In this document: positions 1-64,000 of the stretch, piece after piece
Layout: every line of letters begins with the position of its first letter
Numbering within the stretch: the first letter of the stretch is position 1
Assembly: GCA_041649675.1 (NCBI GenBank)
Contig: JBAZMQ010000006.1
Location: 7,003-71,002 of the forward strand
Length of the DNA stretch: 64,000 bases
Reading direction: 5' to 3'
Source: Patescibacteria group bacterium
GTDB taxonomy: Bacteria > Patescibacteriota > Patescibacteriia > Buchananbacterales > UBA6539
The notes under the pieces: model-generated
The model's database searches: none
What the model was told of the DNA's origin: nothing
The model's input: only the letters and a program-made list of their open reading frames with translations
Position numbers and translations under genes: made by a program

Positions 1-86
1 AAAAATGAAAAAAATAAAGAAGGCGCACTGACCGATTTCTTCAATCGGAATCCAAAAATTGATTTTGCCAATCTCTAATCAATATT

Positions 87-689
87 ATGCATCACCAAAG
101 ACGATTTTTTTGTCGCTTTAGAAAAACCAAACCACTGTTTAACAAACAGCTTAAAGTCTTGCTGGTTACAAACTCAATGATTTTAGTGGCCATTGCTATG
201 CTGGGTCCAATTTATGCTCTCTTTGTCGGCAAAATCGGCGGCGACTTACTAGATGCGAGTTTAACCAGCGCCATGCTGGCGTTTGCTGCCGGCGTAACTT
301 CTTTGGCCACCGGGGTATTTTCGGACAAAGTTAAAGAAAATGAATTAATCGTTGTGGCTGGTTATATTATCGTTGGTATCGGATTTTTGCTTTACACTAT
401 TTGCGATTCAATTTGGTTTTTATTATTAATCCAAGTTATCATCGGTTTAGGTGAAGCCATTTATAATCCGGCTTTTGATGCGGTTTATTCAAAACATTGC
501 ACTGACGACCACGTTGGCAAACAATGGGGAGCTTGGGAATCAATTAATTCATTTTCTATTGCCGGCGGAGCGGTAATCGGCGGTTTAATTGCTACCTCCT
601 TAGGCTTTAATGCTTTATTTATCACTATGGCTTTGCTCTGTTTTTCCAGTGCCATTTATATCTATCAACTGCCCAGAAAACTACTCTAG
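87..689 (+). CDS. hypothetical polytopic membrane protein (MFS-like half-transporter?)
   Basis: 200-aa ORF with about 6 hydrophobic segments. An in-frame TGA at 60-62 precludes an upstream extension. Confidence 0.5.
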   Translation: MHHQRRFFCRFRKTKPLFNKQLKVLLVTNSMILVAIAMLGPIYALFVGKIGGDLLDASLTSAMLAFAAGVTSLATGVFSDKVKENELIVVAGYIIVGIGFLLYTICDSIWFLLLIQVIIGLGEAIYNPAFDAVYSKHCTDDHVGKQWGAWESINSFSIAGGAVIGGLIATSLGFNALFITMALLCFSSAIYIYQLPRKLL

Positions 690-690
690 T

Positions 691-719
691 TTGACAAAAG
701 AATTTTGATCTGCTAAATT
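691..719 (+). promoter_or_regulatory. candidate sigma70-type promoter TTGACA-17-TAAATT driving the T-box leader
   Basis: TTGACA at 691-696, a 17-nt spacer, TAAATT at 714-719. Confidence 0.4.
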
Positions 720-744
720 AGAATATATTCATTAACAACTACAA

Positions 745-1003
745 AACCTAGGAAGCGTGTCTCCGGCTTTACGTCGGAGGTTGGGCACGCTGAGGTGATT
801 GCTGCGCTAGTGGCAATCCGGGCCAGCCTGCCGTAATCACAGGCCACAGTGTGTTGGTCTTTTGACATAAAGCACTGAAAGTGAGCAGTTAACTGTTAAA
901 GAGTTAATTGTTAATCCAGGGTGGTACCGCGGAAAGTCCAAGACCTTTCGTCCCTTAATCTCGGTTTTTTATCGAGGCTAAGAGATGAGAGGTTTTTTTG
1001 TTT
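745..1003 (+). promoter_or_regulatory. T-box riboswitch leader (probably tRNA-Trp responsive) with terminator
   Basis: Canonical T-box sequence AATCCAGGGTGGTACCGCGG at 913-932. The first ~40 nt form a GC-rich stem (GCGTG/CACGC plus CTCCG/CGGAG). Downstream hairpins are followed by U-tracts at 968-977 and 993-1003. The downstream genes are trpB2 and trpS. Confidence 0.8.
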
Positions 1004-1052
1004 GCCCAATGATGAAATTTAAACGTTCTTTAAGCTAGAAGGAGAGGGCTTT

Positions 1053-1397
1053 ATGCCAAAAACAATAATCGCCGTGGTTGAAAAGATACCTTTAGCGGCT
1101 GCTAGCCAACGTTGGCGCGCCGAACTCAAAGGTAACAGTGAAATTAGTGTCTGCAAAGCTACTTGGCAGCAGGCCGCTGAGGCTTTAAGACAAATGCTTG
1201 AAGCGGAAGAATGCCAGGTTACAACCAAGACTTATGAAGTTGAACACCGCCTTTTTTACCCAGACACTGAACTCATCAGCTACCGAGACGGGAAACGAGC
1301 TTGTGGCGATCCCTTAATGACTTATCTGCGCAATAGTCATATTGAGAGTTGCCGTAAGTGCCAACAACGCCTGGCCGAGTTATCCATCAACCCTTAA
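1053..1397 (+). CDS. hypothetical protein (114 aa, C-terminal CxxC)
   Basis: Strong RBS AGGAGAG lies 7 nt upstream of the ATG. No recognisable family. First ORF after the T-box. Confidence 0.55.
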   Translation: MPKTIIAVVEKIPLAAASQRWRAELKGNSEISVCKATWQQAAEALRQMLEAEECQVTTKTYEVEHRLFYPDTELISYRDGKRACGDPLMTYLRNSHIESCRKCQQRLAELSINP

Positions 1398-1404
1398 ACA
1401 CATT

Positions 1405-1451
1405 GCTGTCAGAGGAAAAAATCAGCTTTCCTCTGACAGCCAACTTTTTCC
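1405..1451 (+). terminator. hairpin GCTGTCAGAGGA-N12-TCCTCTGACAGC followed by a weak T tract
   Basis: Perfect 12-bp inverted repeat at 1405-1416 and 1429-1440, then CAACTTTTTCC. Confidence 0.45.
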
Positions 1452-1584
1452 AACTAAATCAAATTAATATACCAAATTTTAAACCAAGACTATGGCAAAA
1501 AAATATTTATTTAAAAATCGGGCCCAAGAGTTCTGGCCTCCCAGCACCTAGAGCCTAAAACCTAACTTACTAACAACTAACCTT

Positions 1585-2880
<1,296 letters not shown>

Positions 2881-2890
2881 AAAATCAGTA

Positions 2891-2926
2891 ATTTGCAGGC
2901 GCGAAAGCACCCTCGCGCCTGCAAAT
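2891..2926 (+). other. 13-bp perfect stem hairpin between trpB2 and trpS (no T tract)
   Basis: TTTGCAGGCGCGA-N8-TCGCGCCTGCAAA. Confidence 0.4.
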
Positions 2927-3065
2927 AGGGGTTTGGCCCGTTAATTAGTGAAAACATTAATTTAAAATTATCCTTGTTGATTACCAATGGTTCTAAAAAA
3001 TGACTAGCTGTAAATTATTAAGCGATGGGGTTTACATCATCACTCACAAGTATTAAAATAAGTAT

Positions 3066-4037
3066 ATGTCTAAAGAAATAATTTTGTCGGGCATTAGACC
3101 GACAGGAAAATTGCATATTGGAAACTATTTAGGTTCCCTGGCCAACTTCGTGGAATTGCAAAATCAATACGAAGGCTATTTTTTTATTGCTGATTTACAT
3201 TCCCTAAATGAGCCGTTTGATCCCAAAACCAAATACCAACAAATAATTAATTTGGCCAAAGATTATATTGCCGCCGGTCTTGATCCAAAAAAATGTACGA
3301 TTTTTGTTCAATCTCACATTCCCCAACATGCCGAATTAGCAATAATTTTAGCCAACACCATCCCGGTTTCTTTCTTGTACCGAATGACTCAATTTAAAGA
3401 AAAATCAAATGACCGAGCCAAGGAAAATGTTAATGCCGGTTTATTATATTACCCAGTTTTAATGGCCGCCGACATTTTAGCTTATAAATCAACGATTGTA
3501 CCAGTTGGTCTAGATCAAACGCAACACGTTGAATTAGCCAGAGATGCTGCCGGATTTTTCAATAATAAATTTGGCAAGATTTTTCCCGAACCTAAACCGC
3601 TTTATACCAAGATTCCAAAAGTCATGAGCTTATTAGCACCAGACAAAAAAATGTCCAAAAGTTTGGGCGATAGTCATTGCATTTATATTGATGATGAGCC
3701 CGAAATAATTAAACAAAAATTAGCCAAAGCGGTAACGGATACTGGCGATGGTAAAAGTTTGGGTGCTAAAAATCTTTTAGACTTGGTAAAAATATTTTCC
3801 GATCAAAAAGTTTATTCCAAGCTAGCCGAGGACAGCAAAAATGGCAGTTTAAAATACTCAGAACTCAAACAACAACTAGCTGCTGATATTGCAAATTATT
3901 TTTCCGACTTTAGAAAAAAGAAAAAACAAATCACTGATGAGCAGATAGAAAAAATTCTGACTGGCGGAAACAAAAAGGCCCAAGCCATAGCCCAAAAAAC
4001 TCTGGACGAGGTCAGAAAAAAGATTGGAATTCGATGA
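3066..4037 (+). CDS. trpS: tryptophanyl-tRNA synthetase
   Basis: HIGN (HIGH-class) motif near the N-terminus. KMSKS present. The size and overall pattern fit TrpRS. Confidence 0.9.
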   Translation: MSKEIILSGIRPTGKLHIGNYLGSLANFVELQNQYEGYFFIADLHSLNEPFDPKTKYQQIINLAKDYIAAGLDPKKCTIFVQSHIPQHAELAIILANTIPVSFLYRMTQFKEKSNDRAKENVNAGLLYYPVLMAADILAYKSTIVPVGLDQTQHVELARDAAGFFNNKFGKIFPEPKPLYTKIPKVMSLLAPDKKMSKSLGDSHCIYIDDEPEIIKQKLAKAVTDTGDGKSLGAKNLLDLVKIFSDQKVYSKLAEDSKNGSLKYSELKQQLAADIANYFSDFRKKKKQITDEQIEKILTGGNKKAQAIAQKTLDEVRKKIGIR

Positions 4038-4594
4038 CCACTTTAATAATTGTTTTGTACTCTTTATTAATTATAGTCGCTACCTTTTCTTTACTGCTTT
4101 CACTGCTAATTGGTACTTCCGCTATTGCTGTGTTCATTGTTAAAGTCCCATTTGTTCCTACACCGCAAAAAAATGTAAAAATAGTAATTGATCAATTAGA
4201 TTTAAAACCGGGCCAAATTTTTTATGACTTAGGTTGTGGGGATGCCCGTTTTTTGATTGAAGCGGCTAAGCGCGGGGCGATGGCAACCGGTTTTGAAATC
4301 GCGCCTTGGGCGATTTGGCGGGCAAAACTAAATATCTTTTTTCAAAAAAGCCAAGCTAAAGTTTTATATAAAAATTTTTATAATGTTAATCTAACCGATG
4401 CTGATGCAGTATTTTGCTTTTTAATTGACGTGGTGATGCCAAAAGTTGAAAAGAAATTGCAACAAGAGCTAAAACCAGGAGCGCTAATTGCCTGCTATGG
4501 ATTCAAACTACCAAACTGGCCCCCGGAAAAAATAGTTGATCTTAAACCCTTTGATAAAAGAGCAAGTAAAATATATATTTATAAAAAACATTAA
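4034..4594 (+). CDS. class I SAM-dependent methyltransferase with N-terminal TM helix
   Basis: DLGCGDARF motif I. Overlaps the trpS stop by 4 nt (ATGA). Confidence 0.6.
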   Translation: MTTLIIVLYSLLIIVATFSLLLSLLIGTSAIAVFIVKVPFVPTPQKNVKIVIDQLDLKPGQIFYDLGCGDARFLIEAAKRGAMATGFEIAPWAIWRAKLNIFFQKSQAKVLYKNFYNVNLTDADAVFCFLIDVVMPKVEKKLQQELKPGALIACYGFKLPNWPPEKIVDLKPFDKRASKIYIYKKH

Positions 4595-4610
4595 TAAAAA
4601 ATAAATTTCT

Positions 4611-5858
4611 ATGACTGATCCGTTCAAAAATGCCATGCTGCAGCTAAACAAAGCGGCAAAAATCATGGGGTTAAAAAAAGATTTTCTTAAAAGCCTTTCC
4701 CAACCAAAAAGAATTTTAAAAGCTGAAATTCCCATTACTTTGGATAATGGCAAAAAAGTAAAGTTTAAAGCCTTTCGGGTTCAACACAACAATCGGCGCG
4801 GACCTTACAAAGGTGGCATAAGATTTCACCAACAAGTCAGCCTGGAAGAAGTTAAGGCTTTGTCTTTCTGGATGACAATAAAAACCTCGGTAGTAGGAAT
4901 CCCTTTTGGCGGCGGCAAAGGTGGCATAATTGTTGATCCGCACAAACTTAGCAAAACTGAATTAGAGAGACTCTCGCGGGGCTATATTAAAGCATTTTAT
5001 AAATATATTGGCCCGAAAGTTGACGTGCCAGCACCCGATGTCAATACCAATTCCCAAATTATGGATTGGATGACTGATGAATACACTAAACTGACTGGTA
5101 AAAAACAACCAGCGGTTATTACCGGAAAATCAATTGCGGCGGGCGGGTCGTTGGGCCGAAATACGGCCACAGCTGATGGTGGATTCTTTATTTTGATGAA
5201 TTTGGTCAAAAAATTAAAAATGAAACCGAAAAACACTCGGGTAATTATTCAAGGCTTTGGCAACGTCGGCGGCAATATGGCAGACTCGCTTTATCATGCC
5301 GGCTTTAAAATTGTTGGTGTTTCTGATGCCACCACTGCCATTATTGATCCTAAGAACAAAGGTTTTGACTCTCATGTAATTGAAAAAATAAAAGAAAAAC
5401 ATGGCCGAGTTGATATTTGCACTTGTGAAAAAATTTATTGTCAGTGTAAAAATCATAAACATATAATAAAAGAAAAACTCCTTGAATACCCTTGCGACAT
5501 CTTAATTTTGGCGGCTTTAGAAAATCAAATTACCAAAACCAACGTTAAAAAAATTAAAGCTAAAATTATTTTGGAATTAGCCAACGGACCAACCGCACCC
5601 CAAGCTGAACCGGAACTACTCAAAAAAGGAGTCATAATTATTCCTGATGTTTTGGCAAACGCCGGCGGGGTGACTGTCTCTTATTTTGAATGGCTGCAAA
5701 ACATGAAGAATCAAAAATGGAGTCAAAATCAGGTTAAAACCAAACTCAAACCAATTATGATTAAGGCTTTTGAACAAACTCAAAAAAATGCCAAGCGTTA
5801 CAAAACTGATTTGCGCACGGCAGCTTTTATCTCTGCCTTGGAGAGAATAATCAAATAA
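4611..5858 (+). CDS. gdh: Glu/Leu/Phe/Val dehydrogenase family (glutamate dehydrogenase)
   Basis: KGGIRFH plus GGGKGG motifs and a Rossmann GFGNVGG motif. Confidence 0.85.
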   Translation: MTDPFKNAMLQLNKAAKIMGLKKDFLKSLSQPKRILKAEIPITLDNGKKVKFKAFRVQHNNRRGPYKGGIRFHQQVSLEEVKALSFWMTIKTSVVGIPFGGGKGGIIVDPHKLSKTELERLSRGYIKAFYKYIGPKVDVPAPDVNTNSQIMDWMTDEYTKLTGKKQPAVITGKSIAAGGSLGRNTATADGGFFILMNLVKKLKMKPKNTRVIIQGFGNVGGNMADSLYHAGFKIVGVSDATTAIIDPKNKGFDSHVIEKIKEKHGRVDICTCEKIYCQCKNHKHIIKEKLLEYPCDILILAALENQITKTNVKKIKAKIILELANGPTAPQAEPELLKKGVIIIPDVLANAGGVTVSYFEWLQNMKNQKWSQNQVKTKLKPIMIKAFEQTQKNAKRYKTDLRTAAFISALERIIK

Positions 5859-5961
5859 GTTAAAGCTAAACAAAAACTGGTCGCCTGGGGTAACCGGTTT
5901 TTGTTATAAAAAAAGAGAGCTAGCAGCACAGAACTACTAGCTCTAAAACAACAAGGATCAA

Positions 5962-7458
5962 TCAGCGACCAACGCCGCCTTCGCAATTTCCTACATCGTA
6001 CAACTGATTCAAGATGTAGGCGGGCAAGCCATCTTCGTAAATGGCGATATTCCCAGTCAGCGCGGGCCCTAACTCGGCCTCGTCAACCGGGTAGCCATTG
6101 AAAGGAAAAACAAACGGCACTGGCACACTGGCTGGTTGGCCGTCTGTAATCTCAATCAGATAGCCCAGAAACCGCGCTTGGTCTCGGCCAAGGTCATCCT
6201 GGAACAGGTCGGCTTCAACGCTGGTAGCCAGCGGGGCTTCCAGCTTGGGATAAAGCTGAGGCGAAATTGGGCAGTTCAACCCGGTCTCGTCAGCCATATC
6301 ATATAAACCGCGGACTCTCACCCACAAGTTACTGTGAGCGACCACATCGAACCCGGGAAAGTCAATCACAAGAATTCCCGTCACTGGATCGGGTACCGGA
6401 TTAGTAAGAGAGATACCGGGAAACTCCGGAATTTCTCCCTCACCCTCACTGGCTGGATTGACTTGTACTGTCGCGAAAATCGTATTGTTAATCTCATCGA
6501 TTTCCGCTAATTCATCGGCTGCATCAACCTTCTGAAGCAGCTGTTTTACACCAGCCGAAGTGAAATGACCAGTTGATATTATACTGAATGTCCCGCCCGG
6601 AGGCAACGGCATATCGTGATCAATGCCAGGCAGTCCGTCAAAGACAAAGTCCTCAAAGTTCCGATAGCCACTACACAGCCCAATGCACGAGGTCAGCGGC
6701 TGTGAACCATAATAATGACCCCAAGCCGTAATCGTGACTTCCGCACCAACTGTTAATGGGGTGGCAAAAGTAAACTCGTCTAAGACAAGATCAGACCAGG
6801 CTTCTTGGCCGTCCAATCTAATCATTAAGGCTCGCAGACTGCCACCGGTTGTGAGTAACCAGGTGTCCCAGTTTGAGGAACGCCGGAATGCATTCGCGTA
6901 AGGTGTAAAGGGATTCCAATCCTCCCCAACGTAGAACGTCCCACCGGCTGCAAAAGGATTCCACTGAATCCCGGCAAAGACTTCTGTCTCATTGAGGGTG
7001 ATCCCGACTGGAACATTGAAAAAATTGTCCGCCGGCGAAGATAAATCCTTCACATCCGTTAACAGAGCCGGGATGGAAGCTAATAATACTCCAGGAGCAT
7101 TATCTTCCACGCTATAGAACACTATGTTGCAACTTAAGTCCGGATTTGGACTTTCTGGGACGTTACGCCCCATGGCGACACACAGGCTGTTGACTTGGTA
7201 TGGTACTGGCAAGGTAAAACGCTGAACGAATTCCGCGCTAGTTACTTCAGGGTTTGGCCCGTAACCGATACCACCGTCAATGCTGCCATCGTCCAGGGTG
7301 ATAGCATCGGTACACGTATTCCACTCACCCGTATCCTGATTGAATACGTTTTGGACGAAGTTCGTGTATGAGAACGCGGCGTACCGGAATCTTTCGTTGA
7401 ATGTGTTTGTGTCAAAGGTTTTGCCTTCTTGCAACACATACAACGTATCTACAAACAC
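5962..7458 (-). CDS. GC-rich protein without its own signal peptide; probable frameshifted continuation of 7449..8921
   Basis: Starts with GTG, overlapping the last 10 nt of the upstream ORF in a different frame. Same high-GC composition. No RBS is apparent. Confidence 0.5.
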   Translation of the reverse strand: MFVDTLYVLQEGKTFDTNTFNERFRYAAFSYTNFVQNVFNQDTGEWNTCTDAITLDDGSIDGGIGYGPNPEVTSAEFVQRFTLPVPYQVNSLCVAMGRNVPESPNPDLSCNIVFYSVEDNAPGVLLASIPALLTDVKDLSSPADNFFNVPVGITLNETEVFAGIQWNPFAAGGTFYVGEDWNPFTPYANAFRRSSNWDTWLLTTGGSLRALMIRLDGQEAWSDLVLDEFTFATPLTVGAEVTITAWGHYYGSQPLTSCIGLCSGYRNFEDFVFDGLPGIDHDMPLPPGGTFSIISTGHFTSAGVKQLLQKVDAADELAEIDEINNTIFATVQVNPASEGEGEIPEFPGISLTNPVPDPVTGILVIDFPGFDVVAHSNLWVRVRGLYDMADETGLNCPISPQLYPKLEAPLATSVEADLFQDDLGRDQARFLGYLIEITDGQPASVPVPFVFPFNGYPVDEAELGPALTGNIAIYEDGLPAYILNQLYDVGNCEGGVGR

Positions 7459-8921
7459 CGTTGCTTCGCCGGCGGTTGGGTAGACATCAGGCCTTGAATC
7501 ATCAAAGCCTTCACGAGGTGGTTAGTCAGAGTTGCGATAAACCGCGCCCGGGCATACCGCGAACCAACGTTAGCTGTAATAAAGATTCGCGGTTCAGTAG
7601 AATCCAGTTTGCACAAGAAGTTGTGGTCACCGGCTACTGATCGTAGGGTTAAAAGCGGATCGGTGGTAGAAAATCCATACCACACCATCATGCCGTCGTC
7701 ACTTAGCTGGACCTCGTCGGGAACAAAAATCCCGGCAAAGTTTTGGCCGCCAAGATGTGTGACCCGAACGCCATTACTGGCGTAATAAACGGGATTTTCC
7801 GGAGCAATAATGGTAAAGCCAGCCGCACCCGGCCAAGAATCACCAGGCGGGGCATAACGCCAACTGTACTCGCCAACAGACGTTAACATATAATCAAGGG
7901 TGTAGTCACCACCCGAGAATACGTCCGGGACCAACATTGCCACCATAAAGGTGTCCAAGTTACTGAGATGGATACTAAGTGGATTGAATGGTGAACTCCA
8001 GACAAAAGAGCTTTCATAGTCATCATACTGGGATTCAATCTCCAACCCTTTCCAAGTATCAAATTGCCAGCCAACTTGAGGAAAGCTTTGAATAGTGACA
8101 TCAGTCCCAACTTCAAATTTCATTCCATTGTTTGGCAATGAGTCAACGGCGGCGGGAGATAAAGAAAAGCCACCTTGACCCAAAGGAAATGATTTGACCC
8201 AGAGGTCAACGAGCTCTCCTTCGCCTTCTCCTTCTCCTTCGACACTTCCTTCACCTTCGGGTCGGCCTTCTCCTTCGGAAGGTATGCCAAAGACAGCATA
8301 GATCAACAAGTCACGAGTGACTGTTAGTGTCACTGTTGACTCGGCGCAGGTGTCACCTGAGTCGTGATCAGAATAATACAAAAAATTATCCCGACACGTT
8401 ACTACTGACAAGGTGACTTGGCTGCCAGCCGGATAGGTCGCCTGATTTGGCTCAATACTGACTTGACAGTCAGCTCCTTCCGGTATGAGCTGGACTTCCA
8501 CAAAGAAGCCCAACTCGCCTTCAGTGCCACCAAGACAAAAGCCATCTTCCGTGCCAGCTTCTGGACAAGCGTGATATACGCCAGCGTTGAATAACTGAAT
8601 CAGGCGCAGCAGCTCGGATAAGCTTATTTGCCAGTCCTGCGGCGCATAGTCACTGCTATGGGGTACGCAGTCCTGCGGCAAAGGACTTAATCCGGGAGCA
8701 AAGCCATCTTCCGTGCCGGCTTGGCAATGCAAACCATCCGAGTTAAAAAACTGGATAACGCGCAGTAATTCATTCAGACTGATGGCGCCGTTGCCATCCA
8801 AATCGGCGGAATAAACCGCCTCGGCTTGGTTACAGACAATGATCCCGACAAACACAATTAATGCCAGGATAAAGTTTTGGTTCGGCTTTAGGTTTTTCAA
8901 CGTCAATCTCCTTTTCTTCAA
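7449..8921 (-). CDS. GC-rich secreted protein with signal peptide, two dockerin-like Ca-binding repeats and an acidic EGEG repeat (N-terminal part of a split gene?)
   Basis: Signal peptide MKKRRLTLKNLKPNQNFILALIVFVGII. The repeats DLDGNGAISLNELLRVIQFFN and DWQISLSELLRLIQLFN, each followed by a CxAGTEDGF segment. EGEGRPEGEGSVEGEGEGEGE tract. GC content is clearly above the neighbouring DNA. Confidence 0.6.
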   Translation of the reverse strand: MKKRRLTLKNLKPNQNFILALIVFVGIIVCNQAEAVYSADLDGNGAISLNELLRVIQFFNSDGLHCQAGTEDGFAPGLSPLPQDCVPHSSDYAPQDWQISLSELLRLIQLFNAGVYHACPEAGTEDGFCLGGTEGELGFFVEVQLIPEGADCQVSIEPNQATYPAGSQVTLSVVTCRDNFLYYSDHDSGDTCAESTVTLTVTRDLLIYAVFGIPSEGEGRPEGEGSVEGEGEGEGELVDLWVKSFPLGQGGFSLSPAAVDSLPNNGMKFEVGTDVTIQSFPQVGWQFDTWKGLEIESQYDDYESSFVWSSPFNPLSIHLSNLDTFMVAMLVPDVFSGGDYTLDYMLTSVGEYSWRYAPPGDSWPGAAGFTIIAPENPVYYASNGVRVTHLGGQNFAGIFVPDEVQLSDDGMMVWYGFSTTDPLLTLRSVAGDHNFLCKLDSTEPRIFITANVGSRYARARFIATLTNHLVKALMIQGLMSTQPPAKQRCL

Positions 8922-9157
8922 TCTTTTTTTCAGCCATAAACAGCCACAAGCAACCTAGCTTCTAGCCATAATTTCACTATATTTAAACGGATTTTCAAGG
9001 TTCAATCCTAAAAAAATCCGACTTCTATTTTTAGCACTTTTTTTAAATTTTGTCAAGGTTAAAAAATATCCACCCTTAAATTAAAGATGGATATCGCTAT
9101 ATATAAATTTTAACTAAAATAATTACTATAAAATGCCCTAGCCTGCTCTTTTTTAAT

Positions 9158-9496
9158 TTATTCTTCCTCAGGTCTTTTTATCTCATTAACAAGCCGATAT
9201 CTCGCTTCTTTATCAACATATTTTCTGCCCGCCTCTAAATCAGAAGCTAATAATTCTTTTACCTTGTTACGCAAATTCCCAGTATTAGTAACCCACAAAA
9301 TATTCATTTTACCAGTCCTAACTTCATTAATAATTTCAATTAAAGATGAAGCGGAAAATATTTCTCGACTGCCAGCAATGCAATCGCAGGCCGTAATCAT
9401 TTTAAATAAACTTTGCCAGTTAGTAGCCAAATTAAAATCAATAGTTGGCTCTTCACCTTCGGTCGGATTTGGACCAAATTTTTTTTCCGCAACCAT
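9158..9496 (-). CDS. hypothetical protein (112 aa)
   Basis: ORF only. Its start lies 15 nt after the murI stop. Confidence 0.4.
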   Translation of the reverse strand: MVAEKKFGPNPTEGEEPTIDFNLATNWQSLFKMITACDCIAGSREIFSASSLIEIINEVRTGKMNILWVTNTGNLRNKVKELLASDLEAGRKYVDKEARYRLVNEIKRPEEE

Positions 9497-9511
9497 AAAA
9501 ATTGATAATTT

Positions 9512-10318
9512 TTAAATTAATTCTATTTTTTTTAATTCAATTTTTTGACCCAGCCAACGCTCGGCATTATTTGCAAAATTCTGAGTTAAATCAGTTACTA
9601 AAAATTGATGGTCTTTATTTTTTGCCAACTGCTTTTCAATTTCTGGATGACGGGCTAAATAATCTTTTAAACTGCTGGCAACGATAACGGCTGGATCAAA
9701 AACTTTAATATTTTTGCCGGCGGCTTTTTTAAACTGTTTCAGTAGCATTGGATAATGGGTGCAGCCCAAAATTAAAGTATCAATATTTTTGAGCTTTAGC
9801 GGTCGGACATAATAACGAACAATCTTTTGCGTTTCTGGCCGGTTAATAAAACCTTCTTCAACTAACGGCACTAAAAGCGGGCAGGCCTGCTGCAAAACCT
9901 TAACGGCCGGATTTAAAATTTGCAACTCTCTAATATAGGCATTGGAACTGATGGTTGCCTTTGTCCCAACCACACCAATTCTAGCCAAACTGGAAATCTT
10001 GGTTGCTTCTTGAGCTACCGGCCTGATTACGCCCAAAACTCTACCGGCTGGATAATGTTTAGGCAACCACTTTTGCTGAATTTTTCGCAGAGCTTCAGCT
10101 GAAGCGGTATTACAGGCAATAATAATTAACTTGCAACCCTGCTTGAATAAATAATCAACCGCTTGCTCGGTAAATTTATAAATCAGTTCCTGCGAACGAT
10201 TGCCGTAAGGTGCCCGAGCCGTATCACCCAAATACAAAATTTGGTAATTAGGCAACTGCCTCATTACCTCTTTGGTGACGGTTAAACCGCCAAGACCGGA
10301 ATCAAAAATACCAATCAT
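9512..10318 (-). CDS. murI: glutamate racemase
   Basis: N-terminal IGIFDSGLGGLTV and the second cysteine region GCTHYP. Confidence 0.85.
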   Translation of the reverse strand: MIGIFDSGLGGLTVTKEVMRQLPNYQILYLGDTARAPYGNRSQELIYKFTEQAVDYLFKQGCKLIIIACNTASAEALRKIQQKWLPKHYPAGRVLGVIRPVAQEATKISSLARIGVVGTKATISSNAYIRELQILNPAVKVLQQACPLLVPLVEEGFINRPETQKIVRYYVRPLKLKNIDTLILGCTHYPMLLKQFKKAAGKNIKVFDPAVIVASSLKDYLARHPEIEKQLAKNKDHQFLVTDLTQNFANNAERWLGQKIELKKIELI

Positions 10319-10355
10319 AATTCAGTAATTAAAGCTTGAGATTCGGATAAAAACT

Positions 10356-11120
10356 TTACTTTTTACCCCAGCCGTCAAAAGCGCGCAAAACTTCGGTTGG
10401 AATCATAAAGACAACGGTATTTGACTGATCAGAAGATATGTCGTTAATTGACTGCAAAGTCCGCAAGTGTAAAGCACCGGGCACTTTGGAAAGGGTTTCA
10501 GCTGCCTTGCTTAAATTTTCCGAAGCAATAACTTCACCTTCAGAATTAATAATCACCGCTCGCTTTTCTCTTTCAGCCTCAGCCTGCTTGGCAATCGTTC
10601 GCTTCATGCCTTCAGGCAAAGTAATATCTTTTAATTCAACGTCGGAAATTTGAATACCCCAAGATTCAGAAGATTTATCAACAATCTCTTTAATCCGGCC
10701 AGAAATTTTTTCTCGGTTGGCTAATAATTCATCCAAAGTCACTTCACCGCTAGTGTTTCTCATTGTGGTTTGGGCCAGCTGGGAAATAGCCTGGTTGTAA
10801 TTTTCAACCTCCAACTTAGCTTTGGCCGCATCCGCCACCCGGTAATAAATAACGGCATTGATTTTAACCGAGACATTATCGCGAGTAATCGCTTCTTGAT
10901 CCGGCACATCAGCTACCTTAATTCTGATATCAATCTTAAACATCCGCTGAATACTCAATAAACTGAAAATCCAAGTTAGTCCAGGCTGGCGGGTACCGGT
11001 ATATTTGCCTAAAGTTAAAATTACCGCTCTTTCGTTTTGATCAACTACGCGCAAACCAGACAAAACAATGATGATACCAAAAACAATGATGATACCAAAA
11101 ATAGATAATAGTCCTTCCAT
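10356..11120 (-). CDS. SPFH/band-7 (stomatin/prohibitin-like) membrane protein
   Basis: N-terminal TM helix, then an SPFH core (QNERAVILTLGKY...). Confidence 0.8.
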   Translation of the reverse strand: MEGLLSIFGIIIVFGIIIVLSGLRVVDQNERAVILTLGKYTGTRQPGLTWIFSLLSIQRMFKIDIRIKVADVPDQEAITRDNVSVKINAVIYYRVADAAKAKLEVENYNQAISQLAQTTMRNTSGEVTLDELLANREKISGRIKEIVDKSSESWGIQISDVELKDITLPEGMKRTIAKQAEAEREKRAVIINSEGEVIASENLSKAAETLSKVPGALHLRTLQSINDISSDQSNTVVFMIPTEVLRAFDGWGKK

Positions 11121-11156
11121 AGTTTTGATTTTTAAAAATTAATAAAATTATAATAA

Positions 11157-12503
11157 CTATTTAATCTGTTTAACAAAATTAACTAGCTCCTGCAATCTGT
11201 CAGCTGTCATTTGTTCAGATTCAGTCTCAACGGTAATTCTTAAGAGAGGTTCAGTATTAGAAGGCCTAACATTAAACCACCAATTAGGATATTGGACCGT
11301 TAGACCATCAAGCTCGTCTTGATTGCCAGCTTGATATTGTTTCTTTAATTTTTCAATAATACTTTGAATTTTACTTCGGTCTTCCAAAACCAAATTTTCT
11401 TCCGGCGATTTAAAGTATTTGTAAAATGGTTCAATAATTTCTGAAAGTGGCCGGCCGTCTTGAGAGAGTAACTGTAATAAAATTAAAAACGGAATAAAGC
11501 CGGAATCAGAATAAGCATTATCGCGAAAACAATAATGAGCTGAGACTTCTCCACCGACAATACCGTCATTTTGCCGCAAACCAGCTGAAACAAAAACAAA
11601 TCCGACCCTGGTCCGAATCGGCTTGCCGCCCCATTCTTTAATTTTTTCTGGTACAATTTTGGAACAGCTCAAATTATAAGCAATTCCCTTACCAGGTTCC
11701 CGGCGTAAAAATTCTTTGGCCAGTAATAATAAGGTGATATCGGCCCGAATAAATTTTCCGGTCTCATCAATGAAATTTAATCGATCGGTATCCCCGTCAA
11801 AAATTACCCCAAAATCCACTTTCTGTTCAAGCACTGACTTAGTTATTTGCACCTGACTTTCAGGCAAAAGCGGGTTAGACGGATGAGCCGGAAAACTACC
11901 ATCAAGCTCAAAATTCAACGGAATAATTTCAATCGGCAGATATGGTTTTAGTAAAGGAATAATTTTTCCCGCCATGCCATTTCCGGCATCAACTACAACT
12001 TTTAACGGCTTAATTTTTTTAAGATCACAAAAAGAAAGAACATGTTTAATATATTGCGGCAAAATATCAGACTCAATAATCTTGCCTTTAGTTTTGGCCT
12101 TGGCCTTGGGTAAATTCAAAACGTGATCACGCATCTCTTCTCCCCTGACCCATTGCATATCTTTTAAAACCATTTTGAAACCGTTATATTCAGAAGGATT
12201 ATGCGAAGCCGTAATCATAATTCCCGCCTCGTGTTTCAAAATACCAACTGCGTAATAAACAGCATCAACCGGAACTAAACCAATATCTAAGACATCAACT
12301 CCTTGATCAAGAATACCTTCAATTAATTTCTTTTTTATTGCTGGCCCAGAAAGCCTCATGTCGCTACCAATAGTTACTTGGGTAGCTTTAGATCTCAAGG
12401 CAAAAGCTCGGCCAACTTGGTAAGCTGCCTCTTGACTTAACTGATTAGGATAAGTTCCTCGGATATCGTAAGATTTAAAAATTTTTTGGTCAATACTTTT
12501 CAT
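11157..12503 (-). CDS. phosphoglucomutase/phosphomannomutase family (alpha-D-phosphohexomutase)
   Basis: Active-site TASHNPSEYNGFK and Mg-binding FDGDTDR. Confidence 0.8.
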   Translation of the reverse strand: MKSIDQKIFKSYDIRGTYPNQLSQEAAYQVGRAFALRSKATQVTIGSDMRLSGPAIKKKLIEGILDQGVDVLDIGLVPVDAVYYAVGILKHEAGIMITASHNPSEYNGFKMVLKDMQWVRGEEMRDHVLNLPKAKAKTKGKIIESDILPQYIKHVLSFCDLKKIKPLKVVVDAGNGMAGKIIPLLKPYLPIEIIPLNFELDGSFPAHPSNPLLPESQVQITKSVLEQKVDFGVIFDGDTDRLNFIDETGKFIRADITLLLLAKEFLRREPGKGIAYNLSCSKIVPEKIKEWGGKPIRTRVGFVFVSAGLRQNDGIVGGEVSAHYCFRDNAYSDSGFIPFLILLQLLSQDGRPLSEIIEPFYKYFKSPEENLVLEDRSKIQSIIEKLKKQYQAGNQDELDGLTVQYPNWWFNVRPSNTEPLLRITVETESEQMTADRLQELVNFVKQIK

Positions 12504-12526
12504 GTTTTTATCAATTGTTACAAATA

Positions 12527-13693
12527 TTAGCGATAATCACGAATAATATTCTTCTGAGTGGCCAAAAAAGCACCAAACGCCAACCAAACCAAACATAATT
12601 TAATTAACCAACCAAGCAAAGGTAAACTGGTGATAAAAACAAAAACAATAATTCCAAGTACCGTTGGCCACATTAGCGAACCTTTATATTTTTTTTCAGG
12701 GCTCAAACTATTAAGCAAGGCCAAACCGATTACGAAGCCGACAAAGACTTTAGAGACATACAAAACAATAATATAAAATGGAATGATAATCAAAGCCAAA
12801 GGAATACCAATGATTGTGCACATTAACAAAATGGCAACAATCGGAATTGCAATTGAATAAACTGCACCCGTTACCAAAGATGGCCAAGGCTTTTTTACTA
12901 TTTCTTCTCTGACTTCCAATAAAACTTTAGAGAATAAGGATACTACCACCATGCCAATTATTAAAAGGCTGAACAAAGAAATAATTTTCAAAAATAGAAA
13001 AGCGGTACCAAAAGCTTTACTGGCATCCAAACGATCCGGCATAACTGCGGTCTTTCTTGTCGTTTGACCAATGACTTTAGCGCCATCTTTCAAAACCAAC
13101 TGCTGATCATTTGGTGCCTGATAAGATAAGTTACCGCCAATTTTAGCTTGCGAACCTAAAACTAATTGGCCTTGTTTATCCAGCGAAGCATTAACGTCTT
13201 TGCCCACTTCGCTGCTCAAAGAAATTGCGTTAGCAGCGGCCCAAAGTCCGCCGGTAATTGGGCCCTTGATTTCCAAACTACTGGCCGCGGAAAAAACATC
13301 CCAAGCAACTTTGGCATTACTGCCTAAAACAACATTATTACCACCCGCCCAAACATTATGACCAACCTCGCTATCCACTTCAACCGAATTACCAATTACT
13401 CTAACGCTGCCCAAAACCGCTCCCGTAATTTTAATCGTACTGCCAGCAGCAATGACATCACCCGCTACCGGTCCCGAGATGGTAATGCTGTTACCGGCCA
13501 CAATCACGTCACCATGAACTGCTCCTTTAATATCAATGATGTTTCCGGCTTTTATAAAGTTACCTTCAATGATTTGATCGGCGCCAATCTCAACTGTCTG
13601 GTCTTGGACTTCGGCGGCCAAAACTAAAAAGGGCGCCGCTAGTAAAAATAGACAGATTAAAACCAAAAAAATGGGTTTTTTCATAATTTTCAT
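12527..13693 (-). CDS. secreted/membrane-anchored protein with bactofilin-like beta-helix repeats and a C-terminal multi-TM region
   Basis: Signal peptide. Repeated G(D/S)V-x-(A/V)G-x-(S/I) units. Four C-terminal hydrophobic helices. Confidence 0.55.
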   Translation of the reverse strand: MKIMKKPIFLVLICLFLLAAPFLVLAAEVQDQTVEIGADQIIEGNFIKAGNIIDIKGAVHGDVIVAGNSITISGPVAGDVIAAGSTIKITGAVLGSVRVIGNSVEVDSEVGHNVWAGGNNVVLGSNAKVAWDVFSAASSLEIKGPITGGLWAAANAISLSSEVGKDVNASLDKQGQLVLGSQAKIGGNLSYQAPNDQQLVLKDGAKVIGQTTRKTAVMPDRLDASKAFGTAFLFLKIISLFSLLIIGMVVVSLFSKVLLEVREEIVKKPWPSLVTGAVYSIAIPIVAILLMCTIIGIPLALIIIPFYIIVLYVSKVFVGFVIGLALLNSLSPEKKYKGSLMWPTVLGIIVFVFITSLPLLGWLIKLCLVWLAFGAFLATQKNIIRDYR

Positions 13694-13725
13694 AAATAAA
13701 AAATTATTATTAAATCACCAAAATT

Positions 13726-14457
13726 TTAACATTTTTTAGCAATAGTGACAAGATTAGCGGCTTTTAAGTATCTAAACCTCCTGGCCTTTTGGCCGCGCCA
13801 ATAAGCCAAATAATTACTGTCCAGTTTCAATCCCGATTGCTTTACTAGTTTCTTCAATTCACCCAGGGTAAAGGCATGATAATAACGATAGACTTTACCC
13901 TTCATCCAGGGCAAATAGATATCTTTAAAATCCAATTCGCTTTTACCAATAATTTTTAAAAAGGTATAATGAAAGATAAGAGGCAAAAACTTTTTCTGGT
14001 AACGATTCCAGTTAGCCATTACCAAAACTCCGCCCGGTTTTAAAACCCGCTTAATTTCCTGCAGAGCTTGCAAGCGTAATTGCTTACTAGGCAAATGATG
14101 CAAGACGGCGATAAAAAATACCACCTCAAAAGAATTATCAGCGAAAGGTAAATTAAAAACTTCCGCTTTTAAAAATTGTTGACTCTCAATTTTGAAATCA
14201 TTTCGGTTTTGAGCAAAATTAATTTGGTCATCACTATTATCCACGCCGATATAATCAATCTTGACATCTTTAAATAACAAGCGTAACTTACCATTACCGC
14301 AGCCCAAATCCAAAACTTTATCGCCAGATTTGACATATTTTTTTAAATCAGGCAGATTGGGCCAAAGATAGTTTCTGGTCCGATTAAAATCACTGGCGAT
14401 TTCATTATAATTATTTTTCGTCTGGGCCAAAATTTTTTCAACAGTCTGTGGCTTCAT
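13726..14457 (-). CDS. class I SAM-dependent methyltransferase
   Basis: VLDLGCGNGKL motif I. Confidence 0.7.
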   Translation of the reverse strand: MKPQTVEKILAQTKNNYNEIASDFNRTRNYLWPNLPDLKKYVKSGDKVLDLGCGNGKLRLLFKDVKIDYIGVDNSDDQINFAQNRNDFKIESQQFLKAEVFNLPFADNSFEVVFFIAVLHHLPSKQLRLQALQEIKRVLKPGGVLVMANWNRYQKKFLPLIFHYTFLKIIGKSELDFKDIYLPWMKGKVYRYYHAFTLGELKKLVKQSGLKLDSNYLAYWRGQKARRFRYLKAANLVTIAKKC

Positions 14458-14468
14458 AAACTACCCTT

Positions 14469-14578
14469 CTGTCATTCTGAGGGAGTGCCGACATATAGTC
14501 GGCCCGACCGAAGAATCTCATACTATTTTTATAGGGATAAGATTCTTCACCCCGACTAAGTCGGGGTTCAGAATGACA
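14469..14578 (+). repeat. MITE-like structured repeat, copy 1 (TIR TGTCATTCTGAG / CTCAGAATGACA, inner IR CGAAGAATC / GATTCTTC)
   Basis: Nested inverted repeats read directly from the sequence. An ATG of the Elp3 gene lies 12 nt downstream. Confidence 0.8.
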
Positions 14579-14589
14579 ACTGACAAATT

Positions 14590-16182
14590 ATGAATAAAAA
14601 ATTAGTTACAATAACAAAATCTTTAGCCAAAGCCAAGTTTAAATCTCGGCTGGATTTAGTTAAACTGAAAAAAAAATTATCCAACCAGCTAAAAATGAAC
14701 GCCCCGCTTAACTCTGACTTGTTACGAATTTATAAAAATTTATTGGCTAAAAAAATTATTTTACCAAATAAAACCTTAGAACAACTTTTATGCAAACGCG
14801 AAATTCGAACTCTTTCGGGTGTGGCGGTAATTACGGTTTTAACTAAACCCTATCCTTGTCCGGGCCAATGTATTTATTGTCCCAGCGAAAAAGACATGCC
14901 TAAAAGTTATTTAAAAAACGAGCCAGCGGCCGCCCGAGCGTTTGCTACCAAATTTGATCCGTTTGTCCAAACTAAAGTTAGGCTCGACGCTTTAAAAATT
15001 AACGGCCACTCAACCGATAAAATTGAACTGATAGTTTTAGGTGGCAGCTTTAGTGCTTACCCAAAAAATTATCAGGCTTGGTTTATCAAACGCTGCTTTG
15101 AGGCTTTAAACAAAAAACCGGCCAAGAATCTTGCAACTGCCCAAAAGCAAAATGAAACTGCTTTGCATCGCTGCGTTGGTTTAACTTTGGAAACCAGACC
15201 GGACATGATTACGCCTAAAGAAATTGAAAGAATGAGGAATTTGGGCTGTACTCGCGTTGAACTGGGCGTGCAAACAATTTACGACCCTATCTTAAAACTA
15301 AACAAAAGAGGCCAGACTGTCAAACAAACAATTGAGGCAACAAAAATGCTTAAAGCTGCCGGCTTTAAAGTAATGTACCATCTAATGCCTAATTTGCCCG
15401 GCTCAAACTTAAAGTTAGATCTGAAAATGTTTAAAGAAATATTTTCTGGACCAAATTTTCAGCCGGACTTACTAAAAATTTATCCTTGCGTGGTGACAAA
15501 AAATTCAGTTTTATATCACTGGTACCGGCAAAAAAAATTTAAGTCTTATTCAGACAAAGAATTAAAGAATTTATTAATTAAAGTTAAACGATTAATTCCC
15601 CAGTATGTCCGCATCACCCGTTTAATCCGCGATATCCCGGCCGAGAGTATAATTGCTGGCAATAAAATCACAAACTTAAGACAACTAATTGCCCAGGATT
15701 TCAAAGGTTGCAAATGTATCCGATGCCGCGAAGCCGGACATAGCTTAGGAATTAAGAATTATGAAGCAGGAATAAGGAAAAAAAGTTCCTCCATAATTCA
15801 TAATTCCTGCTTCATAATTCAAAAATATAAGGCTAGCGGAGGAACAGAATATTTTCTAAGCTATGACTCAAAGGACAAAAAAATTCTTTATGCTTTTTTG
15901 CGACTAAGAATTAACGGCGATATTAATAATAATTTTATACCCGAACTAAAAGGAGCGGCACTTATTCGCGAACTGCATACTTACGGGCAGATGGCGCAAT
16001 TAGGTCAAATTGGTAAAGTTCAACATCTGGGTTTAGGTAAAATGCTTTTGGCCCAGGCCGAAACCATTGCCAAAAAACAAAAAATAAAAAAAATCGCTGT
16101 AATCTCTGGCATTGGTGTCAGACAATATTATAAAAAATTCGGCTACCATTTAGCCGGTACGTACATGCTAAAAAATTTATAA
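14590..16182 (+). CDS. elp3: Elp3-like radical SAM / GNAT acetyltransferase (tRNA U34 carboxymethyluridine synthase homolog)
   Basis: 530 aa. N-terminal radical-SAM Cys cluster (PCPGQCIYCP). C-terminal GNAT-like region. The overall Elp3 architecture. Confidence 0.75.
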   Translation: MNKKLVTITKSLAKAKFKSRLDLVKLKKKLSNQLKMNAPLNSDLLRIYKNLLAKKIILPNKTLEQLLCKREIRTLSGVAVITVLTKPYPCPGQCIYCPSEKDMPKSYLKNEPAAARAFATKFDPFVQTKVRLDALKINGHSTDKIELIVLGGSFSAYPKNYQAWFIKRCFEALNKKPAKNLATAQKQNETALHRCVGLTLETRPDMITPKEIERMRNLGCTRVELGVQTIYDPILKLNKRGQTVKQTIEATKMLKAAGFKVMYHLMPNLPGSNLKLDLKMFKEIFSGPNFQPDLLKIYPCVVTKNSVLYHWYRQKKFKSYSDKELKNLLIKVKRLIPQYVRITRLIRDIPAESIIAGNKITNLRQLIAQDFKGCKCIRCREAGHSLGIKNYEAGIRKKSSSIIHNSCFIIQKYKASGGTEYFLSYDSKDKKILYAFLRLRINGDINNNFIPELKGAALIRELHTYGQMAQLGQIGKVQHLGLGKMLLAQAETIAKKQKIKKIAVISGIGVRQYYKKFGYHLAGTYMLKNL

Positions 16183-16206
16183 GCTTACTGCAACTTAAAA
16201 AAAGAG

Positions 16207-16236
16207 TGGTCTAATTTTTTGGATTAGACCACGTGA
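16207..16236. terminator. bidirectional hairpin GTGGTCTAAT-TTTTTGG-ATTAGACCAC between convergent genes
   Basis: 10-bp perfect stem with a T-rich loop or flank. Confidence 0.5.
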
Positions 16237-16256
16237 CTAGCAAGGAACTTGAGCCA

Positions 16257-16961
16257 TCAGACTTGCACCGTCGGATGGCTACGGCGCAATTGGACAACTG
16301 TCCCGTCGGATAAAACAACCGGCGTTGGGTTGTGCCACTCTACTCCTTGTTTCTGACAAGGCAAGGTTGGAAAACCGGCTGACTCACTAAAGGCCCTGAG
16401 CGGCTGGGTGATTGCGCCTACAACCGGGCTGCAAGCAACAGCTACACCACCAACAATAACTAATTCGCCGGCGCCAGAACATCCACTTCTGCAGACAGCA
16501 CACGACGGTTCAAAGACTATCTTTGAATCCAGTACTATCGCGTCTAGTACCGGTGCCCGATGAAAGACTTTCACATGACCTTTGACTGAGAGATTAACTC
16601 CCTCTTCACCTGGCTGACACTGCTGACAAGGCAAGCAGCTCAGTTCAACTTCTTCCGGAAACTGGCGATAAGCCAGTATGCTGTAATCAGGCGCCGTCAG
16701 TTGAGCGGCTGGAAAACAGCCAATGCATAATCCTGGCTGGTCGGCTTTGGTAATCGCAATACCCCGACCATGGCAAGCGGTACAACCATTCCAGGGCCAT
16801 TTGGTGTCTTTGCTCCGGTAGGTTTCTAACGGAGCCGCTGCCTGAGGCAAAACGATTTTTGCCCCGCCTGCGGCTGTTTTAACAATCCGATGATTTGTCT
16901 TGTTTGCCATAATCTGATAATCCTCATAGTTTTGGGTTCTGCCTTTATTAACCGGAAACAT
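16257..16961 (-). CDS. GC-rich Cys-rich protein with one CxxCH heme-binding-type motif (c-type cytochrome-like?)
   Basis: CTACH motif plus multiple CxxC pairs. GC content is clearly above the flanks. Confidence 0.45.
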   Translation of the reverse strand: MFPVNKGRTQNYEDYQIMANKTNHRIVKTAAGGAKIVLPQAAAPLETYRSKDTKWPWNGCTACHGRGIAITKADQPGLCIGCFPAAQLTAPDYSILAYRQFPEEVELSCLPCQQCQPGEEGVNLSVKGHVKVFHRAPVLDAIVLDSKIVFEPSCAVCRSGCSGAGELVIVGGVAVACSPVVGAITQPLRAFSESAGFPTLPCQKQGVEWHNPTPVVLSDGTVVQLRRSHPTVQV

Positions 16962-17076
16962 ATTTCCCAGCTAACTCCATAATATACATACAATCTATCC
17001 AATTGTCAATCCCTAAAACAAGAGCTATAATATATATGCCAATAACAAAAATATTATAAATTAATTATATTAAATT

Positions 17077-17231
17077 GTTATTCTGAGGCCGACTACTCTC
17101 ATTGTTAAGTGAGGCCGAAGAATCTCCTTAACTTAGTGGATCCTTTGGCCCCAAACCTAATTAAGCGGCGACCTCAGGATGACCAGAAGGAGATTCTTTA
17201 CTCTCAAGAATAGCTTGGAGCTCAGAATGAC
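17077..17231 (+). repeat. MITE-like structured repeat, copy 2 (composite; roughly the reverse complement of copy 3)
   Basis: GTTATTCTGAGG ... GAGCTCAGAATGAC, with internal CGAAGAATCTCC / GGAGATTCTT and TCATCCTGAGG sub-repeats. An ATG lies 9 nt downstream. Confidence 0.75.
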
Positions 17232-17240
17232 GGAAAAGAT

Positions 17241-17648
17241 ATGACCCAAAACATTAATTTTCATTTTAATAATGTCGTCATCGTCTGCGGCCCAGTGATT
17301 ATTAAAGATAATAAAGTTTTACTAAATAAACACGGCGAAAGTAACTTATGGAAATTTCCCGGCGGCGATATTACCCAAGCCTCTGACGATTTAGAAACTT
17401 GGGCTCAAAAAAAAGTTAAAGAGGAAATGGATTTGGCAGTTGAAATTATTAAGGCACTAAAACCCATGGTAATTTGGAAAAACGATGAAGTAATTTTGCT
17501 GTTTCATTATTTAGCCGAGTTAAAAAGTGAAACCATAAAACCAGCCGCTTATATTCGCGAATACGGCTGGCATGATATTAATAATTTACCGAGTGATTGT
17601 TCGCCAAACATTAAACCAATAATTGAGGAAGTAATCAACAGTAAATAA
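17241..17648 (+). CDS. NUDIX-like hydrolase
   Basis: Nudix-box-like GG-x5-E-x7-K-x-V-x-EE-x2-L segment. Weak. Confidence 0.45.
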   Translation: MTQNINFHFNNVVIVCGPVIIKDNKVLLNKHGESNLWKFPGGDITQASDDLETWAQKKVKEEMDLAVEIIKALKPMVIWKNDEVILLFHYLAELKSETIKPAAYIREYGWHDINNLPSDCSPNIKPIIEEVINSK

Positions 17649-17697
17649 ATTAAGATACAATCAACATAGCACCAGGATAATTATTAAACATAAGATT

Positions 17698-18108
17698 ATG
17701 GTCTGTGTTGAAAATCCAAATAACAAATTTCCAATTTCAAATCAAATCCAAAATCAAAATAATAAAAAACAATTCAATTTAGTTGAGCGCACAGCTAGGT
17801 TCGGAGAAAAAATAATTGATTTTGCCAAAACCATTAATAAAAACCTAATTACCCGATCTTTAATCATACAGCTAGTTAAAGCGGCTACCAGCATTGGTGC
17901 TAATTATATGGAGGCTGATTGCGCTGAATCAAGAAAAGATTTTCGACACAAAATTGGCATCTGCAAAAAAGAAGCCAAGGAAACATCGCATTGGCTAAGA
18001 ATGGTGGCAAAAGCCAATCCGGAATTAAGCAATGAATGTCGAAAACTTTGGCAGGAAGCTCATGAGCTAACCTTGATATTCTCAGCCATAAGAAATAAGA
18101 CCAAATAG
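17698..18108 (+). CDS. four-helix-bundle protein (23S rRNA intervening-sequence protein family)
   Basis: Characteristic LVKAATSIGANYMEADCAESRKDFRHKIGICKKEAKETSHWLRM. Confidence 0.85.
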   Translation: MVCVENPNNKFPISNQIQNQNNKKQFNLVERTARFGEKIIDFAKTINKNLITRSLIIQLVKAATSIGANYMEADCAESRKDFRHKIGICKKEAKETSHWLRMVAKANPELSNECRKLWQEAHELTLIFSAIRNKTK

Positions 18109-18328
18109 ATATATTTGAAATTAGAAATTTAGTCTTGGTTTGACATTGGTAATTAGAAATTTGACATTATCTAAGTTATCCATAATTATAATCTGCAATC
18201 TTAAACCTATGATTTATGAATCGCTAGAATTTAAATAATCATTACCGAAAAGAAAAACCGCTTTTACAGACGGTTTTTTATTTGCTAAACTTAACCTTAT
18301 CTAAGCTAATTTCCTAACCACTTAACCT

Positions 18329-19582
18329 ATGAAATACGAACAACTAAGAGCCCAGGACCCCCAAATAGCAGATCTGATTGCTTTGGAAATCAAAAGACAG
18401 CAAGACGGTTTGGTAATGATCCCTTCGGAAAATCATGCTTCCGTCGCGGTTTTGGAAGCGATGGCAACGGTTTTATCCAATAAATACGCCGAAGGCTATC
18501 CTAATAAACGCTACTATACTGGCAACCAATATATTGATCAAATTGAATTACTGGCAATCAGCAGAGCCAAAGAATTATTTGGCGCCGAGCATGCCAATGT
18601 TCAACCCAACGCCGGCAGCGGGGCCAACCTGGCAATTTATTTAGCCACTTTAAAACCGGGCGACAAAGTCATGGGTATGAAACTGGACCAAGGCGGTCAT
18701 TTGACTCACGGCCATCCGGTTAATTTATCCGGCCAACTTTATAATTTTGTCCAATACGGCGTTAGAAAAGACACCGAACTAATTGACTTGGAAGAAATTC
18801 GAACAATGGCGAAAAAAGAAAAACCGAAAATGATCGTCACCGGCGCTACCGCTTACCCCAGAATTTTTGACTTCAAAGCTTTTAAAGAAATTTGCGATGA
18901 AGTCGGCGCAATTCTATTGGCTGATATTTCTCATTTTGTCGGACTCTGTATTTCCGGTGATCACCCAAAGCCTTTCCCCTATGCCGACTTTGTCATGACT
19001 ACCACCCATAAAACTTTACGCGGACCAAGAAGTGCTATAATCCTAGCCAAAGAAAAATACGCCAAAGCCATTGATAAAGCAATTTTTCCTGGCACCCAGG
19101 GCGGACCGCTAGAGCATGTGATTGCGGCTAAAGCAGTTTGCTTTCAAGAAGCATTAAAACCGGAATTCAAAGATTATGCCAGTCAAATTGTTAAAAATGC
19201 CAAAGCCTTAGCTAAAACTTTCATTGACCAGGGATTGGAATTGGTTTCTGGTGGTACGGACAATCATTTAATGCTAATTAAATGCGCACCGCTTGGTTTA
19301 ACCGGTCGCCAAGGTTCGGAAGTTTTGGCCGAAGGCGGAATTTATACCAATCGCAACACCGTACCTTATGATACGGGTTCGGCCTTTGAACCAACCGGCA
19401 TTCGCCTAGGCACGCCAGCCTTAACTACCAGAGGAATGAAAGAACCAGAGATGGAAATTATTGGAAAAATTATTGCTAAAGTTCTAAAGAATGCCAATGA
19501 TGATAAAATTAAAAAAGAGCTCAAAGATACTGTTTTTCAATTAACCAAAAAATTCCCAACCTATCCGGGCATGTCTATTTAA
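18329..19582 (+). CDS. glyA: serine hydroxymethyltransferase
   Basis: PLP site TTTHKTLRGPR and the HLTHGH motif. Confidence 0.9.
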   Translation: MKYEQLRAQDPQIADLIALEIKRQQDGLVMIPSENHASVAVLEAMATVLSNKYAEGYPNKRYYTGNQYIDQIELLAISRAKELFGAEHANVQPNAGSGANLAIYLATLKPGDKVMGMKLDQGGHLTHGHPVNLSGQLYNFVQYGVRKDTELIDLEEIRTMAKKEKPKMIVTGATAYPRIFDFKAFKEICDEVGAILLADISHFVGLCISGDHPKPFPYADFVMTTTHKTLRGPRSAIILAKEKYAKAIDKAIFPGTQGGPLEHVIAAKAVCFQEALKPEFKDYASQIVKNAKALAKTFIDQGLELVSGGTDNHLMLIKCAPLGLTGRQGSEVLAEGGIYTNRNTVPYDTGSAFEPTGIRLGTPALTTRGMKEPEMEIIGKIIAKVLKNANDDKIKKELKDTVFQLTKKFPTYPGMSI

Positions 19583-19590
19583 TCCGCCCT

Positions 19591-19722
19591 CTGTCATTCT
19601 GAGCTCTAAGCTATTATTGAGCGCGAAGAATCTCTTTCTGGTCATCCTGAGGTCACCACTTAATTAGGTTTAGGACCGAAAGATCCACTAAGCCAAGGGA
19701 TTCTTCGGCCTCAGAATGACAA
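19591..19722 (+). repeat. MITE-like structured repeat, copy 3
   Basis: CTGTCATTCTGAGC ... CCTCAGAATGACAA with inner CGAAGAATCTC / GGATTCTTCGG. The folD ATG lies 12 nt downstream. Confidence 0.8.
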
Positions 19723-19732
19723 CCATAAAAAA

Positions 19733-20590
19733 ATGTCAAAACAAATTGCAAAAAAGATAGATGGCAAATTGATTGCCGAAAAAATATTACTTGACCTAAA
19801 AGCCAAGATTACTAAGCTTAAGCGGCCGCCAGGTTTGGCTGTGATTTTAATTGGCAATGATTCAGCTTCTCAGCTTTATGTCAGAAATAAAAAAAAGGCC
19901 AGCCAAAAAATCGGCATTGAATTTCACGACTACCTTTGCGGCGGTAAATGTTACCCTCATATCACGGAAAACGAAATTTTGCAAATGATTGATTTTTTAA
20001 ATGCTGACCAAACTGTTGATGGTATTATTGTTCAATTGCCAATCCCAAAAAAGTTTGACTCGCAAAAAATTATAAACCGAATCTCGCCGCAAAAAGACGT
20101 TGATGGTTTTCATCCCCAAAACAAAAAAAACTTTTTGGCCTCAAAACCAGGTATCATTCCCCCCTTAATGCAAGCAATTAACGAAGCTTTAATTTTTACG
20201 GGTGAGAATTTAAAAGGCAAAGAAGCGGTAATAGTGGTTAATAACCCAATTTACAGCGAGACCAGAAAAAAAGAATTTACCGATTTGGGTTTGAAGGTAA
20301 AAATTACTAAACCCGGACCAAACTTAGCTAATGAAACTAGAAAGGCAGATGTCTTGGTTGTAATTTTAGGCCAAAAAAACTTAATTAAAAAATCAATGGT
20401 CAAGCCCGGCGCCATTGTAATTGATGTTGGTACAAATTTAATTTCCAAAAACAACTGGACTGGCGACGTTGACCCCAAGGTCGCCCAAGTGGCTGGTTGG
20501 CTAACACCGGTGCCCGGTGGTATCGGTCCAATGACGGTGGCTTTCTTGCTAAAAAACACCTACGAACAAGCCAAAAACAAATTACAATAA
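19733..20590 (+). CDS. folD: bifunctional methylene-THF dehydrogenase / methenyl-THF cyclohydrolase
   Basis: FolD length and motifs (VILIGNDSASQLYV... and GGIGPMTVAFLLKNT). Confidence 0.9.
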   Translation: MSKQIAKKIDGKLIAEKILLDLKAKITKLKRPPGLAVILIGNDSASQLYVRNKKKASQKIGIEFHDYLCGGKCYPHITENEILQMIDFLNADQTVDGIIVQLPIPKKFDSQKIINRISPQKDVDGFHPQNKKNFLASKPGIIPPLMQAINEALIFTGENLKGKEAVIVVNNPIYSETRKKEFTDLGLKVKITKPGPNLANETRKADVLVVILGQKNLIKKSMVKPGAIVIDVGTNLISKNNWTGDVDPKVAQVAGWLTPVPGGIGPMTVAFLLKNTYEQAKNKLQ

Positions 20591-20593
20591 TAC

Positions 20594-20640
20594 AAAAACC
20601 TGTAGAGGCACATTGCAATGCGCCTCTACAGGTTTTTTAT
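20594..20640 (+). terminator. intrinsic terminator
   Basis: AAACCTGTAGAGGC-loop-GCGCCTCTACAGGTTTTTT. Confidence 0.8.
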
Positions 20641-20732
20641 TTATATAAAATAGATTATTTTTGAGGGGGCCGGAGAGATCTTCGCAAAGGATACGATCTC
20701 TCCGGTGAGGGTAACGGGTGGGGTGTTTGAGA

Positions 20733-21086
20733 CTACGCGATGGCGGTCTGCCGACGGGAAAACCGTTGCGGCATAAACGCGCGCGCTTTCTGGAAAACCC
20801 GTTTCGTCCAGGATTTCTCCGTCTTTTTGGACGGAACGATCACATCGGACATGATCTTGGGAGGGGCAAGGATGCCCTTCACGACGGTGTCGGTGGTCCG
20901 GCGCTTGCGCTTGGTGGTCCGGTTCAGCAGCTTGTTTGCGCTCTCCGTGGTCAGTTGACCGCGCTTCTGCAGAACCTTCACGGCGCGCTTTTGCGGGTCG
21001 CCATTGGGCATTAAGTAAGCGGGAATGAACTTATCACCGCGCCGTTGCCGAAGCCGCCGTTCAATATGACGTTGATGTGCATTCAT
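20733..21086 (-). CDS. small basic protein (117 aa, K/R-rich) inside a GC-rich insertion
   Basis: RBS AAGGAGA lies 6 nt upstream of the ATG. No family recognised. Region 20650-21110 is markedly GC-rich. Confidence 0.4.
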   Translation of the reverse strand: MNAHQRHIERRLRQRRGDKFIPAYLMPNGDPQKRAVKVLQKRGQLTTESANKLLNRTTKRKRRTTDTVVKGILAPPKIMSDVIVPSKKTEKSWTKRVFQKARAFMPQRFSRRQTAIA

Positions 21087-21263
21087 TGGCCATTCTCCTT
21101 ATTGTTGGCCTCCAAAAAAACCTAACGGTGTAACAGTAAAAAACAAACTTCCAAGGTACCGATTATTATAGCATAGTATAAAATATTTGTCAATAATATC
21201 ATTAAATATATACTGTATATTGGCTAAATTTAGATAAAAAAAGACGGGTGTGGAAACACTCGT

Positions 21264-22133
21264 CTACAATAAACAAAGGTCATATACTACTTTTTCATAG
21301 CCTGGTATCTCGGCTGCCTGATTAATTGACTGGTGGCTAACTCGCCAAACTTCAAATAGAAGCCGGAGGTAATCAGCTACCGGTTGACCGCATTCATCAA
21401 ACGGCTTACCACTACTGACTTTGAATATACCGGATTCCGGATCGGCGGCGGTATCAAGCGGTTTAGAGATATAAATGGTCACCTCGGTTCGACAAGGTAT
21501 TGATATTCCATGCCATTTTCGCCATTGCCAACCAGGAAACATCTTCCCTTTGGGCCAAACTTTACCACTACCAACATCGTTAACCAAAACTAAAAGTGGC
21601 TCAGTCTCAACCAAAGTACGGCCAACGCCTGGGTTAACCTGGGGTAAACCTTCCTGTCCGGCTTCGTTACGCGTTCCGGCCGCAAAGTTCAAAAGCACAC
21701 AATTGATTCGAGAATTTAGATAGTTAATCACTGCCCGAACCGCTTGGCTGCGTTTTCTTTTATCCGGGCTGACGCCAAAGATATTAAAGCGCAAAGCTAA
21801 TATCCACCAAAGCGGCTTGTAGGTGGTCTTGGCCAAAACGGCTGGTATCATTGACAGCTTGCCAGGAGCAAGCACCCAAGGCCAAAAAATGGCAATGACA
21901 ACGACAAAGATGCCAATGAACGATGGATGATCAGCAATCAACATAATCCGGCCGGAGCGAGGAAAATTTTCTTTGCCAACGACTTTGACTTTGCAAAAAA
22001 TTCTGGTCAAAGGGTAAAACAAGAGAACAAACAACGTCGCCATCAACCGATCCAACCACCAAAAGAGCAGGATCTGCCCTAACCAATTAATCATTTTCCA
22101 AGACTTCATGCATATCTCCTTTCCGAAATACAA
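21264..22133 (-). CDS. lysophospholipid (1-acylglycerol-3-phosphate) acyltransferase-like membrane protein
   Basis: H-x4-D-like block (IADHPSFIG) and FAAGTRNEAG (FPEGTR-like). N-terminal TM. Confidence 0.45.
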   Translation of the reverse strand: MYFGKEICMKSWKMINWLGQILLFWWLDRLMATLFVLLFYPLTRIFCKVKVVGKENFPRSGRIMLIADHPSFIGIFVVVIAIFWPWVLAPGKLSMIPAVLAKTTYKPLWWILALRFNIFGVSPDKRKRSQAVRAVINYLNSRINCVLLNFAAGTRNEAGQEGLPQVNPGVGRTLVETEPLLVLVNDVGSGKVWPKGKMFPGWQWRKWHGISIPCRTEVTIYISKPLDTAADPESGIFKVSSGKPFDECGQPVADYLRLLFEVWRVSHQSINQAAEIPGYEKVVYDLCLL

Positions 22134-22174
22134 CGTTGAGCTATTACAGATCTGTTACATCTTAATACAAAAAA

Positions 22175-22200
22175 ACCGCCCTGGCAACCAGGGCGGTCAA
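22175..22200 (-). terminator. intrinsic terminator for the 22212..22661 gene
   Basis: CCGCCCTGG-TTGC-CAGGGCGG followed by TTTTTTT on the minus strand. Confidence 0.75.
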
Positions 22201-22211
22201 AATTTTGTAAT

Positions 22212-22661
22212 TTAGACTTTTGGCGGAATTGGCGGCATAGGCAACGGAGTGGTATTTTGGCTTTTCATTAATTGCCCGCCATGAGTAATTTTAGCAGTGG
22301 CAATAATGCTAATAAGAGTCAGAACAAAACTAACCCATAAACTCCACATGCCATAAAAGCTTTTCAGACCGTCAAGGTAAGTACCGTCAGCTTTGACATA
22401 TTGAATAGTAATCAATAAATCCAAAACGGCACTAATTACTAACCAAAAAATTCCCAAGGCCAAAGCTTCTTTTAAATCACTTGGATATTTCTTAAAGTAA
22501 ATTCTGGACAAAATAAAGCTAGCTAAAACCGCTAAAATTATTTCCAAAATTCTTTGCCATAAAACCGCGATTGGCATAACCATAAAAGCCGAAACCCCAA
22601 TAAACATTATGGCCCAAAAACCAGCACCCAAGCCCAAAGCTAATTTCCAATTTTTAATCAT
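22212..22661 (-). CDS. hypothetical 4-TM membrane protein
   Basis: ORF with four hydrophobic helices and a Pro-rich C-terminus. Confidence 0.5.
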   Translation of the reverse strand: MIKNWKLALGLGAGFWAIMFIGVSAFMVMPIAVLWQRILEIILAVLASFILSRIYFKKYPSDLKEALALGIFWLVISAVLDLLITIQYVKADGTYLDGLKSFYGMWSLWVSFVLTLISIIATAKITHGGQLMKSQNTTPLPMPPIPPKV

Positions 22662-22675
22662 AAGTTTTTAGTTTA

Positions 22676-23059
22676 TTAATAAGATTTAATTACATTACAA
22701 TTGCCATCAACCTCAACAAAATGGCTGACTTTGCCTTGGCCAAAAGATTGACATTGATTAGCGGCCTCATTGTCAATTGACTGCCGAGGTGAATGGGCCA
22801 CATCGCAAGCCCAACCAGGAATAATTTCTTCGCTTAAACACGGTCCGCGATCAAAATCTTTACCATCGGTTGATAATCGGTTTTGGCATAACTCCTGGCA
22901 CTGCATAATGGCTAAAGTTTTATCGGCCTGCTTTTTTTGTTCAATTTGGACTTTACCACTAACATAATCAGCCGTGTCTTGAATGGGTTTAGTTACCGCA
23001 TTTTGACAACCGGAAAGAATAAGACTGCTAATTATTAGAACAACTATTCTTTTTAACAT
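22676..23059 (-). CDS. small secreted Cys-containing lipoprotein
   Basis: Lipobox LILSGC after a signal peptide. 7 Cys. Confidence 0.5.
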   Translation of the reverse strand: MLKRIVVLIISSLILSGCQNAVTKPIQDTADYVSGKVQIEQKKQADKTLAIMQCQELCQNRLSTDGKDFDRGPCLSEEIIPGWACDVAHSPRQSIDNEAANQCQSFGQGKVSHFVEVDGNCNVIKSY

Positions 23060-23084
23060 AAATTTAAAAATAAAAAGTCTTTCT

Positions 23085-23200
23085 GGCTCCCTCTCCCCTG
23101 GTGAAAGAGGGACTTAGTCTTCATATAGCGGGTGAGGGGGCTAAATTCATCAGTTTACCTCCCCCTCTCCTAGCCTCCCCCACAAGGGGGGGAGGAGGAA
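23085..23200. repeat. GC-rich palindrome cluster (CCCTCTCC family), locus A
   Basis: CCCTCT-N11-AGAGGG. GGGTGAGGGGG-N20-CCCCCTCTCC. CCTCCCCC-ACAA-GGGGGGGAGG. Confidence 0.7.
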
Positions 23201-23245
23201 ATCTTGGCGATTGCGCCTGCTTTAACTTACCTTCTTGCTGGTTTA

Positions 23246-23749
23246 TTATTTCATTTTAAATATCAACCAATTCTTTTTTTGGGGTGTAAATTGGGCCAAA
23301 ACATAAATCCCCTTTAATCTTTTTCCTTTTAATTTAAACTTCAAAGATTTTGCGGTGCTTTCCAATAATTCAAATTTACCTTTGTCCCAAATTTCTACCC
23401 GCCCAGCGCCGTAATTACCTTTAGGAATTACCCCAGAAAAATTAATATAGTCAACCGGATGATCTTCAACGGCCACGGCCAAATGTTTAATCCCAGACAC
23501 CGTGGGCAGACCTTTTGGCACGGCCCAAGATTTTAGCACAACCTGCCTACGCTCGCCTTCGGCGAGCTTCGGCAGGCGAGCCAGCTCTTTAAAAATATCT
23601 CCGGGTAACTCTAGACGGAAATCATAATGCAAATGACTGGCTTGATGTTTTTGAACCACAAAACGATTTAAACCTTTGGCCTTAGCTTGACCTTTTGGTT
23701 CTGGCGTTTTACTAAACTTTCTTTTTTGATTGTATTTTTTTAAAACCAC
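23246..23749 (-). CDS. stand-alone DNA ligase D 3'-phosphoesterase (LigD-PE) domain protein
   Basis: FVVQKHQASHLHYDFRLE signature of LigD phosphoesterase. Confidence 0.75.
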   Translation of the reverse strand: MVLKKYNQKRKFSKTPEPKGQAKAKGLNRFVVQKHQASHLHYDFRLELPGDIFKELARLPKLAEGERRQVVLKSWAVPKGLPTVSGIKHLAVAVEDHPVDYINFSGVIPKGNYGAGRVEIWDKGKFELLESTAKSLKFKLKGKRLKGIYVLAQFTPQKKNWLIFKMK

Positions 23750-23759
23750 AATGTTTTAA

Positions 23760-23950
23760 ATTAGAAAATCTAAGCACTAAATCCTAAACAAATCATAAAT
23801 CATAAATTTTAAATTCCAAACGTTTACTATTTATAATTTAAAAATTCGGATTTGTTTAGGATTTAGATATTCGGATTTAGAATTTAGTGCTTATTCTCTC
23901 CCTGCCTCCCTGTTCTCTGTTTTCTGTTCTCTGTTCTCTGTTTTCTGTAA
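23760..23950. repeat. complex AT-rich inverted repeat plus (TGTTCTC/TGTTTTC)n tandem heptamer tract
   Basis: CTAAGCACTAAATCCTAAACAAATC versus GATTTGTTTAGGATTTAG / GGATTTAGAATTTAGTGCTTA. About 5 tandem heptamers at 23915-23950. Confidence 0.7.
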
Positions 23951-24035
23951 ACTCCTATACTTTCATTGTAGTGCCACTGGCAAAAAAGGTCAAAAAAAAG
24001 AGACCAGTCAAATGCTTATAGCACTTAGCTGGTCA

Positions 24036-25133
24036 TTAGTTTACGGAAATGAACATATCCTCGCGCTGGAATTGCACCAAAGGCTTGCCCAGCATCTGGC
24101 CGCAGATCTTCAGGTAGATATTGGTAGTCTCCTCAACCGTCTCTTCGGGCCATTCCAGTTCCGAGACCCAATTGACGTGGGCTTCGTTCTCCGGATCGAG
24201 GTTGTCTATACCGATAATCTGCTCACCCTTGTGTTCACCCTTTTCGTAGAAAAACGGCGTAGGAACCTTGGCGCCGATAGCGCGGACATATTCTTTATCC
24301 GACGTTTCCAGGTTCGTACCGGCTGCCATTGCGGCATTATATTTCTCTTCCTCAATGAACCGCGATGAATCAGGGGTAAGAATCTCATCTGCCGCCACCA
24401 GCTCATTGTTGGCATTCAAACCAAACTCAAACTTGGTGTCAAAAAGGATGATTTTCTTAGATTTGGCATAGTCTGATCCCCGATCATACAACTTGAGCGA
24501 GAGATCCACTGCTTCCTGCGCCAACTGTTTTGGATCGCGGTTAATGCCATTTTCCCGCAGCCAGGCACCAAGAATCACCAGCATTTCGCCAAAAGTCAGA
24601 TGTTTATCGTGGCCGTCCTCGGATTTAGTCGTGGGGGTAGCAATTGCCGTAGATAATTTGCAACCCTTAGTGAGACCTTCAGGCAATAAAATGCCACAGA
24701 CTTCACGGGTCGCTTGGTAGCTTTTCCAACCGCTGCCACCCAAATAGCCGCGAACGACAAACTCGATGGGCAACATCCTGAGATTAAGAACAATCATGCC
24801 CCGCGATTGCAGGTCGGCGTTCCCACGCAATTCTTCGGGTAGATACTTGTCAATGGCCGCGCCATACGCCACGAGGTGGTTGGGGATATCCGCGAAGACA
24901 TTCAATAGCCAGTCGATGGTCATGGCGGTTAGGACCGAGCCCTTGAGCGAAATCAGCAGATTGAGGATGAAATCAAAAATGCTGATTCGGTCCGTGGCGA
25001 CGATAAGCCGCAAGTCGGGAAAACTAGGCAAGGCGTAGGAGTTGCGCACCTTGCCGACAGTCAATTCGTTGAGCTTTGTTGCCAGCAAGATGAATAGCGG
25101 CAACGCAAGCAGTCTGGGGTTAATCTTTTTCAT
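24036..25133 (-). CDS. purC: SAICAR synthetase (long form)
   Basis: FVVRGYLGGSGW and DTKFEFG motifs. GC-rich. Confidence 0.8.
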   Translation of the reverse strand: MKKINPRLLALPLFILLATKLNELTVGKVRNSYALPSFPDLRLIVATDRISIFDFILNLLISLKGSVLTAMTIDWLLNVFADIPNHLVAYGAAIDKYLPEELRGNADLQSRGMIVLNLRMLPIEFVVRGYLGGSGWKSYQATREVCGILLPEGLTKGCKLSTAIATPTTKSEDGHDKHLTFGEMLVILGAWLRENGINRDPKQLAQEAVDLSLKLYDRGSDYAKSKKIILFDTKFEFGLNANNELVAADEILTPDSSRFIEEEKYNAAMAAGTNLETSDKEYVRAIGAKVPTPFFYEKGEHKGEQIIGIDNLDPENEAHVNWVSELEWPEETVEETTNIYLKICGQMLGKPLVQFQREDMFISVN

Positions 25134-25175
25134 GGTTTCTTCTTTTCCTTCCTGTCTGTTGTAACTTGTTGTTTT

Positions 25176-25898
25176 CTATCCGAGAGCCGCAATGGCTTGG
25201 GTCCACGTTTGAAACGACGCTTCTTTGCCTTTGGCGTCGGCAATCCGTTGCCGTAAATCGTCAGGGATTTGGCCGTTAACCGCGAATTCGCAAGCGCGAG
25301 TAAAACCGTCGGGGCCAAAGTACTGTCCGGCTTCATCACCGCTAATAAGCAGATCCGCGCCGGGAAATTGCGTCATGGCCAGTAAGGCAGCCACATTTTT
25401 TCGCTGCTCATCATTCATTGCCGCCACAATCTCCTGGGGCGTCCGAGCGCTGTTGAGAACAACGTTGACTTCCGAGTCGGTTGTCGGCTCTTTTGGTTTC
25501 TCACACTTCAGAGCCACACCAATAACAATGATGTTTTTGGCGTGGAGTCCGTGGTACAAATAGCCTGCGGCTAAGCCGGGCAAAACTGCCAGCCAGCCAG
25601 CGGCCATGACCAAGACGTAATCGGTATCGAGATGGCTTTGCGCAATATTCGCCAGCCTGGTCAAAAACTCAAACAGGATGGCGAAGTTCCGATGGGCACT
25701 GATCGTGAAGTGCCCTGTGCCTCTGTGCTTGGGCTCAAGTACCAGCCGAACCGCCGGGTCCAGATCAATAATTTTCCCTGACTCGATCGCAGCCAAAGCT
25801 GCCGCCAGCGTTTTCCAACCGCCGCCTAACTGTTTGGCGTCGTTTGGCGAGCCAGCAATGGTTATAACTACCCTTTTTCTTGTTTCTTCAGTTGCCAC
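25176..25898 (-). CDS. purE: AIR carboxylase family (PurE-like) with C-terminal extension
   Basis: VVITIAGSPND (GSxSD-like) and AAGWLAVLPGLAAG...IIVIGVA (PurE core). GTG start. Confidence 0.65.
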   Translation of the reverse strand: MATEETRKRVVITIAGSPNDAKQLGGGWKTLAAALAAIESGKIIDLDPAVRLVLEPKHRGTGHFTISAHRNFAILFEFLTRLANIAQSHLDTDYVLVMAAGWLAVLPGLAAGYLYHGLHAKNIIVIGVALKCEKPKEPTTDSEVNVVLNSARTPQEIVAAMNDEQRKNVAALLAMTQFPGADLLISGDEAGQYFGPDGFTRACEFAVNGQIPDDLRQRIADAKGKEASFQTWTQAIAALG

Positions 25899-26126
25899 TG
25901 ATACTGTCCAACCTTTCTGGTTTTGTCCTTACGGACGCTTCGTTTTCTTTTCCATACCTCCCTTGTTTTGGGCGGTATCTTGCTTTGTCAATAAAATATA
26001 TTGTCAAAAAACAAAGTCTTTCCTCCTTGATCCGCCAAAGCCCGAGGGCAGAGGCAAACTCCTTGAAAAGACTAGTTTTGTACTCACAAATTAACAAAAA
26101 AATAATTAAATGTCAATGATCACCAA

Positions 26127-26214
26127 TTGTCATTCTGAAGAAGCGAAGCGGCTGAAAAATCCCAAAAGTTTAAGATTCTTCGCGCTAAAATATCGCTTAG
26201 AGCTCAGAATGACA
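26127..26214 (+). repeat. MITE-like structured repeat, copy 4
   Basis: TTGTCATTCTGAAG ... GAGCTCAGAATGACAG. An ATG lies 10 nt downstream (27-codon ORF). Confidence 0.75.
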
Positions 26215-26331
26215 GTAGGAGATATGCGCCTATTCGTTAATGTTATTTGGATAAAAAAAAGAAGCCAGTCAAACCCTCATGGATCTGACCGGCCGTTGAT
26301 TACTTAAACTTCCCTCCACCTCTTTCTTCGC

Positions 26332-28206
26332 CTAGTGCTTGGCAAAAAGCCGATCGGCGCTACTCAGGAAGGCGACAGAAAGCCCGGACTTGCTAAACAA
26401 AGCCTTGACGTTCTCGATCTCCTTGCCGTCAGCCGGCACCACGCCACCGATACAACCGGCGTCAATGAGCAATTCGGTTCCCTCTCGTCTATCCGATTGG
26501 GAAATCAGTGTGGCCATTTCGCCCAACAGCCTGATCGTCTCCAGTTGATTGCCAACCCGGTCAGCACTTCTCGCCTGAGCCAACAGCCACTCAATCTGGG
26601 CTAAGTCTACCGGCGGCTGTTCTCCGGTGGCATACGGGAAGAATGCATCCGAGGCAAAAACCGAACCTTGGGTGGTATGCCCAGCCCGTCTGGCCCGCTC
26701 AATGCAGAGCCTGACACAGGCAATCCGGTCTTGCTGGCCGCAGCCGAGACCAATTAACATCCGGTTCTTGGCCAAAGCCACGGTATTGCTGGAAGACCGA
26801 TAACAGGCCACCCAGGCAATCAGCAGATCTTCAAACCGGTCGTCGCTCAAAGGCACCCCGACCCAGGATTCAATCGTTTCCCTGGTCAGGATAAAACTTG
26901 GCGCCTTCTGTTTAAGGACATCACCGTTGCCAAGAAACTGCCACATCCATTCATTGGTTGGCATTTGCGGATCCAGTAATGCCAAATTGCTTAACAACCG
27001 GCGTTTCTCCCGCTTCCCTAGCTGCTCAACCGCGCCCGGGGAAAATGACGGAGCATAGATAATGTCCAGACCCCAGTTCTTCCGGCCAATCAACAGACTG
27101 AGTGGCGGGGACATCAATTCAACTCCAAGTTCATCGGTGATAGCGAAATTGGTAACTACTTCACCGCCCATTACCGCTACCTTGTCACCCGTCAAAGCTT
27201 TACGCAAAGCCGTTATGGGACTGGCCCAATCAACACCAATGCCGCAAACATTGCCGTGCTTTCCGGCAACAACAATGTACGGCACTTTACCGTAGACTCT
27301 TCGGTAAGCCTCGGCCAGAAAACGCAAAGCCCCGATCAGGCCGGCACCGTCTGCGATGCTGATGTAGCTAGGGTCGCCGGAAACGACTTGAAACTTGCTA
27401 GTTGCCAGCGGATCGTCGCTGTCGGTGGTAAACAGAAAAGCCGGGTCTTGGCGGTGATTTTCAGCATAGGCCAACTTTCGCGCCAACCGCATGAAGATGC
27501 CATCGAAATGACCGCCGCTGTGAAAACGGGCGGATTCCATCCGGTACCGAGACACGACGAAGTCAGCCTTGGCACAAAGGGCATTGCGGGTCTCTTCGGT
27601 AATCTCACCGTTATGCTCGCGCATCTGGTCAATCACCATCTGCCGGTCAGCCGGATCGCAAATCACAATTCGGCGACCCTTGGCTCCTTCGGAAACCATG
27701 GTCGGCCCGCCAATGTCAGTACCTTCGACAACCGACTCGGTTGTCGCGCCTTCCGCCTCGATTGCTCTCATTAGGGCATAGAAGTCGCAAACCACCATGT
27801 CGATGAAGGGGATACCAAACTTCGCCAGTTCCTTAAGATCAGAATCAATAGCCCGTGCGAGGAGTCCGGCTGATTTCGGCCGCGAAAGACTCACTACGCG
27901 ATGACCGAGCATCGGATTAGCATCAAGCAACTTTGCGACAGCTTTGGCTGAGAGCTTCCGACCACCCCTTTTGGTCTTAAAAGAAATACCGGCGCTAACA
28001 AATTCCTGAACCATGCTGCGCGTAATCATGTCAGCGATGTCTTGAACTTTGATACCGGCCGCCGCCAGATATTTGCACGTACCGGCCGAGCCAATAATGT
28101 GCCAGTTGCCCAATGCCTGCAACTGCCGAACAAAATCGACAATGTTAGGATTTTCCTTTTCAGTGACACTAATTAGCGCCACCCTCTGTCTCTGTTTTTC
28201 GGACAT
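26332..28206 (-). CDS. purH: bifunctional AICAR transformylase / IMP cyclohydrolase
   Basis: MGS domain ALISVTEK, DIGGPTMV, GCGQQDR and ASDAFFPYA motifs. GC-rich. Confidence 0.85.
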   Translation of the reverse strand: MSEKQRQRVALISVTEKENPNIVDFVRQLQALGNWHIIGSAGTCKYLAAAGIKVQDIADMITRSMVQEFVSAGISFKTKRGGRKLSAKAVAKLLDANPMLGHRVVSLSRPKSAGLLARAIDSDLKELAKFGIPFIDMVVCDFYALMRAIEAEGATTESVVEGTDIGGPTMVSEGAKGRRIVICDPADRQMVIDQMREHNGEITEETRNALCAKADFVVSRYRMESARFHSGGHFDGIFMRLARKLAYAENHRQDPAFLFTTDSDDPLATSKFQVVSGDPSYISIADGAGLIGALRFLAEAYRRVYGKVPYIVVAGKHGNVCGIGVDWASPITALRKALTGDKVAVMGGEVVTNFAITDELGVELMSPPLSLLIGRKNWGLDIIYAPSFSPGAVEQLGKREKRRLLSNLALLDPQMPTNEWMWQFLGNGDVLKQKAPSFILTRETIESWVGVPLSDDRFEDLLIAWVACYRSSSNTVALAKNRMLIGLGCGQQDRIACVRLCIERARRAGHTTQGSVFASDAFFPYATGEQPPVDLAQIEWLLAQARSADRVGNQLETIRLLGEMATLISQSDRREGTELLIDAGCIGGVVPADGKEIENVKALFSKSGLSVAFLSSADRLFAKH

Positions 28207-28234
28207 TGTTGTATCTTCCTCTCATTCTGTTTGA

Positions 28235-29821
28235 CTAAGCCGCGATAGGCTTGAGTCCGTTGGTTGTTTCCCGTCTTGCATCTTTAATCGCATCACCCAT
28301 GTAATGCGTTGGGTGCTTCAATAAATGAAGTTCCCGGCGCGTTAGGCCCTTCCAGGCGCGACGGAATTTCTGGTCGGTTTCATTAGCCTGCAGGTAAAGC
28401 TCAGCCGCGACACAAAGGTTTGGCGCTCCGGCCTTAACCCGGGCAATCAACTCCTTTTTGACAAAAGTATGAGCGCCGGCAAATCCCTCGCGCTGTAATG
28501 CATTATGAAGCAATTCCGCCAAAGACGCTGGCCCAAATGTCTGAACCCAGTGCAGACAGCGCTCTTCGTTGAAGGCTAGGACGCTCATCTGCCGCTTTAC
28601 GCTGTAAAGCTCCTGAGCAAAGTACTCCAAGGCTTCAATGAATGTCCTCATAACCGATGACCAACGCAAATCGCGTTGGAAATTGCTGCCGCGCGTCAAC
28701 CAAGGTCTTAAGGCGCAACTCAGTACGATTGTGTCTGCACCAATGGCATTTTCGGCCCGGATTGGATTAGCTTCTTTAGCCGCTCCGGCCGAAGAGGTGG
28801 AAGTGACATCCACCTCCTTTGAAGGAACAACCTCACCGAGTTCGGGCATATGCAAGATGCGAAGGTCTTCGCACAGACTCATCATCGGTCCGCCGATGGC
28901 AACAAGGTCACTATAAAAATGAACCGTATGATGAATCGGCGCAATCTGGGTGCTGCCTTTAGCGACTGGTAAGTCCAGAATGCTCATCAGTGTTCGTTCT
29001 GCTTTCTTGGGAATACCCACCGCTCGCTGGGATGCAGCCGTACCAACGAAACCGCAAAATTTGCCCGGCATAGCTAAAGCGGCCCGCTGCAGTTCAAGGG
29101 CACAATCGGTAAATTGCCGATGGGCACAAGCCAGGTAAAATCCGACGGTACCGGGTATGGCTGGCTGCAAGTGAGTGCGAAACATCTGGCGCGTCGTCAA
29201 ATATTCGTTGATCTTTGCCCGCCAGGTTTCATCAAGCGCCATCATCTTTGGCCACAGAACCAGACTGAACACGACTCGAAGCTGCAGGGCATATGCCGTT
29301 GAAATCGTATCATAGGAAGTTGCCGTATAGTGCAGCCACTTCCAAAGTCCTTTGGGCAAATACCGGCGCATCAAAGCCAACAACGCCAAGATGTCGTGAC
29401 CCATTCCCTTGGTCCCTTTCTTCTTGTCGCCGTATTCCAGCCGGTCTTGTTTGGTTGTAGTAACGTGCTTGAGCACATACAATAAACGTTCGGTGGTCAG
29501 AAGCCTGGCGTCTTTTTCGGGCATGACTCCGATGATGGCCAACGCCACCATCCAGAACCATTCCACGATGACCAACCAGGCCGCCCACTGGTCGTAACCA
29601 AGATACGGAACCAATTCAGGCTGCTGCTCTTCGTAGCGGTGATCCATATGCATCACTAAAACTCGCCGCGGATCCTCAGCCAGAACCGCCAGATAAGCAA
29701 TTGCGGCTGCCAACATCTCTCTTGCCTGTTTAATCGTCATACGCTTTGAACCTTTCTCCAATTTTTTTTCTATCAGCCATAGCCAAATGACCAATTCATC
29801 TAAACCTATATTTATTGTCAA
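28235..29821 (-). CDS. purB: fumarate-lyase superfamily, adenylosuccinate lyase-like
   Basis: SSAGAAKEANPIRAE resembles the GSSxMPxKxNP signature. About 100 aa N-terminal extension. GC-rich. Confidence 0.55.
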   Translation of the reverse strand: MTINIGLDELVIWLWLIEKKLEKGSKRMTIKQAREMLAAAIAYLAVLAEDPRRVLVMHMDHRYEEQQPELVPYLGYDQWAAWLVIVEWFWMVALAIIGVMPEKDARLLTTERLLYVLKHVTTTKQDRLEYGDKKKGTKGMGHDILALLALMRRYLPKGLWKWLHYTATSYDTISTAYALQLRVVFSLVLWPKMMALDETWRAKINEYLTTRQMFRTHLQPAIPGTVGFYLACAHRQFTDCALELQRAALAMPGKFCGFVGTAASQRAVGIPKKAERTLMSILDLPVAKGSTQIAPIHHTVHFYSDLVAIGGPMMSLCEDLRILHMPELGEVVPSKEVDVTSTSSAGAAKEANPIRAENAIGADTIVLSCALRPWLTRGSNFQRDLRWSSVMRTFIEALEYFAQELYSVKRQMSVLAFNEERCLHWVQTFGPASLAELLHNALQREGFAGAHTFVKKELIARVKAGAPNLCVAAELYLQANETDQKFRRAWKGLTRRELHLLKHPTHYMGDAIKDARRETTNGLKPIAA

Positions 29822-29904
29822 AAAACAAAGTCTTTCCCTCCCTGGAAAGACTGTTTTGTATTATTAATCTAACAAAATTGCCACTAAATGTCAAAATAAC
29901 CAAT

Positions 29905-30022
29905 TGTCATTCTGAGGGATCCACCCCCTGTCTACCAACAGACAGGCGGGGGTGGAGACCGAAGAATCTCAAACGTTTGGGATTCTTCGCACCCAGATAT
30001 TGCTTGGAGCTCAGAATGACAG
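29905..30022 (+). repeat. MITE-like structured repeat, copy 5
   Basis: TTGTCATTCTGAGG ... GAGCTCAGAATGACAG with inner palindrome CCACCCCCTGTC / GACAGGCGGGGGTGG and CGAAGAATC / GATTCTTCG. An ATG lies 10 nt downstream (15-codon ORF). Confidence 0.8.
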
Positions 30023-30106
30023 TACGAGATATGTACATATTCGTAATGCCATTCGCCTACAAAAAAAGACCAGCCTGAATATCTTTCAAGCTGGGATAAA
30101 AATCCA

Positions 30107-30742
30107 TTAAAGAGGCAGGTACATTTCCTCCAAATGCTGCCAAATAGTTTCTGGCGAGGAATCGACGTTAACGGTGACTTTAACAATAGTTACACTTCTT
30201 TCCCGATAAAAGTTGCTTAGTTTCAGGATTTCTTGGCTAAAAATAGCCAGCCTTTTTTTGACTTCATCCTCTGAGTCATCCTTTCGACCTTTACGATCAC
30301 CACTGGCATTAGTTCTTATTCGCTCAAGAGCAACTGAGTCAGTGCACTGCAAGCAAATAATAAATTTGACATCAACAATTTCTTGCAATTGGGTAGCCTG
30401 GTATAAATTCCGGGGTAAACCATTAAGCACTAAAAGACGATTTGGCCCAACTTTTTGCTCAAGGATAAACCGATCAAGAATTCTTGCAGCAATTAGGAAC
30501 TGGCCATTGGCCAAAAGGGTGCCATCTTTTAATACCTTTCGGATTGCCTGGATTTCAATTGGTTTCAGGTAACTTACTTGATTTTTGGGATCTGCTAGCC
30601 AACGCAAATGTTTGCCAAAGTCAAAATGAGAACACAAACGCTGTTTCAGTTTGTGCGACTCCAGCCAATCACAAAGTGGCGACTTGCCTGAGCCAGTTGG
30701 CCCGACTACCACTATTGCCGGATATTTGTAATGGGTTAACAT
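30107..30742 (-). CDS. adenylate-kinase-family nucleoside monophosphate kinase
   Basis: P-loop GPTGSGKS, NGLPRNLYQA (GFPR-like) and an R-x-DD lid. Start taken at the internal ATG with RBS AAGGAGAG. Confidence 0.6.
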   Translation of the reverse strand: MLTHYKYPAIVVVGPTGSGKSPLCDWLESHKLKQRLCSHFDFGKHLRWLADPKNQVSYLKPIEIQAIRKVLKDGTLLANGQFLIAARILDRFILEQKVGPNRLLVLNGLPRNLYQATQLQEIVDVKFIICLQCTDSVALERIRTNASGDRKGRKDDSEDEVKKRLAIFSQEILKLSNFYRERSVTIVKVTVNVDSSPETIWQHLEEMYLPL

Positions 30743-30920
30743 CTTTCCTCTCTCCTTATTTTCACCCAAATGGGTAACTTCCCTCAAGAAAAAGATCAAA
30801 ACTAAATTTAGATTAACAAGGAATAAAGCTAAAGTCAAACAATATCAGAGGCAAAAAGGTTGAAAAAACCCAGCCATTCTGCTAAACTTAGGAAGTTAAT
30901 TGTTAACTGTTAATTATTAT

Positions 30921-31970
30921 ATGTCATTTTCTATCGGCATTGTCGGTTTACCTAATGTCGGCAAGTCAACCTTATTTAAAGCATTAACTAAAAAACAAGT
31001 TGATGCGGCCAATTACCCTTTTTGTACCATTGACCCAAATGTTGGAGTTGTTGCCGTACCTGACCAGCGCTTAGAACAACTGACCAAGGTTTCCAAATCG
31101 GAAAAAACAATTTACACCACTATTGAATTTGTTGATATCGCCGGCCTGGTTAAAGGCGCGCACAAAGGTGAAGGCTTGGGTAATCAATTTTTGGCCAACA
31201 TTCGCGAGTGCGACGCCATTGTACAAGTTGTTCGCCAATTTTGTGATCCAAACGTTATCCATGTTGATGGTAAAATTGACCCTCAATCAGACAGAGAAAC
31301 TATAAATTTGGAATTAATTTTTGCCGACCTTAAAACTTTACAACAAAGAATTAGCAAAAATGCCAAGGACTTGCATGCTAACTTAAAAGAGGCTAAAGAA
31401 ATTGCCCCAGTTTTAGAAAAACTAAAAACCGGTTTAGACGAAGGCAAGCTCGCTTGCCAAATAATTACTGATTTGCAAGAAAAAGAAATGATTCGCGATT
31501 TACATTTATTAACAATGAAGCCGATGATTTACGTTTTGAATGTTGATGAAGATAAAATTTATCAGGAAACAGATTACATTGCCATTTCGGCTAAAATTGA
31601 ATCCGAGTTAGCCGAACTACCAGCCGAAGATGCCAAGGAATATTTAAAGGAATTAAAATTGGAATCATCCGGCTTGGATAAATTAATTAAAAAATCCTAC
31701 GAAATTTTAGACCTGGTAACTTTTTTAACTTCGGGACCAAAGGAATCGCGGGCTTGGACAATAAAAAAAGGTACCAAAGCCCCGCAGGCAGCCGGCGTTA
31801 TTCATACTGATTTTGAAAAAGGTTTTATTAAAGCCGAAGTGATTAACTGGCAAGAGTTTGTTGCCGCCGGTGGCGAAGGATCGGCTAAAGAAAAAGGCTT
31901 AATTAGAACTGAAGGTAAAGAATATGTTGTTTTGGACGGCGATGTTTGCCATTTCAAAGTCAACGTATAA
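30921..31970 (+). CDS. ychF: ribosome-binding ATPase YchF (Obg-like ATPase)
   Basis: [20 protein letters not shown]1 motif and a C-terminal TGS-type domain. Start chosen at MSFSIG. Confidence 0.85.
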
Positions 31971-32181
31971 AATAATAAATTTGGCCTCAGTAAAAAGGTA
32001 AAGGCATATCTTCTGCCTTTTTTATTATATTTATTTATAAACATCCAAAAAGTTGACATTTTATTAAAAATATATCAAGATATCAGGAGTTTAGCCTAAA
32101 ACCTAAAATCTTAGGTTAATAAATAATATTGATGGTTCGTTAACAACAAGCAAAAAGCTTGATTAGGAAGGAGAAAGCAGT

Positions 32182-34029
32182 ATGAATACAGATAACGGGT
32201 TGAAATCAAACTCTGAGGAAGCCAAACGATTTTCCGAAAAACTCAAGGCCCTTGGGCTACCGGTTCTTCCCATGGAAGACTCGTTTTTGAACATGGAACA
32301 CCTTCTTCGGACTATTGAAGAAGGCTGGCAAGATTGTTTGGCCGCAATGGAAAAGGATAACTTTGCGACGATGATGGCTCGTGGCTTACTGCCACTACTA
32401 GCCAATGAAAAAGGTGTCAGCCTGATTGGCATTAGCAGCCGGACGGACAATGGTCAGCCATACCCTGATGTCGAAGTGCTCTTTGATATGATCTCAGAAT
32501 ACTTCCGGTTTGCCAATATGAGTTGGCAAGACCCTCCCCGCCAATTTATGGTCATCCCAAACGATACTTTCCAGAAAATCATCAAAAATCATCTACTGAC
32601 CGACCAACAACAACGAATCAAATACCTGGTCGGAATTAACGAAGACATGTCAACGATTGAAACCTTCCTGGCGATAGTCTTAAAGGCAATTGAGTTGAAA
32701 GCCTCGGATATCCATATTGAGTTTGACGATGGCTTGCCAGTACCAGAATCATGGCAAGCGAAACTCAGCGGTCGGGCCAGCCAAACCAATGCCGGCCGAA
32801 TTCGGTTCCGGATAGACGGCAAACTGCAGGACGGAAATTATGTTTTGCCAAAAGAGTTGCTCAACCATCTGGTTGGCACGATAATGAATTTGGCCAGCGG
32901 CATAAATCCGATTGAACACCGCTTACCCCAAGACGGCAAAATCAGTTTTAGCAATCAAGTCCTTGAGGATAACCCTCAGTTGTTACCTGATCGAAAGATA
33001 CTGGAAGAGTATGAGTTACGTATAGCAATAATGCCGCCGGCTGATGGCGGGTTAAACGTGACTATAAGATTGCTTAAAAGTCATGGTGCAATCAAACCTT
33101 TAGGTGACCTTATTCCCTATCCTAGAATCATGGAACGGTTTACGACTTTAATTGAGGAATCTCAAGGCTTGGTTATTCTCTGCGGCCCGACTGGCTGCGG
33201 CAAAACCACAACGCTTTATGCGGCGCTAAACCTGATCAATGATCCGGACGTAAAAGTTCTTACGTTAGAAAATCCCCGAGAAATAAGATTACCGGGTGCT
33301 ACCCAGATAGAAATAAATGACAAAATTGGCAGAACATTTCCCGTTTGTCTAAGAGCTGCTCTCCGCTGCGATCCGGATATAATCCTGGTTGGTGAAATCC
33401 GTGATCCGGAAACCGCCCAAATAGCGGCTAGCGCGGCTGAAACTGGCCATTTGGTTTTTACCACGCTGCATACCGAGGGCAGCACAGAAGCAATTGTCCG
33501 GCTGCAAAGCCTGGGAGTGCATGCAGCAACAATTTCGGGTAGTATTCAAGCTATCTTATCCCAAAGACTGGTGCGCCACGTTTGTCCTAAATGCAGTACG
33601 CCAGTTGAAAGCAACGAATTATTAAAGGAGCTACTGGGCAAAAGAGCGCCGCTGCTAGGCTGGCCAATTTACTTTAGGCAAGCCAACCCTGAAGGGTGCC
33701 CTGAATGCAAGAGAGGCTATCTGTCCAGAGTCGTGATACCGGAATGGCTTGTATTTACAACAAAAATCAAGGATTTCATTTCTGCCGGCAAGGCCGGAGA
33801 TACTTCTGAGTTGCGCAAGTTGGCAATTGAAGAAGGTCTTAGACCTCTTGCCGTAGAGGCAATTTTGGCCGCCGCTTATGGCAAAACCACTATCCAGGAA
33901 ATCCTTAGCGAAGCTGTTACCAGTGAACAATTAACACGCTGTGGCGTCTTGGCCCATCACGCGCTTGAATCTTACAAAGAACAGATTCAAGCCTTTCAGC
34001 AACAGCACTTTCTTGGAGGGAGTAATTAA
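32182..34029 (+). CDS. type II/IV secretion (GspE/PilB-family) ATPase with long N-terminal extension
   Basis: Walker A GPTGCGKTT. ILVGEIRD Asp box. A C-terminal CxxC-x-CxxC tetracysteine. Confidence 0.75.
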   Translation: MNTDNGLKSNSEEAKRFSEKLKALGLPVLPMEDSFLNMEHLLRTIEEGWQDCLAAMEKDNFATMMARGLLPLLANEKGVSLIGISSRTDNGQPYPDVEVLFDMISEYFRFANMSWQDPPRQFMVIPNDTFQKIIKNHLLTDQQQRIKYLVGINEDMSTIETFLAIVLKAIELKASDIHIEFDDGLPVPESWQAKLSGRASQTNAGRIRFRIDGKLQDGNYVLPKELLNHLVGTIMNLASGINPIEHRLPQDGKISFSNQVLEDNPQLLPDRKILEEYELRIAIMPPADGGLNVTIRLLKSHGAIKPLGDLIPYPRIMERFTTLIEESQGLVILCGPTGCGKTTTLYAALNLINDPDVKVLTLENPREIRLPGATQIEINDKIGRTFPVCLRAALRCDPDIILVGEIRDPETAQIAASAAETGHLVFTTLHTEGSTEAIVRLQSLGVHAATISGSIQAILSQRLVRHVCPKCSTPVESNELLKELLGKRAPLLGWPIYFRQANPEGCPECKRGYLSRVVIPEWLVFTTKIKDFISAGKAGDTSELRKLAIEEGLRPLAVEAILAAAYGKTTIQEILSEAVTSEQLTRCGVLAHHALESYKEQIQAFQQQHFLGGSN

Positions 34030-34051
34030 CTTTCCAAAAATTTAAAAAACA

Positions 34052-34098
34052 CTCCGTTTGCGTTTTTACGCCAGCGGAGTCATTTTTTTTAATTTAGT
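34052..34098. terminator. bidirectional terminator between convergent genes
   Basis: ACTCCG-loop-CGGAGT flanked by A-run and T-run. Confidence 0.55.
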
Positions 34099-34105
34099 AA
34101 CTTAG

Positions 34106-35206
34106 TTATCTTTGAAAAATATAGATTTGCCGCCAGACTTTTTGGCCTTCACGGCTATAAATTAGCCTGTCTTTATTAACCTGAGTAAAACCTAACTTTT
34201 TGACTCTGGGTAAAACTGGCAACTCAATTACCTCTTTGCCAATTCGAAAAGCCGGAAAAACAATGACAATCCGACTGCCGGGGTTTAGAATTTTTAGAAA
34301 CTCAAAAAAGGCCGCATCATAAAGCTCAGCTAACTCATAAACAATTCTTTCAATTTCAGAAATTGTTTCTTTGCCTCTCAAAGCCGGACCTAGATATGGT
34401 TCAGTGACAATCGCATCAACTTGATTGACAAACTTTGAAACTTGTTTTACGTCGGATTGTAAAATTTTAAAATCAGAATCTCTAATTACTGTCTTGGAAT
34501 TACCTTTAAGCCAGTCCAAATTCTTTTTAGTATCGCTGATTGCTTTTTGGGAAATATCACTGCCAATTGCCTTATAGCCAAGCAACAAGGCTTCCTGCAA
34601 AACTGTGCCGGAACCACAAAATGGATCCAAGATAGTTTCGCCTTTTGGTAGCTGGGCTAAATTAATCATAATTTTTGCCAGCTTGGGCGGCATGCTGCCA
34701 GAAATCATATCGCGAACCGGCCGGCCATAATCACGATTGCCGTAATCTTCAAAATCTTGAACCACACAAGTTTGGCCCAGCCATTTTTTACCTAAGACTA
34801 AAAATTCGTGGCATTTATTCTTTTTTACCACCACTGAAGATAAGGCTTTGTCTTTGCTAACCACCAAGCGGCAACTCACTCCCGAATCTTTTAGTTCTTT
34901 TTTTACCATCATCCCCAAATTATTAGGCTGGCTATCATAATAACTAACGGCAAAATTCAACTTACTTTCGCTTTTAATCTGTTTTAATTTTTCAACCGTA
35001 ACCTTTTTGCTAATCTGATTGCCAATAATTGTTCCAATTTTAATCGTTCCGCCCAGCTGGTTTAAAATTTGAGCGCAATCAAATTCTTCATTTTCAACAA
35101 TTAGAAAAGAACTGGTCTCTTCAATAATTTTTGCCTGCGGTAATACCGCTAAAATTTCGGCCACAGAAAGCTTGAAATTCCTACCTAAAATAAAAACATA
35201 TTGCAT
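34106..35206 (-). CDS. THUMP-like N-terminal domain + class I SAM-dependent RNA methyltransferase
   Basis: DPFCGSGT motif I. N6/N2-type methyltransferase layout. Confidence 0.6.
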   Translation of the reverse strand: MQYVFILGRNFKLSVAEILAVLPQAKIIEETSSFLIVENEEFDCAQILNQLGGTIKIGTIIGNQISKKVTVEKLKQIKSESKLNFAVSYYDSQPNNLGMMVKKELKDSGVSCRLVVSKDKALSSVVVKKNKCHEFLVLGKKWLGQTCVVQDFEDYGNRDYGRPVRDMISGSMPPKLAKIMINLAQLPKGETILDPFCGSGTVLQEALLLGYKAIGSDISQKAISDTKKNLDWLKGNSKTVIRDSDFKILQSDVKQVSKFVNQVDAIVTEPYLGPALRGKETISEIERIVYELAELYDAAFFEFLKILNPGSRIVIVFPAFRIGKEVIELPVLPRVKKLGFTQVNKDRLIYSREGQKVWRQIYIFQR

Positions 35207-35290
35207 ATAAATCCATTATAGCACAAAAAGAAAACCCCGCCTAAGCGGGGCTTTCTTAAACTTTCGTCCTAAAACATTTTAAATATTATT

Positions 35291-35464
35291 TTAAAAGTGT
35301 CTTTTTGGTCGATCGCTTTTTCTCTGCCGATGACAATCCCGGCAAAAGATTGGCCTGGTGCCGTCTGGTTCAAATGGCAATTCAGTAATTGCCGCACCAC
35401 ATTGGGAACAGGTCCAATTGCCTTGGTACATTTGTCTTGGACCAAAGCTGCTTTGTCTATCCAT
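35291..35464 (-). CDS. small zinc-ribbon protein (57 aa, CxxC-x17-CxxC), not in the supplied ORF track
   Basis: Manual translation MDRQSSFGPRQMYQGNWTCSQCGAAITELPFEPDGTRPIFCRDCHRQRKSDRPKRHF. AAAGG lies 8 nt upstream of the ATG. Confidence 0.35.
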   Translation of the reverse strand: MDRQSSFGPRQMYQGNWTCSQCGAAITELPFEPDGTRPIFCRDCHRQRKSDRPKRHF

Positions 35465-35568
35465 TTAATTACCTTTAGTTTTGCTACTTAATTTTGAAAA
35501 ATCAGTTTGGCAAAACTCTTAATAATAACTTATCTCAGTTTAGCATATAAAGACTTTTTTGTCAACCC

Positions 35569-35597
35569 TTGACGATTCTACTACCTTATGATAAACT
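35569..35597 (+). promoter_or_regulatory. candidate promoter TTGACG-17-TAAACT for the rpsF operon, followed by a ~240-nt structured leader
   Basis: Hexamers read from the sequence. The leader contains the perfect hairpin CCTTATCAT-TTAAT-ATGATAAGG. Confidence 0.35.
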
Positions 35598-35846
35598 ATT
35601 TTTACCCTGCAAAACGTGGTAAATTTAACAATTTAACCTTTTCCCGCCCTGCAATAAACTAGGGCATTAACCTTATCATTTAATATGATAAGGAAAGGTG
35701 TTTTTTCCTGGCTAATAGAAGCCTGGTTGACGTAGCGCGCAAAACATCTTTGGGCGTTTTTAATTTAAAGTTAAGAATCAGAAGTAATGAATTGTGGAAA
35801 TGAATGGCAGTCACGATTCCTAATTTCTAATTCCTAATTTCTAGCT

Positions 35847-36302
35847 ATGACCAACCATTACGAATTGCTTTATTTAGTTGGCGCTAATTATACCGAAGAG
35901 GAACTGGCACCAATCAAAGAAAAAGTAAAAGAACTAATCAAAAAATTCGGCGGCGAAATTACAGCCGAAGATAGTTTTGGTAAGAAAAAATTGGCTTATC
36001 CTATCAAAAAGAATTATCAAGGCTATTATCTGCTTTATGAATTCAATTTAGATGGGCAAAATTTAAAAGACCTGACCAAAAATTTAAAACTGACCAACGA
36101 AGTCTTAAGACATATTATTGCCAAGAAAAAAATCAAGACTGCCAACGAAATCAAAGCAATTGAAGAAAGGGCGAAAAAAATGAAAGCCGCGGAAACCGCT
36201 TCGGAAGTTAAGGTTGAAAAGAAGGCTAAAGATGAAGGTAAAATCAAATTGGAAGATTTGGACCAAAAACTTGATGAAATTTTAGAGGGTGATATAATGT
36301 AA
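35847..36302 (+). CDS. rpsF: 30S ribosomal protein S6
   Basis: N-terminal YELLYLV S6 core and an acidic/Lys-rich C-terminal tail. Confidence 0.9.
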   Translation: MTNHYELLYLVGANYTEEELAPIKEKVKELIKKFGGEITAEDSFGKKKLAYPIKKNYQGYYLLYEFNLDGQNLKDLTKNLKLTNEVLRHIIAKKKIKTANEIKAIEERAKKMKAAETASEVKVEKKAKDEGKIKLEDLDQKLDEILEGDIM

Positions 36303-36365
36303 AACTGATTCCAACACCTTTAAATACAATCAACATAGAGCAGTTTAACTAATAAATCCAAAAAT

Positions 36366-36800
36366 ATGAATCTAAACAAGGCCATGATTATTGGCAATTT
36401 AACCCGGGAACCAGAGACCAGAACTACTCCTTCTGGCCAATCAGTGACAACCTTTGCTGTTGCGACTAATTTAATCTGGACCGATGCCAGTGGTAATAAA
36501 CAAAAAAAGGCTGAATATCATAATATTGTTGCCTGGAGAAAATTGGGCGAAATCTGCGCTCAATACCTTCATAAGGGAGACAAAGTTTATATTGAAGGCC
36601 GCTTACAAACCCGCGACTGGGAAGGACAAGACGGGGTCAAACGTTACCGAACTGAAATTATTGCCGAGAACATGATTATGCTGGGCACTAAAGGCGCTGC
36701 CACCGCTCCAAGCAGCAGCCCAGCTTCAGTTGATGAATTTTCCCAACCAGAAGCAGCCGCTGGAGTTGAAGAAATTCAAATTGAAGATATTCCATTTTAA
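36366..36800 (+). CDS. ssb: single-stranded DNA-binding protein
   Basis: OB-fold N-terminus and a C-terminal DIPF tip. Confidence 0.9.
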   Translation: MNLNKAMIIGNLTREPETRTTPSGQSVTTFAVATNLIWTDASGNKQKKAEYHNIVAWRKLGEICAQYLHKGDKVYIEGRLQTRDWEGQDGVKRYRTEIIAENMIMLGTKGAATAPSSSPASVDEFSQPEAAAGVEEIQIEDIPF

Positions 36801-36881
36801 CTTAAACCAATACCTACTCTCCTGCTCTCGGCCAGTTTTGGCCGAGAGCAGAAAAAATACCGACTAAATTAATTAATCAAT

Positions 36882-37118
36882 ATGACTATTATCAAAAAAG
36901 ATACCACCCTAGCTAAGCCAAAAAATTGTCATTTCTGCCAAAATAACATCCATGAGATTGACTACAAAGACAGTCAAACTTTACGGCGATTTATTTCTTC
37001 TTATGCCAAAATTGTTCCCCGCAAAAGAAGCGGCGTTTGTTCCAAGCATCAAAGAAAATTAGCCTTGGCTATCAAGCGAGCTAGAATTATGGCAATTTTA
37101 CCATTCACTAATAAATAG
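36882..37118 (+). CDS. rpsR: 30S ribosomal protein S18
   Basis: S18 family pattern within the rpsF-ssb-rpsR arrangement. Confidence 0.9.
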   Translation: MTIIKKDTTLAKPKNCHFCQNNIHEIDYKDSQTLRRFISSYAKIVPRKRSGVCSKHQRKLALAIKRARIMAILPFTNK

Positions 37119-37122
37119 AACT

Positions 37123-37698
37123 ATGCCTTTTTTAAATACTTTAAACGACATTAAACAGGGTTTGACTATTATCTATAATGGCGAACCATACAAAGTAGCG
37201 GAGGCCAACTTTGTTCGGATGCAACAAAGAAAACCGGTGATGCAAACTAAATTAAAAAATTTAATCACAGGCAAAGTTTTAGAATACAATTTTAAACCGG
37301 GCGAAAAAATTGAAACCGGCGAAATGACTTATAAAAAAGTAAACTTTTTGTATGCCGCTGGTGATGAATATGCTTTTATGGATAACGAAAGCTATGAACA
37401 ATTTTCTTTTACCAAAAATCAACTGGGTGATCAAACCAAATATTTAAAAGAGGGTGCTGAAGTTAAATTAATTTGCTTTGATGACAAAGCCATTAATATT
37501 GAGCTGCCGCCCAAGATGGATTTTAAAGTTGTCTCAACACCGGATGCGATTAAAGGCAATACCGCTTCCGGCCGGGTTTTAAAAACTGCCGAAATAGAAA
37601 CTGGTTCTGAAGTCTCTGTACCCTTATTTGTTAAACAAGGCGATATTGTCAGAATTAATACAGAAACCGGCGATTACGTTGAACGGGTAAGCCAATAA
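37123..37698 (+). CDS. efp: elongation factor P
   Basis: 191 aa with the EF-P KOW/OB architecture. Confidence 0.85.
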   Translation: MPFLNTLNDIKQGLTIIYNGEPYKVAEANFVRMQQRKPVMQTKLKNLITGKVLEYNFKPGEKIETGEMTYKKVNFLYAAGDEYAFMDNESYEQFSFTKNQLGDQTKYLKEGAEVKLICFDDKAINIELPPKMDFKVVSTPDAIKGNTASGRVLKTAEIETGSEVSVPLFVKQGDIVRINTETGDYVERVSQ

Positions 37699-37721
37699 TT
37701 TTTTTCTAAACATAAAAACCG

Positions 37722-37750
37722 TAGAAGCGACCGCCTCTACGGTTTTTTAT
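37722..37750. terminator. bidirectional intrinsic terminator (efp / recA convergent)
   Basis: AAAAACCGTAGAAGCGACCGCCTCTACGGTTTTTTAT. Confidence 0.75.
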
Positions 37751-37761
37751 TATATTTTTGG

Positions 37762-38811
37762 TTATTCTTCTTTTTTTTCTGGTACTTCACCGGCTTTAAA
37801 TTTCTGCCAAACCTGCTTTTTTATTTCCGCTATCAACTTAGGATTTTCGCGCAAAAATTGTTTGGCATTTTCCCGGCCCACGCCTAATTTATTTTCACCA
37901 AAGGCAAAAGTATTACCGGATTTTGTTACTACGCCATAAACTACTCCCGTATCCAAAACGTCACCGGAAATGGAAATTCCTTCATTATACATGATATCAA
38001 ATTCACAAGTTTGAAATGGTGGGGCGACTTTATTTTTGACAACCTTACATTTAACCCGGTTACCAATCATTTTTTCGCCTTGCTTAATTTGGGCCGCTCG
38101 CCTTACTTCAATTCTAACCGAGGAATAAAATTTCAAAGCGGTACCGCCGGTGGTAGTTTCGGGATTACCAAAAAAGATACCAATCCGCTGACGGGTTTGA
38201 TTAATAAAGATAACCATGGTGTTAGTCTTGGAAATTATGCCAGCTAATTTTCTTAAAGCCTGGCTCATTAAGCGCGCCTGCAAACCCATATGAGAATCAC
38301 CCATCTCACCTTCAATTTCCGCTTTTGGCGTCAAGGCAGCAACCGAATCAACAACGACCACGTCAACACCGTTTGACCGAACTAAAGTTTCAACAATTTC
38401 TAAAGCCTGCTCGCCGGTATCTGGCTGTGAAATCAATAAATCTTTAATGTTCACACCAATCTTTTTAGCATACTCCGGATCCAAGGCATGCTCAGCATCA
38501 ACAAAAGCTGCGATTCCACCGGCTTTTTGAACTTCAGCGACAATATGTTGAGCCAAAGTCGTTTTACCAGAAGCTTCCGGGCCATAGACTTCAATAATCC
38601 GGCCGCGCGGGACACCACCAACACCTAAGGCAATGTCAAGCGATAAACAGCCAGTAGAGATTGCTTCAACTTCCATTCTTTTGGCTTCGCCTAATTTCAT
38701 GATTGAACCATCGCCAAATCTTTCTTTAATTTGTTCAATTGCCTGCTGAGCCGCTGCCAGCCGGTCAGATATTTGTGAAGCGCCAGTTGATTTGTTTTCT
38801 TTTTTTGCCAT
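37762..38811 (-). CDS. recA: recombinase A
   Basis: GPEASGKTT Walker A. Strong RecA identity throughout. Confidence 0.95.
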
Positions 38812-38858
38812 AAAACTATTTTAATTATCCCGCAAACCGGGCCCCTCAAAGAGGGATT

Positions 38859-39554
38859 TTAATTATTATTTTCTTTATTAACGACAACTTGCCGATAAAT
38901 TTTAGTTTGGGTACCGTGTCTTTTCTCGGCCCTGATTTCAATAACGTTAGTTCCACTTTGCAAATCAATGGTTTCGGAAAAATTACCGTTCTGGTCAACC
39001 AAGACTTGCTGGCCATTTACCTCCAAGGTTGCCTCTTTTTCAACCTGGCCAACGACTGCGATAAAATTTTGATCAGTGACTAAATTATCAACTGGACTAA
39101 TTACGGTTAAGGCCGGTGGCGTCACAATCATTTTAATCTTAATTCCCAAATAAGTCAGACAAGCTAAAGCCAATAAGCCAATAATAATTCCCCGAACTAA
39201 GCGAGGGGTAACAATCAAATGCAAACGGGAAATACGTTCAACCGGTTTTTTAAAATCATTAGCACCACTATTTTTGGTTTTGGCATAAACTTTTTGTTCA
39301 CTTTCATAAAGCGAGCCAAGCTCATCAAAATCCAAACCTAAAAATTTCGTATAAACTTTTAAAAAACTTTTGGCATAAACTTCACCGGGTAAATCCTGAT
39401 ATTGCCCGGTTTCTAAAGCCTGCAAATATTTAACGGAAATATTTATTTCCCTGGCGGCCTGACTTAAATCAATACCTAACTTTTGCCGAACCGTTTTTAG
39501 TTGTTCTCCCAGCCTTGGTGGATTAGAAATTTCTTTAAAACTAAAACTAGCCAT
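38859..39554 (-). CDS. RodZ-like XRE-family HTH membrane protein
   Basis: N-terminal HTH, a central TM helix and a C-terminal beta-rich domain. Confidence 0.55.
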   Translation of the reverse strand: MASFSFKEISNPPRLGEQLKTVRQKLGIDLSQAAREINISVKYLQALETGQYQDLPGEVYAKSFLKVYTKFLGLDFDELGSLYESEQKVYAKTKNSGANDFKKPVERISRLHLIVTPRLVRGIIIGLLALACLTYLGIKIKMIVTPPALTVISPVDNLVTDQNFIAVVGQVEKEATLEVNGQQVLVDQNGNFSETIDLQSGTNVIEIRAEKRHGTQTKIYRQVVVNKENNN

Positions 39555-39568
39555 AAGTTTAACAACCT

Positions 39569-41848
39569 TTATTCTTGATATTCATCGTCTGAATCGGATT
39601 CTTCGCTATCTAAATCATCTTGGGATTCAAAATCGGATTCTTCACTAGCAATTGAGGCGCGGCTAATCAATACTTCTCTTGGCTTAGCTCCGTCACCAGG
39701 GCCAATTATTCCTTGCTGCTCCAATAAATCCAAAATTCTTGCCGCCCGAGCATAGCCAACGCGCAACCGCCGCTGGAGCAAAGACGCTGAAGCTTTTTTG
39801 GCTTGCAAGATTACTTCCTTAGCTTCATTTAACAATGGATCGCCGTCTTCGCTGTCTAAGGAAGTAACTCCAGGCATACTTAAAGCCTGCTTTTCAACTA
39901 CTTCTTCTAAATAATCGGGTTCAGCCTGTTCTTTTAAATACTCGGCCACTTTTTTAATTTCATTATCAGAGGCAAAGGCGCCTTGCAGCCGTTTGGGCTT
40001 AGAAATATCGGCCGAAACATAAAGCATGTCACCACGGCCAAGTAATTTTTCCGCACCAGACATGTCCAAAATTGTTCTTGAATCAACCAGCGACGCAACA
40101 GAAAAAGCAATCCGTGAAGTGATATTAGCTTTAATCAAACCAGTAATTACATCAACTGACGGCCGTTGAGTGGCCAAGACCAAATGGATACCAACCGCCC
40201 GAGACATTTGAGCCAAGCGAACAATGGCTGCTTCCACTTCAGCGCCAGCGGCGGCCATTAAATCGGCAAGCTCATCAATAATGATAACAATATATGGCAT
40301 TTTATCCGGCATGACAGCATTAAAACTACCAATATTACGATGATGGGCTTGGGATAAAATATCAAACCTTTTTTCCATTTCGGTAATTGCCCATCGTAAA
40401 GCATTAACGGTTTTTTTGACATCGGTAATAACCGGAGTTAACAAATGAGGAATGCCGTTGTAAATGGGCAATTCAACCCGCTTAGGATCAACCATAATGA
40501 ATTTCAAATCGCCCGGACCGTTTTGGTATAGTAAGCTGACAATGACTGTATTAATACAAACACTTTTACCAGAGTTGGTGGCACCGGCAATAAGCAAATG
40601 GGGCATTCTGTCCAGCTCAGCTAGCCAAGGCCGACCCATAACGTCTTTGCCCAAAGCCACAGCTAAATTTGACTTGCGGGCTTTGAATTGGTCGCTGTTT
40701 AAAATATCGGCCAACGGGACAATTGAAGTTGATTGGTTAGGCACTTCAATTCCCACCAATGACCGGCCGGGAATTGGCGCTTCAATTCTAATTGGATGAG
40801 CGGCTAAGGCTAAAGCTAAATTATCACTTAAAGCCGTAATCCTTGATAGTTTAACTCCTTCAGCCGGCTTGAAAGTGTATTGAGTCACAGTCGGCCCAAC
40901 TTGGGCATCGCTCATTTCTGCCGGAATACCAAAATTTTCTAAAGTTTTTTGAATAATTAATTTGTTAGCTTTAATATCACCACCTTTAGGCGCAGTTGTC
41001 TTACCGTCCAACAAGCTTAAAGGCAAATCAATTTTCTTGGCTTTAAATTTAGTAACACCTAAATCTAGTTGTTTAGCTTCCTTGGTGTCCTCACTTACTT
41101 CATCATCAGATTCAGTAGAATCATCTTGATCAGTTCCGGCTTGTTCAACCTCCACGCGCTGGCGGGAAAAATTAGGCTCTGGCGGCTCAATTATTATTTC
41201 TTCAGTTGCCGTTCGGTCACGCTTGGCTTGAATCTTTTTAATTTTACGCTGTGATTTAATTTCACCCAACCGTTCAAACCAAGATTTAACTTGCCCTTGA
41301 TTTTCTGGCAACTGCTGCATCCAATTTAAAATTGAACTTTCAAAAAGCAACAGTAAACCAATAATTGCCAAAGCTAATAAGACAATGGCTGATGCCCAAA
41401 ACCCCATGATTTTTAAAAACGGATAAGCCAAAACTAGGCCTAAATAGCCACCACCCAGTCCTGATTGGGCCGCTGGCAATAAATCAGTTTGGTGAAAAAT
41501 TACATGAATTAAACCGTTAAAACTTAAAATAAAAATAACTACCCCTAAAAAATTAGATAGCTTGAACCCATGTTTTGCCCGGCGCAGTAAAAAATAACCA
41601 ATAACCAAAAAAACTATTGGCACATACCAACGATTAATACCAAAACCTAGCTGCAAAAAATTATTTAAGTAAACACCCAAAGTTCCAGCCAAATTGATTA
41701 AACTCAAAAACGTCAAAATACCGCAAGTTAGCAAAAAAATGATGATTATAACACGCTTAGTTTCGGGTGACAATTCAAACTTCGGACCGGAAAAATTCAG
41801 GTCGCGAATGCTCTCAAATTTATTGAATCTTTTTTTACGTCTAGCCAT
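39569..41848 (-). CDS. ftsK: DNA translocase FtsK/SpoIIIE
   Basis: N-terminal TM helices. Walker A GATNSGKS. C-terminal gamma winged helix. Acidic tail. Confidence 0.9.
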   Translation of the reverse strand: MARRKKRFNKFESIRDLNFSGPKFELSPETKRVIIIIFLLTCGILTFLSLINLAGTLGVYLNNFLQLGFGINRWYVPIVFLVIGYFLLRRAKHGFKLSNFLGVVIFILSFNGLIHVIFHQTDLLPAAQSGLGGGYLGLVLAYPFLKIMGFWASAIVLLALAIIGLLLLFESSILNWMQQLPENQGQVKSWFERLGEIKSQRKIKKIQAKRDRTATEEIIIEPPEPNFSRQRVEVEQAGTDQDDSTESDDEVSEDTKEAKQLDLGVTKFKAKKIDLPLSLLDGKTTAPKGGDIKANKLIIQKTLENFGIPAEMSDAQVGPTVTQYTFKPAEGVKLSRITALSDNLALALAAHPIRIEAPIPGRSLVGIEVPNQSTSIVPLADILNSDQFKARKSNLAVALGKDVMGRPWLAELDRMPHLLIAGATNSGKSVCINTVIVSLLYQNGPGDLKFIMVDPKRVELPIYNGIPHLLTPVITDVKKTVNALRWAITEMEKRFDILSQAHHRNIGSFNAVMPDKMPYIVIIIDELADLMAAAGAEVEAAIVRLAQMSRAVGIHLVLATQRPSVDVITGLIKANITSRIAFSVASLVDSRTILDMSGAEKLLGRGDMLYVSADISKPKRLQGAFASDNEIKKVAEYLKEQAEPDYLEEVVEKQALSMPGVTSLDSEDGDPLLNEAKEVILQAKKASASLLQRRLRVGYARAARILDLLEQQGIIGPGDGAKPREVLISRASIASEESDFESQDDLDSEESDSDDEYQE

Positions 41849-41914
41849 ATATAACTATTATATTTTAACATAAAATTATAACTGCGTAAACCCTAAAACT
41901 ATAAATTCAGACGC

Positions 41915-42000
41915 CCTTCCCTTTAACCTCTCCCCCAGCTTTTTACTGCTAATTCTCCCCCCTCTCCTTTAAAAGGAGAGGGGGTCGGGAGAGAGGTTAA
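41915..42000. repeat. GC-rich palindrome cluster (CCCTCTCC family), locus B, nested hairpins
   Basis: Inner CCCCTCTCC-TTTAAAA-GGAGAGGGG (perfect 9-bp stem). Outer AACCTCTCCC ... GGGAGAGAGGTT. Confidence 0.75.
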
Positions 42001-42359
42001 AAAGCCTTAAAATTTTTTTCAATACTCTGCAATACATCATCTATCTGACTTAGAATCTCTGGGTTAGTAAATCTTAAAAACTTAATCCCTAGTTGCTCAA
42101 CTTCCGTCTGCCTGGCTTTATCATAGGCCACAATTTTACTGTTTAGATGATAATTGCCATCTACCTCAATTGCCAGTTTTAATTTCGGACAATAAAAATC
42201 CAAAACATACTTATTAACGCTAAATTGCCTTTTGAATTTATAACCCTTCAACTTACGACTTCTTAAATAATACCAAAGGATATTTTCAGCCACTGTCGAA
42301 TTCTTTCTCAGAATTCTTCTTTTTTCCATTTCCGAGGTCTTATTAAAAATTAAAGTCAT
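41997..42359 (-). CDS. DUF559 (Vsr-like endonuclease fold) domain protein
   Basis: LDFYCPKLKLAIEVDGNYH core. Confidence 0.8.
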   Translation of the reverse strand: MTLIFNKTSEMEKRRILRKNSTVAENILWYYLRSRKLKGYKFKRQFSVNKYVLDFYCPKLKLAIEVDGNYHLNSKIVAYDKARQTEVEQLGIKFLRFTNPEILSQIDDVLQSIEKNFKAF

Positions 42360-42436
42360 AAAATTTTAAATAAAAGCGCCCACTAAGGGTGGGCGCTATG
42401 TTGATTAGTTTATTTTTAAGGAGTGCCTAAGCTACT

Positions 42437-45400
42437 CTATTCCTGAAAGCCAGTGCCGGCTGGAATCAAGCGACCAATAATGACATTTTCCTTCAAGCCG
42501 CGCAGATAATCAATCCGGCCTTCAACAGCGGCATTGATCAAAACTCTGGAAGTTTCCTGGAAAGAGGCAGCTGAAAGGAAGCTGGAAGTTGATAGAGAGA
42601 CTTTGGAAATTCCCAAAAGCAATTCTTCAAATTCAGCCGGTAGATTGCCGGCCTTTACGGCTTTGTCATTAAAATCTAGCAGCTCGTCGCGTTCAATTTT
42701 TTGGCTAGCTAATAATTCAGTGTTACCGGTAGTTTTAATCAAAACGCGAGAAAACATTTGCTTAACGATTAATTCAATATGGCGATTGTCTAGCTTCTGA
42801 CCTTGAGAAGAATAAATCAATTGAATTTCATCAACAACATAACGCTGAGTTTCTTGTTTGCCACGCAAAGTATACAATTGCCGCAAATCCAAGCTACCAT
42901 TGGTCAAAGCCGTACCTTTAGTCACTAATTCACCATCTTTAACTAGCAAATGAAATTCCGGAGGAATCTGGTAAATTTGCGCTTTTTGCTCTTTGACCAT
43001 AACCACTAACTTTTCTTTTTCAACCTTGACTACTCCCGATCTGAGAGCGACTACTTCCTCGCCATTTTTATCAAGGAAAAGTAAATCACCTTTTTTGACT
43101 TTTTGGTTATCCTTAACTTCAGTTTTCAATTTTGATTTATCTTTTTTATCAGCCGAACCTAAAGGATAAATATCTTGATCCAAATCTTCATGTAAAATTT
43201 TAACAACATTGAAACGACCAGACTTAGCCCCTTCGCGTTTTGATTCTTCCATTTTTATCAAGCCATCAACTTCAGCGACAAAGGCCCGATGTTTTGGCGG
43301 CCGCGCTTCAAAAACTTCTTCAACTCTTGGCAAACCTTGGGTAATATCCAAACCAGCCACACCACCAGTATGAAAAGTTCTCATTGTCAGCTGAGTGCCC
43401 GGTTCACCAATACTTTGAGCAGCAATTATACCAACGGCTGTTCCCATTGCCACTGGTTTGTTATGAGCTAAATCCCAACCATAGCATTTTTGGCAAACAC
43501 CACGGCGAGTTTTGCAATTCATAACTGAACGAATATGAATTTGGGGTAAATCTAATTCTCTGAGTAAAGCTAATTTTTCAGAATTGATCAATTCACCAAC
43601 GTCAATAATGGTTTTTTTGGTTTTAGGATCAACAATTTTTTCTAAAACATATCTACCCTTAACTCGTTCAACTAAATTTAAGCCCATGGCTTCGCTGGCT
43701 TTTTTGGTCATAACAATCCCTTCGGTATCGCCACAATCAATTTCATTAATTACCATATCTTGAGAAACGTCAACCAACCGACGGGTTAAATAACCAGCAT
43801 TGGCAGTTCTTAAGGCAGTATCGGATAAACCCTTTCTAGCACCATGAGTAGAAATAAAGTATTCCAAAACGTCAAAGCCTTCTTTAAAATTACCTTTAAC
43901 CGGCAATTCAATAATGTCGCCAGCCGGATTGGTCACCAATCCTTTCATACCAATAATCTGAATCAACTGACTCCAACTACCTCTGGCACCGGATTCAACC
44001 ATGGTAAAAATCGTACCGTGAGGATCCAAAGTATTTTGACTCATCTTTACAATTTTATCTTTAACTCCCATCCAAATTTCAATAATCTTGGTATGGCGTT
44101 CACTATCGGTTAACAAACCGGAGTTAAATTGATTTTCTACTTCTTCAACTTCCTGTTCACCTTCCAAAATAATTTCTTTTTTATTTTCAATTTTTGGGAC
44201 ATCATCCATACCCCAAGAATAACCGGATTGGGTCAGGTATTTAAAGCCCAAGTTTTTAATTTCATCCAAAAGTTTAGCCACATCAGCTTCATCATACTTT
44301 TCCAAAAATTCAGAGACTAACTGGCGTAAACTTTTACTATCAACAACTTTATTTTGGAAGGGATAATCGTCAGGCAGAACTTGGTTAAATATAATCCGGC
44401 CAACGGAAGTTTCGTAAATTTTATCTTTAATCCCAGCGACTTTCAATTTCTTTTCCAACCAACTATCAGCCCGGACTTTAATTGTTTGTTGAATTTTAAC
44501 TTTCTTTAGGTTATAAGCCAAAATTGCTTCCTGGCAATCAGCAAAAATTTTAACTTTATCGTTCTTGTCATTTTCAATTAAAGTTAAATAATGACAGCCC
44601 CAAACCATATCTTTGGTCGGACGGGCAACCGGGTCGCCGGTGGCCGGTTTTAAGATATTGCGAGAAGCAATCATTAAATTAGCTGCTTCCCATTTGGCAT
44701 TTTCGGTCAAGGGAACGTGAACAGCCATTTGATCACCGTCAAAGTCAGCGTTGAAAGCTTCGCAAACCATTGGATGAATTTGGATAGCCTTACCTTCAAT
44801 TAAAACCGGCTTGAAAGCTTGAATGCCTAAACGGTGCAAAGTTGGTGCCCGGTTTAACAAAACATGGGCATCTTTAACAATCTCTTCCAAAATATCCCAA
44901 ACTTCATTGCGGCCGCTTTCAATAAAACGGTTTGCGCTTCTGACGTTATGAACATATTCACGCTTAATTAACTGACTGATGACAAAAGGTTTAAATAATT
45001 CTAAAGCCATGCGCTTGGGTAAACCGCACTGATCAATTCTCAATTTCGGACCAACCACAATGACGCTGCGGCCGGAATAGTCAATTCTTTTACCTAATAA
45101 ATTTTGGCGGAAACGCCCTTGTTTACCTTTTAAAATATCGGCTAAAGATTTAAGCATCCGTTTTTGGCCGGTTGAAGCCACAACTGTTTTGCCATGGCGG
45201 GCACTGTTGTCAATCAAAGCATCAACGGCTTCCTGCAACATTCTCTTTTCATTTCGAGTAATAACTTCCGGCGCGTTTAAATCTTTAAGTTGCTTTAACC
45301 GATTATTTCGATTAATAATTCGCCGATATAAATCATTCAAATCGGAAGTGGCAAACCGACCGCCGTCCAAAGGTACCATTGGTCTTAAATCTGGCGGGAT

Positions 45401-46354
45401 TACCGGTACCACAGTTAAAATCATCCATTCCGGACGGATTTTAGTTTTTTGAAAATTCTTGACCAACTTTAACCGCTTAATAAGTTTCTCTCTTTGCGGC
45501 GGAGTATTATTGTTATTAAGTTCTTGCTCTAGTTCAACAGCGACTTTGTCCAAATCAATTTTTTCCAAAAGACTTCTGATCGCTTCGGCACCGATATCAG
45601 CATCAAAAATATGACCATACTTCAAAGACAAATCGTGATAAACATGTTCGGAAATTATTCTCAATGGTTTTAATTCTTTAAGCTCTTGCTCGGCCAAACG
45701 TAGAATTTGTTCCAACTCTTTGGTTTTTTCTGTTTTTAAATTTTCCAAAGTCAAAGATTCTTTGGCAATCAAGGCATCAATCTCTTCTGGCTTAACATCT
45801 TTTTTGCCTTGGCCAACTCGGCTCTTGATTAAATTAAGCTGGTTATTAAAATCATTTTCAATTTTTTTCTTTTTGGCTTTAAACTCCTGTTTAATTTGTT
45901 CCAAGGTTTCTCGTTTTAAATCTTCATCAACCCGGGTAATGATAAAATCGGCAAAATAAATAACTTTTTCTAAAGCCATTGGTGACAAATCCAAAATCAA
46001 ACCAATCTTGGAAGGTACACCGCGCAAAAACCAGATATGGGAAGCCGGCGAAGCCAAATCAATATGGCCCATGCGTTCCCGCCGAACAATTGAGCGGGTA
46101 ACTTCAACACCGCATTTATCGCAAACTATACCTTTGTAACGGATTTTTTTGTATTTACCACAGTAACATTCCCAATCTTTTGAGGGACCAAAAATTCTTT
46201 CGCAAAACAAACCATCCTTCTCGGGTTTTTGCGTCCGATAATTAATTGTTTCCGGCTTAATCACCTCGCCATGGGACCACTCATGAATTATATCTGGTGA
46301 GGCTAAAGTCAGCTTTAGGGCGTCAAAATCGATTATACTTTTTTCTTCAACCAT
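42437..46354 (-). CDS. rpoC: DNA-directed RNA polymerase subunit beta'
   Basis: NADFDGDQM catalytic motif. Zn-binding Cys clusters. 1305 aa. Confidence 0.95.
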   Translation of the reverse strand: MVEEKSIIDFDALKLTLASPDIIHEWSHGEVIKPETINYRTQKPEKDGLFCERIFGPSKDWECYCGKYKKIRYKGIVCDKCGVEVTRSIVRRERMGHIDLASPASHIWFLRGVPSKIGLILDLSPMALEKVIYFADFIITRVDEDLKRETLEQIKQEFKAKKKKIENDFNNQLNLIKSRVGQGKKDVKPEEIDALIAKESLTLENLKTEKTKELEQILRLAEQELKELKPLRIISEHVYHDLSLKYGHIFDADIGAEAIRSLLEKIDLDKVAVELEQELNNNNTPPQREKLIKRLKLVKNFQKTKIRPEWMILTVVPVIPPDLRPMVPLDGGRFATSDLNDLYRRIINRNNRLKQLKDLNAPEVITRNEKRMLQEAVDALIDNSARHGKTVVASTGQKRMLKSLADILKGKQGRFRQNLLGKRIDYSGRSVIVVGPKLRIDQCGLPKRMALELFKPFVISQLIKREYVHNVRSANRFIESGRNEVWDILEEIVKDAHVLLNRAPTLHRLGIQAFKPVLIEGKAIQIHPMVCEAFNADFDGDQMAVHVPLTENAKWEAANLMIASRNILKPATGDPVARPTKDMVWGCHYLTLIENDKNDKVKIFADCQEAILAYNLKKVKIQQTIKVRADSWLEKKLKVAGIKDKIYETSVGRIIFNQVLPDDYPFQNKVVDSKSLRQLVSEFLEKYDEADVAKLLDEIKNLGFKYLTQSGYSWGMDDVPKIENKKEIILEGEQEVEEVENQFNSGLLTDSERHTKIIEIWMGVKDKIVKMSQNTLDPHGTIFTMVESGARGSWSQLIQIIGMKGLVTNPAGDIIELPVKGNFKEGFDVLEYFISTHGARKGLSDTALRTANAGYLTRRLVDVSQDMVINEIDCGDTEGIVMTKKASEAMGLNLVERVKGRYVLEKIVDPKTKKTIIDVGELINSEKLALLRELDLPQIHIRSVMNCKTRRGVCQKCYGWDLAHNKPVAMGTAVGIIAAQSIGEPGTQLTMRTFHTGGVAGLDITQGLPRVEEVFEARPPKHRAFVAEVDGLIKMEESKREGAKSGRFNVVKILHEDLDQDIYPLGSADKKDKSKLKTEVKDNQKVKKGDLLFLDKNGEEVVALRSGVVKVEKEKLVVMVKEQKAQIYQIPPEFHLLVKDGELVTKGTALTNGSLDLRQLYTLRGKQETQRYVVDEIQLIYSSQGQKLDNRHIELIVKQMFSRVLIKTTGNTELLASQKIERDELLDFNDKAVKAGNLPAEFEELLLGISKVSLSTSSFLSAASFQETSRVLINAAVEGRIDYLRGLKENVIIGRLIPAGTGFQE

Positions 46355-46394
46355 ATTATTAAATTGAAATTAAAGGTGGATTAGATTTAGTAAT

Positions 46395-49300
46395 TTATTG
46401 TCCTGTTACTTCTTTTTCTTCTTTAACAACATTTTTTTCAACTGGTTTGTTACCTGACATCAATTCAATGTTTAGGCATAAACCATTTAATTCGCGAAGT
46501 AATACGTTAAATGACTCGGGAATATTTAACTTTTTAATTGGTTCACCTTTAATAATTGATTCGTAAGCTTTTGAACGGCCGGAAACGTCATCGGATTTAA
46601 TAGTCAAAATTTCTTGCAGAGTATGAGCCGCACCATAGGCTTCAAGCGCCCAGACTTCCATTTCACCAAACCGCTGACCGCCGAATTGGGCTTTACCGCC
46701 TAATGGCTGCTGAGTGATTAAGGAGTATGGACCGATTGACCGCTGATGAATTTTATCTTCAACCATATGGTTTAATTTCATCATATAGATTTGGCCAACT
46801 GTTATCCGCTGTTCAAACTGCTCACCGCTGCGGCCATCATAAACATTCATTTTTCCATCAGCACTGTAGCCAGCTCTGACTAATTCGGATTTGATCGTTT
46901 CTTCGGATACACCATCCAAAACCGGACTCATTACTTTATAACCGAGTTTAGCCGCGGCTAAGCCTAAATGAGTTTCCAAAATTTGACCAAGGTTCATACG
47001 AGAAACAACGCCCAATGGACTTAAAATTATATCAACCGGCATACCATCGCTTAAAAATGGCATATCTTCAACCGGTAAAACAATTGAAACCACACCTTTG
47101 TTTCCGTGCCGGCCAGCCATTTTATCACCAACTTGAATTTTTCTTAAATTAGCAATTGACACCTGATACATTTTAATTACGCCGGAAGGCAATTTATCAC
47201 CATTTTCCCGGCTAAATATTTTGACATCAACAACTTTACCTTTCTCACCATGTTCCAGGTACAAAGAACTGTCACGGACGTCTCTGGCTTTTTCACCAAA
47301 GATGGCCCGCAGCAATTTTTCTTCGGCTGAAAGTTCAGTTTCACCTTTAGGCGTAATTTTACCAACTAAAATATCACCCGAAGAAACAGAAGCCCCAATT
47401 CGGACCACGCCTTCGGAATCTAAATCTTTTAATTTTTCTTCACCAATATTAGGAATATCGGAAGTGACAATTTCTGGCCCTAATTTGGTATCACGAACTT
47501 CAACTTGGAAGTCCTCTATATAGATAGAAGTAAAAGCATCTTTTTGGACTAATCTTTCGGATAAAATAATAGCATCTTCGTAGTTATAACCTTCCCAAGG
47601 CATAAAAGCCACCAAAATGTTTTGGCCCAAGGCCAATTCACCTTTATCGCTAGCTGGGCCATCGGCTAAAACATCACCCTTTTTAATCACTTCACCCTTA
47701 TCAACTACTGGCCGTTGGTTAATACAAGTTGAGGCATTGGAACGGACAAATTTATTTAAACGATAACTTTTAACCTCGCCATTTTTATCTAAAACATCAA
47801 TTCGGTCGGATTGAACTTCTGATATTTTTCCATCAGTTTTGGAAACGATGACGTGGCCGGAATCTTGAGCTGATTTGGCTTCCAAGCCGGTACCGACAAT
47901 CGGCGAGCTTGGTTTAATAACTGGTACGGCTTGGCGCTGCATGTTTGAGCCCATTAAAGCACGAACCGCGTCGTCATGCTCCAAAAATGGAATTAAAGAA
48001 GTGGCCACCGAAACGATTTGGTTAGGCGCTACATCCATATAATCAATGAAATTAACGTGTTCAATTTCCGGTTCCCCATATTTTCTTACTTCAGCTCTTT
48101 CCACCATAAAATAGCCTTTCTCGTCAATTGGCGTGGTGGCAGCAGTCGTAATGGAATTTTCGCTTTGGAAAGCAGTCAAATAAACAACCTGTTCGGTTAC
48201 TCTTGGTTTAACCGGTATTTTTTTAAGTTCAGCAATTTTTTCTAAATCTTTGGCCAGTTTGGCAGAAATAGTTTCACCCGCTTTAGCAATGATTGAATTA
48301 TTGCCTGGATTTAAAATATCAACTCGGGCAATTTCACCTTCAGTTTCAGCGGCCAAGTTGGCAATATCGTGTTTTACTTTTCTGAAAGGCGTTTCAATAA
48401 AACCATATTCATTAATTCTGGCATAGCAAGCCAAATGACCGACTAAGCCAATGTTTGGACCTTCAGGCGTGGCAATTGGACAGATCCGGCCGTAGTGAGT
48501 CGGATGTACATCACGAACATCAAAGCCAGCCCGTTCGCGAGAAAGACCGCCTGGACCCATGGCTGATAAACGGCGCTTATGCTCAAGTTCGGCTAACGGA
48601 TTGGTTTGATCCATAAACTGCGACAGCTGAGAAGACATGAAAAATTCTTTAACTGAACCAATGACTGGCCGCGCATTGATTAAACGGTTAGGCGTGATTT
48701 CAGCAATATCCAAAGTACTCATGCGATCTTTGGCAATTCTTTCCATCCGAGCCAAGCCAATCCGGAATTTATTTTGAACTAATTCACCAATGGCTCTGAC
48801 CCGCCGATTACCCAAATGATCAATATCATCAGGATCTTTTTGCGTAATATTCAAACGAATAATTTCTGAGACCACTTCCGCTAAATCCTGAACCAACAAA
48901 ACCCGATTTTCTTTGGTGATTGGCAAATCGTGGTTAAAGCGCTGATTAATTTTATAACGGCCAACTTTACCAAAATCATAACGTTCAAAATTGAAAAACA
49001 TGGCATAGATTAAAGACTTGGCATTATCAGCCGTGGCTAAATCACCGGGCCGAATTCTTTTGTAAACTTCAATTAAGCCATCAGCTTCGTTGGTGGAAAC
49101 ATCTTTGGCTAAAGTATTTTTGATATAAGAAATTTCTGGATGAGTATCAACGTCTTTAAAAATTTCTAAAATTTCATCGTCGGTTGGATAACCAAAAATT
49201 CTAAACAAAGAAGTAACCGCAATTTTTCTTTTCCGGTCAATTTTTACCCAAATTACGTTATTAATATCGGTTTCTAATTCCAACCAAGAACCACGGTTAG

Positions 49301-49772
49301 GAATGATTTTAGCACCATAATAGCGCTTCTCGCCGTAAACTTCAGAGGTAAAGAAAATCCCAGCTGATCTAATTAACTGGGAAACAACAACTCTTTCAAT
49401 GCCATTGATAATAAAAGTTCCCCTTTCGGTCATCAAAGGAAAATCACCGAGATAAACTTCTTGTTCGAGTTTTTTATTCAATTTTCGGTTAACCAATTTG
49501 GCTGTGACGCGCAAAGGCGCTTCATAACTTAAATTTTTAATTCGGCTGGTGACTTCATCAAATTTTGGTTCATCAAGATAATATTTACCAAAATATAATT
49601 CAAAATCACGACCGATAAAATCTTTAATTGGTGATACTTCTTCAAATAATTCTTGCAAACCGTGCTGCAAAAACCAGTTGTAAGAGTCTTTCTGGGCTTC
49701 AATCAGATCCGGTATAGGTACTGCTTCTTTAAGAATGGTAAAAACTTGTCGGTTTGGATTTTTTGAAGCCAT
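46395..49772 (-). CDS. rpoB: DNA-directed RNA polymerase subunit beta
   Basis: 1125 aa. Rif-region and catalytic motifs. Immediately upstream of rpoC. Confidence 0.95.
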
Positions 49773-50196
49773 AAGTATGTATTAATCTAAGATTAGTAAA
49801 TATTTTATAATTATAGATAGACAACAAAAATGTCTCCCAGCCTTCATTCTCAGGATGCGAGTTTAACGATTTCTTTAATTAAGTTTTAGAAAAAAAGAAG
49901 CCCACTACCTATTTTTTTAAAAATGAAACGTGAATAAGACACTGTTTTACAATAGCGGGAAGCTAAAAAATCAATGTTGATTGAATTGATTTAACCTAGC
50001 TATATTAGCAAATTATTAAAACTTTGTCAATGTTTTTATGTCCCAGATTAACTCTTAAGACAAAAGGTGCTAATCTAAGCCAAAAAATGGATTAAACCTA
50101 AACAGTTATCCACAATTTATCAAGAATTTGGCTTAGATGATTTTTTAAATAAAAACCTGCCAAATTCAAGTTGACCTTAAATCAAATTGCTCAGAT

Positions 50197-51516
50197 TTAT
50201 TTTTTTAGATTCTTTAATTCTTCTCTAACCACCTGCCGGTCATCCCAAGGAATTAATTTACCATCTTTGACCGCCATAACCGGTTCGCAACCTTTGCCGG
50301 AAACCAAAACCAAATCGCCCGCTTGAGCCAAGCTCAAAGCTTTACTTATTCCTTGGCGCCGGTCCAAAATACTAAATAAATTTTTATTATTAACTTTTCC
50401 GGCTTTTATTGCGCCGGCGGCTACCTGATCAATAATTCGCTGCGGATCTTCATCGTAAGGATCTTCATTGGTAACAATTACATAATCGGCTAATTTAGCA
50501 GCAAGCTCACCTAAAACCGGCCGCCGCCAGCAATCCCGGCCGCCGCCGCAAGAACCTAAAACATGAATAACTTTTTTATGATCAATTAATTTTACCATTT
50601 CATATAAAGCTAAAACAGCTTTGGGCTCGTAAGCATAATCAACAATGATTTTAAACGGCTGACCAGCTTCAATAAATTCAATTCGGCCTGGCACGCCTTG
50701 AATAGCTGATAAAATTTCAGACATTTTAGACAAACTCAAGCCTTGGGATAAACCAAGAGTAACAGTTGCCAGGGTATTATAAATATTATGACGGCCAAAA
50801 AGTTTTAGATTAAACGGCTGACCAGCAACTGTAAATTCAACACCCGATCCGGAGATTACTTCGTTTTCGGCTCGCACTACCCGGCCTTGATCGCTGGACT
50901 GTTGGGTCAGAGTAAAACCAAATTTGTCTTGGGCCCAATTAGCCAAAAAATCTTTAGCGTGTTCATCATCCAAATTAGCAATAATGGTTTTTTTAATTTT
51001 TTGGTTTGCCAAAATTTTTATCGTCTCTTCTTTGAGTTTAGCAAAAAGTTTTAGTTTCGCTTTTTTGTAATTTTCAAAATTGCCATGAGCTTCAATATGC
51101 TCAGGGTATAAATTAGTAAAAATTAAAATATCATAATTAATCCCTAAATGCCGGAATTGCTCAATCCCCTGAGAACTGGTTTCAATAATTGCATACTGAC
51201 AATTTGCTTTAGTCATCTGTTTAATCAACTTCTGCAAAGCAAAGCGACCAATCATAGTCATCTTTTTGTCGTTTAACCATTCTTTTTTATCAACTTTAAA
51301 GAGAAAAGTTGAGGCCGCGCCAACCCTAAAACCGGCATTTTGTAGCATTTTGGCAATTAAATAAACTACCGTTGATTTACCCGAAGTGCCGGTAACCCCA
51401 ATGACAATTAACTTGTCCGATGGACTGCCGTAAAAAAAATTAGCCGCTATGGCGAGGGAATAGTGGTAGAGTTTTAATAATGGTTGAGGAATAAATTGTT
51501 TTAAGCGGTTTAACAT
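50197..51516 (-). CDS. Mur ligase family protein (MurE-like)
   Basis: GVTGTSGKST P-loop. Mur ligase middle and C-terminal domains. Confidence 0.7.
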   Translation of the reverse strand: MLNRLKQFIPQPLLKLYHYSLAIAANFFYGSPSDKLIVIGVTGTSGKSTVVYLIAKMLQNAGFRVGAASTFLFKVDKKEWLNDKKMTMIGRFALQKLIKQMTKANCQYAIIETSSQGIEQFRHLGINYDILIFTNLYPEHIEAHGNFENYKKAKLKLFAKLKEETIKILANQKIKKTIIANLDDEHAKDFLANWAQDKFGFTLTQQSSDQGRVVRAENEVISGSGVEFTVAGQPFNLKLFGRHNIYNTLATVTLGLSQGLSLSKMSEILSAIQGVPGRIEFIEAGQPFKIIVDYAYEPKAVLALYEMVKLIDHKKVIHVLGSCGGGRDCWRRPVLGELAAKLADYVIVTNEDPYDEDPQRIIDQVAAGAIKAGKVNNKNLFSILDRRQGISKALSLAQAGDLVLVSGKGCEPVMAVKDGKLIPWDDRQVVREELKNLKK

Positions 51517-51590
51517 TGATGAATTATGAATTATGAATTATGAATCGGGAGAGTTGCCATAATTCCTGATTCATAATTCCTAATTCTAGA
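51517..51590. repeat. AT-rich inverted repeat (GAATTAT x3.5 ... ATTCATAATTCCTAATTC)
   Basis: Left arm GAATTATGAATTATGAATTATGAATC is complementary to right arm GATTCATAATTCCTAATTC. Confidence 0.65.
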
Positions 51591-52193
51591 TTATTTTTTG
51601 CCTAAAATCTTCAATGCTTCGCGAATACACGTACTAGCATCATTACTCTTTTTATCAATCTGACTAATTACTTGCTTGGCTTCGGCAGCTGAATAACCAA
51701 AGCCCACCAAGGCATCAAAGATATCAGTATCCAAACTGACCTCATTTTTCTCACCAGCAATTTTTGGCCGCACAGTTAAACTTTGAACTTTATCTTTTAA
51801 ACCAAGAACTATTTTTTCCGCTGTCTTGGAAGTTAAGCCTGACATTTTAGTTAAGAGAGTCGGATTATTTTCCAAAATCGCTTGCTGAACTTCAGCCATA
51901 GTGGTTTTTTCCAAAATCGCCATGGCCGATTTGGGGCCGATTTGGGGCACGTCCAAAAGCAACGTAAAAAAAGTTTTGTCCGCTGGATTTAAAAAACCAT
52001 ATAAATCCATGGCATTTTCCGAAACGGCCAAATAAGTATAAACCGTTATTTTTTCGCCTTCTTTTACTTTTTTCAAATTACTGGCGGGGCTATAAACTTT
52101 GTAGCCCACGCCAGAAACATCAACAATAAAATAAGCGTCTTTGCGCAGCTCGGAAGTCTTGTAGCTAATTGTACCAGCAAGAGAGGCAATCAT
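51591..52193 (-). CDS. ruvA: Holliday junction branch-migration protein RuvA
   Basis: N-terminal OB. Two HhH domains. A C-terminal RuvB-binding domain. Confidence 0.85.
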   Translation of the reverse strand: MIASLAGTISYKTSELRKDAYFIVDVSGVGYKVYSPASNLKKVKEGEKITVYTYLAVSENAMDLYGFLNPADKTFFTLLLDVPQIGPKSAMAILEKTTMAEVQQAILENNPTLLTKMSGLTSKTAEKIVLGLKDKVQSLTVRPKIAGEKNEVSLDTDIFDALVGFGYSAAEAKQVISQIDKKSNDASTCIREALKILGKK

Positions 52194-52207
52194 TGAACAG
52201 AATAATG

Positions 52208-52290
52208 AATAGTGAATTAAGAATTATGAATTACGAATGATTTAGAGACCTTAATTCCTAATTCTTAATTCCTAATTCTTAATTACATTT
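52208..52290. repeat. AT-rich inverted repeat, second locus (GAATTAAGAATTATGAATTACGAAT ... TTAATTCCTAATTCTTAATTCCTAATTCTTAATTAC)
   Basis: Same word family as 51517-51590. Confidence 0.6.
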
Positions 52291-52421
52291 TACCGCAAAA
52301 ATCTAACTTTTACCAATATTTTTAAATTGACAAAAACTCCTTATTTAGCTAAGATTTTAAAGATCTGAAAAATCGTGCAACCTACAACTAAAACAAAGTT
52401 ATCACATTGGAGGAAGAGTCT

Positions 52422-53759
52422 ATGAAAGTAATTGTTGTAATTTTTGGAGCAAGTAGCGGATTGACTGTTGGCTATTTCGCCGGTGGCAAGTTCTGTGTGC
52501 TGGTTAAAGCCAAAATACCTTTCAGGCAAGATGCAAATGGCATCAAGTATTGGCCGTTAGCTTGGTTGAAAAAACAATTGGCAGCGGTGATGGAATATGC
52601 CCAGCCCGGCGACATTGTTGCCCCGGCTACTTGGGGCGCTGATTATGCCGCCTTTGCTGACGACAGTGCAGTCTTTGGCGGAATGAATCTTGGCTGGGCC
52701 AAGTTCTATGCTTCGGTGCCTGAGCATTACTTGAAACAAGTAACGGATATTATTCCCGCAGAAGAACTTTATTTGAGAACTGGCGGCGCCAACGTAGACT
52801 GGTTTCAGATGTACAGCCAGCTAAAATGCGACCTGGGCTTGCAGGCCAATGTGCTGTTGGCTAAAACCACCACCGGATTGATCCCGATGGCCGATGTCAT
52901 CACCTACCTTTTGACCGGCCAAAAAGGTCATGACCAAACGATGTTAAAAAGCTATGGCTTAACTGAGCCTGGCTGGCGGAAAATTTATCTCCAACTCTTT
53001 GGGTCAGAAATTGCAAACAAAATTGCGCCCTGGCCAGTGTTCCCTGAAAATCAACTGCTGACCAGACCAAACGGCGTAAGAGTCTGCCCAACAACTCACG
53101 ACTCAGTCCCTTCCCGGAGAGTTGGTTTTACCCTTTGCCCCTGGGACTTATGGACCGGAACTTGGGGCGGCGATGCCTTAGATCTAACCGCATTCCCTAA
53201 CGTGACTCCGTCAAAAAAATCATTTGGCGCCAACGTTGCCTTTGAAGGTATTGGTAATTCAGCCGCGGCAATCACCAACTTCGGCATGTTTGGAACCATC
53301 TGGGATGCCATCAAGACAGAAGGCGGTTGGCCAAGTTATGATGCAATAGCTCAATCAGCGCTGGAATTTTTAGGCGCTTCAGAGATTAGCATGATAATGG
53401 GAAATAATCCCACGCCAAACCTGACCCGTATGATGGAGCATCTGGAAAAAACATTTAGCGCCGGTAACTGGCCGCTAAAAGCCGCCTATTTCATCACAGT
53501 CGTTGCCCAAATCTGCAAGAATGGGTTGGAGGGCACTGCCAAACTTTTTGACCTGCCAAAGCCGGTTTCAGTTGCCGTCACTGGCGGCTGGACGGAAAAC
53601 GAGGCATTCCTTGCTCAGCTTGAAAATCTGGGCATAGCGCCGCTCATTCCACCTTTGGCTACCGAAGCAACCCATGCCGGAGTAGCGGCTCAAGCGTTGG
53701 TTATGGCTGATGAAGCCAACACTTTTGCCGAAGCGCTGGAATTGCTAGCCAGCATGTAA
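52422..53759 (+). CDS. FGGY-family carbohydrate kinase (rhamnulokinase-like)
   Basis: N-terminal GASSG ASKHA phosphate-1 motif and a C-terminal VTGGW...A actin-fold motif. GC-rich. RBS GGAGGAAG before the ATG at 52422. Confidence 0.6.
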   Translation: MKVIVVIFGASSGLTVGYFAGGKFCVLVKAKIPFRQDANGIKYWPLAWLKKQLAAVMEYAQPGDIVAPATWGADYAAFADDSAVFGGMNLGWAKFYASVPEHYLKQVTDIIPAEELYLRTGGANVDWFQMYSQLKCDLGLQANVLLAKTTTGLIPMADVITYLLTGQKGHDQTMLKSYGLTEPGWRKIYLQLFGSEIANKIAPWPVFPENQLLTRPNGVRVCPTTHDSVPSRRVGFTLCPWDLWTGTWGGDALDLTAFPNVTPSKKSFGANVAFEGIGNSAAAITNFGMFGTIWDAIKTEGGWPSYDAIAQSALEFLGASEISMIMGNNPTPNLTRMMEHLEKTFSAGNWPLKAAYFITVVAQICKNGLEGTAKLFDLPKPVSVAVTGGWTENEAFLAQLENLGIAPLIPPLATEATHAGVAAQALVMADEANTFAEALELLASM

Positions 53760-53828
53760 TTGTTATTTGTATCCTACTGCTAAACCCGGTAGGATTTTTT
53801 TATTACAAATTAACTTTTATCTATTTCT

Positions 53829-53888
53829 AAATTCTTGGCACCGCGCCAGGAAAGTTCATAAATTTGTTTCATAACCTGCATGCCGGGC
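53829..53888 (-). pseudogene. duplicated 3' fragment of the paralogous TrmB-family gene (encodes MKQIYELSWRGAKNLEIDKS)
   Basis: About 38 nt nearly identical to the 3' end of CDS 55392..56138. Confidence 0.5.
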
Positions 53889-54685
53889 TAGTGACCTTGG
53901 TTTAAATTATTGTTACTAATTTTTTTAGTTTTAGAGTAATTCCAAAAAAACTCAAACAGTGACTTTAACATCTCGGCGAACTCCTGACTTTCAATAATGA
54001 AACCAACATTTTCTTTACGGGATGAAATAAACGCCACCTTATTTCCATAAATCATAAAACCCATTGAGAAATTTATTTCTTTGGGAAGAAATCTAACTTC
54101 TCTTTTAAATTGAGGGCTGGATTCCATGTAGGGAAAATCCCTGAGATCAATTTTTTGTTTTATTGGCCAAAGCGCTCTAACGGAAACATTTTTTTCAACT
54201 CTTTTTTTCTGAGTGTATTCAAAAAATTCAGAAGTTAATATTTCTATCATTGGTTTTGGCGGCCAAAAAGTAACAAATTCACCTGCACTATAAACGATAA
54301 CATCTCGCATTATATTCTTAAGCGCGTCTTTGCCTTCATACATTTGAAATTTCGGACTGATGAATTTTGAAATAATATTTTTTTCCAACATTGGAATCAT
54401 AGCCTGATAATTCTTTTGGCTCTGAGTTATATTGTCAATCATTTGTTGAAAAATAAAATCGACCTTCTTGGGCGGTTGAGCTTGAAATATTTTGACGCTA
54501 AGATTGGATGATTGTGTGACCAAGCCCTTTTCCTGCAATCTTTTAAGAAAGCCATATAGTGACGGGCGGGGCTTTCCGATTTTTTTTGCCAGCTTACCAA
54601 CAGAAATTGGACCAAATTCTAAAAGAGCCAGATATGTTTCTGCTTCCTCTTTTCCAATCCCTAATGAATTAAATATATTTTCCAT
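53888..54685 (-). CDS. TrmB-family sugar-responsive transcriptional regulator, paralog 1
   Basis: N-terminal wHTH (ETYLALLEFGPISVGKLAKK...LKRLQEKGLV) and a C-terminal sensor domain. Confidence 0.7.
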   Translation of the reverse strand: MENIFNSLGIGKEEAETYLALLEFGPISVGKLAKKIGKPRPSLYGFLKRLQEKGLVTQSSNLSVKIFQAQPPKKVDFIFQQMIDNITQSQKNYQAMIPMLEKNIISKFISPKFQMYEGKDALKNIMRDVIVYSAGEFVTFWPPKPMIEILTSEFFEYTQKKRVEKNVSVRALWPIKQKIDLRDFPYMESSPQFKREVRFLPKEINFSMGFMIYGNKVAFISSRKENVGFIIESQEFAEMLKSLFEFFWNYSKTKKISNNNLNQGH

Positions 54686-54888
54686 TTGACTGACTGTTGT
54701 CGCGGTACCACAACACTATTGTTTATTAAATTATATCGTAATAATATAACTAAATTGGGGATTATGTCAATATTGTTGTTTAAATGCAACAGTAATTATA
54801 TTGACTATCTTCTTATGAACTTTATCACAAAAGAATAATGAATTTGCGGAGAAATGTCCTATTTATCTAAATGTTAAAAGGAGAAAAC

Positions 54889-55308
54889 ATGAATACGATA
54901 GAACCGAAACCGATCAGAACCCTAGTCTTAAAAGCCCATGAAATTTTTGTGGCTTCAGAGAGATTTATTGTCGGCGATAGTGAAGGACTTCGCATCTCTG
55001 AAATCACGGATTTATGGCGCCAGGTTTACATGAAGGTAATTGAGAGGAATATACCCGAAAAAACCGCGGAAGTATATCCAAATGGTTGCAAAAAGAAAGA
55101 TACGGGAATCAATTTAGCTCATGTGTATGATGTTCTTCTTGCTCAGGGTCATGGCCAAGACGGTTTACTAGAAATTGATGGCACCCGGCGGCCGTGTCAT
55201 GTCACCGGAGTTAACAATTTTATGCTCATTGTCAGCTGGGAAAATGATGGCTGGAAGCTGGATGCCAGGGCAGTAGTATCTGTTTTGGAAATTTTTATGT
55301 CTCGATAA
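54889..55308 (+). CDS. hypothetical protein (139 aa)
   Basis: RBS AAAAGGAG lies 5 nt before the ATG at 54889. No family recognised. Confidence 0.45.
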   Translation: MNTIEPKPIRTLVLKAHEIFVASERFIVGDSEGLRISEITDLWRQVYMKVIERNIPEKTAEVYPNGCKKKDTGINLAHVYDVLLAQGHGQDGLLEIDGTRRPCHVTGVNNFMLIVSWENDGWKLDARAVVSVLEIFMSR

Positions 55309-55355
55309 CATATCTTTACCGTCCATCACACCTAGCGCTTAATTTCGAGATTCAC

Positions 55356-55394
55356 GGGACGAAATTGATTTCCATTGATTTCGCCCTTTTTTTA
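55356..55394 (+). terminator. terminator hairpin GGGACGAAA-loop-TTTCGCCC + T8
   Basis: Read from the sequence. Same stem family as 57147 and 59568. Confidence 0.65.
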
Positions 55395-56138
55395 TTTTAT
55401 TTCCATTGTTTTGGCGCCGCGCCAGGAAAGTTCATAAATTTGTTTCATGGCTTGGGCAATCGCTTTACTTTCAATAATGACAGACATACTTTCGGCATAA
55501 TTCATGAAGGCAATTTTATTATTATAGATATTAACTTCAATTTGGGAAGACAACATTTCTTTGGGCACAATAATGGTTTGTGAAAGTTCAGCTTCATCCT
55601 TTTTTTTATGGCGAGTTTCCCAAAACGAACCTTTTTCGGCAATACGCTTGGCGTGAATATTTAAAGCCACGCGTTTTCCCAAATAAACATAATCTTTATC
55701 CACATAAGGATTTGCAAAATAAGCATTGGTATTCCATTCCAAAATTTCCGGCGGCCTTTCAGCCAAGGTATCATCATAAACTTTTTGGATAGCATAGTCA
55801 CCTTCATAAAATAAAATTTTTGGTTTGATTTCACTCTTATTATAAACCGCTTCCAGCTGGGGCAGGGCTTTTTTTAGTTTGGCCTGGAGTTCGCTTAATA
55901 AATACAAAAGTTTATCCGGGCTTTCAGCCAAAAATCGGCTCTTGCCTTTGACTTTGGTTTTAGCCACCACGCCGCGACTAACCAAAGCGCTTAAAACAGA
56001 ATAAGTGGTAGTGCGCTGCAGTCCGGCTTTTTGGGCAATATTTTGAGCCGAGGCTAAACCCGATTCCAAGGCGGCTAAATAGACTTTAGATTCATTTTGA
56101 GAAAAGCCTAATTGGCTTAATAAACGGTCAAATTGCAT
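55392..56138 (-). CDS. TrmB-family transcriptional regulator, paralog 2
   Basis: N-terminal wHTH (ESKVYLAALESGLASAQNIAQKAG...LSALVSRGVV). Similar C-terminal domain. Confidence 0.7.
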   Translation of the reverse strand: MQFDRLLSQLGFSQNESKVYLAALESGLASAQNIAQKAGLQRTTTYSVLSALVSRGVVAKTKVKGKSRFLAESPDKLLYLLSELQAKLKKALPQLEAVYNKSEIKPKILFYEGDYAIQKVYDDTLAERPPEILEWNTNAYFANPYVDKDYVYLGKRVALNIHAKRIAEKGSFWETRHKKKDEAELSQTIIVPKEMLSSQIEVNIYNNKIAFMNYAESMSVIIESKAIAQAMKQIYELSWRGAKTMEIK

Positions 56139-56160
56139 AGTTTTATGAAGTCATTGTTTT

Positions 56161-56255
56161 GAATTCCCTCTCCGAAAACGGAGAGGGTTAGGGTGAGGTT
56201 ACGAAGTCAGTTACCTCATCCCTAGCCCTTCTCCCAAATGGGAGAAGGGAATTCT
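56161..56255. repeat. GC-rich palindrome cluster (CCCTCTCC family), locus C, bounded by GAATTCCC / GGGAATTC
   Basis: CCCTCTCC-GAAAAC-GGAGAGGG. GGGTGAGGT ... ACCTCATCCC. CCCTTCTCCC-AAAT-GGGAGAAGGG. Confidence 0.75.
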
Positions 56256-56376
56256 AAAAACATCTTTTTTAAAGAAGTGACGAAAAAACTTTAGTCATTT
56301 GTGATTAATTATTTAGCTTGTTTAATAGATTAATTGTAGCATATCTAAAGTTGTTCGTCAATACTGACGAAAATGA

Positions 56377-56405
56377 TTGACATTTTAGCGATTTTTTCTT
56401 ATAAT
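56377..56405 (+). promoter_or_regulatory. consensus sigma70 promoter TTGACA-17-TATAAT
   Basis: Perfect hexamers at 56377-56382 and 56400-56405. Followed by repeated TTGACGAAAA / TTTGACAGC words before the ATG at 56484. Confidence 0.6.
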
Positions 56406-56483
56406 AACCAGTCAAGATGTTCTTGACGAAAAAAACGTTCTTTGACAGCTCAAAAAGCTGTTAACTACTAGAAAGGAACTACG

Positions 56484-57113
56484 ATGAAAAAGATGCATAT
56501 GGCAGTGGAATGGGCGAGGAAATACAGTTGGTTTGCCATGGTATTTCTTTTCAAAAGAATTACTGTTGATGGTGTGGTAGTCTATTTGGGACTTGAACCG
56601 CCAACCTGGACTGACAGTCGAACTTTCCATGTCGGGCGGTTTAATCGGACACGAATTTTTTGTGGCAATGTGTCTCATTACATCAGTTGGCTGATTAGCT
56701 GGTTTCGTTTTAGACAAGAAATTTATCCGCGCTACCCCCGTCATCGAATTGAAATCAAGCTCCTCCAAGAAAAAAAAGCCGACGTTTCATTCCGCTTTTT
56801 TCGGGAAGATCATGCCCAAACATTGATCGTTTTGGATTCACAGTATACTTTGGTTTATTTACGGGGCGAAGGAAAAAAGTATATTGATCGCCCCTGGGCG
56901 ATCGCCAAAGCAAAAGATGAAAAAATGACCTGGGCGGCTGAACTGGACGCTTTTCAAGCCTGGCTGGAAAAAGAAGCCACCGAACTACTTGAAAAAGAAA
57001 AAAACGGCTCTCGGCTTGACTTTGGCTTTTATCAAGCTCAAGTCATCCACAAAAAAGCCGCACAACTTTTAAAAATACCGGCAGAAGTTCTGAATTTTCC
57101 AAAAGATTACTAA
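56484..57113 (+). CDS. hypothetical aromatic-rich protein (209 aa)
   Basis: RBS AAAGGA. No family recognised. First gene of the radical-SAM island. Confidence 0.5.
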   Translation: MKKMHMAVEWARKYSWFAMVFLFKRITVDGVVVYLGLEPPTWTDSRTFHVGRFNRTRIFCGNVSHYISWLISWFRFRQEIYPRYPRHRIEIKLLQEKKADVSFRFFREDHAQTLIVLDSQYTLVYLRGEGKKYIDRPWAIAKAKDEKMTWAAELDAFQAWLEKEATELLEKEKNGSRLDFGFYQAQVIHKKAAQLLKIPAEVLNFPKDY

Positions 57114-57146
57114 TCAGTCACGGCCACAAGGCAATGGCTCAATTCT

Positions 57147-57199
57147 GGGGCGAAATCAAAAGGCCAAACCTTGCGATTTCGCCCTCTTTTCCCCGGCTT
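57147..57199 (+). terminator. hairpin GGGGCGAAATC-loop-GATTTCGCCC + TCTTTTCCCCGGCTT
   Basis: The sequence ATTTCGCCCTCTTTTCCCCGGCTT is repeated at 59589-59612. Confidence 0.55.
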
Positions 57200-57295
57200 G
57201 GAGATGGTCTCAAAGTCGGAGAGAAAATAATGTTCTTTAAAATAAACAAACCAGAATAACTCAAGTTATTCTGGCAAGCCTCGGAAAGGAAAGTC

Positions 57296-58426
57296 ATGAA
57301 AACGATACGTGATTATATTATCGCTGATTCGGTATTAGGCACCGTTATTTCCGGCTCAGGCATAAAACAAAGCGAGTGCCAGGTGGCAAAAAAATTGAAA
57401 TATTACTCATCCGATTCAACCACGGCGAAAATCATCAAGCATAACCGGCAGTGGGCTGAAACTGGTGTCGGTTCGCCCCGATTCCAGTTTATTTATCTGA
57501 TGGTGCCATGCGGCTGCAATCAGAAATGCCGCGGCTGTTTCATGGGTCAAGACAAGAGTCGCCTGCCCCAAGAACTCGATGGGCCATTTTATGCCGACAA
57601 AGAACTCGCTGACATCTGCAGTTTTGCCAAAAAGCATGGAGCGCTGGCGGCTGTTCACGCCGGTGGCGGTGAATTATTCACCTGGTCTGGTGCACTTGAC
57701 TATATCAAATTCATCAAACGCCAAGGTTTATCAATGATGATTTTCACCAACGGCACGCTGATTGACCGGGCCATGATGCGCCGGCTAAACGAGTTGGAAG
57801 TGGCTCTGACGATATCAATGCGCGACCCGGCCGAAAAATGGCATAACGAAATCGTCGGGACCGGCGGTTTCAAAGCTAGTTTAAACGCCATTGAACTGGC
57901 CATGACTGAAGGTTTGCATCTGGATAACCGGTTATGCGTGGAAATGCCGGTGACGATTAATAACGAAGACCGGGTGATTAATGACCTGCTGCCAGTTTTG
58001 CGAGCGCTAGGCGTGGTGCCGATGATTGAGGAATATATCTTGACCAAAACTTCAGCCGAAGAAAACCAGTGCAGTCACTCTTTCACCCAGGCCCGTGAAT
58101 TTTTCCGCCGCTTGGCGCGAAAAGACGCCGAACTGGGAATAAACTGGTGGCCAGAATTCGGCCAGCGCATGATCGTCGAACCAAAATGCCAGCGGCCGTT
58201 GTTCTCATTTACGGTTTTTCCAAACGGCGAGGTGGTGGATTGTCCCACCAACATCGTTTCTTACGGCAATTTCCGTAAATTACCTCTGCCAGAGATTATT
58301 TATTCGGACCTTTTCCGAAAGACTCTGGCCAATTATCAACTGTGTCCCTGCTCAAAATTTTACACCGATGGCGACGCCGACATTCCAGTTGGATTGCCTG
58401 ACTATCTTAAGGAGAAATATGAATGA
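57296..58426 (+). CDS. radical SAM / SPASM-domain protein 1
   Basis: CNQKCRGC (CxxxCxxC) and a C-terminal Cys-rich SPASM-like region. GC-rich. Confidence 0.8.
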   Translation: MKTIRDYIIADSVLGTVISGSGIKQSECQVAKKLKYYSSDSTTAKIIKHNRQWAETGVGSPRFQFIYLMVPCGCNQKCRGCFMGQDKSRLPQELDGPFYADKELADICSFAKKHGALAAVHAGGGELFTWSGALDYIKFIKRQGLSMMIFTNGTLIDRAMMRRLNELEVALTISMRDPAEKWHNEIVGTGGFKASLNAIELAMTEGLHLDNRLCVEMPVTINNEDRVINDLLPVLRALGVVPMIEEYILTKTSAEENQCSHSFTQAREFFRRLARKDAELGINWWPEFGQRMIVEPKCQRPLFSFTVFPNGEVVDCPTNIVSYGNFRKLPLPEIIYSDLFRKTLANYQLCPCSKFYTDGDADIPVGLPDYLKEKYE

Positions 58427-59562
58427 GACCAAACATCGCGATTGAAAAAAATCTGGCCGATGAAAACGTTGTCCAATACTGGGGTTTTTTCACGCCAGAA
58501 GAAATTTCGGCGGCTGCTAAATCCGGCGAAATCTTGATGTTAGATATTGATTTTGGCCGCCAGTGTTCGCTGAGTTGTCCCGGCTGTTTTCGCCGCAAAA
58601 ATCTTGTTGACCTGGCTGGACAGACCGACCTGTCATACGAAAAGCTGCTTGCCGTTTTAGCCGAAGCGGCTGCTAATGGCCTAAAATCAGTTAAAATCTG
58701 CGGTGCCGGCGAACCATTCGAAAATCCGCGACTACTGGAGCTGGCCAAAGATTTAACATCTATGAATGTCGGCCTGGCGATTTTTACCAAAGGTCACGTT
58801 ATCGGCGATGATATCTGGACTAAAAAAATTTTCGGCCAGCAAGGCATTACCGACGGTCTGACTTTATGCCAAAAACTGTTTGAGTTAAAAACTTCAGTGA
58901 TGCTGTATTATCCCACCCTATCTAACAATGAACTGTTTTCCCGGCTGGTTGGTGATCGGACAAGTAGACACCCCCAGCGCGCCTGCCTGGCGGCTGAACG
59001 ATTGGCTTTAGCTGGATTTAATAAAACGCGACCGACACGTCTGATGTTGGTTCATACCCCTGTCACTAAAGATAGTGTTGGTGGGGCTCTCGCCGTCTAT
59101 AAATTCGCCCGCCAGAGAAATATTCTACCGCTGATTGCGTTTTATATGGTTAGCGGCACGCAGATTACCAAAGAGTTTCTTGAACGCTATGATCCGTCCG
59201 ATAAACAAAAACTGGAACTTTTTTGGCAGGTATATCGGTACAATCTGGATCACGGCATCCAGTCTCCAGAGCAGCTTGTTGCCGAAGGCATTTCCTGTAT
59301 GCCCGGTATTCACCCTTGCAACCAAATCGCCGTCGGGATGTATCTGACAGCCAACGGCAACGTCATTCGCTGTCCTGGCGACTGCGCTGGAGTACTGGGC
59401 AATGTCCAACAGGAAAGCCTTATAGCCATCTGGCAGCGTGTCCGGCAGTGGCCGTTTGCCGGACGGTCCAACTGCGGCTGTCCCTATAAAGACGGCCGGA
59501 CGGTGCCCCTTGAAATTTATAGACCAGATTTCTTTCATAAAATTCTGGATCCAAATAAATAA
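58423..59562 (+). CDS. radical SAM / SPASM-domain protein 2
   Basis: CSLSCPGC (CxxxCxxC) and a C-terminal Cys cluster (CPGDC...CGCPYKDGR). Overlaps the upstream gene by 4 nt. Confidence 0.8.
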   Translation: MRPNIAIEKNLADENVVQYWGFFTPEEISAAAKSGEILMLDIDFGRQCSLSCPGCFRRKNLVDLAGQTDLSYEKLLAVLAEAAANGLKSVKICGAGEPFENPRLLELAKDLTSMNVGLAIFTKGHVIGDDIWTKKIFGQQGITDGLTLCQKLFELKTSVMLYYPTLSNNELFSRLVGDRTSRHPQRACLAAERLALAGFNKTRPTRLMLVHTPVTKDSVGGALAVYKFARQRNILPLIAFYMVSGTQITKEFLERYDPSDKQKLELFWQVYRYNLDHGIQSPEQLVAEGISCMPGIHPCNQIAVGMYLTANGNVIRCPGDCAGVLGNVQQESLIAIWQRVRQWPFAGRSNCGCPYKDGRTVPLEIYRPDFFHKILDPNK

Positions 59563-59567
59563 GTTTT

Positions 59568-59612
59568 GGGCGAAACTGATTTAATTACATTTCGCCCTCT
59601 TTTCCCCGGCTT
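59568..59612 (+). terminator. hairpin GGGCGAAA-loop-TTTCGCCC + TCTTTTCCCCGGCTT
   Basis: Paralogous to 57147..57199. Confidence 0.55.
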
Positions 59613-59691
59613 TAAAAAAATGTTAAAGTTAAAGCCAGAGAAAAGAACTTCATAATATCTTTAAGCTACTAATTTAATCTAAAAAAAATTT

Positions 59692-60024
59692 ATGATCACC
59701 ATTCAAGATTTTCAAAAAGTTGACATTCGCGTGGGCAAAGTAATTGACGTTCAAGATTTTCCCCAAGCCAAAAAACCGGCTTACAAACTAACCATTGATT
59801 TTGGTCCAGAAATTGGCATTAAAAAATCAAGCGTCCAGTTGCCACAAAATTATTCCAAAGAAGAGCTGCTCAATAAGCAGGTTTTAGGCGTGGTTAATTT
59901 TGCACCCAGGCAAATCGGACCTTTCATTTCCGAGGTTTTAACTTTAGGCGTGCCCGACGGTCAAGGCAATTGTTTTCTAATCACGCCGGACAAACAGGTA
60001 CCTTTGGGCGGACAGCTTTACTAA
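59692..60024 (+). CDS. csaA: tRNA-binding protein CsaA/Trbp111 family (EMAP-like domain)
   Basis: IRVGKVIDVQDFPQAKKPAYKLTIDFG OB-fold tRNA-binding signature. Confidence 0.75.
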   Translation: MITIQDFQKVDIRVGKVIDVQDFPQAKKPAYKLTIDFGPEIGIKKSSVQLPQNYSKEELLNKQVLGVVNFAPRQIGPFISEVLTLGVPDGQGNCFLITPDKQVPLGGQLY

Positions 60025-60285
60025 TTTATGCAACTGTTGGTTTTATTATTTTTTCACGCCAACTAAATTTTTTATTATCCAAAAGATTGACAAAAATGAA
60101 ATAATCCTTTAAAGTCTTGGGTATGGAAAAGGGTTGCCGTTAAGCCAAAGCCTTCCGATCACCCGGATTGGCCTTTAGCACTCCCGGAGGGATAAGGCAA
60201 AATAATAGCAATTTCCGCCCTTTTCTTGGGCAGGCATTAACAAATTCTAGTTGAGTTTGATGCCTGCCCCCCATTTCTACATACC

Positions 60286-60312
60286 AAAACCGAGGCAAAT
60301 GGGCCTCGGCTT
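60286..60312. terminator. bidirectional terminator ACCGAGGC-AAATGGG-CCTCGGCTTTATTATTT
   Basis: Serves the minus-strand nif3 gene and the + strand candidate RNA. Confidence 0.6.
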
Positions 60313-60333
60313 TATTATTTAATTTTGGTTTGT

Positions 60334-61287
60334 TTATTTTTTTCTTTTCTTATTGCGGCTGACTCTGATTAAACCAGAGCAAGGGATAATTTGAATTCCC
60401 TTCTTTTCCAATTCATCCAAAAAATGATTAACACCGAGAGAATCTGAAGAAATATGGCCGGCAATTACGACATTAATATGATACTTGGCTGCTTCTTTTT
60501 TACGTTCTTCATCCATATGCATACCAATAATCGTACCAATTCCCGCTTGCGACATCTTTTCGTAAATACCCACCGCCCCTTCGGTACCACCGGTAATTTC
60601 GGTCACTACAATTTTGCCGGCGGAATTGTCCGGGGAGCCAACAAAAATTTTGGGACCGGTTTTTCTTTTTATGGCTTCTTGATATTCAGGTACTTTCTTT
60701 AAAACCGCAACCACTTCACCAACAGTTTCTGGCTTGGCTTTTTTGATTAAATTGTCCAAAAATGTCGCAGCCATATTGTCAGCCGGCGTATGAACGCACA
60801 TTAGACCAATATCCAAAAGTTTAGCCGCATCCACGGTCCGGTAATGATTGGAAGCCGAAACTCCCCTGGCAACTTCCGAAATTCTTTCTTTGGTCAAAGA
60901 CTCAGCTACATTGATTGGCACACCGTACATGGCCAAAAGATCAGCTTGCAAATGCATGACGTTACCCAAATCGGCCAAAGCCGAACCTAAAGGATGATGA
61001 GCAATAACTAAATCAACGCCCATTTGTTTAGCAATTAAAAGTTCAGCCGGTTGGATATCAATTCCGACCATCACCTTTTTAATTTCTTTTTTGGAATCAA
61101 CTAAAACTCGGGTGTCCGAATACGGGTTGGTTAACCGCTCGGTATCAAATTCTTTTTTACTTTCCGTTCCCAATTTGTCATATTTGTCTTTGATTTTTCC
61201 AAGAATTTTTTTTACTTTCGCTTCCCCCCGCAGATCGTTAGCAATACCGAGTTTAATTGCCAACGAATAAATTTGTTGGATGTTCAT
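60334..61287 (-). CDS. Nif3-family dinuclear metal-centre protein
   Basis: DLVIAHHP and C-terminal IAGHISSD motifs. Confidence 0.8.
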   Translation of the reverse strand: MNIQQIYSLAIKLGIANDLRGEAKVKKILGKIKDKYDKLGTESKKEFDTERLTNPYSDTRVLVDSKKEIKKVMVGIDIQPAELLIAKQMGVDLVIAHHPLGSALADLGNVMHLQADLLAMYGVPINVAESLTKERISEVARGVSASNHYRTVDAAKLLDIGLMCVHTPADNMAATFLDNLIKKAKPETVGEVVAVLKKVPEYQEAIKRKTGPKIFVGSPDNSAGKIVVTEITGGTEGAVGIYEKMSQAGIGTIIGMHMDEERKKEAAKYHINVVIAGHISSDSLGVNHFLDELEKKGIQIIPCSGLIRVSRNKKRKK

Positions 61288-61312
61288 AATTTAGGAGTTT
61301 AGAAATTAGTGA

Positions 61313-61937
61313 GTTAAGCCAGCTTAACAGCCTTTAGGCTGTTATTCCTTAATATAATCTATAATTGGATAATTTGCAAAACAATCATCGAGCCAGTCTT
61401 GACCAAATTTTTTCAGATAATCTTTATAACTACAAAACTGATAACCTACTAGCTCGTCTAAATTCTTTATTAAATTATGTTTGATCGGATTTTGGTGAAT
61501 ATAGTTCAAATGGCAATAAAAACTTTTCTCATCACTAACAATCTTATCCCAATATTGATACCAAATTTTACGTCCTTTCCGGTTTTCAATTTTATTTAAT
61601 AAATATGAACTTTTACCATTAACTTGACTTATCAGTTTAGCTAAATCAATCCCATTTTCTGCTTTTAACAGTAGATGATAATGATTATTCAAAACAACCC
61701 AACCGGACAAACTAAATTCAAATTCTCTAATTTTTTCAAAAATAACTTTTAATAATATTTCTTTTTTTAATTCATCACGGAAATAAGCTAACCCACCATA
61801 AGTCCTACTGCTAATAAAATAATAAGCAGGTTCCGGCAAATACAGATGTAATGGCCGATGGATACTTCTGTCTTTTGGAAAATTCAACATAGCTTTTTTA
61901 TAACACGCTAAAGCGTGTTAGCCAGCTAAAGACTGGC
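61313..61937 (-). mobile_element. REP-associated tyrosine transposase (RAYT / IS200-like Y1) unit with flanking hairpins
   Basis: CDS 61342..61890 flanked by GTTAAGC-C-AGCTTAAC + ACAGCC-TTTA-GGCTGT on one side, and TAACACGC-TAAA-GCGTGTTA + GCCAG-CTAAAGA-CTGGC on the other. Confidence 0.65.
61342..61890 (-). CDS. REP-associated tyrosine transposase (IS200/IS605 Y1 HuH family)
   Basis: HuH motif NHYHLLLK. About 180 aa. A conserved Tyr region near the C-terminus (YIHQNP). Confidence 0.8.
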   Translation of the reverse strand: MLNFPKDRSIHRPLHLYLPEPAYYFISSRTYGGLAYFRDELKKEILLKVIFEKIREFEFSLSGWVVLNNHYHLLLKAENGIDLAKLISQVNGKSSYLLNKIENRKGRKIWYQYWDKIVSDEKSFYCHLNYIHQNPIKHNLIKNLDELVGYQFCSYKDYLKKFGQDWLDDCFANYPIIDYIKE

Positions 61938-61977
61938 TAAAGGTGGCTATGTTGATTGTATATAGATATTCTAATTC

Positions 61978-64000
61978 CTAACCTTCTAACTTCCTAATTC
62001 CTAGTTTTCCGCCCTGGACTTCAATCATTTTTTCAGCCAAACCCAAAACAATATCATCGGCCAAAGTGGCTTTTTTAAGTTCCAAACCGAATTTGGAAAA
62101 AAATTGATCTAAGCCTTGATGATAAATTACAATCCGATCATTAATTGACAAGCCTGATTCTTTTCGCAATTGATTAATTTGTCTAATTAATTCGCGCAAC
62201 TGGCCTTCCTGTTTTAATTCTTCAGTAAGTTCTATATCTAAACCATCGTTGATATTAAACAAAACTTTTTTGACATTAAGCTCGTCTTCAATTAAGGCCT
62301 GTATCTCCTTGGGTAATTTATTAGCCAAAGAAGTGGTGTAGCTATTTAACGGCTGACGAATTTTAATGCCAGCTTCGGCTCTGGCGGCCAAACCATTTTG
62401 AACAATTTGCAAAGTTAGATCCATTTGCTTAATTAAATCATGATCAATTAATTTCTTGTTTAAATCCGGCCAATCCTCCAGATGAACTGATTCTTTTTTG
62501 CCACCAATTTTTTGATAAATATCTTCAGCGACAAAAGGCATGAATGGCGCAATCAATTTGGAAAATTCCTGCAAAACATAGCCCAAGGTATTAACACCCG
62601 AGGTATCACCGGCCTTAAAACGTTCCCGGGATCGGCGTAAATACCAAGTTGAAAGTTCATTGATAAAGCCACTGATTGGCCGGGCGGCTTTTAAAACATT
62701 ATAATCTTTAAGTTGGGTGGTAATTTCTTCGTTGAGCAAATTTAGCTTGGCTAAAATCCAATGATCCAAAATATTCTTTGGTTTCGGGACAGAAATAGTG
62801 TCATTCTTATACATTAAATAAAAACTTAAAATGTTACCAATCAGCATGACATTTTTTTGCAAAACTTCTTTAACGCCAGTTTCGGAAAAATTCAAACTTT
62901 CAGCCTCAATGACCGGTGAAGTCAACATATAATAACGCAAGGCATCGGCGCCGTAAGTTTCCACTACCAAATCCGGTTCCGGATAATTTTTTAAGCGCTT
63001 GGCCATTTTCTGGCCATCTTGGGCCAAAACTATTCCGTTGACAATCACGTTTTTAAACGCCGGTTTATTAAACAACGCCGTGGCTAAAACCATGAGTGTA
63101 TAAAACCAGCCGCGGGTTTGATCAACACCTTCAGCAATAAATTCAGCTGGAAAATTCTTTTCAAACCACTTTTTATTTTCAAACGGATAATGAACTTGAG
63201 CATAAGGCATGGAACCGGATTCAAACCAACAATCCAAAACATCAGGAATTCGTTTCATCTTCTGGCCGCACTTTTCGCATTTGAATTTTATTTCATCAAT
63301 AATGTGTTTATGTAAATCAACCACTTTTTGGCCGCTTAACTTTTCTAGCTCTTCAATTGAACCAGCAACTTTGATTTCACCACACTCACATTTCCAAACC
63401 GGCAAAGGTGTGCCCCAATAGCGTTGGCGGGAAATTGCCCAATCCGTGGCCCCTTCCAACCATTTACCAAACCGACCCTGCTGCAAATGAGCCGGCGTCC
63501 AATGAACTTTTTTATTGTTGGCAATTAATTTATCTTTAATGGCGGTAACGTCAACAAACCAAGAGTCAGTTGAGTAATTCAAAAGCGGCGTGTCGCAGCG
63601 CCAACAAAACGGATAGCTGTGGGTGAATTCAGCCGCGGCAAATAATAAACCTTTGGTTTCCAAATAAACAACAATTTTTTTGTCCATCAATTGAGGATCG
63701 TCTTTAGATTTAACCAATTGACCCGGCCAATCGGTAACGGCGCTGGTAAATTTACCGGCGGAATCAACATGCAAAATTGTTGGTAATTTTTTTTCCTTAC
63801 CTAAATTCATATCGTCCTGGCCAAAACCAGGGGCAATATGAACTACACCAGTACCATCTTCAGTGGTAACAAAATCAGCGGTTTGAATCGTATAAATATT
63901 TTCCTTGTTTTCTAAATTAGCATTTACAAAGTAATCAAACAACGGTTTGTAGTGCTTACCGATTAAATTTTTGATATCCACAGCGCCAACAATTTTAAAA
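61978..64000 (-). CDS. ileS: isoleucyl-tRNA synthetase (C-terminal ~670 aa; the gene continues beyond the window end)
   Basis: KMAKR (KMSKS variant), VLDCWFESGSMPYAQ, and C-terminal Zn-finger Cys pairs. Confidence 0.85.
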   Translation of the reverse strand, partial: FKIVGAVDIKNLIGKHYKPLFDYFVNANLENKENIYTIQTADFVTTEDGTGVVHIAPGFGQDDMNLGKEKKLPTILHVDSAGKFTSAVTDWPGQLVKSKDDPQLMDKKIVVYLETKGLLFAAAEFTHSYPFCWRCDTPLLNYSTDSWFVDVTAIKDKLIANNKKVHWTPAHLQQGRFGKWLEGATDWAISRQRYWGTPLPVWKCECGEIKVAGSIEELEKLSGQKVVDLHKHIIDEIKFKCEKCGQKMKRIPDVLDCWFESGSMPYAQVHYPFENKKWFEKNFPAEFIAEGVDQTRGWFYTLMVLATALFNKPAFKNVIVNGIVLAQDGQKMAKRLKNYPEPDLVVETYGADALRYYMLTSPVIEAESLNFSETGVKEVLQKNVMLIGNILSFYLMYKNDTISVPKPKNILDHWILAKLNLLNEEITTQLKDYNVLKAARPISGFINELSTWYLRRSRERFKAGDTSGVNTLGYVLQEFSKLIAPFMPFVAEDIYQKIGGKKESVHLEDWPDLNKKLIDHDLIKQMDLTLQIVQNGLAARAEAGIKIRQPLNSYTTSLANKLPKEIQALIEDELNVKKVLFNINDGLDIELTEELKQEGQLRELIRQINQLRKESGLSINDRIVIYHQGLDQFFSKFGLELKKATLADDIVLGLAEKMIEVQGGKLGIRKLEG

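Follow-up and report, generated by a model that had tools for sequence, protein, structure and literature searches.

Two copies of a promoter with a short, terminator-type leader precede the purine genes of a Patescibacteria genome, with MITEs as passengers

The two blocks of about 300 bp at 25985-26290 and 29800-30090 of the window (the whole 64-kb stretch of DNA that was analysed) are two copies of a native promoter and a short terminator-type leader. They lie before purine genes and the arrangement is clade-wide in Patescibacteria. Because the leader is native to the clade and, in this genome, a MITE is lodged alongside each copy, the blocks represent a candidate regulatory leader and not a mobile cassette that delivers genes. 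We consider it probable that they are two old paralogous, promoter-proximal attenuators of purine genes, which have been partly homogenised within each genome and have MITEs as passengers.

The blocks (A and B, respectively) are truly paralogous, as the sequence-only reading had proposed, and their likeness goes beyond short chance matches. The mean column identity is 77% (MAFFT, 25960-26310 against 29770-30110), and both contain an exact 24-mer that is unique to the blocks within the window. The window contains just two instances of ATTGTCAAAAAACAAAGTCTTTCC (26000 and 29814), where shuffles lead one to expect no occurrence even with 3 mismatches, and CAGAATGACAGTAnGAGATATGnnCnTATTCGT is confined to the same two sites in a search of the window. 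A third copy of the block was sought in the 64-kb window and not found. On the minus strand, the parts have the same order in both: a terminator of the upstream gene, a shared segment of about 30 nt, a MITE, a sigma-70 promoter, a 9-bp hairpin, UUGUUUUUU, a GACAAT box and then the purine genes. The features, in minus-strand sense, are as follows.

30060-30094, minus strand: intrinsic terminator of the upstream adk-like gene (block B), a 10-bp stem (30094-30070) and then TCTTTTTTT; dG -13.6 kcal/mol; its antisense image is the AAAAAAAGACCAG of the earlier reading.
30020-30058, minus strand: distal shared segment of block B, sense GGCGAATGGCATTACGAATATGTACATATCTCGTAC, with GCGAAT/ACGAAT units resembling the heptamer arrays that two relatives (L003 and L005) have at this position.
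29904-30019, unstranded: MITE copy B, with ends TTGTCATTCTGAGG / GAGCTCAGAATGACAG, CGAAGAATC / GATTCTTCG as an inner inverted repeat, and one further GC-rich hairpin; z -6 and -8.
29866-29894, minus strand: promoter B, -35 TTGACA at 29894-29889, 17-nt spacer, extended -10 TGtTAGATT ending at 29866.
29820-29852, minus strand: leader hairpin B, AGUCUUUCC-AGGGAG-GGAAAGACU at 29852-29829 and U-tract UUGUUUUUU at 29828-29820; dG -11.8 kcal/mol; a predicted promoter-proximal intrinsic terminator (29852-29829 plus TTGTTTTTT).
29796-29828, minus strand: conserved box UUGACAAU of block B with the second TTGACA (29821-29814) and a putative leader micro-ORF, UUG UUU UUU GAC AAU..., giving MFFDNKYRFR and a stop.
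26332-29740, minus strand: operon 1, an ASL-like lyase (29740-28235) and a PurH-like AICARFT/IMPCH (28206-26332); 53% GC.
26253-26294, minus strand: intrinsic terminator of the purH-like gene (block A), a 14-bp stem and then TCTTTTTTTT; dG -22.5 kcal/mol.
26216-26250, minus strand: distal shared segment of block A, sense ...CATTAACGAATAGGCGCATATCTCCTAC.
26127-26215, unstranded: MITE copy A, of the same family as copy B.
26088-26116, minus strand: promoter A, -35 TTGACA at 26116-26111, 17-nt spacer, TGtTAATTT, -10 at 26093-26088.
26006-26073, minus strand: leader hairpin A, AGUCUUUUC...GGAAAGACU at 26073-26015 and U-tract at 26014-26006; dG -24 to -28 kcal/mol; the loop holds an insert of about 30 nt between direct repeats TCAAGGAG.
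25988-26014, minus strand: box UUGACAAU of block A (26007-26000) with a putative micro-ORF, MFFDNIFY and a stop; a third TTGACA lies at 25993-25988.
24036-25898, minus strand: operon 2, a 240-aa protein (25898-25176) and PurC (25133-24036); 51% GC.

By eye, the insert in hairpin A is akin to the GTCCGCC..TCGGGC..GGCGAGAC mini-repeats of three relatives (L003, L005 and L006). Two elements of the earlier description take on another meaning. The motif AAAAAAAGA(A/C)CAG, indeed common to both blocks, is what the plus strand shows of a minus-strand terminator (its U-tract and stem) that belongs to the gene upstream, at 26294-26263 and 30094-30070. The plus-strand micro-ORFs (MYIFV... in the distal segment of block B, MRLFV... 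in that of block A) consist of a repeat remnant and terminator-tail antisense, are of unequal length in the two blocks (27 aa in one, 15 aa in the other), and have no counterpart in relatives; they lack support.

Both blocks contain a sigma-70 promoter of the form TTGACA-17-TGnTAnnnT, and the two minus-strand TTGACA motifs per block described before are present in each. Promoter B has 10 of 12 consensus matches, with the TG, and both promoters match TTGAC-N14-16-TGnTAnnnT. All 13 aligned instances, from 7 genomes, have the arrangement TTGAC-17 nt-TGnTAnnnT without change, and its elements (TTGAC, TG and TA...T) are invariant in 10/10 aligned leaders. With this degree of conservation, the block promoter very probably drives the downstream pur genes, as was first supposed. 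The second TTGACA, in the conserved box, is not followed by a -10 in any relative. Nine strict extended -10 promoters were found in the window; two have a terminator-like hairpin within 80 nt, and both are pur promoters.

The core of promoter, hairpin and U-tract recurs in related Patescibacteria, upstream of the purB-like/purH-like genes and of the next operon. A covariance model of the leader found 13 instances (E 1e-6 to 1e-14), exclusively at pur sites. A hairpin with U-tract lies between promoter and gene, on the sense strand, in 18 leaders from 12 loci (10 genomes and two short contigs); dG is -9 to -15 kcal/mol in most of them, with one outlier at -3.7 (L007_2). The more distant relatives (L024, L023, L030 and, twice, L028) have a hairpin and U-tract with unrelated stem sequences, preceded by a promoter-like region as read by eye. 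In two genomes, L005 and L007, the upstream neighbour is a divergent ychF, and the hairpin therefore cannot serve as the upstream gene's terminator. Standard pairs are formed by 97.4% of the hairpin cells. Most variation is from U-A to U-G on the 3' strand, where pairing survives only in the sense-strand RNA, and two pairs are changed on both sides. Of 500 shuffles, 51 reach the observed covariation score; with the stem sequence itself so conserved, such statistics are weak.

We suggest that the hairpin acts as an attenuator. The cassette is native to a Parcubacteria-type clade of Patescibacteria and begins with a strong sigma-70 promoter with an extended -10. Its short leader, about 10-25 nt past the promoter, has as sole structure the hairpin and then the U-tract, which would form an intrinsic terminator between the promoter and the purine genes, that is, an attenuator. 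The genome has two such cassettes, one for the purB-like/purH-like genes and one for the purE-like/purC genes, and since one stands before each, both pur operons would answer to one leader type. Transcripts would halt at the leader hairpin unless some condition permits read-through. The data show the layout, its conservation, its confinement to pur operons and the lack of the MITE in relatives; that the hairpin terminates transcription, and does so conditionally, is what we infer. Conserved antiterminator pairing was not found in the leaders; an upstream GGGAAA able to pair with the 5' strand of the stem is present in L003_1 and L005_1 alone. The U-tract is broken by a conserved G and is not ideal for a terminator, and a plain terminator does not account for the conserved loop motif AAGGAGG and box UUGACAAU.

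These last features hint at ribosome involvement, through an SD-like loop and a tiny sense-strand ORF (MFFDN). In a ribosome or leader-peptide attenuator, which we think unlikely but give some weight, the loop of the hairpin (or its 5' flank) would be a true SD site, a UUG/AUG at the stem base would start the tiny ORF, and 30S binding or translation would compete with the hairpin and set read-through or downstream translation. Expression of the pur operons would thereby follow translational capacity, or initiation as set by the supply of GTP or formyl-Met. On reading the leaders, about 13/16 have an unpaired GGAGG-type motif, either within the loop or immediately 5' of the stem, and most have UUG or AUG 0-3 nt past the stem. 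MFFDN is encoded in six leaders (in L004_1 exactly as AUG UUU UUU GAC AAU UAA), MFFDI in two, MFFEN in L029 and MFLEN in L028_b (AUG UUC CUU GAA AAU); the start of the peptide is thus kept across nucleotide contexts, with several third-position or conservative changes. The G that breaks the U-tract would also be explained if it lay within a start codon. Against this, L003_1 (MFF and a stop), L004_2, L007_2 and L030 have a broken ORF or none at all; L004_2 has no start codon though UUC UUU GAC AAU is retained. The ORF ranges from 3 aa to >40 aa, its Phe, Asp and Asn codons are without an obvious purine link, and the nucleotide motif UUGAMAAU accounts for the same conservation. In addition, the start codon would still be inside RNA polymerase, unreachable by a ribosome, when the terminator acts. 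We put a low likelihood on the specific proposal of an undescribed minimal attenuator with the ribosome itself as effector, where the SD loop and UUG let 30S binding or initiation oppose termination. If true, it would couple purine and one-carbon genes to initiation capacity (GTP or formyl-Met-tRNA supply) and replace a riboswitch or PurR-type repressor in the reduced Patescibacteria.

The same conserved stem could be read as DNA. A repressor that blocks or loops both pur promoter regions would then bind the inverted repeat AGTCTTTCC / GGAAAGACT, the TTGACAA boxes at the -35 and after the T-run and, in L003 and L005, a palindrome TTGTCAATTGACA. Within the core clade the stem sequence is conserved and not covarying, TTGACAA stands at fixed places, a perfect palindrome covers the -35 in L005_1 and is present at the L003 adk promoter, and the element is limited to two co-functional operons. 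We nevertheless regard an operator as very unlikely. The half-sites are mostly 5-7 nt apart but 36-50 nt apart in block A, L027_1 and L027_2, a spread that an RNA hairpin can tolerate but a dimeric operator cannot. Substitutions are asymmetric, running from A to G on a single strand, and preserve pairing in RNA but not symmetry in DNA, the hairpin and U-tract of the distant relatives have other sequences, and there is no linked regulator gene. Another reading is that promoter, hairpin and U-tract make up a small RNA gene of ~40-70 nt with an SD-like loop, and that pur expression is mere read-through. A strong promoter with a terminator directly after it would yield a defined short transcript, and the conserved unpaired AAGGAGG could act in trans. 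This is highly improbable, as the element always lies in sense immediately before pur operons for which no other promoter is recognisable, its loop accommodates insertions of 30-50 nt, and the covariance-model search found no free-standing copy.

The MITE, which lies inside both blocks as originally read, is real. Its inverted ends TCATTCTGAG occur 14 times in the window against 3.1 expected. Five dispersed, small, ORF-less elements of 89-159 bp, with ends TTGTCATTCTGAGG / CTCAGAATGACAG, are present: copies A and B and three others at 14469-14579, 17075-17233 and 19591-19722. All five fold far better than shuffles (z -4.9 to -8.2). The flanks of the five copies have no duplicated bases in common that would mark a target-site duplication, and no transposase domain or parent transposon was found among the ORFs near the blocks. 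The three copies outside the blocks are without any promoter or leader segment. Five relatives (L003, L004, L005, L027 and L029) have the promoter and hairpin core at the same two positions without this MITE. Both the -35 and the -10 lie outside the MITE, and relatives without it conserve them, so it did not donate the promoter. It is a passenger beside the pur promoters.

These results bear directly on the proposal that the ~300-bp block, together with its MITE, works as a reusable module, a mobile promoter or integration unit, which brought in the GC-rich pur genes or drives them. There are two copies whose similarity spans the MITE and both its flanks, MITEs of the same superfamily adjoin pur promoters in L007_1 and L028, and both blocks do lie 5' of minus-strand purine genes with a GC content of 51-53%, against 40% in the remainder of the window. 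Yet the window holds only two copies, both at pur operons. Plasmid and phage collections gave no matches to block-like sequence, and when metagenomes were scanned for the pattern, all the genomes retrieved belonged to the same clade. A search in relatives, which the sequence-only reading had called for, found the core at the same two positions together with the pur genes, and it is the MITE that is missing from the five genomes named above. The gene order ychF, adk, purB-like, purH-like, purC, LigD_N, folD, SHMT is repeated in closer relatives, and most relatives compared likewise have pur genes of raised GC, so the pur genes are old residents. Neither a recombinase nor attachment-type repeats were found near the blocks. 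A mobile promoter or integron-like cassette is not supported, as the searches gave no copies at unrelated loci and no recombinase nearby, and placed the core at orthologous sites in relatives. The idea of a module that delivers cargo is thus largely refuted, and we give it next to no chance. As a mobile promoter of that kind the finding would not be unusual.

The two leader copies appear to have evolved together within genomes. Block A and L007_2 have TAATTTGTGAG in common, and block B and L007_1 share the segment after the -10, which indicates that the two copies are old. The paralogue pairs in L003, L004, L027 and L028 each have features peculiar to their own genome, the pattern expected from concerted evolution. 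In the genome studied here, a TGTCATTCTGAG-family MITE and a CGAAT-type repeat remnant stand just upstream of each -35, and the likeness beyond the core is best attributed to exchange between the copies (gene conversion) and not to mobility of a promoter with cargo. We infer this conversion from mosaic similarity only. Alternatively, the MITEs may have inserted independently at homologous sites: the right arm of copy A is 91% identical to the copy at 19591 and about 82% to copy B. With conversion, the blocks would neatly illustrate the concerted evolution of two regulatory copies, genome by genome.

Patescibacteria are usually described as being without purine synthesis. This clade has a partial set, namely an ASL-like lyase, a PurH-like protein, a PurE-like protein and PurC; the 240-aa product of the first gene of operon 2 has only weak, sub-threshold AIRC/PurE similarity, and L007 has a different, canonical purB downstream of the same leader. 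To our knowledge, gene regulation in Patescibacteria (CPR) is almost unstudied. Rfam 15, including its purine, ZTP, PRPP and PyrR-site models, gave no gathering-score match in the window and five related loci, and only noise (snoRNA, miRNA) with E above 1.

Several known systems resemble parts of this arrangement. Correia elements of Neisseria and ERIC/REP/BOX-type repeats are bacterial MITEs or repeats that adjoin promoters. Like them, the present MITE is small, has terminal inverted repeats and nested palindromes, occurs in many intergenic copies and is sited between a terminator and a promoter; unlike them, it leaves the -35/-10 outside, and these are kept in MITE-free relatives. The E. coli ampC attenuator and the short leader ORFs of cat/erm type have an RBS and a minimal ORF embedded in a leader hairpin. 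Such an arrangement is predicted here, and ribosome binding could likewise oppose hairpin formation, but some leaders do not have the pur micro-ORF intact, and neither antibiotic resistance nor growth rate provides a context here. Attenuation of the trp leader-peptide type is not supported: the codons of MFFDN bear no relation to purines, and a look for alternative hairpins gave none. The purine-related riboswitches (purine, ZTP/pfl and PRPP) control the same kinds of genes (purH, purC, purE and purB, with folD and glyA nearby) and are read out via a leader terminator. The pur leader differs in having no aptamer, with 6-21 nt from the inferred transcription start to the terminator stem, and no riboswitch of these families was found in the blocks at E up to 10. 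The same layout is found in B. subtilis pyr/PyrR, E. coli pyrBI and B. subtilis pyrG, where transcription of nucleotide-biosynthesis operons is attenuated close to the promoter. The blocks give no match to the Rfam PyrR-site model even at E up to 10, and an approximate PyrR query found no PyrR or phosphoribosyltransferase gene in the 64-kb window. The pur leader also lacks a conserved antiterminator or anti-antiterminator, and its genes are purine and not pyrimidine genes. What the systems have in common is the succession of promoter, short leader terminator and nucleotide-biosynthesis genes, the use of one leader design for several operons, and a loop (UCCAGGGAGG) that resembles the PyrR loop (UCCAGAGAGG). 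A short leader over both pur operons in at least 10 genomes, with no Rfam match, is a testable candidate for the control of nucleotide genes in minimal genomes.

Both blocks carry a conserved promoter followed directly by a conserved hairpin and U-tract, a combination that is specific to purine operons. That block A (25985-26290) and block B (29800-30090) are truly related is confirmed. They share 77% column identity in a MAFFT alignment (25960-26310 against 29770-30110) and a 24-mer, ATTGTCAAAAAACAAAGTCTTTCC, which occurs exactly twice in the 64 kb, where none is expected even with three mismatches; the paralogy proposed in the sequence-only reading is thus borne out. The segment CAGAATGACAGTAnGAGATATGnnCnTATTCGT, adjacent to a small inverted-end repeat element (MITE), is likewise restricted to blocks A and B. 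The window belongs to a Patescibacteria metagenome contig (ENA ERZ27247363, k141_2826939) and has no tRNA genes. A second contig matches it at 99.96% identity over 21.9 kb, and one of 5.6 kb at 100%; coming from the same organism at such identity, they are uninformative on strain polymorphism of the MITEs. The genes of the locus are as follows.

30742..30107, minus strand: adenylate-kinase-like gene
29740..28235, minus strand: lyase, best match adenylosuccinate lyase (117 bits against an equivalog cut-off of 326)
28206..26332, minus strand: PurH-like AICARFT/IMPCH protein
25898..25176, minus strand: 240-aa protein, with sub-threshold similarity only to AIR carboxylase (PurE)
25133..24036, minus strand: PurC

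The previous labels (purE, purC, purB and purH) were roughly correct, though the proteins are divergent. The sub-threshold PurE match of the 240-aa protein recurs in three homologues, and every lyase homologue whose source names its organism is from Patescibacteria or Parcubacteria. The GC content of the pur genes is 51-53%, against 40% across the remaining window. Directly upstream of the purE-like gene, a short ORF encoding MEKKTKRP and a stop (25933-25959, minus strand) follows a strong ribosome-binding site, AAGGGAGGTATG; this ORF is not conserved in the related loci L004 or L007.

On the minus strand, the parts of blocks A and B stand in identical order.

26294-26263 (A), 30094-30070 (B), minus strand: intrinsic terminator of the upstream gene, from a terminator scan
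between terminator and MITE: segment of about 30 nt common to A and B, with ACGAAT/GCGAAT units
26127-26215 (A), 29904-30019 (B): MITE
next: ATTGGT, then the promoter, TTGACA-17 nt-TGtTAGATT (B) or TGtTAATTT (A)
13-14 nt past the promoter: 9-bp hairpin, AGUCUUU(U)C(C)...GGAAAGACU, then UUGUUUUUU
next: GACAAT box, which with the two preceding U residues forms the second TTGACA
last: remainder of the leader to the start codon, 73 nt (B) or 101 nt (A)

The shared AAAAAAAGA(A/C)CAG noted before is the antisense of the upstream terminator's U-tract. In block B, the hairpin with UUGUUUUUU was itself scored as a terminator by the scan. Nine strict extended -10 promoters are found in the window, and a terminator-like hairpin lies within 80 nt of only two of them, both at pur genes. 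We rejected a role for the hairpin in ending the upstream gene: a distinct terminator is already present in every intergenic region, and no upstream gene runs in the same direction at leader copies L005_1 and L007_1. Both TTGACA motifs described for each block are present, but the second is not a promoter: its -10 is missing in every relative, with no -10-like hexamer 16-18 nt downstream in any of about ten leaders, and in L003_1 the start would land inside the SD. The hairpin loop of block A contains an insert of about 30 nt between 8-nt direct repeats, TCAAGGAG. By eye, this insert (26024-26066, minus strand) may be a diverged form of a mini-repeat of about 32 nt (GTCCGCC..GYCCYTCGGRC..GGCGAGAC). 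Tandem copies of this mini-repeat follow purH in L003 (10250-10330) and L005 (6260-6360), and it also lies within the leader-hairpin loop of L006 (1-20).

Twelve related loci were compared. L003, whose lyase is 86% identical to that of the window, lacks both the 24-mer and any MITE end of the TCATTCTGAG type. Upstream of its lyase, and a second time downstream of purH, it carries this promoter with the hairpin, the U-tract and a (G/C)ACAA box. L004, L005 and L007 have two copies of the core each, and L006 has a partial one at the contig end. Two copies with long loop inserts are present in L027 (Buchananbacteria-type, lyase 42% identical), and a single copy in L029, where the pur genes are contiguous. 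TTGAC, TG and TA...T are invariant in the ten aligned leaders, which supports the promoter that had been proposed. A covariance model built from this alignment finds 13 instances (E 1e-6 to 1e-14), all at pur operons; its remaining matches in 146 kb are at least 20 bits lower and cover the promoter part only. The distant relatives L024, L028 (twice), L023 and L030 keep the hairpin and U-tract with unrelated stems (for example GCCGGA/UCUGGC and CCAAACC/GGUUUGG), downstream of a region that reads by eye as promoter-like, and L026 and L031 are without hairpin and U-tract. A metagenome pattern scan, anchored on the stem sequence and able to find close relatives only, gave 16 matches: 13 by chance, two that repeat L003 and L005, and L007 as the only new locus.

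Within the core clade, 97.4% of stem cells hold a standard pair. Stem variation is mainly from U-A to U-G on the 3' strand, and two-sided changes affect two stem pairs, both in one sequence (L027_1). Because the stem sequence itself is conserved, the shuffle control is weak, with the covariation score equalled or passed in 51 of 500 shuffles, and the case in the core clade therefore relies on conservation together with wobble changes. The case in the distant relatives relies on structure that is conserved although the sequence is not. G-U wobbles pair in the sense-strand RNA only and loop inserts of 30-50 nt are tolerated, which favours an RNA hairpin over a DNA operator; the latter, third in our ranking, is improbable. 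The leader hairpins mostly have energies of -9 to -15 kcal/mol (-3.7 in the degenerate copy L007_2), similar to the weaker of the nearby gene-end terminators (-13.6 to -22.5 kcal/mol).

We suggest that the leader is a conditional terminator with a trans-acting effector. Taken jointly with the evolutionary reading of the two copies, this ranks first and is reasonably probable. In such an attenuator, transcripts would end at the leader hairpin unless read-through is permitted. Since there is no conserved antiterminator, the switch is probably not RNA-only. Second in rank is a variant that depends on a ribosome or leader peptide, which we regard as possible but unlikely. By our own reading of the sequences, a GGAGG-type motif is unpaired in about 13 of 16 leaders, either within the loop or directly 5' to the stem. 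At the stem base or close to it, (U/A)UG UUU UUU GAC AAU may represent a micro-ORF. The peptide is MFFDN in six leaders (an exact AUG...UAA in L004_1), with related starts MFFDI in two leaders, MFFEN in L029 and, encoded by different nucleotides, MFLEN in L028_b. However, the micro-ORF is broken in L003_1, L004_2, L007_2 and L030, and the nucleotide motif UUGAMAAU accounts for these data about equally well. That the leader is a small-RNA gene seems to us very improbable.

The blocks had also been taken for a mobile module that delivered the GC-rich pur genes, a proposal that finds no support here. In relatives, orthologous sites have the core but lack the MITE; the gene order ychF, (adk), purB-like, purH-like, ..., purC, LigD_N, folD, SHMT recurs in the closer ones; and the GC content of the pur genes is raised in most of those compared (50-57% against 42-45%), unlike in L024, which shows almost no excess. 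Plasmid and phage collections hold nothing similar, and we give a mobile cassette hardly any credence. L007 encodes a canonical PurB (3010-4455; TIGR00928, 325 bits) where the window (28235-29740) and most relatives have the divergent ASL-like lyase (117 bits), which is a non-orthologous replacement. The leader that flanks this PurB, the purH-like gene and the purE-like gene are homologous to their window counterparts. Thus, the leader belongs to the locus and not to a particular cargo gene.

The repeat element of the blocks is a MITE by structural definition. Its ends, TCATTCTGAG, are observed 14 times against 3.1 expected, and five elements were defined in the window. All five have ends TTGTCATTCTGAGG / (G)AGCTCAGAATGACAG and an inner inverted repeat CGAAGAATC / GATTCTTCG, with variable hairpins between, and fold much better than shuffled sequence (z -4.9 to -8.2). 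No target-site duplication is evident at the five copies, and no parent element was found in the window. The copies at 14469, 17075 and 19591 are without any promoter or leader segment. These TGTCATTCTGAG copies (14469-14579, 17075-17233 and 19591-19722) stop 10-15 nt short of a gene start; those at 17075 and 19591 are composite, as their central loop encloses an element of the TCATCCTGAGG type, and the 109-nt arms are 86% complementary. In three copies (17230-17243, 26216-26227 and 30020-30031), the end GAGCTCAGAATGAC(A/G)G is followed 3-4 nt on by AGATATG, whose ATG at 17241 starts a real NUDIX gene.

The plus-strand micro-ORF that had been included in each block fares no better than the module. 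It is antisense to all its surroundings and consists of a repeat remnant and the A-run of a terminator. Its length differs between the blocks (27 and 15 aa) and relatives lack it, and we rejected it. The ENA call of a 65-aa gene (window 26110-26307), which crosses the MITE, is probably spurious. The micro-ORFs start with MRLFV (A, 26225-26239) and MYIFV (B, 30032-30046). MRLFV is the E. coli 23S 'E-peptide' pentapeptide, and the consensus of erythromycin-resistance peptides is M-bulky-L/I-hydrophobic-V. The likeness is probably a coincidence, because the ORFs continue to 27 and 15 aa and are antisense. Overall, the observation is confirmed and its interpretation is supported in part, for the promoter and MITE but not for the cargo module or micro-ORF.

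TAATTTGTGAG is common to block A and L007_2, as is the segment after the -10 to block B and L007_1; the two copies are therefore old paralogues. Blocks A and B have in common the MITE and both its flanks, and their 3' stem, U-tract and box are identical. L007_2 is without a MITE; that of L007_1, at the same position next to ATTGGT, is a different one (TGTCATCCCGAA...). The paralogue pairs of L003, L004, L027 and L028 also have traits specific to their own genome. We read these shared traits as a likely result of concerted evolution, through gene conversion between cassettes. Independent MITE insertions at homologous sites are a possible alternative, as MITE arm A matches the copy at 19591 at 91% identity and arm B at about 82%. 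In L028 too, the gap between terminator and pur promoter contains MITEs of the same superfamily (TGTCATTGCGAG); this gap thus seems to be a tolerated landing place.

Arrays with a 7-nt period are a further feature of these loci. They are found in the window (15741-15835, 51515-51607, 52199-52299, 35816-35839 and 23757-23960) and in L005 (6440-6555 and 2510-2560), L003 (10440-10500) and L007 (4770-4810), with units GAATTAT/GAATTAA, ACAGAGA x5, CTAAATC, TACGAAT, GCGAAT and TAGGCAC. The arrays are intergenic, usually between terminator and promoter or in a 5' UTR, and often have the form of long imperfect palindromes. A remnant of such an array seems to survive as the ACGAAT units in the distal segment of both blocks. 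Separately, L003 (5915-6140) and L005 (2600-2828) share a GC-rich conserved intergenic region of about 230 nt, from ychF to the adk/purB promoter, which is not in the window. It has a 13-bp closing stem (GGGUUGGGCGCACC...GGUGCGCCCAGC), six pairs that differ on both sides between the two loci, and no Rfam match, and is a candidate structured RNA.

No Rfam family reaches its gathering score in the window, and nothing real is found in both blocks at E up to 10, or in five related loci; these searches rule out a known riboswitch or PyrR site. A tblastn search of the window and loci for a PyrR-like regulator, with a PyrR sequence as probe, gave no match, which bears little on the remaining genome. 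A limited literature search (Patescibacteria MITEs, CPR purine genes, MRLFV, ampC attenuator) found nothing usable. We regard the leader as a new, clade-wide, purine-specific promoter-leader motif in Patescibacteria that lies outside Rfam and whose function we infer. The loop of the leader hairpin resembles that of the PyrR site, whose Rfam model does not match the leader. By analogy, the leader would work in the manner of promoter-proximal attenuators of nucleotide operons; here it fills the niche that elsewhere belongs to purine, ZTP or PRPP riboswitches.

Follow-up and report, generated by a model that had tools for sequence, protein, structure and literature searches.

A regulator-coupled pair of paralogous radical-SAM enzymes with signs of horizontal exchange among free-living anaerobes and ultra-small bacteria and archaea

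Several described radical-SAM systems invite comparison with the locus analysed here. SPASM maturases of the anSME/AtsB type, such as Clostridium perfringens anSME (PDB 4K36-4K39), contain two auxiliary clusters and at least seven cysteines and act as single enzymes on sulfatase proteins. SkfB, the maturase of the sporulation killing factor (PDB 6EFN), combines an N-terminal RRE with a [2Fe-2S] auxiliary cluster in a twitch domain like that of BtrN and MoaA, and it modifies a dedicated precursor, SkfA. The cytosylglucuronate decarboxylase BlsE (PDB 7VOB) and DesII are single enzymes of antibiotic sugar pathways. In the alternative haem and haem d1 pathways, AhbC/AhbD and NirJ represent radical-SAM enzymes of ~350-390 aa that adjoin proteins with the Lrp/AsnC fold. 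Adjacent paralogous genes of the rSAM/SPASM type are found in the SynChlorMet cassette (ScmE/ScmF) and as HxsB/HxsC, and both of these systems possess defined precursor peptides. PqqE, finally, works together with a separate small substrate-presenting chaperone, PqqD.

The present locus (WIN) lies in a stretch of 64,000 nucleotides from a Patescibacteria genome, referred to as the window, and centres on two radical-SAM genes, rSAM-A and rSAM-B (Table 1). The sequence-only reading had described them as tandem genes that overlap by an ATGA and encode the CxxxCxxC motif, which proved accurate: the shared ATGA covers positions 58423-58426, and the motif comprises C74/C78/C81 in rSAM-A and C48/C52/C55 in rSAM-B. 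The overlapping arrangement recurs among the ~60 related loci that hold the pair or the B enzyme, identifying it as a genuine, conserved and translationally coupled pair; all members of the family stem from uncultured MAGs. The same reading had assigned SPASM-like C-terminal domains to both proteins. A cysteine motif is indeed present, whereas a full SPASM domain is not, with borderline Pfam SPASM scores (21.0 and 21.7 bits; cut-off, 21.5) and only four conserved C-terminal cysteines per enzyme (C298, C316, C350 and C352 in rSAM-A; C299, C317 and C351/C353 in rSAM-B). Four cysteines suffice for a single auxiliary [4Fe-4S] cluster of the kind seen in twitch or partial-SPASM enzymes, so each protein probably carries one such twitch-like cluster. 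The pair thus differs from anSME in its cysteine content, its low identity (17-18%), its two coupled paralogues and the lack of a nearby sulfatase gene. Its identity to SkfB is 16%, with neither an RRE nor a precursor found, and its identity to BlsE is likewise 16%, with no sugar-nucleotide genes in its loci.

Table 1. Features of the radical-SAM locus and its immediate surroundings (positions refer to the window).
Feature	Position	Strand	Remarks
TrmB2, TrmB-family winged-helix regulator	55392..56138	-	divergent from rSAM operon; Pfam TrmB 53.1 bits (cut-off 25.6)
Operator-like palindrome 1, TGAC-N12-GTCA (AGTGACGAAAAAACTTTAGTCATT)	56276..56299	.	near-invariant across WIN, L055, L057
Operator-like palindrome 2, TTCGTCA-ATAC-TGACGAA	56354..56371	.	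arms invariant in WIN, L055, L057
Sigma-70-type promoter, TTGACA-17-TATAAT	56377..56405	+	12/12 score
Operator-like palindrome 3, GTCAAGA-TG-TTCTTGAC, plus TGACGAA half-site	56411..56430	.	inverted repeat; partly conserved in L055
209-aa orphan ORF	56484..57113	+	variable slot; self-match only
Two-hairpin element, copy 1	57147..57225	+	hairpin, then CUCUUUUCC (terminator-like), then second hairpin; MFE -40.5 kcal/mol, z = -4.6
rSAM-A	57296..58426	+	radical-SAM enzyme; 65-aa N-terminal extension; C-terminal four-Cys auxiliary-cluster motif
rSAM-B	58423..59562	+	distant paralogue of rSAM-A (20% identity); same cluster motifs; start overlaps rSAM-A stop (ATGA)
Two-hairpin element, copy 2	59568..59646	+	paralogue of copy 1; closes rSAM pair; MFE -27.5 kcal/mol, z = -4.4
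CsaA/Trbp111-like tRNA_bind protein	59692..60024	+	conserved flank; Pfam tRNA_bind 52.1 bits

Classification with profile models assigned neither enzyme to a curated family. The highest NCBIfam score of the pair was 51 bits (cut-off 625), and the NCBIfam models for anSME-like enzymes, PqqE (20.9 against 381 bits), MftC, AhbC/D and NirJ all remained far below threshold for both proteins. ScmF (38 bits) and ScmE (26 bits) did not approach their 400-bit cut-offs either, and no conserved precursor peptide accompanies the pair, in contrast to the ScmE/ScmF and HxsB/HxsC systems. Searches of the PDB with the single proteins returned no matches, while profile searches gave weak matches to the radical-SAM core alone (≤29 bits), PqqE being the sole sequence match of the rSAM-B profile (E = 6e-4). 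For the AF2 model of rSAM-B (pLDDT 94.8), the top Foldseek matches were SuiB, DesII and GDGT-MAS, with TM scores of at most 0.56, and no close solved structure was found for either enzyme. The structural neighbours are generic SPASM/twitch enzymes, some acting on peptides and some on small molecules, although the top ones mostly modify peptides. Searched exhaustively with an HMM, 1.84e9 representatives yielded only ~12 family clusters, beyond which the score falls from 179 to 147 bits; the 370 homologues of rSAM-B include many from DPANN archaea. The GC enrichment noted before holds for the pair (0.486, against 0.387 in the flanks and 0.411 in the window), with other GC-rich patches reaching 0.54. 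Given that no curated family was reached and the GC content is not native, the enzymes do not have the profile of a housekeeping cofactor enzyme.

Gene content like that of AhbA/B, AhbC and AhbD raises the question of a divergent tetrapyrrole pathway, in which the tandem Lrp/AsnC protein of archaeal loci would act like a siroheme decarboxylase, and rSAM-A and rSAM-B would resemble AhbC and AhbD or NirJ. rSAM-A weakly matches the NirJ1, AhbC and AhbD models (E ~1e-8 to 1e-9), as does the tandem Lrp/AsnC protein those of AhbA and AhbB (46 and 33 bits). However, the enzymes reach only 5-10% of the curated cut-offs (AhbC, 34 bits with a cut-off of 650), the AhbA score is also far too low (46 bits with a cut-off of 140), and unrelated radical-SAM models, namely StsB, ScmF and viperin, score equally well or higher. 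Moreover, the Lrp/AsnC protein fits true regulators far better, with two canonical HTH domains (83 bits, E = 1e-24), and its gene is divergent from the enzyme genes and replaced in bacteria by the unrelated TrmB family. No further tetrapyrrole genes were seen in the loci examined. We disfavour this pathway and regard it as very improbable.

A comparison of genome neighbourhoods showed which genes recur beside the pair, namely those of ligand-type regulators and of an ABC importer of the amino-acid type; peptidases, exporters and RRE proteins are not among them. The module is always accompanied by a divergent ligand-type transcription factor or housed in an amino-acid-type ABC importer operon. 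The regulator is a TrmB protein in ~13 CPR loci and a tandem Lrp/AsnC protein in ~17 archaeal loci, whereas in ~11 loci the pair is embedded in a Liv-type transporter operon, between the genes for ATPase, binding protein and permease. The binding protein of this transporter has only amino-acid binders as its nearest solved relatives (E = 1e-41). Distant relatives are located beside P5C reductase or, on an Azospirillum plasmid, in an operon with DMT-transporter, rSAM and agmatinase genes. Minimal loci consist of the regulator, rSAM-A and rSAM-B alone, with just 95-160 bp separating the regulator from rSAM-A, so that the substrate must pre-exist in any recipient cell. Tentatively, and with a probability that we place somewhat short of even, we therefore favour a repressor-controlled enzyme pair working on an amino-acid-like small molecule. 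The TrmB-family protein would bind TGAC/GTCA palindromes flanking and overlapping the consensus promoter and repress it until a small ligand is sensed; read-through of the weak terminator-like two-hairpin element would then allow transcription of both enzyme genes, whose products may cooperate, either by forming a heterodimer or by catalysing two consecutive radical steps. The substrate would be taken up by the Liv-type transporter in free-living hosts and obtained from the surroundings or the host in CPR and DPANN cells. The regulators themselves point only weakly to an amino-acid ligand, because both families, Lrp/AsnC and TrmB, are very widespread, and the C-terminal domain of the CPR TrmB proteins gave no match to sugar-binding models.

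The region upstream of the pair is consistent with such control. The neighbours were as originally described: two TrmB-family genes, a 139/145-aa ORF and the CsaA/tRNA_bind gene. Orthologues of TrmB2 (75-83% identity) hold the equivalent position in L055, L016 and L085, and TrmB2 is the probable repressor of the promoter. The latter is a perfect match, as the initial reading had stated, and the only one in 5.5 kb scanned; it is homologous to the promoter of L057, which drives rSAM-A directly. Palindrome 2 ends 5 nt upstream of the -35 hexamer, palindrome 3 sits immediately 3' of the -10 hexamer, and conservation of the operators and the promoter extends over WIN, L055, L057 and L016, with 82% nucleotide identity to L016/L087 over positions 56271-56430. 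These palindromes, judged from their arrangement and conservation, are probably the TrmB operators. They also account for the previously reported repeats of TTGACGAAAA, which correspond to their half-sites: orthologous loci retain the local cluster, but the count across the window does not exceed chance (one exact occurrence; 15 matches with at most one mismatch, four of them inside 56277-56432).

The description of the segment between promoter and enzymes required revision. The 209-aa ORF is aromatic-rich, as claimed (W+F+Y 15.8%, compared to a mean of 8.5%, s.d. 2.6; the highest value among window ORFs of at least 200 aa), but it does not qualify as a component of the system. Nothing other than a self-match was recovered among 5.8 billion (5.8e9) proteins, and Pfam, NCBIfam, PADLOC and PHROG yielded no matches. 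Its aromatic-rich N-terminal half (56484-56768) has a codon score of ~0 in every frame, whereas the C-terminal half (0.46) is comparable to real genes. The slot it occupies differs in content among L055, L057, L016 and L017, being empty in L057 and containing an unrelated 90-aa membrane ORF in L055, which are the loci most closely related to WIN. The ORF is thus a lineage-specific orphan outside the radical-SAM module. Similarly, the proposed bracketing by hairpins applies to the pair alone, as copy 1 falls between this ORF and rSAM-A, although the shared sequence is exact: the 24-mer ATTTCGCCCTCTTTTCCCCGGCTT occurs exactly twice (57176-57199 and 59589-59612; 0 expected), once per element. In L055, L016, L085 and L087, copy 1 is retained with some compensatory changes at a distance of 74-117 nt before rSAM-A, and the rSAM-B terminator of L055 has the equivalent form GGGCG...CGCCCTCTTTT. 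Copy 1 could also terminate transcription fully, in which case the pair would require its own promoter; a promoter scan found none.

A promoter followed by a small gene, a leaky hairpin and the enzyme genes is a layout reminiscent of RiPP operons, which counts against a small-molecule substrate. rSAM-A and rSAM-B could introduce radical cross-links or other modifications into a peptide or protein of ribosomal origin whose gene would occupy the variable slot or lie elsewhere. The hairpin would then terminate leakily and so keep the ratio of precursor to enzyme high, and CsaA would be a peptide-presenting chaperone. The nearest structures (SkfB, SuiB, anSME and ChlB) fit this proposal. In addition, in the beta-type loci (L016, L085 and L087), a basic 22-aa ORF, MRSKRTKKVSAFRGRPRCQQPG, overlaps the stop codon of the B12-rSAM gene and is conserved at 98.6% of its nucleotides, as against 85% overall. 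A second ORF in these loci shares its CQQPG ending, although its changes are mostly amino-acid altering. The small membrane ORFs in the pre-hairpin slot of L055 and L017 could be immunity-like proteins, bacteriocin-type loci typically show unusual GC and allelic replacement of cassettes, and CsaA of B. subtilis is described as a peptide-binding export chaperone. However, the short-ORF search detected no conserved candidate in the window, in line with the initial impression that no precursor is obvious. A 41-aa ORF spanning the hairpin is interrupted in L055 by an in-frame stop; WIN, L055 and L016 have mutually unrelated slot ORFs despite 71-72% identity of the WIN and L055 enzymes; and L057 and most archaeal loci leave no space for a precursor. 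RRE/PqqD domains, peptidases and exporters are absent, the sole transporter being an importer. The suggestion of a peptide or protein modification system is therefore weakened by the recurring partners and the missing precursor, retaining some support from the 22-aa ORF of one related lineage, and we consider it possible but doubtful.

The CsaA-like protein also leads to a different class of substrate. Its gene follows the enzymes in two independent lineages, which points to tRNA or an unfolded peptide instead: the window copy is 88% identical to a gene located 21 nt past rSAM-B in L016/L087, and in a Thermoproteota MAG a 57% identical homologue overlaps a B-like rSAM gene. Acting alone or together with rSAM-A, the B-type enzyme might modify tRNA delivered by the Trbp111/CsaA-like protein, possibly with an imported amino acid as co-substrate, as part of housekeeping RNA or protein modification. 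A class Ib aminoacyl-tRNA synthetase gene 3' of a B-like gene in one CPR locus would suit this idea, as would the transfer of the module as regulator and enzymes alone, which demands a universal substrate. Conversely, CsaA accompanies the pair in only ~4 of the ~60 loci (it is missing from L055, L010 and most archaeal and type III loci), is separated from it in the window by a terminator-like element, and belongs to the conserved backbone outside the swapped cassette in the CPR lineage. The enzymes lack TRAM, PUA and THUMP RNA-binding domains, and tRNA modification genes do not usually come with a ligand-type regulator of their own or lie in ABC importer operons. We thus deem this role unlikely. 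CsaA is a possible accessory component, potentially analogous to PqqD as a small OB-fold protein encoded with the enzyme in some loci, although it is unrelated to PqqD/RRE.

In type III loci, the enzymes are joined by a partner protein, C5, which in some cases has a TIR/nucleoside-deoxyribosyltransferase-like or SLATT-like N-terminus, and AIPR and DarTG genes adjoin. Such surroundings could speak for a role in conflict instead of catabolism, with the pair generating a modified nucleotide or toxic metabolite in a viperin-like manner within defence islands, against phages or microbial competitors. One Thermodesulfovibrionales locus is flanked by AIPR and DarT/Macro genes and a Bacteroidales locus lies in MGE-like DNA, rSAM-A matches the PADLOC pVip model (39.9 bits, E = 8e-11), and cassette diversity and horizontal transfer fit as well. 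Yet, the pVip match is limited to the generic radical-SAM core (NCBIfam viperin 37 bits, cut-off 180), 50,697 phage genomes contained no matches, CPR and archaeal loci have housekeeping-gene surroundings, and Liv-type importers have no known role in defence, making this function quite improbable.

The preferred model of a regulated enzyme pair acting on an amino-acid-like compound is accompanied by signs of mobility. Compared with L016, from a related CPR genome, TrmB is 77% and CsaA 88% identical, but rSAM-A only 44% and rSAM-B 46%. Regulator, promoter, hairpin element and CsaA thus form a frame conserved at 76-88% around enzymes at 44-46%, which indicates that, in the CPR lineage, the enzyme cassette was exchanged inside it. 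Based on such sequence comparisons, the module appears to be a horizontally mobile, regulator-coupled unit of two paralogous radical-SAM enzymes that is swapped among free-living anaerobes and ultra-small bacteria and archaea. In several loci, among them the one in the window, the pair deviates in GC content from its host, with differences of +12 to -14 points, and CPR, archaeal and free-living clades are interleaved in the NJ tree.

The two translationally coupled genes rSAM-A and rSAM-B (A and B) constitute, with high confidence, a conserved, horizontally mobile and regulator-coupled module of two paralogous radical-SAM enzymes, each with a single predicted auxiliary cluster, that has no characterised member. 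In the window, the genes overlap by ATGA, as the sequence-only reading had noticed, and are followed by a CsaA gene containing a tRNA_bind domain (PF01588, OB-fold, ~110 aa; 52.1 bits, cut-off 27). rSAM-A has a database entry that is 100% identical and annotated "radical SAM protein" of a Patescibacteria group bacterium, which identifies the window as a CPR bacterial contig. Two other, independent assemblies show the identical gene order. It is thus no artefact of assembly, and a chimera is ruled out as the source of the local jump in GC content.

Features in and around the rSAM-A/rSAM-B operon (window positions)
Feature	Position	Strand	Basis or remark
450-aa ORF	52407-53759	+	
TrmB-family gene	53888-54685	-	ORF table
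ORF without family match	54871-55308	+	145 aa from first start; 139 aa as called elsewhere
Second TrmB-family gene (TrmB2)	55392-56138	-	ORF table
Nested palindrome	56160-56258		
Consensus promoter	56377-56405		
209-aa ORF	56484-57113	+	ORF table
24-mer, copy 1	57176		
rSAM-A	57296-58426	+	ORF table
rSAM-B	58423-59562	+	ORF table
24-mer, copy 2	59589		
CsaA/tRNA_bind gene	59692-60024	+	ORF table
Y1 transposase gene	61342-61890	-	

Both enzymes are members of the radical SAM superfamily, which is defined by a CxxxCxxC motif for the [4Fe-4S] cluster that binds SAM, set in a partial TIM barrel. rSAM-A matches PF04055 (Radical_SAM) with 49.8 bits, above the cut-off of 29.5, whereas rSAM-B, at 23.5 bits, falls below it and is identified by its invariant residues C48/C52/C55, its GAGEP motif and the presence of PF04055 in most of its homologues. 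They are distant paralogues (20% identity over their full length) with confidently predicted radical-SAM folds (AF2 models; pLDDT 93.6 for A and 94.8 for B). In the A family (42 aligned sequences), C74/C78/C81 of the CxxxCxxC motif and C298/C316/C350/C352 are invariant; the corresponding cysteines of the B family (50 sequences) are C48/C52/C55 and C299/C317/C353, with C351 present in the consensus. The C-terminal domains had initially been read as SPASM-like. However, SPASM domains are defined by a seven-cysteine motif (CX9-15GX4C ... CX2CX5CX3C ... C) that holds two auxiliary [4Fe-4S] clusters, whereas each family conserves only four C-terminal cysteines, TIGR04085 is missing among the NCBIfam matches, and the Pfam SPASM model (PF13186, cut-off 21.5) gives 21.0 bits for rSAM-A, below the cut-off, and 21.7 bits for rSAM-B, just above it. 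The pattern common to both proteins, C-X12-G-X4-C (C-X17-C) plus C-X-C, instead resembles that of twitch or partial-SPASM enzymes, in which a truncated domain with a CX9-15GX4C beta-hairpin binds one auxiliary cluster; the invariant C-X12-G-X4-C fits this motif, and the C-X-C is an addition to it. These cysteines would suffice for one auxiliary cluster, and we infer that A and B each carry a single one. The nearest solved structures of rSAM-B are SuiB, DesII and GDGT-MAS (TM <= 0.56), and SkfB, MoaA and BlsE are also among the nearest structures, within an overall flat plateau of SPASM/twitch enzymes. Because peptide- and small-molecule-acting enzymes are mixed among them, these neighbours point to no substrate class. 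PDB searches with the single A and B sequences returned no match, and profiles gave only weak matches to the core.

The proposal that the pair represents a novel system was supported in part by HMM classification, which assigned neither protein to a housekeeping or curated family, the best NCBIfam equivalog reaching 51 bits against a cut-off of 625. This was StsB; the other peptide-maturase equivalogs also fell short (score/cut-off: PqqE 20.9/381, MftC 23.1/265, ScmF 38.3/400, CcpM 20.1/500, PapB 18.1/340), no curated NCBIfam equivalog cut-off was reached for anSME, and the QhpD model was missing among the NCBIfam matches. An Ahb-like role in tetrapyrrole metabolism is extremely unlikely, as the scores for AhbC (34.1/650), AhbD (33.7/500), NirJ (29.5/515) and NirJ1 (36.8/650) are all far below their cut-offs and the loci examined contain no tetrapyrrole genes. 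A function in a conflict system could be considered on account of a PADLOC pVip match (39.9 bits), but assignment to pVip requires that a viperin-family model reach its cut-off and that the protein end in a nucleotide-binding extension, whereas this match is confined to the radical-SAM core (residues 73-201) and the NCBIfam model viperin_w_prok yields 37.3 bits against a cut-off of 180; we regard this function as highly improbable. The N-terminal 65 residues of rSAM-A have no Pfam match. When 1.84 billion representatives were searched exhaustively by profile, about a dozen family clusters were recovered, followed by a fall in bit score from 179 to 147; the second-tier relatives beyond it carry generic annotations, none of them informative. 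A full-text literature search found no paper on the A+B pair.

We compiled about 60 related loci from species-representative genomes, metagenome contigs and exact look-ups, whose ORFs were called mechanically and clustered by BLAST. The B family comprises roughly 370 proteins and the A family 66. The A family occurs in at least 11 of 185,579 species-representative genomes, all 11 of them MAGs, and all module members stem from uncultured organisms. The A+B pair, or B alone, is found in three settings. In CPR bacteria (type I), it is accompanied by a divergent TrmB-family gene in about 13 loci and, in some, by an additional gene for a B12-binding radical-SAM protein. Both TrmB-family proteins of the window contain the TrmB winged helix-turn-helix (PF01978; 53.1 and 48.1 bits, cut-off 25.6); as they reach only 26 bits against a cut-off of 600 for the full-length TrmB/TrmBL1 equivalogs, sugar sensing is not implied. 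In archaea (type II), mostly DPANN (Pacearchaeota, Diapherotrites and Micrarchaeota) plus one Thermoproteota MAG, the regulator is a divergent 320-aa tandem Lrp/AsnC protein (~17 loci), whose helix-turn-helix domains score much higher against regulators (E = 1e-24; 83 bits) than against siroheme decarboxylase models; Woesearchaeota and Ainarchaeum appear among the names of further B-family homologues. In free-living anaerobes (type III; Thermodesulfovibrionales, Bacteroidales and Deltaproteobacteria), the pair lies inside a Liv-type ABC importer operon, and the nearest solved relatives of its binding protein are all amino-acid binders (E = 1e-41). The binding protein is always adjoined by a member of the C5 family (L012 13360-15653, L011, L013, L014, L070, L075 and L076), which has no Pfam or PDB match, shows the invariant motifs YCxxC, TVQTP, YxRLV and SNLDIH and begins with a transmembrane segment or a TIR/nucleoside-deoxyribosyltransferase-like domain. 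At L012, a DarT/Macro pair is inserted within the operon, which is preceded by an AIPR gene.

Minimal loci consist of the regulator, A and B only, the regulator and A lying 95-160 bp apart, so that the substrate must pre-exist in the recipient cell. We tentatively favour the idea that A and B, possibly as an A:B complex, would form a pathway of two enzymes, induced by a ligand, with an amino-acid-like small molecule as substrate, based on the type III importer operons, the ligand-type regulators and the contexts of distant relatives. One of the latter adjoins a gene for P5C reductase, a weak hint to function. Another, on plasmid AZO_p3 of Azospirillum lipoferum 4B (L102, 282012-285165; 26.5% identity to rSAM-B), lies in an apparent operon of DMT-transporter, radical-SAM and agmatinase-family genes adjoining a MurR/RpiR regulator; as the sole relative found from a cultured organism, it could provide a tractable system in which to study the chemistry of the wider clade. 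The plasmid collection yielded one distant relative only and the phage genome collection none.

The interval between the promoter and the first two-hairpin element, hereafter the slot, is occupied in the window by the 209-aa ORF. Its aromatic richness was evident, with 15.8% aromatic residues (8.5 +/- 2.6% among the long ORFs of the window) and the top rank among them. By contrast, its suggested role as a substrate or partner found no support: its sole match among 5.8 billion proteins is itself, it has no match in any profile library searched, and it is dissimilar to the slot ORF of L055. L055 and L057 are the two closest loci, their enzymes being 69-73% identical to those of the window; the slot of L057 is empty, a homologous promoter and Shine-Dalgarno sequence directly preceding rSAM-A, and that of L055 holds an unrelated 90-aa ORF with two transmembrane segments. 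The 209-aa ORF was thus rejected as a conserved component, and we place it outside the module with high confidence. Judged by codon-usage log-odds trained on the long ORFs of the window, at least half of it is probably non-coding: the aromatic-rich half (56484-56768) scores ~0 in all six frames, and the C-terminal half (56769-57113) scores 0.46 (accepted window genes, 0.22-0.45), with no canonical start codon before it. A hidden RNA gene in the aromatic-rich half was considered because of a GGTTCAAGTCC-like string, but ARAGORN detected no tRNA or tmRNA anywhere in the window, and Rfam returned nothing in this region at E <= 1 and nothing window-wide at gathering score.

A peptide or RiPP-type maturation system is a somewhat unlikely alternative. 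The window contains no conserved short ORF, in line with the initial impression that a precursor is lacking; a 41-aa candidate across the hairpin has an in-frame stop in L055. Moreover, slot ORFs are unrelated between close loci, and Pfam and NCBIfam reveal no RRE/PqqD-like domain, peptidase or exporter in A, B or the neighbours examined. A lead in favour of maturation comes from L016, L085 and L087, a CPR lineage with a beta-type cassette, whose slot carries a B12-radical-SAM gene and small ORFs unrelated to the window slot. Two of these ORFs (L016 9665-9733 and 9767-9868), located between the B12-radical-SAM gene and the hairpin element, end in CQQPG. One, encoding the basic 22-aa peptide MRSKRTKKVSAFRGRPRCQQPG, overlaps the B12-radical-SAM stop codon via TGATG and shows 98.6% nucleotide identity between L016 and L085, a level matched by ~5% of 66-nt windows, compared with 85% for the operon; the second is poorly conserved. 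The 22-aa ORF is a possible candidate for the substrate peptide, or for a leader, of the beta-type cassette. A tRNA substrate, or one presented by CsaA, appears distinctly less probable, even though CsaA is associated with the enzymes in two lineages. It follows them in the CPR lineage, and in the Thermoproteota MAG (L099 8001-9490) a B-like radical-SAM gene without A overlaps by its stop codon the start of a CsaA-like gene (57% identity to the window CsaA), with the same tandem Lrp/AsnC regulator as in other type II loci lying divergently upstream. A chance origin of these two independent associations is unlikely.

The consensus promoter reported earlier matches TTGACA-17-TATAAT at 12/12 positions. 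When the intergenic regions from TrmB to the operon are aligned for the window, L055 and L057, two palindromes prove near-invariant, AATGACGAA-N-TTTAGTCATT roughly 100 nt ahead of the promoter and TTCGTCA-ATAN-TGACGAA immediately before the -35 hexamer; in the window, a GTCAAGA-TG-TTCTTGAC inverted repeat lies just after the -10 hexamer. The repeated "TTGACGAAAA words" noticed before correspond to the TGAC/GTCA half-sites of the conserved palindromes, which we infer to be putative operators of the divergent TrmB-family protein. Between the TrmB2 start and the operator region, the window has a ~100-nt near-perfect nested palindrome (GAATTCCCTCTCC...GGGAGAAGGGAATTC) predicted to form a three-hairpin junction (MFE -60.5 kcal/mol, z = -9.0). 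It has no second copy in the window, is missing from the orthologous intergenic stretches in L055, L057 and L016, and may represent a MITE- or REP-like insertion.

The hairpin sequence said to be shared around the unit is a 24-mer that occurs exactly twice in the window, none being expected by chance, and elsewhere is confined to orthologous loci, which eliminated it as a genome-wide repeat. Both copies lie within strongly folding two-hairpin elements (z = -4.6 and -4.4), which bracket the enzyme pair and not, as had been assumed, the whole unit. The first element, 74-117 nt upstream of rSAM-A, is conserved in the window, L055, L016, L085 and L087; it consists of one stem, which differs between loci in a compensatory manner, then CUCUUUUCCCCGG, then another stem. 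In the window, rSAM-B is followed by a diverged paralogue of this element, and the rSAM-B terminator of L055 has the same form (GGGCG...CGCCCTCTTTT). Rho-independent terminators consist of a GC-rich hairpin and a U-tract after it; here the hairpins are strong (z ~ -4.5), the tail, CUCUUUUCC, has only four U, and a consensus terminator scan did not list the elements. Given this short U-tract and the lack of a promoter-like site between the element and rSAM-A, transcription from the consensus promoter would partly read through it.

The most informative result, a comparison of the window with L016, L085 and L087, indicates that the enzyme cassette was swapped inside this conserved regulatory frame within the CPR lineage. 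Between the window and L016, TrmB2 (77% amino-acid, 76% nucleotide identity), the promoter/operator block (82% nucleotide), the two-hairpin element (77% nucleotide) and CsaA (88% amino-acid, 82% nucleotide) are well conserved, whereas rSAM-A and rSAM-B show only 44% and 46% amino-acid identity, less than to enzymes from loci whose TrmB is only ~35% identical. In a neighbour-joining tree without support values, the window A falls among the other CPR sequences, adjacent to the type III clade, and the L016/L085 A groups with the archaeal clade. Together with the unrelated slot, these predicted relationships make the locus a clear example of cassette replacement within a lineage. The GC content of the pair differs from that of its host locus by +10 points in the window, +12 in Magasanikbacteria and -12 to -14 in Bacteroidales. 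The raised GC content noted for the unit is real (0.486 for the pair vs 0.387 in its flanks); on this compositionally mosaic contig, it is by itself a weak sign of transfer. Other GC-rich patches lie at 6000-9000 and 24000-30000 (0.47-0.54; window mean 0.41).

The tiny genomes of CPR bacteria and DPANN archaea encode very few biosynthetic enzymes. That two costly iron-sulfur radical enzymes are kept and repeatedly exchanged, always together with a dedicated regulator, implies a lifestyle-relevant function. It is tempting to speculate, although we consider it rather doubtful, that the pair is the core of a new self-regulated cassette, exchanged across domains between episymbiotic CPR bacteria, DPANN archaea and anaerobic free-living bacteria, that transforms or makes a new amino-acid- or peptide-derived molecule for symbiont-host or inter-microbial interaction, with B12-dependent methylation in some alleles and allele-specific partners (a peptide, immunity or membrane protein) in the slot. 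With one to three genes besides the regulator, the module is small, and it is seen only in uncultured anaerobes; its motifs, confidently modelled structures and conserved promoter/operator layout define it well, so that it is directly testable in vitro. Identification of its substrate would extend the SPASM/twitch group by a new reaction and could reveal a metabolite or modification common to unrelated episymbionts.

Two features of the surroundings deserve mention. Upstream, the 450-aa ORF has a GC content of 0.50 and a good coding score; it and the 145-aa ORF have zero matches in Pfam, NCBIfam, PADLOC and PHROGs, and the TrmB paralogue encoded between them may be their regulator. Downstream, 1.7 kb from the operon, lies a gene for an IS200-like Y1 transposase (Pfam Y1_Tnp, 37 bits), which could be a candidate REP-associated (RAYT-like) enzyme tied to the nearby hairpin repeats.

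Follow-up and report, generated by a model that had tools for sequence, protein, structure and literature searches.

The 64,000-nucleotide stretch of Patescibacteria DNA analysed here (the window) carries a short gene with the motifs of an HUH-Y1 transposase, lying between a NIF3-family gene and an isoleucyl-tRNA synthetase gene and accompanied by hairpins at both ends. Proteins of this fold occur both in IS200-type insertion sequences and as REP-associated tyrosine transposases (RAYTs), and the question raised by the locus is which of the two it represents and how the hairpins are related to the protein. We conclude, with a probability of about 0.8, that the locus is a REPtron, that is, a single-copy class 2 TnpA-Y1 RAYT gene bracketed by cognate short palindromes in inverted orientation. 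An earlier note on this DNA had placed a RAYT with flanking hairpins at positions 61313-61937, an interval that nearly coincides with the segment at 61317-61948 that varies in an alignment with L058, a relative that lacks the gene. Throughout, L-numbers designate loci or contigs from relatives with or without RAYT homologues. The gene, its unit and its neighbors are as follows:

61342..61890, minus strand: RAYT (TnpA-REP-like HUH-Y1) gene, 182 aa, the sole ORF in 61313-61937
61317..61948, minus strand: whole RAYT unit (hairpins, gene and hairpin), the segment that differs from RAYT-less L058, with both flanks aligning
60334..61287, minus strand: NIF3-family gene
stop at 61978, minus strand: 3' end of the isoleucyl-tRNA synthetase (IleRS) gene

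The earlier note had recognized a RAYT by the motif NHYHLLLK and the length of the protein, and this identification is borne out by comparisons of both sequence and fold. The protein contains the motif NNHYHLLLK, in which the HUH residues are H70-Y-H72, a tyrosine, Tyr130, within NYIHQNPIKH, and a serine, S154, within the C-terminal tail motif FCSY. It passes the NCBIfam REP-associated tyrosine transposase model REP_Tyr_transpos (NF047646) with 84.3 bits against a cut-off of 80 and fails the IS200/IS605 model NF033573 with 20.1 bits against a cut-off of 55; its score with Pfam Y1_Tnp is 37 bits. When the single protein was searched by sequence against the entire PDB, the only meaningful match was 4ER8, the E. 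coli TnpA-REP protein, and in this alignment HYH of the RAYT lies opposite HMH and NYIHQNPIKH opposite DYIYINPVKH. A profile built from 32 homologues retrieves 4ER8 at 1.7e-13 and the IS200/IS605 TnpAs at 1e-4 to 0.16. Likewise, a Foldseek search with the AlphaFold model of the protein (pLDDT 90.2) returns 4ER8 as the best match (E 1.7e-9, TM 0.66/0.72, 171 columns), and the runners-up are the IS608, ISDra2 and Sulfolobus TnpAs at approximately 1e-5 with a TM of 0.49. The protein is a RAYT (TnpA-REP) and not an IS200 TnpA.

In the alignment of the 32 homologues, H70, Y130, N134 and S154 are invariant and N69, Y71, H72 and P135 are nearly so. The catalytic tyrosine, whose conservation the earlier note had proposed as a check, is thus invariant together with the first HUH histidine, and the second HUH histidine is nearly invariant. 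The ORF is intact and the catalytic residues are kept in every lineage aligned. An identical protein in NCBI is annotated as a transposase of a Patescibacteria MAG. The family is found mainly in Patescibacteria, with further members in Chloroflexota and Actinomycetes, and the narrow subfamily comprises 43 clusters (50% identity) at E <=1e-30, among 5136 Y1 relatives at E <=1e-3.

The motifs place the protein in class 2 (Y---NP) of the TnpA-Y1 classification of Quentin et al., and, judged from motifs alone, subclasses 2.6 and 2.8 would be the nearest. Subclass 2.6 of Quentin et al. 2018 (PMC6006769), which equals Bertels group 5 and was described from Bacteroidetes, is characterized by YIH[QN]NP, a median length of 179 aa and an SS motif in the tail; the secondary structures that flank its genes are atypical, lack GT[AG]G and have further copies in the genome. 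Subclass 2.8, described from Cyanobacteria, has NHYH and W[YH] and is accompanied by long REPs with GT[AG]G (PMC6006769). The RAYT described here resembles subclass 2.6 in its YIHQNP motif, its 182 aa, its FxSY tail and its atypical hairpins, and it resembles subclass 2.8 in its NHYH and W-Y motifs; it differs from both in belonging to a family found mainly in Patescibacteria. In subclasses 2.6 and 3, REPs of an atypical kind that lack the GT[AG]G foot have been described (PMC6006769).

Of the known systems, E. coli TnpA-REP (RayT, YafM; 4ER8) is the best match in both sequence and fold, and the likeness includes the HUH and Y---NP motifs and the arrangement of a single-copy gene with inverted cognate palindromes. 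However, the two proteins share only approximately 18% identity in the structural alignment, with HMH in 4ER8 and NHYH here, and the hairpins here differ from those of the E. coli REPtron in being short (6-8 bp), in having a C-TTTA-G loop and in lacking the 5' GTAG foot. The E. coli genome contains several hundred REPs, whereas the 64 kb studied here hold zero extra copies of the hairpins and no dense REP population. With the IS200/IS605 TnpAs (IS608, ISDra2) the protein shares the HUH-Y1 fold and, by prediction, the recognition of hairpins on single-stranded DNA. It differs from them in failing the IS200 model and in its tyrosine motif (class 1 has Y---Q and DH[VI]H), and the locus differs in that its hairpins are inverted rather than direct, that there is no tnpB, and that the gene is syntenic and single-copy in the window rather than multi-copy. 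The locus is best described as a genuine but fairly ordinary, domesticated-type case of the known REP-RAYT kind, with short, atypical REPs that have no GT[AG]G foot.

A scan for perfect hairpins covered the whole 64 kb, and three strong ones touch the RAYT gene. These are listed here together with a weak palindrome that overlaps one of them:

61325-61344, minus strand: downstream REP-like hairpin, 8 bp, perfect, overlapping the TAA stop; plus-strand TAACAGCC-TTTA-GGCTGTTA, gene-sense TAACAGCC-TAAA-GGCTGTTA
61901-61920, minus strand: upstream, start-proximal REP-like hairpin, 8 bp, perfect, an inverted copy of 61325-61344; plus-strand TAACACGC-TAAA-GCGTGTTA, gene-sense TAACACGC-TTTA-GCGTGTTA
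61918-61940, minus strand: second upstream hairpin, 8 bp; plus-strand TTAGCCAG-CTAAAGA-CTGGCTAA, gene-sense TTAGCCAG-TCTTTAG-CTGGCTAA
61313-61328, minus strand: weak second palindrome, GTTAAG-CCAG-CTTAAC, 6 bp of which 4 are A-T, sharing 4 nt with the hairpin at 61325-61344

The 20-mers at 61325-61344 and 61901-61920 are inverted copies of one another, and a GC<->CG swap between them keeps the pairing. The pattern TAACASSCTTTAGSSTGTTA gives 4 strand-matches in the 64-kb window, all of them at the two RAYT-flanking sites, compared to 0.04 expected in shuffled sequence. The second upstream hairpin can alternatively be drawn as a C-TTTA-G hairpin (C-TAAA-G on the plus strand) with one bulged base, a T in the gene sense. 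The earlier note had described two hairpins in opposite orientation before the start codon, with loops TAAA and CTAAAGA, and both are found, at 61901-61920 and 61918-61940. It had also described two hairpins with loop TTTA after the stop codon, of which one is the perfect hairpin at 61325-61344, while the other, at 61313-61328, is weak, has the loop CCAG and is absent from the predicted fold. This weak palindrome is probably what is left, after truncation, of the AGCCAG hairpin that is seen at the opposite end of the gene. The REP-RAYT-REP architecture that had been proposed stands, in that the flanking hairpins are inverted copies and occur far above chance. The GT[AG]G foot that is canonical for REPs is lacking, and the feet are instead TGGC/AGCT in the window, GGTCTG in L010, and GGACT/GGAGT in L015.

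In the relatives, hairpins adjoin the RAYT gene at every homologous locus examined, and their inverted arrangement at the flanks of the gene is seen in the homologues too. The loop at most loci is TTTA/TAAA closed by C-G; L063 has an A-T closure and L062 has GNNA loops. The stems differ among RAYT loci, both orthologous and paralogous, yet stay complementary:

window: hairpin stems ACACGC, ACAGCC
L003: hairpin stems CACAC, ACAGTC
L009: hairpin stem ACAGCC
L010: hairpin stems ACGGTC, ACACGC
L014: hairpin stem ACACAC
L015: hairpin stems CCTCAC, CCCGAC
L061 (Chloroflexota): hairpin cores GGC-TTTA-GCC inside longer inverted repeats

Counterparts of the downstream hairpin, with other stems, are present in L003 and L009. 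In a count anchored on the hexamer rather than on pairing, CTTTAG/CTAAAG hexamers are hairpin centers in 19 of 33 cases within 250 nt of RAYT genes and in 6 of 142 cases elsewhere in the same loci (Fisher p = 7e-12), and the hairpin motif centered on CTTTAG/CTAAAG is enriched 30-fold beside RAYT genes. Four of the six centers found elsewhere belong to two pairs of the same hairpins in inverted orientation, at a distance from the gene. One such doublet is at L010:11499-11550, with the sequence GGTCTGACGGTC-TTTA-GACCGT ... ACACGC-TAAA-GCGTGTCAGACC, and the other is at L015:16921-16965; in sequence this is a REPIN arrangement. L059, which has no RAYT at the junction, carries a solo L015-type hairpin in its 66-nt IleRS-NIF3 spacer. 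L062, whose RAYT is 38% identical to that of the window, has a hairpin of the type TGACAGAC-GATA-GTCTGTCA in three intergenic spacers over 20 kb; the full form of these TGACA[GA]AC-GAYA hairpins occurs at 10691 and 19405, and a form one base shorter occurs at 4211. The RAYT gene of L062 itself contains an inverted pair of related hairpins, inserted in frame directly past the HUH motif. This in-frame doublet resembles what is known of subclass 2.4, in which REPs are inserted in frame between the HUH and tyrosine motifs; REP insertions also occur in some members of subclass 2.8 (PMC6006769). In the relatives, then, the hairpins are spread at low density as inverted, REPIN-like doublets.

That the C-TTTA-G loop is conserved while the stems co-vary freely suggests that the protein would read the loop and the shape of the hairpin and not the sequence of the stem. 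In a mechanism modelled on that of E. coli TnpA-REP, the RAYT would bind single-stranded DNA at the folded hairpin, a divalent metal would be held by the HUH histidines H70 and H72, and Tyr130 would cut and rejoin the strand beside the hairpin. Mobilization of the hairpins by the RAYT could be the outcome.

The history of the locus can be followed through its neighbors. The nearest homologues of the NIF3 protein are from Candidatus Buchananbacteria. The gene order IleRS, RAYT, NIF3 is identical in L003-L008, in L032 (where the order is taken from an ORF list and tblastn matches) and in L010-L013, and the contigs of L009 and L054 end too soon for both neighbors to be seen. The RAYTs of L003-L008 are 66% identical to the protein of the window, those of L009, L032 and L054 are 70-71% identical, and those of L010-L013 are 52% identical; where the RAYT homologue sits elsewhere on the chromosome (L014, L015), the identity is 43-51%. 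In pairwise comparisons, RAYT identities are 65-70% within the group formed by the window, L003 and L032 and 53-56% between this group and L010, and the corresponding NIF3 identities are 79-86% and 74-77%. The identities of RAYT, NIF3 and the IleRS C-terminus follow the same order, with L010 as the outgroup in all three. The 64-kb window contains one copy of the RAYT and no fragments, the best RAYT matches in plasmid and phage collections do not exceed 32% identity, and no near-identical RAYTs in different genomic contexts were seen among the loci compared.

Other relatives have the same junction and no RAYT. In L059 and L060, the IleRS and NIF3 genes are adjacent with no gene between them, and in L058, a 23S_rRNA_IVP/bAvd-like gene replaces the RAYT at the junction. 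The NIF3 proteins of these three loci are as close to that of the window as is the one from L010, or closer. From the synteny and the parallel divergence we infer that the RAYT gene has probably been inherited vertically, in a fixed IleRS-NIF3 slot, within a Buchananbacteria-like lineage of Patescibacteria. Because L058-L060 lack the RAYT and are interleaved with the carriers by NIF3 similarity, vertical descent needs several losses or replacements. The RAYT locus here matches the housekeeping-like vertical pattern described for RAYTs by Bertels et al. (PMC5581495), and not the pattern of an insertion sequence.

The region upstream of the start codon is predicted to fold into a leader structure that is built around the upstream hairpins, and two further features define it:

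61884..61893, minus strand: 3' arm of the leader closing stem, gene-sense GCTATGTTGA, containing the ATG and present in the minimum-energy fold
61946..61964, minus strand: conserved 19-nt block, gene-sense TATATACAATCAACATAGC, whose 3' ten bases, TCAACATAGC (61946-61955), are the 5' arm of the closing stem

The predicted fold of the 96-nt leader is a three-way junction in which a 10-bp stem closes around the two upstream hairpins, with a folding energy of -32 kcal/mol and a z of -6.65 as RNA and a z of -5.95 as DNA. In each of the five orthologous leaders (5/5), the predicted minimum-energy fold includes the closing stem, with z from -3.9 to -13.5, and the number of enclosed hairpins varies. 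In L032, one G-C pair of the closing stem is changed to G-U, a pair that only RNA tolerates. Being almost invariant, the stem has essentially no covariation support. The block TATATACAATCAACATAGC is identical in the window, L003-L006, L008, L009 and L032 even though their RAYT proteins are only 66-71% identical to that of the window; L010 keeps only CAACATAGC, and L058, which lacks the RAYT, keeps TATATACAATCAACATGGC, with one A>G change. Given the predicted fold, the closing stem most likely keeps translation of the RAYT low, in that the 10-bp stem would pair the upstream block with the ATG region and so limit production of the enzyme. Since the block persists in L058 without a RAYT, it may also have an additional or a different role. 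In Salmonella IS200, a stem-loop in the tnpA leader occludes the ribosome-binding site. The conserved 5' leader stem predicted here is like it in sequestering the translation start and appears to differ from it in that a distal upstream block pairs with the ATG itself, enclosing one to three REP-like hairpins. A consensus scan for a sigma-70 promoter in the conserved block TATATACAAT found nothing there, and a search of the leader against Rfam gave only a chance, sub-threshold match. The downstream hairpin was considered as an intrinsic terminator and rejected; it has a T-rich tail on the antisense strand only, and in that direction no gene reads into it.

The earlier note had regarded the RAYT as a plausible driver of one of the repeat families in the window, and this proposal was not upheld. 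Allowing up to 3 mismatches, we found zero further copies of the hairpins in the 64-kb window beyond the RAYT flanks. The window has 65 other CTTTAG/CTAAAG hexamers, and none of them is flanked by at least 4 complementary bases, nor even by 3; a pairing threshold of 3 bases returned only the two RAYT-flanking sites. The conspicuous repeat family of the window consists of heptamer-periodic, AT-rich palindromes at 15746-15822, 35770-35843, 51518-51590 and 52197-52285. We considered these as possible REPINs of this RAYT and rejected them; they are unrelated in sequence to the flanking hairpins, and none was found in L003, L004 and L010 by a pattern search, which also missed similar arms at the L058 junction that were noticed only by eye. 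Since the 64 kb contain the hairpins only beside the RAYT gene, a role of the RAYT in driving one of the window's repeat families is unsupported, and, for the same reason, the presence of many dispersed extragenic copies, which is the defining property of REPs, is undemonstrated for the source genome. The earlier note had also set against a RAYT the combination of a protein closer to IS200 TnpA and hairpins unique to the locus. The protein is not closer to IS200 TnpA, in favor of a RAYT, and the hairpins are indeed unique to the locus within the 64 kb. Apart from the four palindromes listed, similar heptamer-periodic arms bracket the RAYT unit at 61288-61316 and 61968-62004, and similar arms also bracket the bAvd-like gene in RAYT-less L058.

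These observations bear on several other explanations of the locus. We give hardly any credence to an autonomous IS200-type insertion sequence, in which a TnpA gene with left- and right-end hairpins would copy itself. The Y1_Tnp fold is common to IS200, hairpins are found at both ends, and the IleRS-NIF3 junction is empty in some relatives. However, the IS200 model scores 20 bits against its cut-off of 55 where the RAYT model is passed, the tyrosine motif is the Y---NP of class 2 and not Y---Q (Table 1, PMC6006769), the end hairpins are inverted copies and not same-strand subterminal ones, the window holds one copy and no fragments, and the same slot is occupied by RAYTs that have diverged to 52-70% identity in step with their neighbors. 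A site-specific mobile cassette, by which the RAYT unit would have entered an IleRS-NIF3 recombination hot spot independently in several lineages, would fit the variable content of the junction (L058 has a 23S_rRNA_IVP/bAvd-like gene there, whereas L059 and L060 have no gene), the interleaving of carriers and non-carriers by NIF3 identity, and the similar inverted heptamer-periodic arms that bracket the variable segment in both the window and L058. We nevertheless judge it unlikely, as the RAYT identities are ordered like those of NIF3 and IleRS with L010 as the outgroup in all, the RAYTs found at other sites (L014, L015) show a lower identity of 43-51%, the RAYT-bearing L003, L032 and L010 have no heptamer arms, and near-identical RAYTs in different contexts were not seen among the loci compared.

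The hairpins could also act at the level of RNA, as a terminator and a leader of IleRS-RAYT-NIF3 transcripts rather than as substrates of the protein, which might then be an inactive relic. The same loop motif is present beside RAYT homologues in unrelated contexts (L014, L015, L061) and is 30-fold enriched beside RAYT genes, inverted doublets of identical hairpins are found both at distances of kilobases from RAYT genes and, in one case, in frame within a RAYT gene, a T-run is lacking on the sense strand of the downstream hairpin, and the ORF is intact with its catalytic residues conserved in every lineage. All of this argues against a purely RNA-level role, which we consider very improbable in spite of the position of the upstream hairpins inside a predicted mRNA leader that sequesters the ATG, the overlap of the downstream hairpin with the stop codon, and the lack of dispersed copies in the 64 kb. 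A REPtron remains our preferred description of the locus.

RAYTs have been reported to be concentrated in larger genomes, and a sample of 35 Mollicute species had none (PMC6006769). This conserved and syntenic RAYT, present with its cognate hairpins in ultra-small Patescibacteria genomes, runs contrary to this trend, and a full-text literature search for work linking RAYTs or REPs with Patescibacteria or CPR found nothing relevant. The interest of the locus lies in this ultra-small-genome host, in the conserved loop signature and in a leader formed around the hairpins; in conceptual terms the gain is modest, as the locus is one more case of RAYTs behaving as host genes and not as selfish transposases. 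A broader reading, which we regard as doubtful although conceivable, is that the Patescibacteria (CPR, with genomes of approximately 1 Mb) maintain their own REP-RAYT lineage with a distinct REP type, consisting of a 6-8 bp stem, an invariant C-TTTA-G loop and no GTAG foot, at very low copy and in a fixed slot over the long term. If this were true, the enzyme would be retained for a host function, such as the processing of the hairpins that flank its gene or control of the IleRS-NIF3 region, rather than for the proliferation of repeats. The leader that sequesters the start codon would then be an autoregulatory device, with the DNA or RNA target of the enzyme doubling as a translational switch. 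For annotation, short CTTTAG-centered hairpins beside a protein of approximately 180 aa with the motifs NHYH...YIHQNP mark REP-type elements in these genomes.

We also scanned collections of genome and metagenome contigs with the pattern TAACASSCTTTAGSSTGTTA, which returned 19 and 22 loci, respectively, numbers that are near the estimated random expectation; the source contig was not among these loci. The scans also gave the 70%-identical RAYT locus (L032/L054). Another Patescibacteria contig (L017/L028/L044) carries two TAACASSCTTTAGSSTGTTA-type hairpins approximately 9 kb apart.

The junction between the IleRS and NIF3 genes is a variable slot across the window and its relatives. This slot is filled by the RAYT unit, which comprises the RAYT gene and its flanking hairpins, in the window and in the related loci L003, L032 and L010. 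The junction segments of three relatives without a RAYT at this site, and a solo hairpin found in one of them, are as follows:

L058:9545-10001, IleRS-NIF3 junction segment
L059:9934-10001, IleRS-NIF3 junction segment
L060:9919-10001, IleRS-NIF3 junction segment
L059:9951-9974, solo hairpin GAGTCCCGAC-TAAA-GTCGGGACTC in the RAYT-less spacer

The slot of L058 contains a 23S_rRNA_IVP/bAvd-like four-helix-bundle gene, which is bordered by heptamer arms similar to those of the window, and TATATACAATCAACATGGC is retained alongside this gene. The slot is gene-free in both L059 and L060. The REP flavour of the L059 solo hairpin matches that of the hairpins flanking the distant RAYT of L015.

The heptamer-periodic sequences of the window lie at the following positions:

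15746-15822, 35770-35843, 51518-51590 and 52197-52285, heptamer-periodic AT-rich palindromes
61288-61316 and 61968-62004, heptamer-periodic arms around the RAYT unit

Each palindrome runs from a purine-rich arm (e.g., GAATTAGGAATTATGAA) through a short loop to a pyrimidine-rich arm (e.g., TTCATAATTCCTAATTC), and several extend right up to a start codon of the gene that follows. The arm pair 61288/61968 encloses the entire RAYT unit and overlaps the last IleRS codons. The pattern search that detects these palindromes in the window returned none in L003, L004, L010 or L058-L060. According to a mechanical ORF list, a single 530-aa ORF (window 14590-16182) traverses the palindrome at 15746-15822; it may represent either a single gene interrupted in frame by the palindrome or two separate genes.

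At L010:9889-9927, the gene call for the RAYT of L010 (P0004) begins at an internal TTG, with the conserved ATG (MLPKNRNKHRP...) situated 39 nt upstream of this called start. It is the conserved ATG, not the internal TTG, that is paired in the predicted leader stem of L010. The HUH motif of this protein is NHHH.

Hairpins also occur within a RAYT gene, and two further repeat families were found:

L062:10223-10310, inverted REP-like hairpin pair, GACACCC-TCAC-GGGTGTC and TGACAGCC-GTAA-GGCTGTCA
Window 17191-17231, 26154-26237 and 29961-30044, repeat family with GCTTGGAGCTCAGAATGAC
L040:12018-12215, L041:1363-1721 and L048:251-365, repeat around TAACACGC-TTTA-GCGTGTTA

The L062 pair is an in-frame insertion in a Patescibacteria RAYT gene; it directly follows the HUH motif and adds approximately 31 residues to the protein. 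Related hairpins are present in L062 intergenic spacers at 4211, 10691 and 19405, and several further RAYT homologues (e.g., P0039, P0041 and P0045) carry insertions at the equivalent post-HUH place. The GCTTGGAGCTCAGAATGAC family of the window (up to 84 nt, 82% identity) is unconnected to the RAYT hairpins. The TAACACGC-TTTA-GCGTGTTA repeat spans approximately 115 nt or more with conserved flanks. Its occurrence in three otherwise non-aligning contigs, two of them from one metagenome, suggests that it is a REP- or MITE-like element dispersed in another organism. Among the genome and metagenome collection matches to the degenerate RAYT-flanking hairpin pattern, approximately 80% pair perfectly, compared with a chance expectation of 25%.
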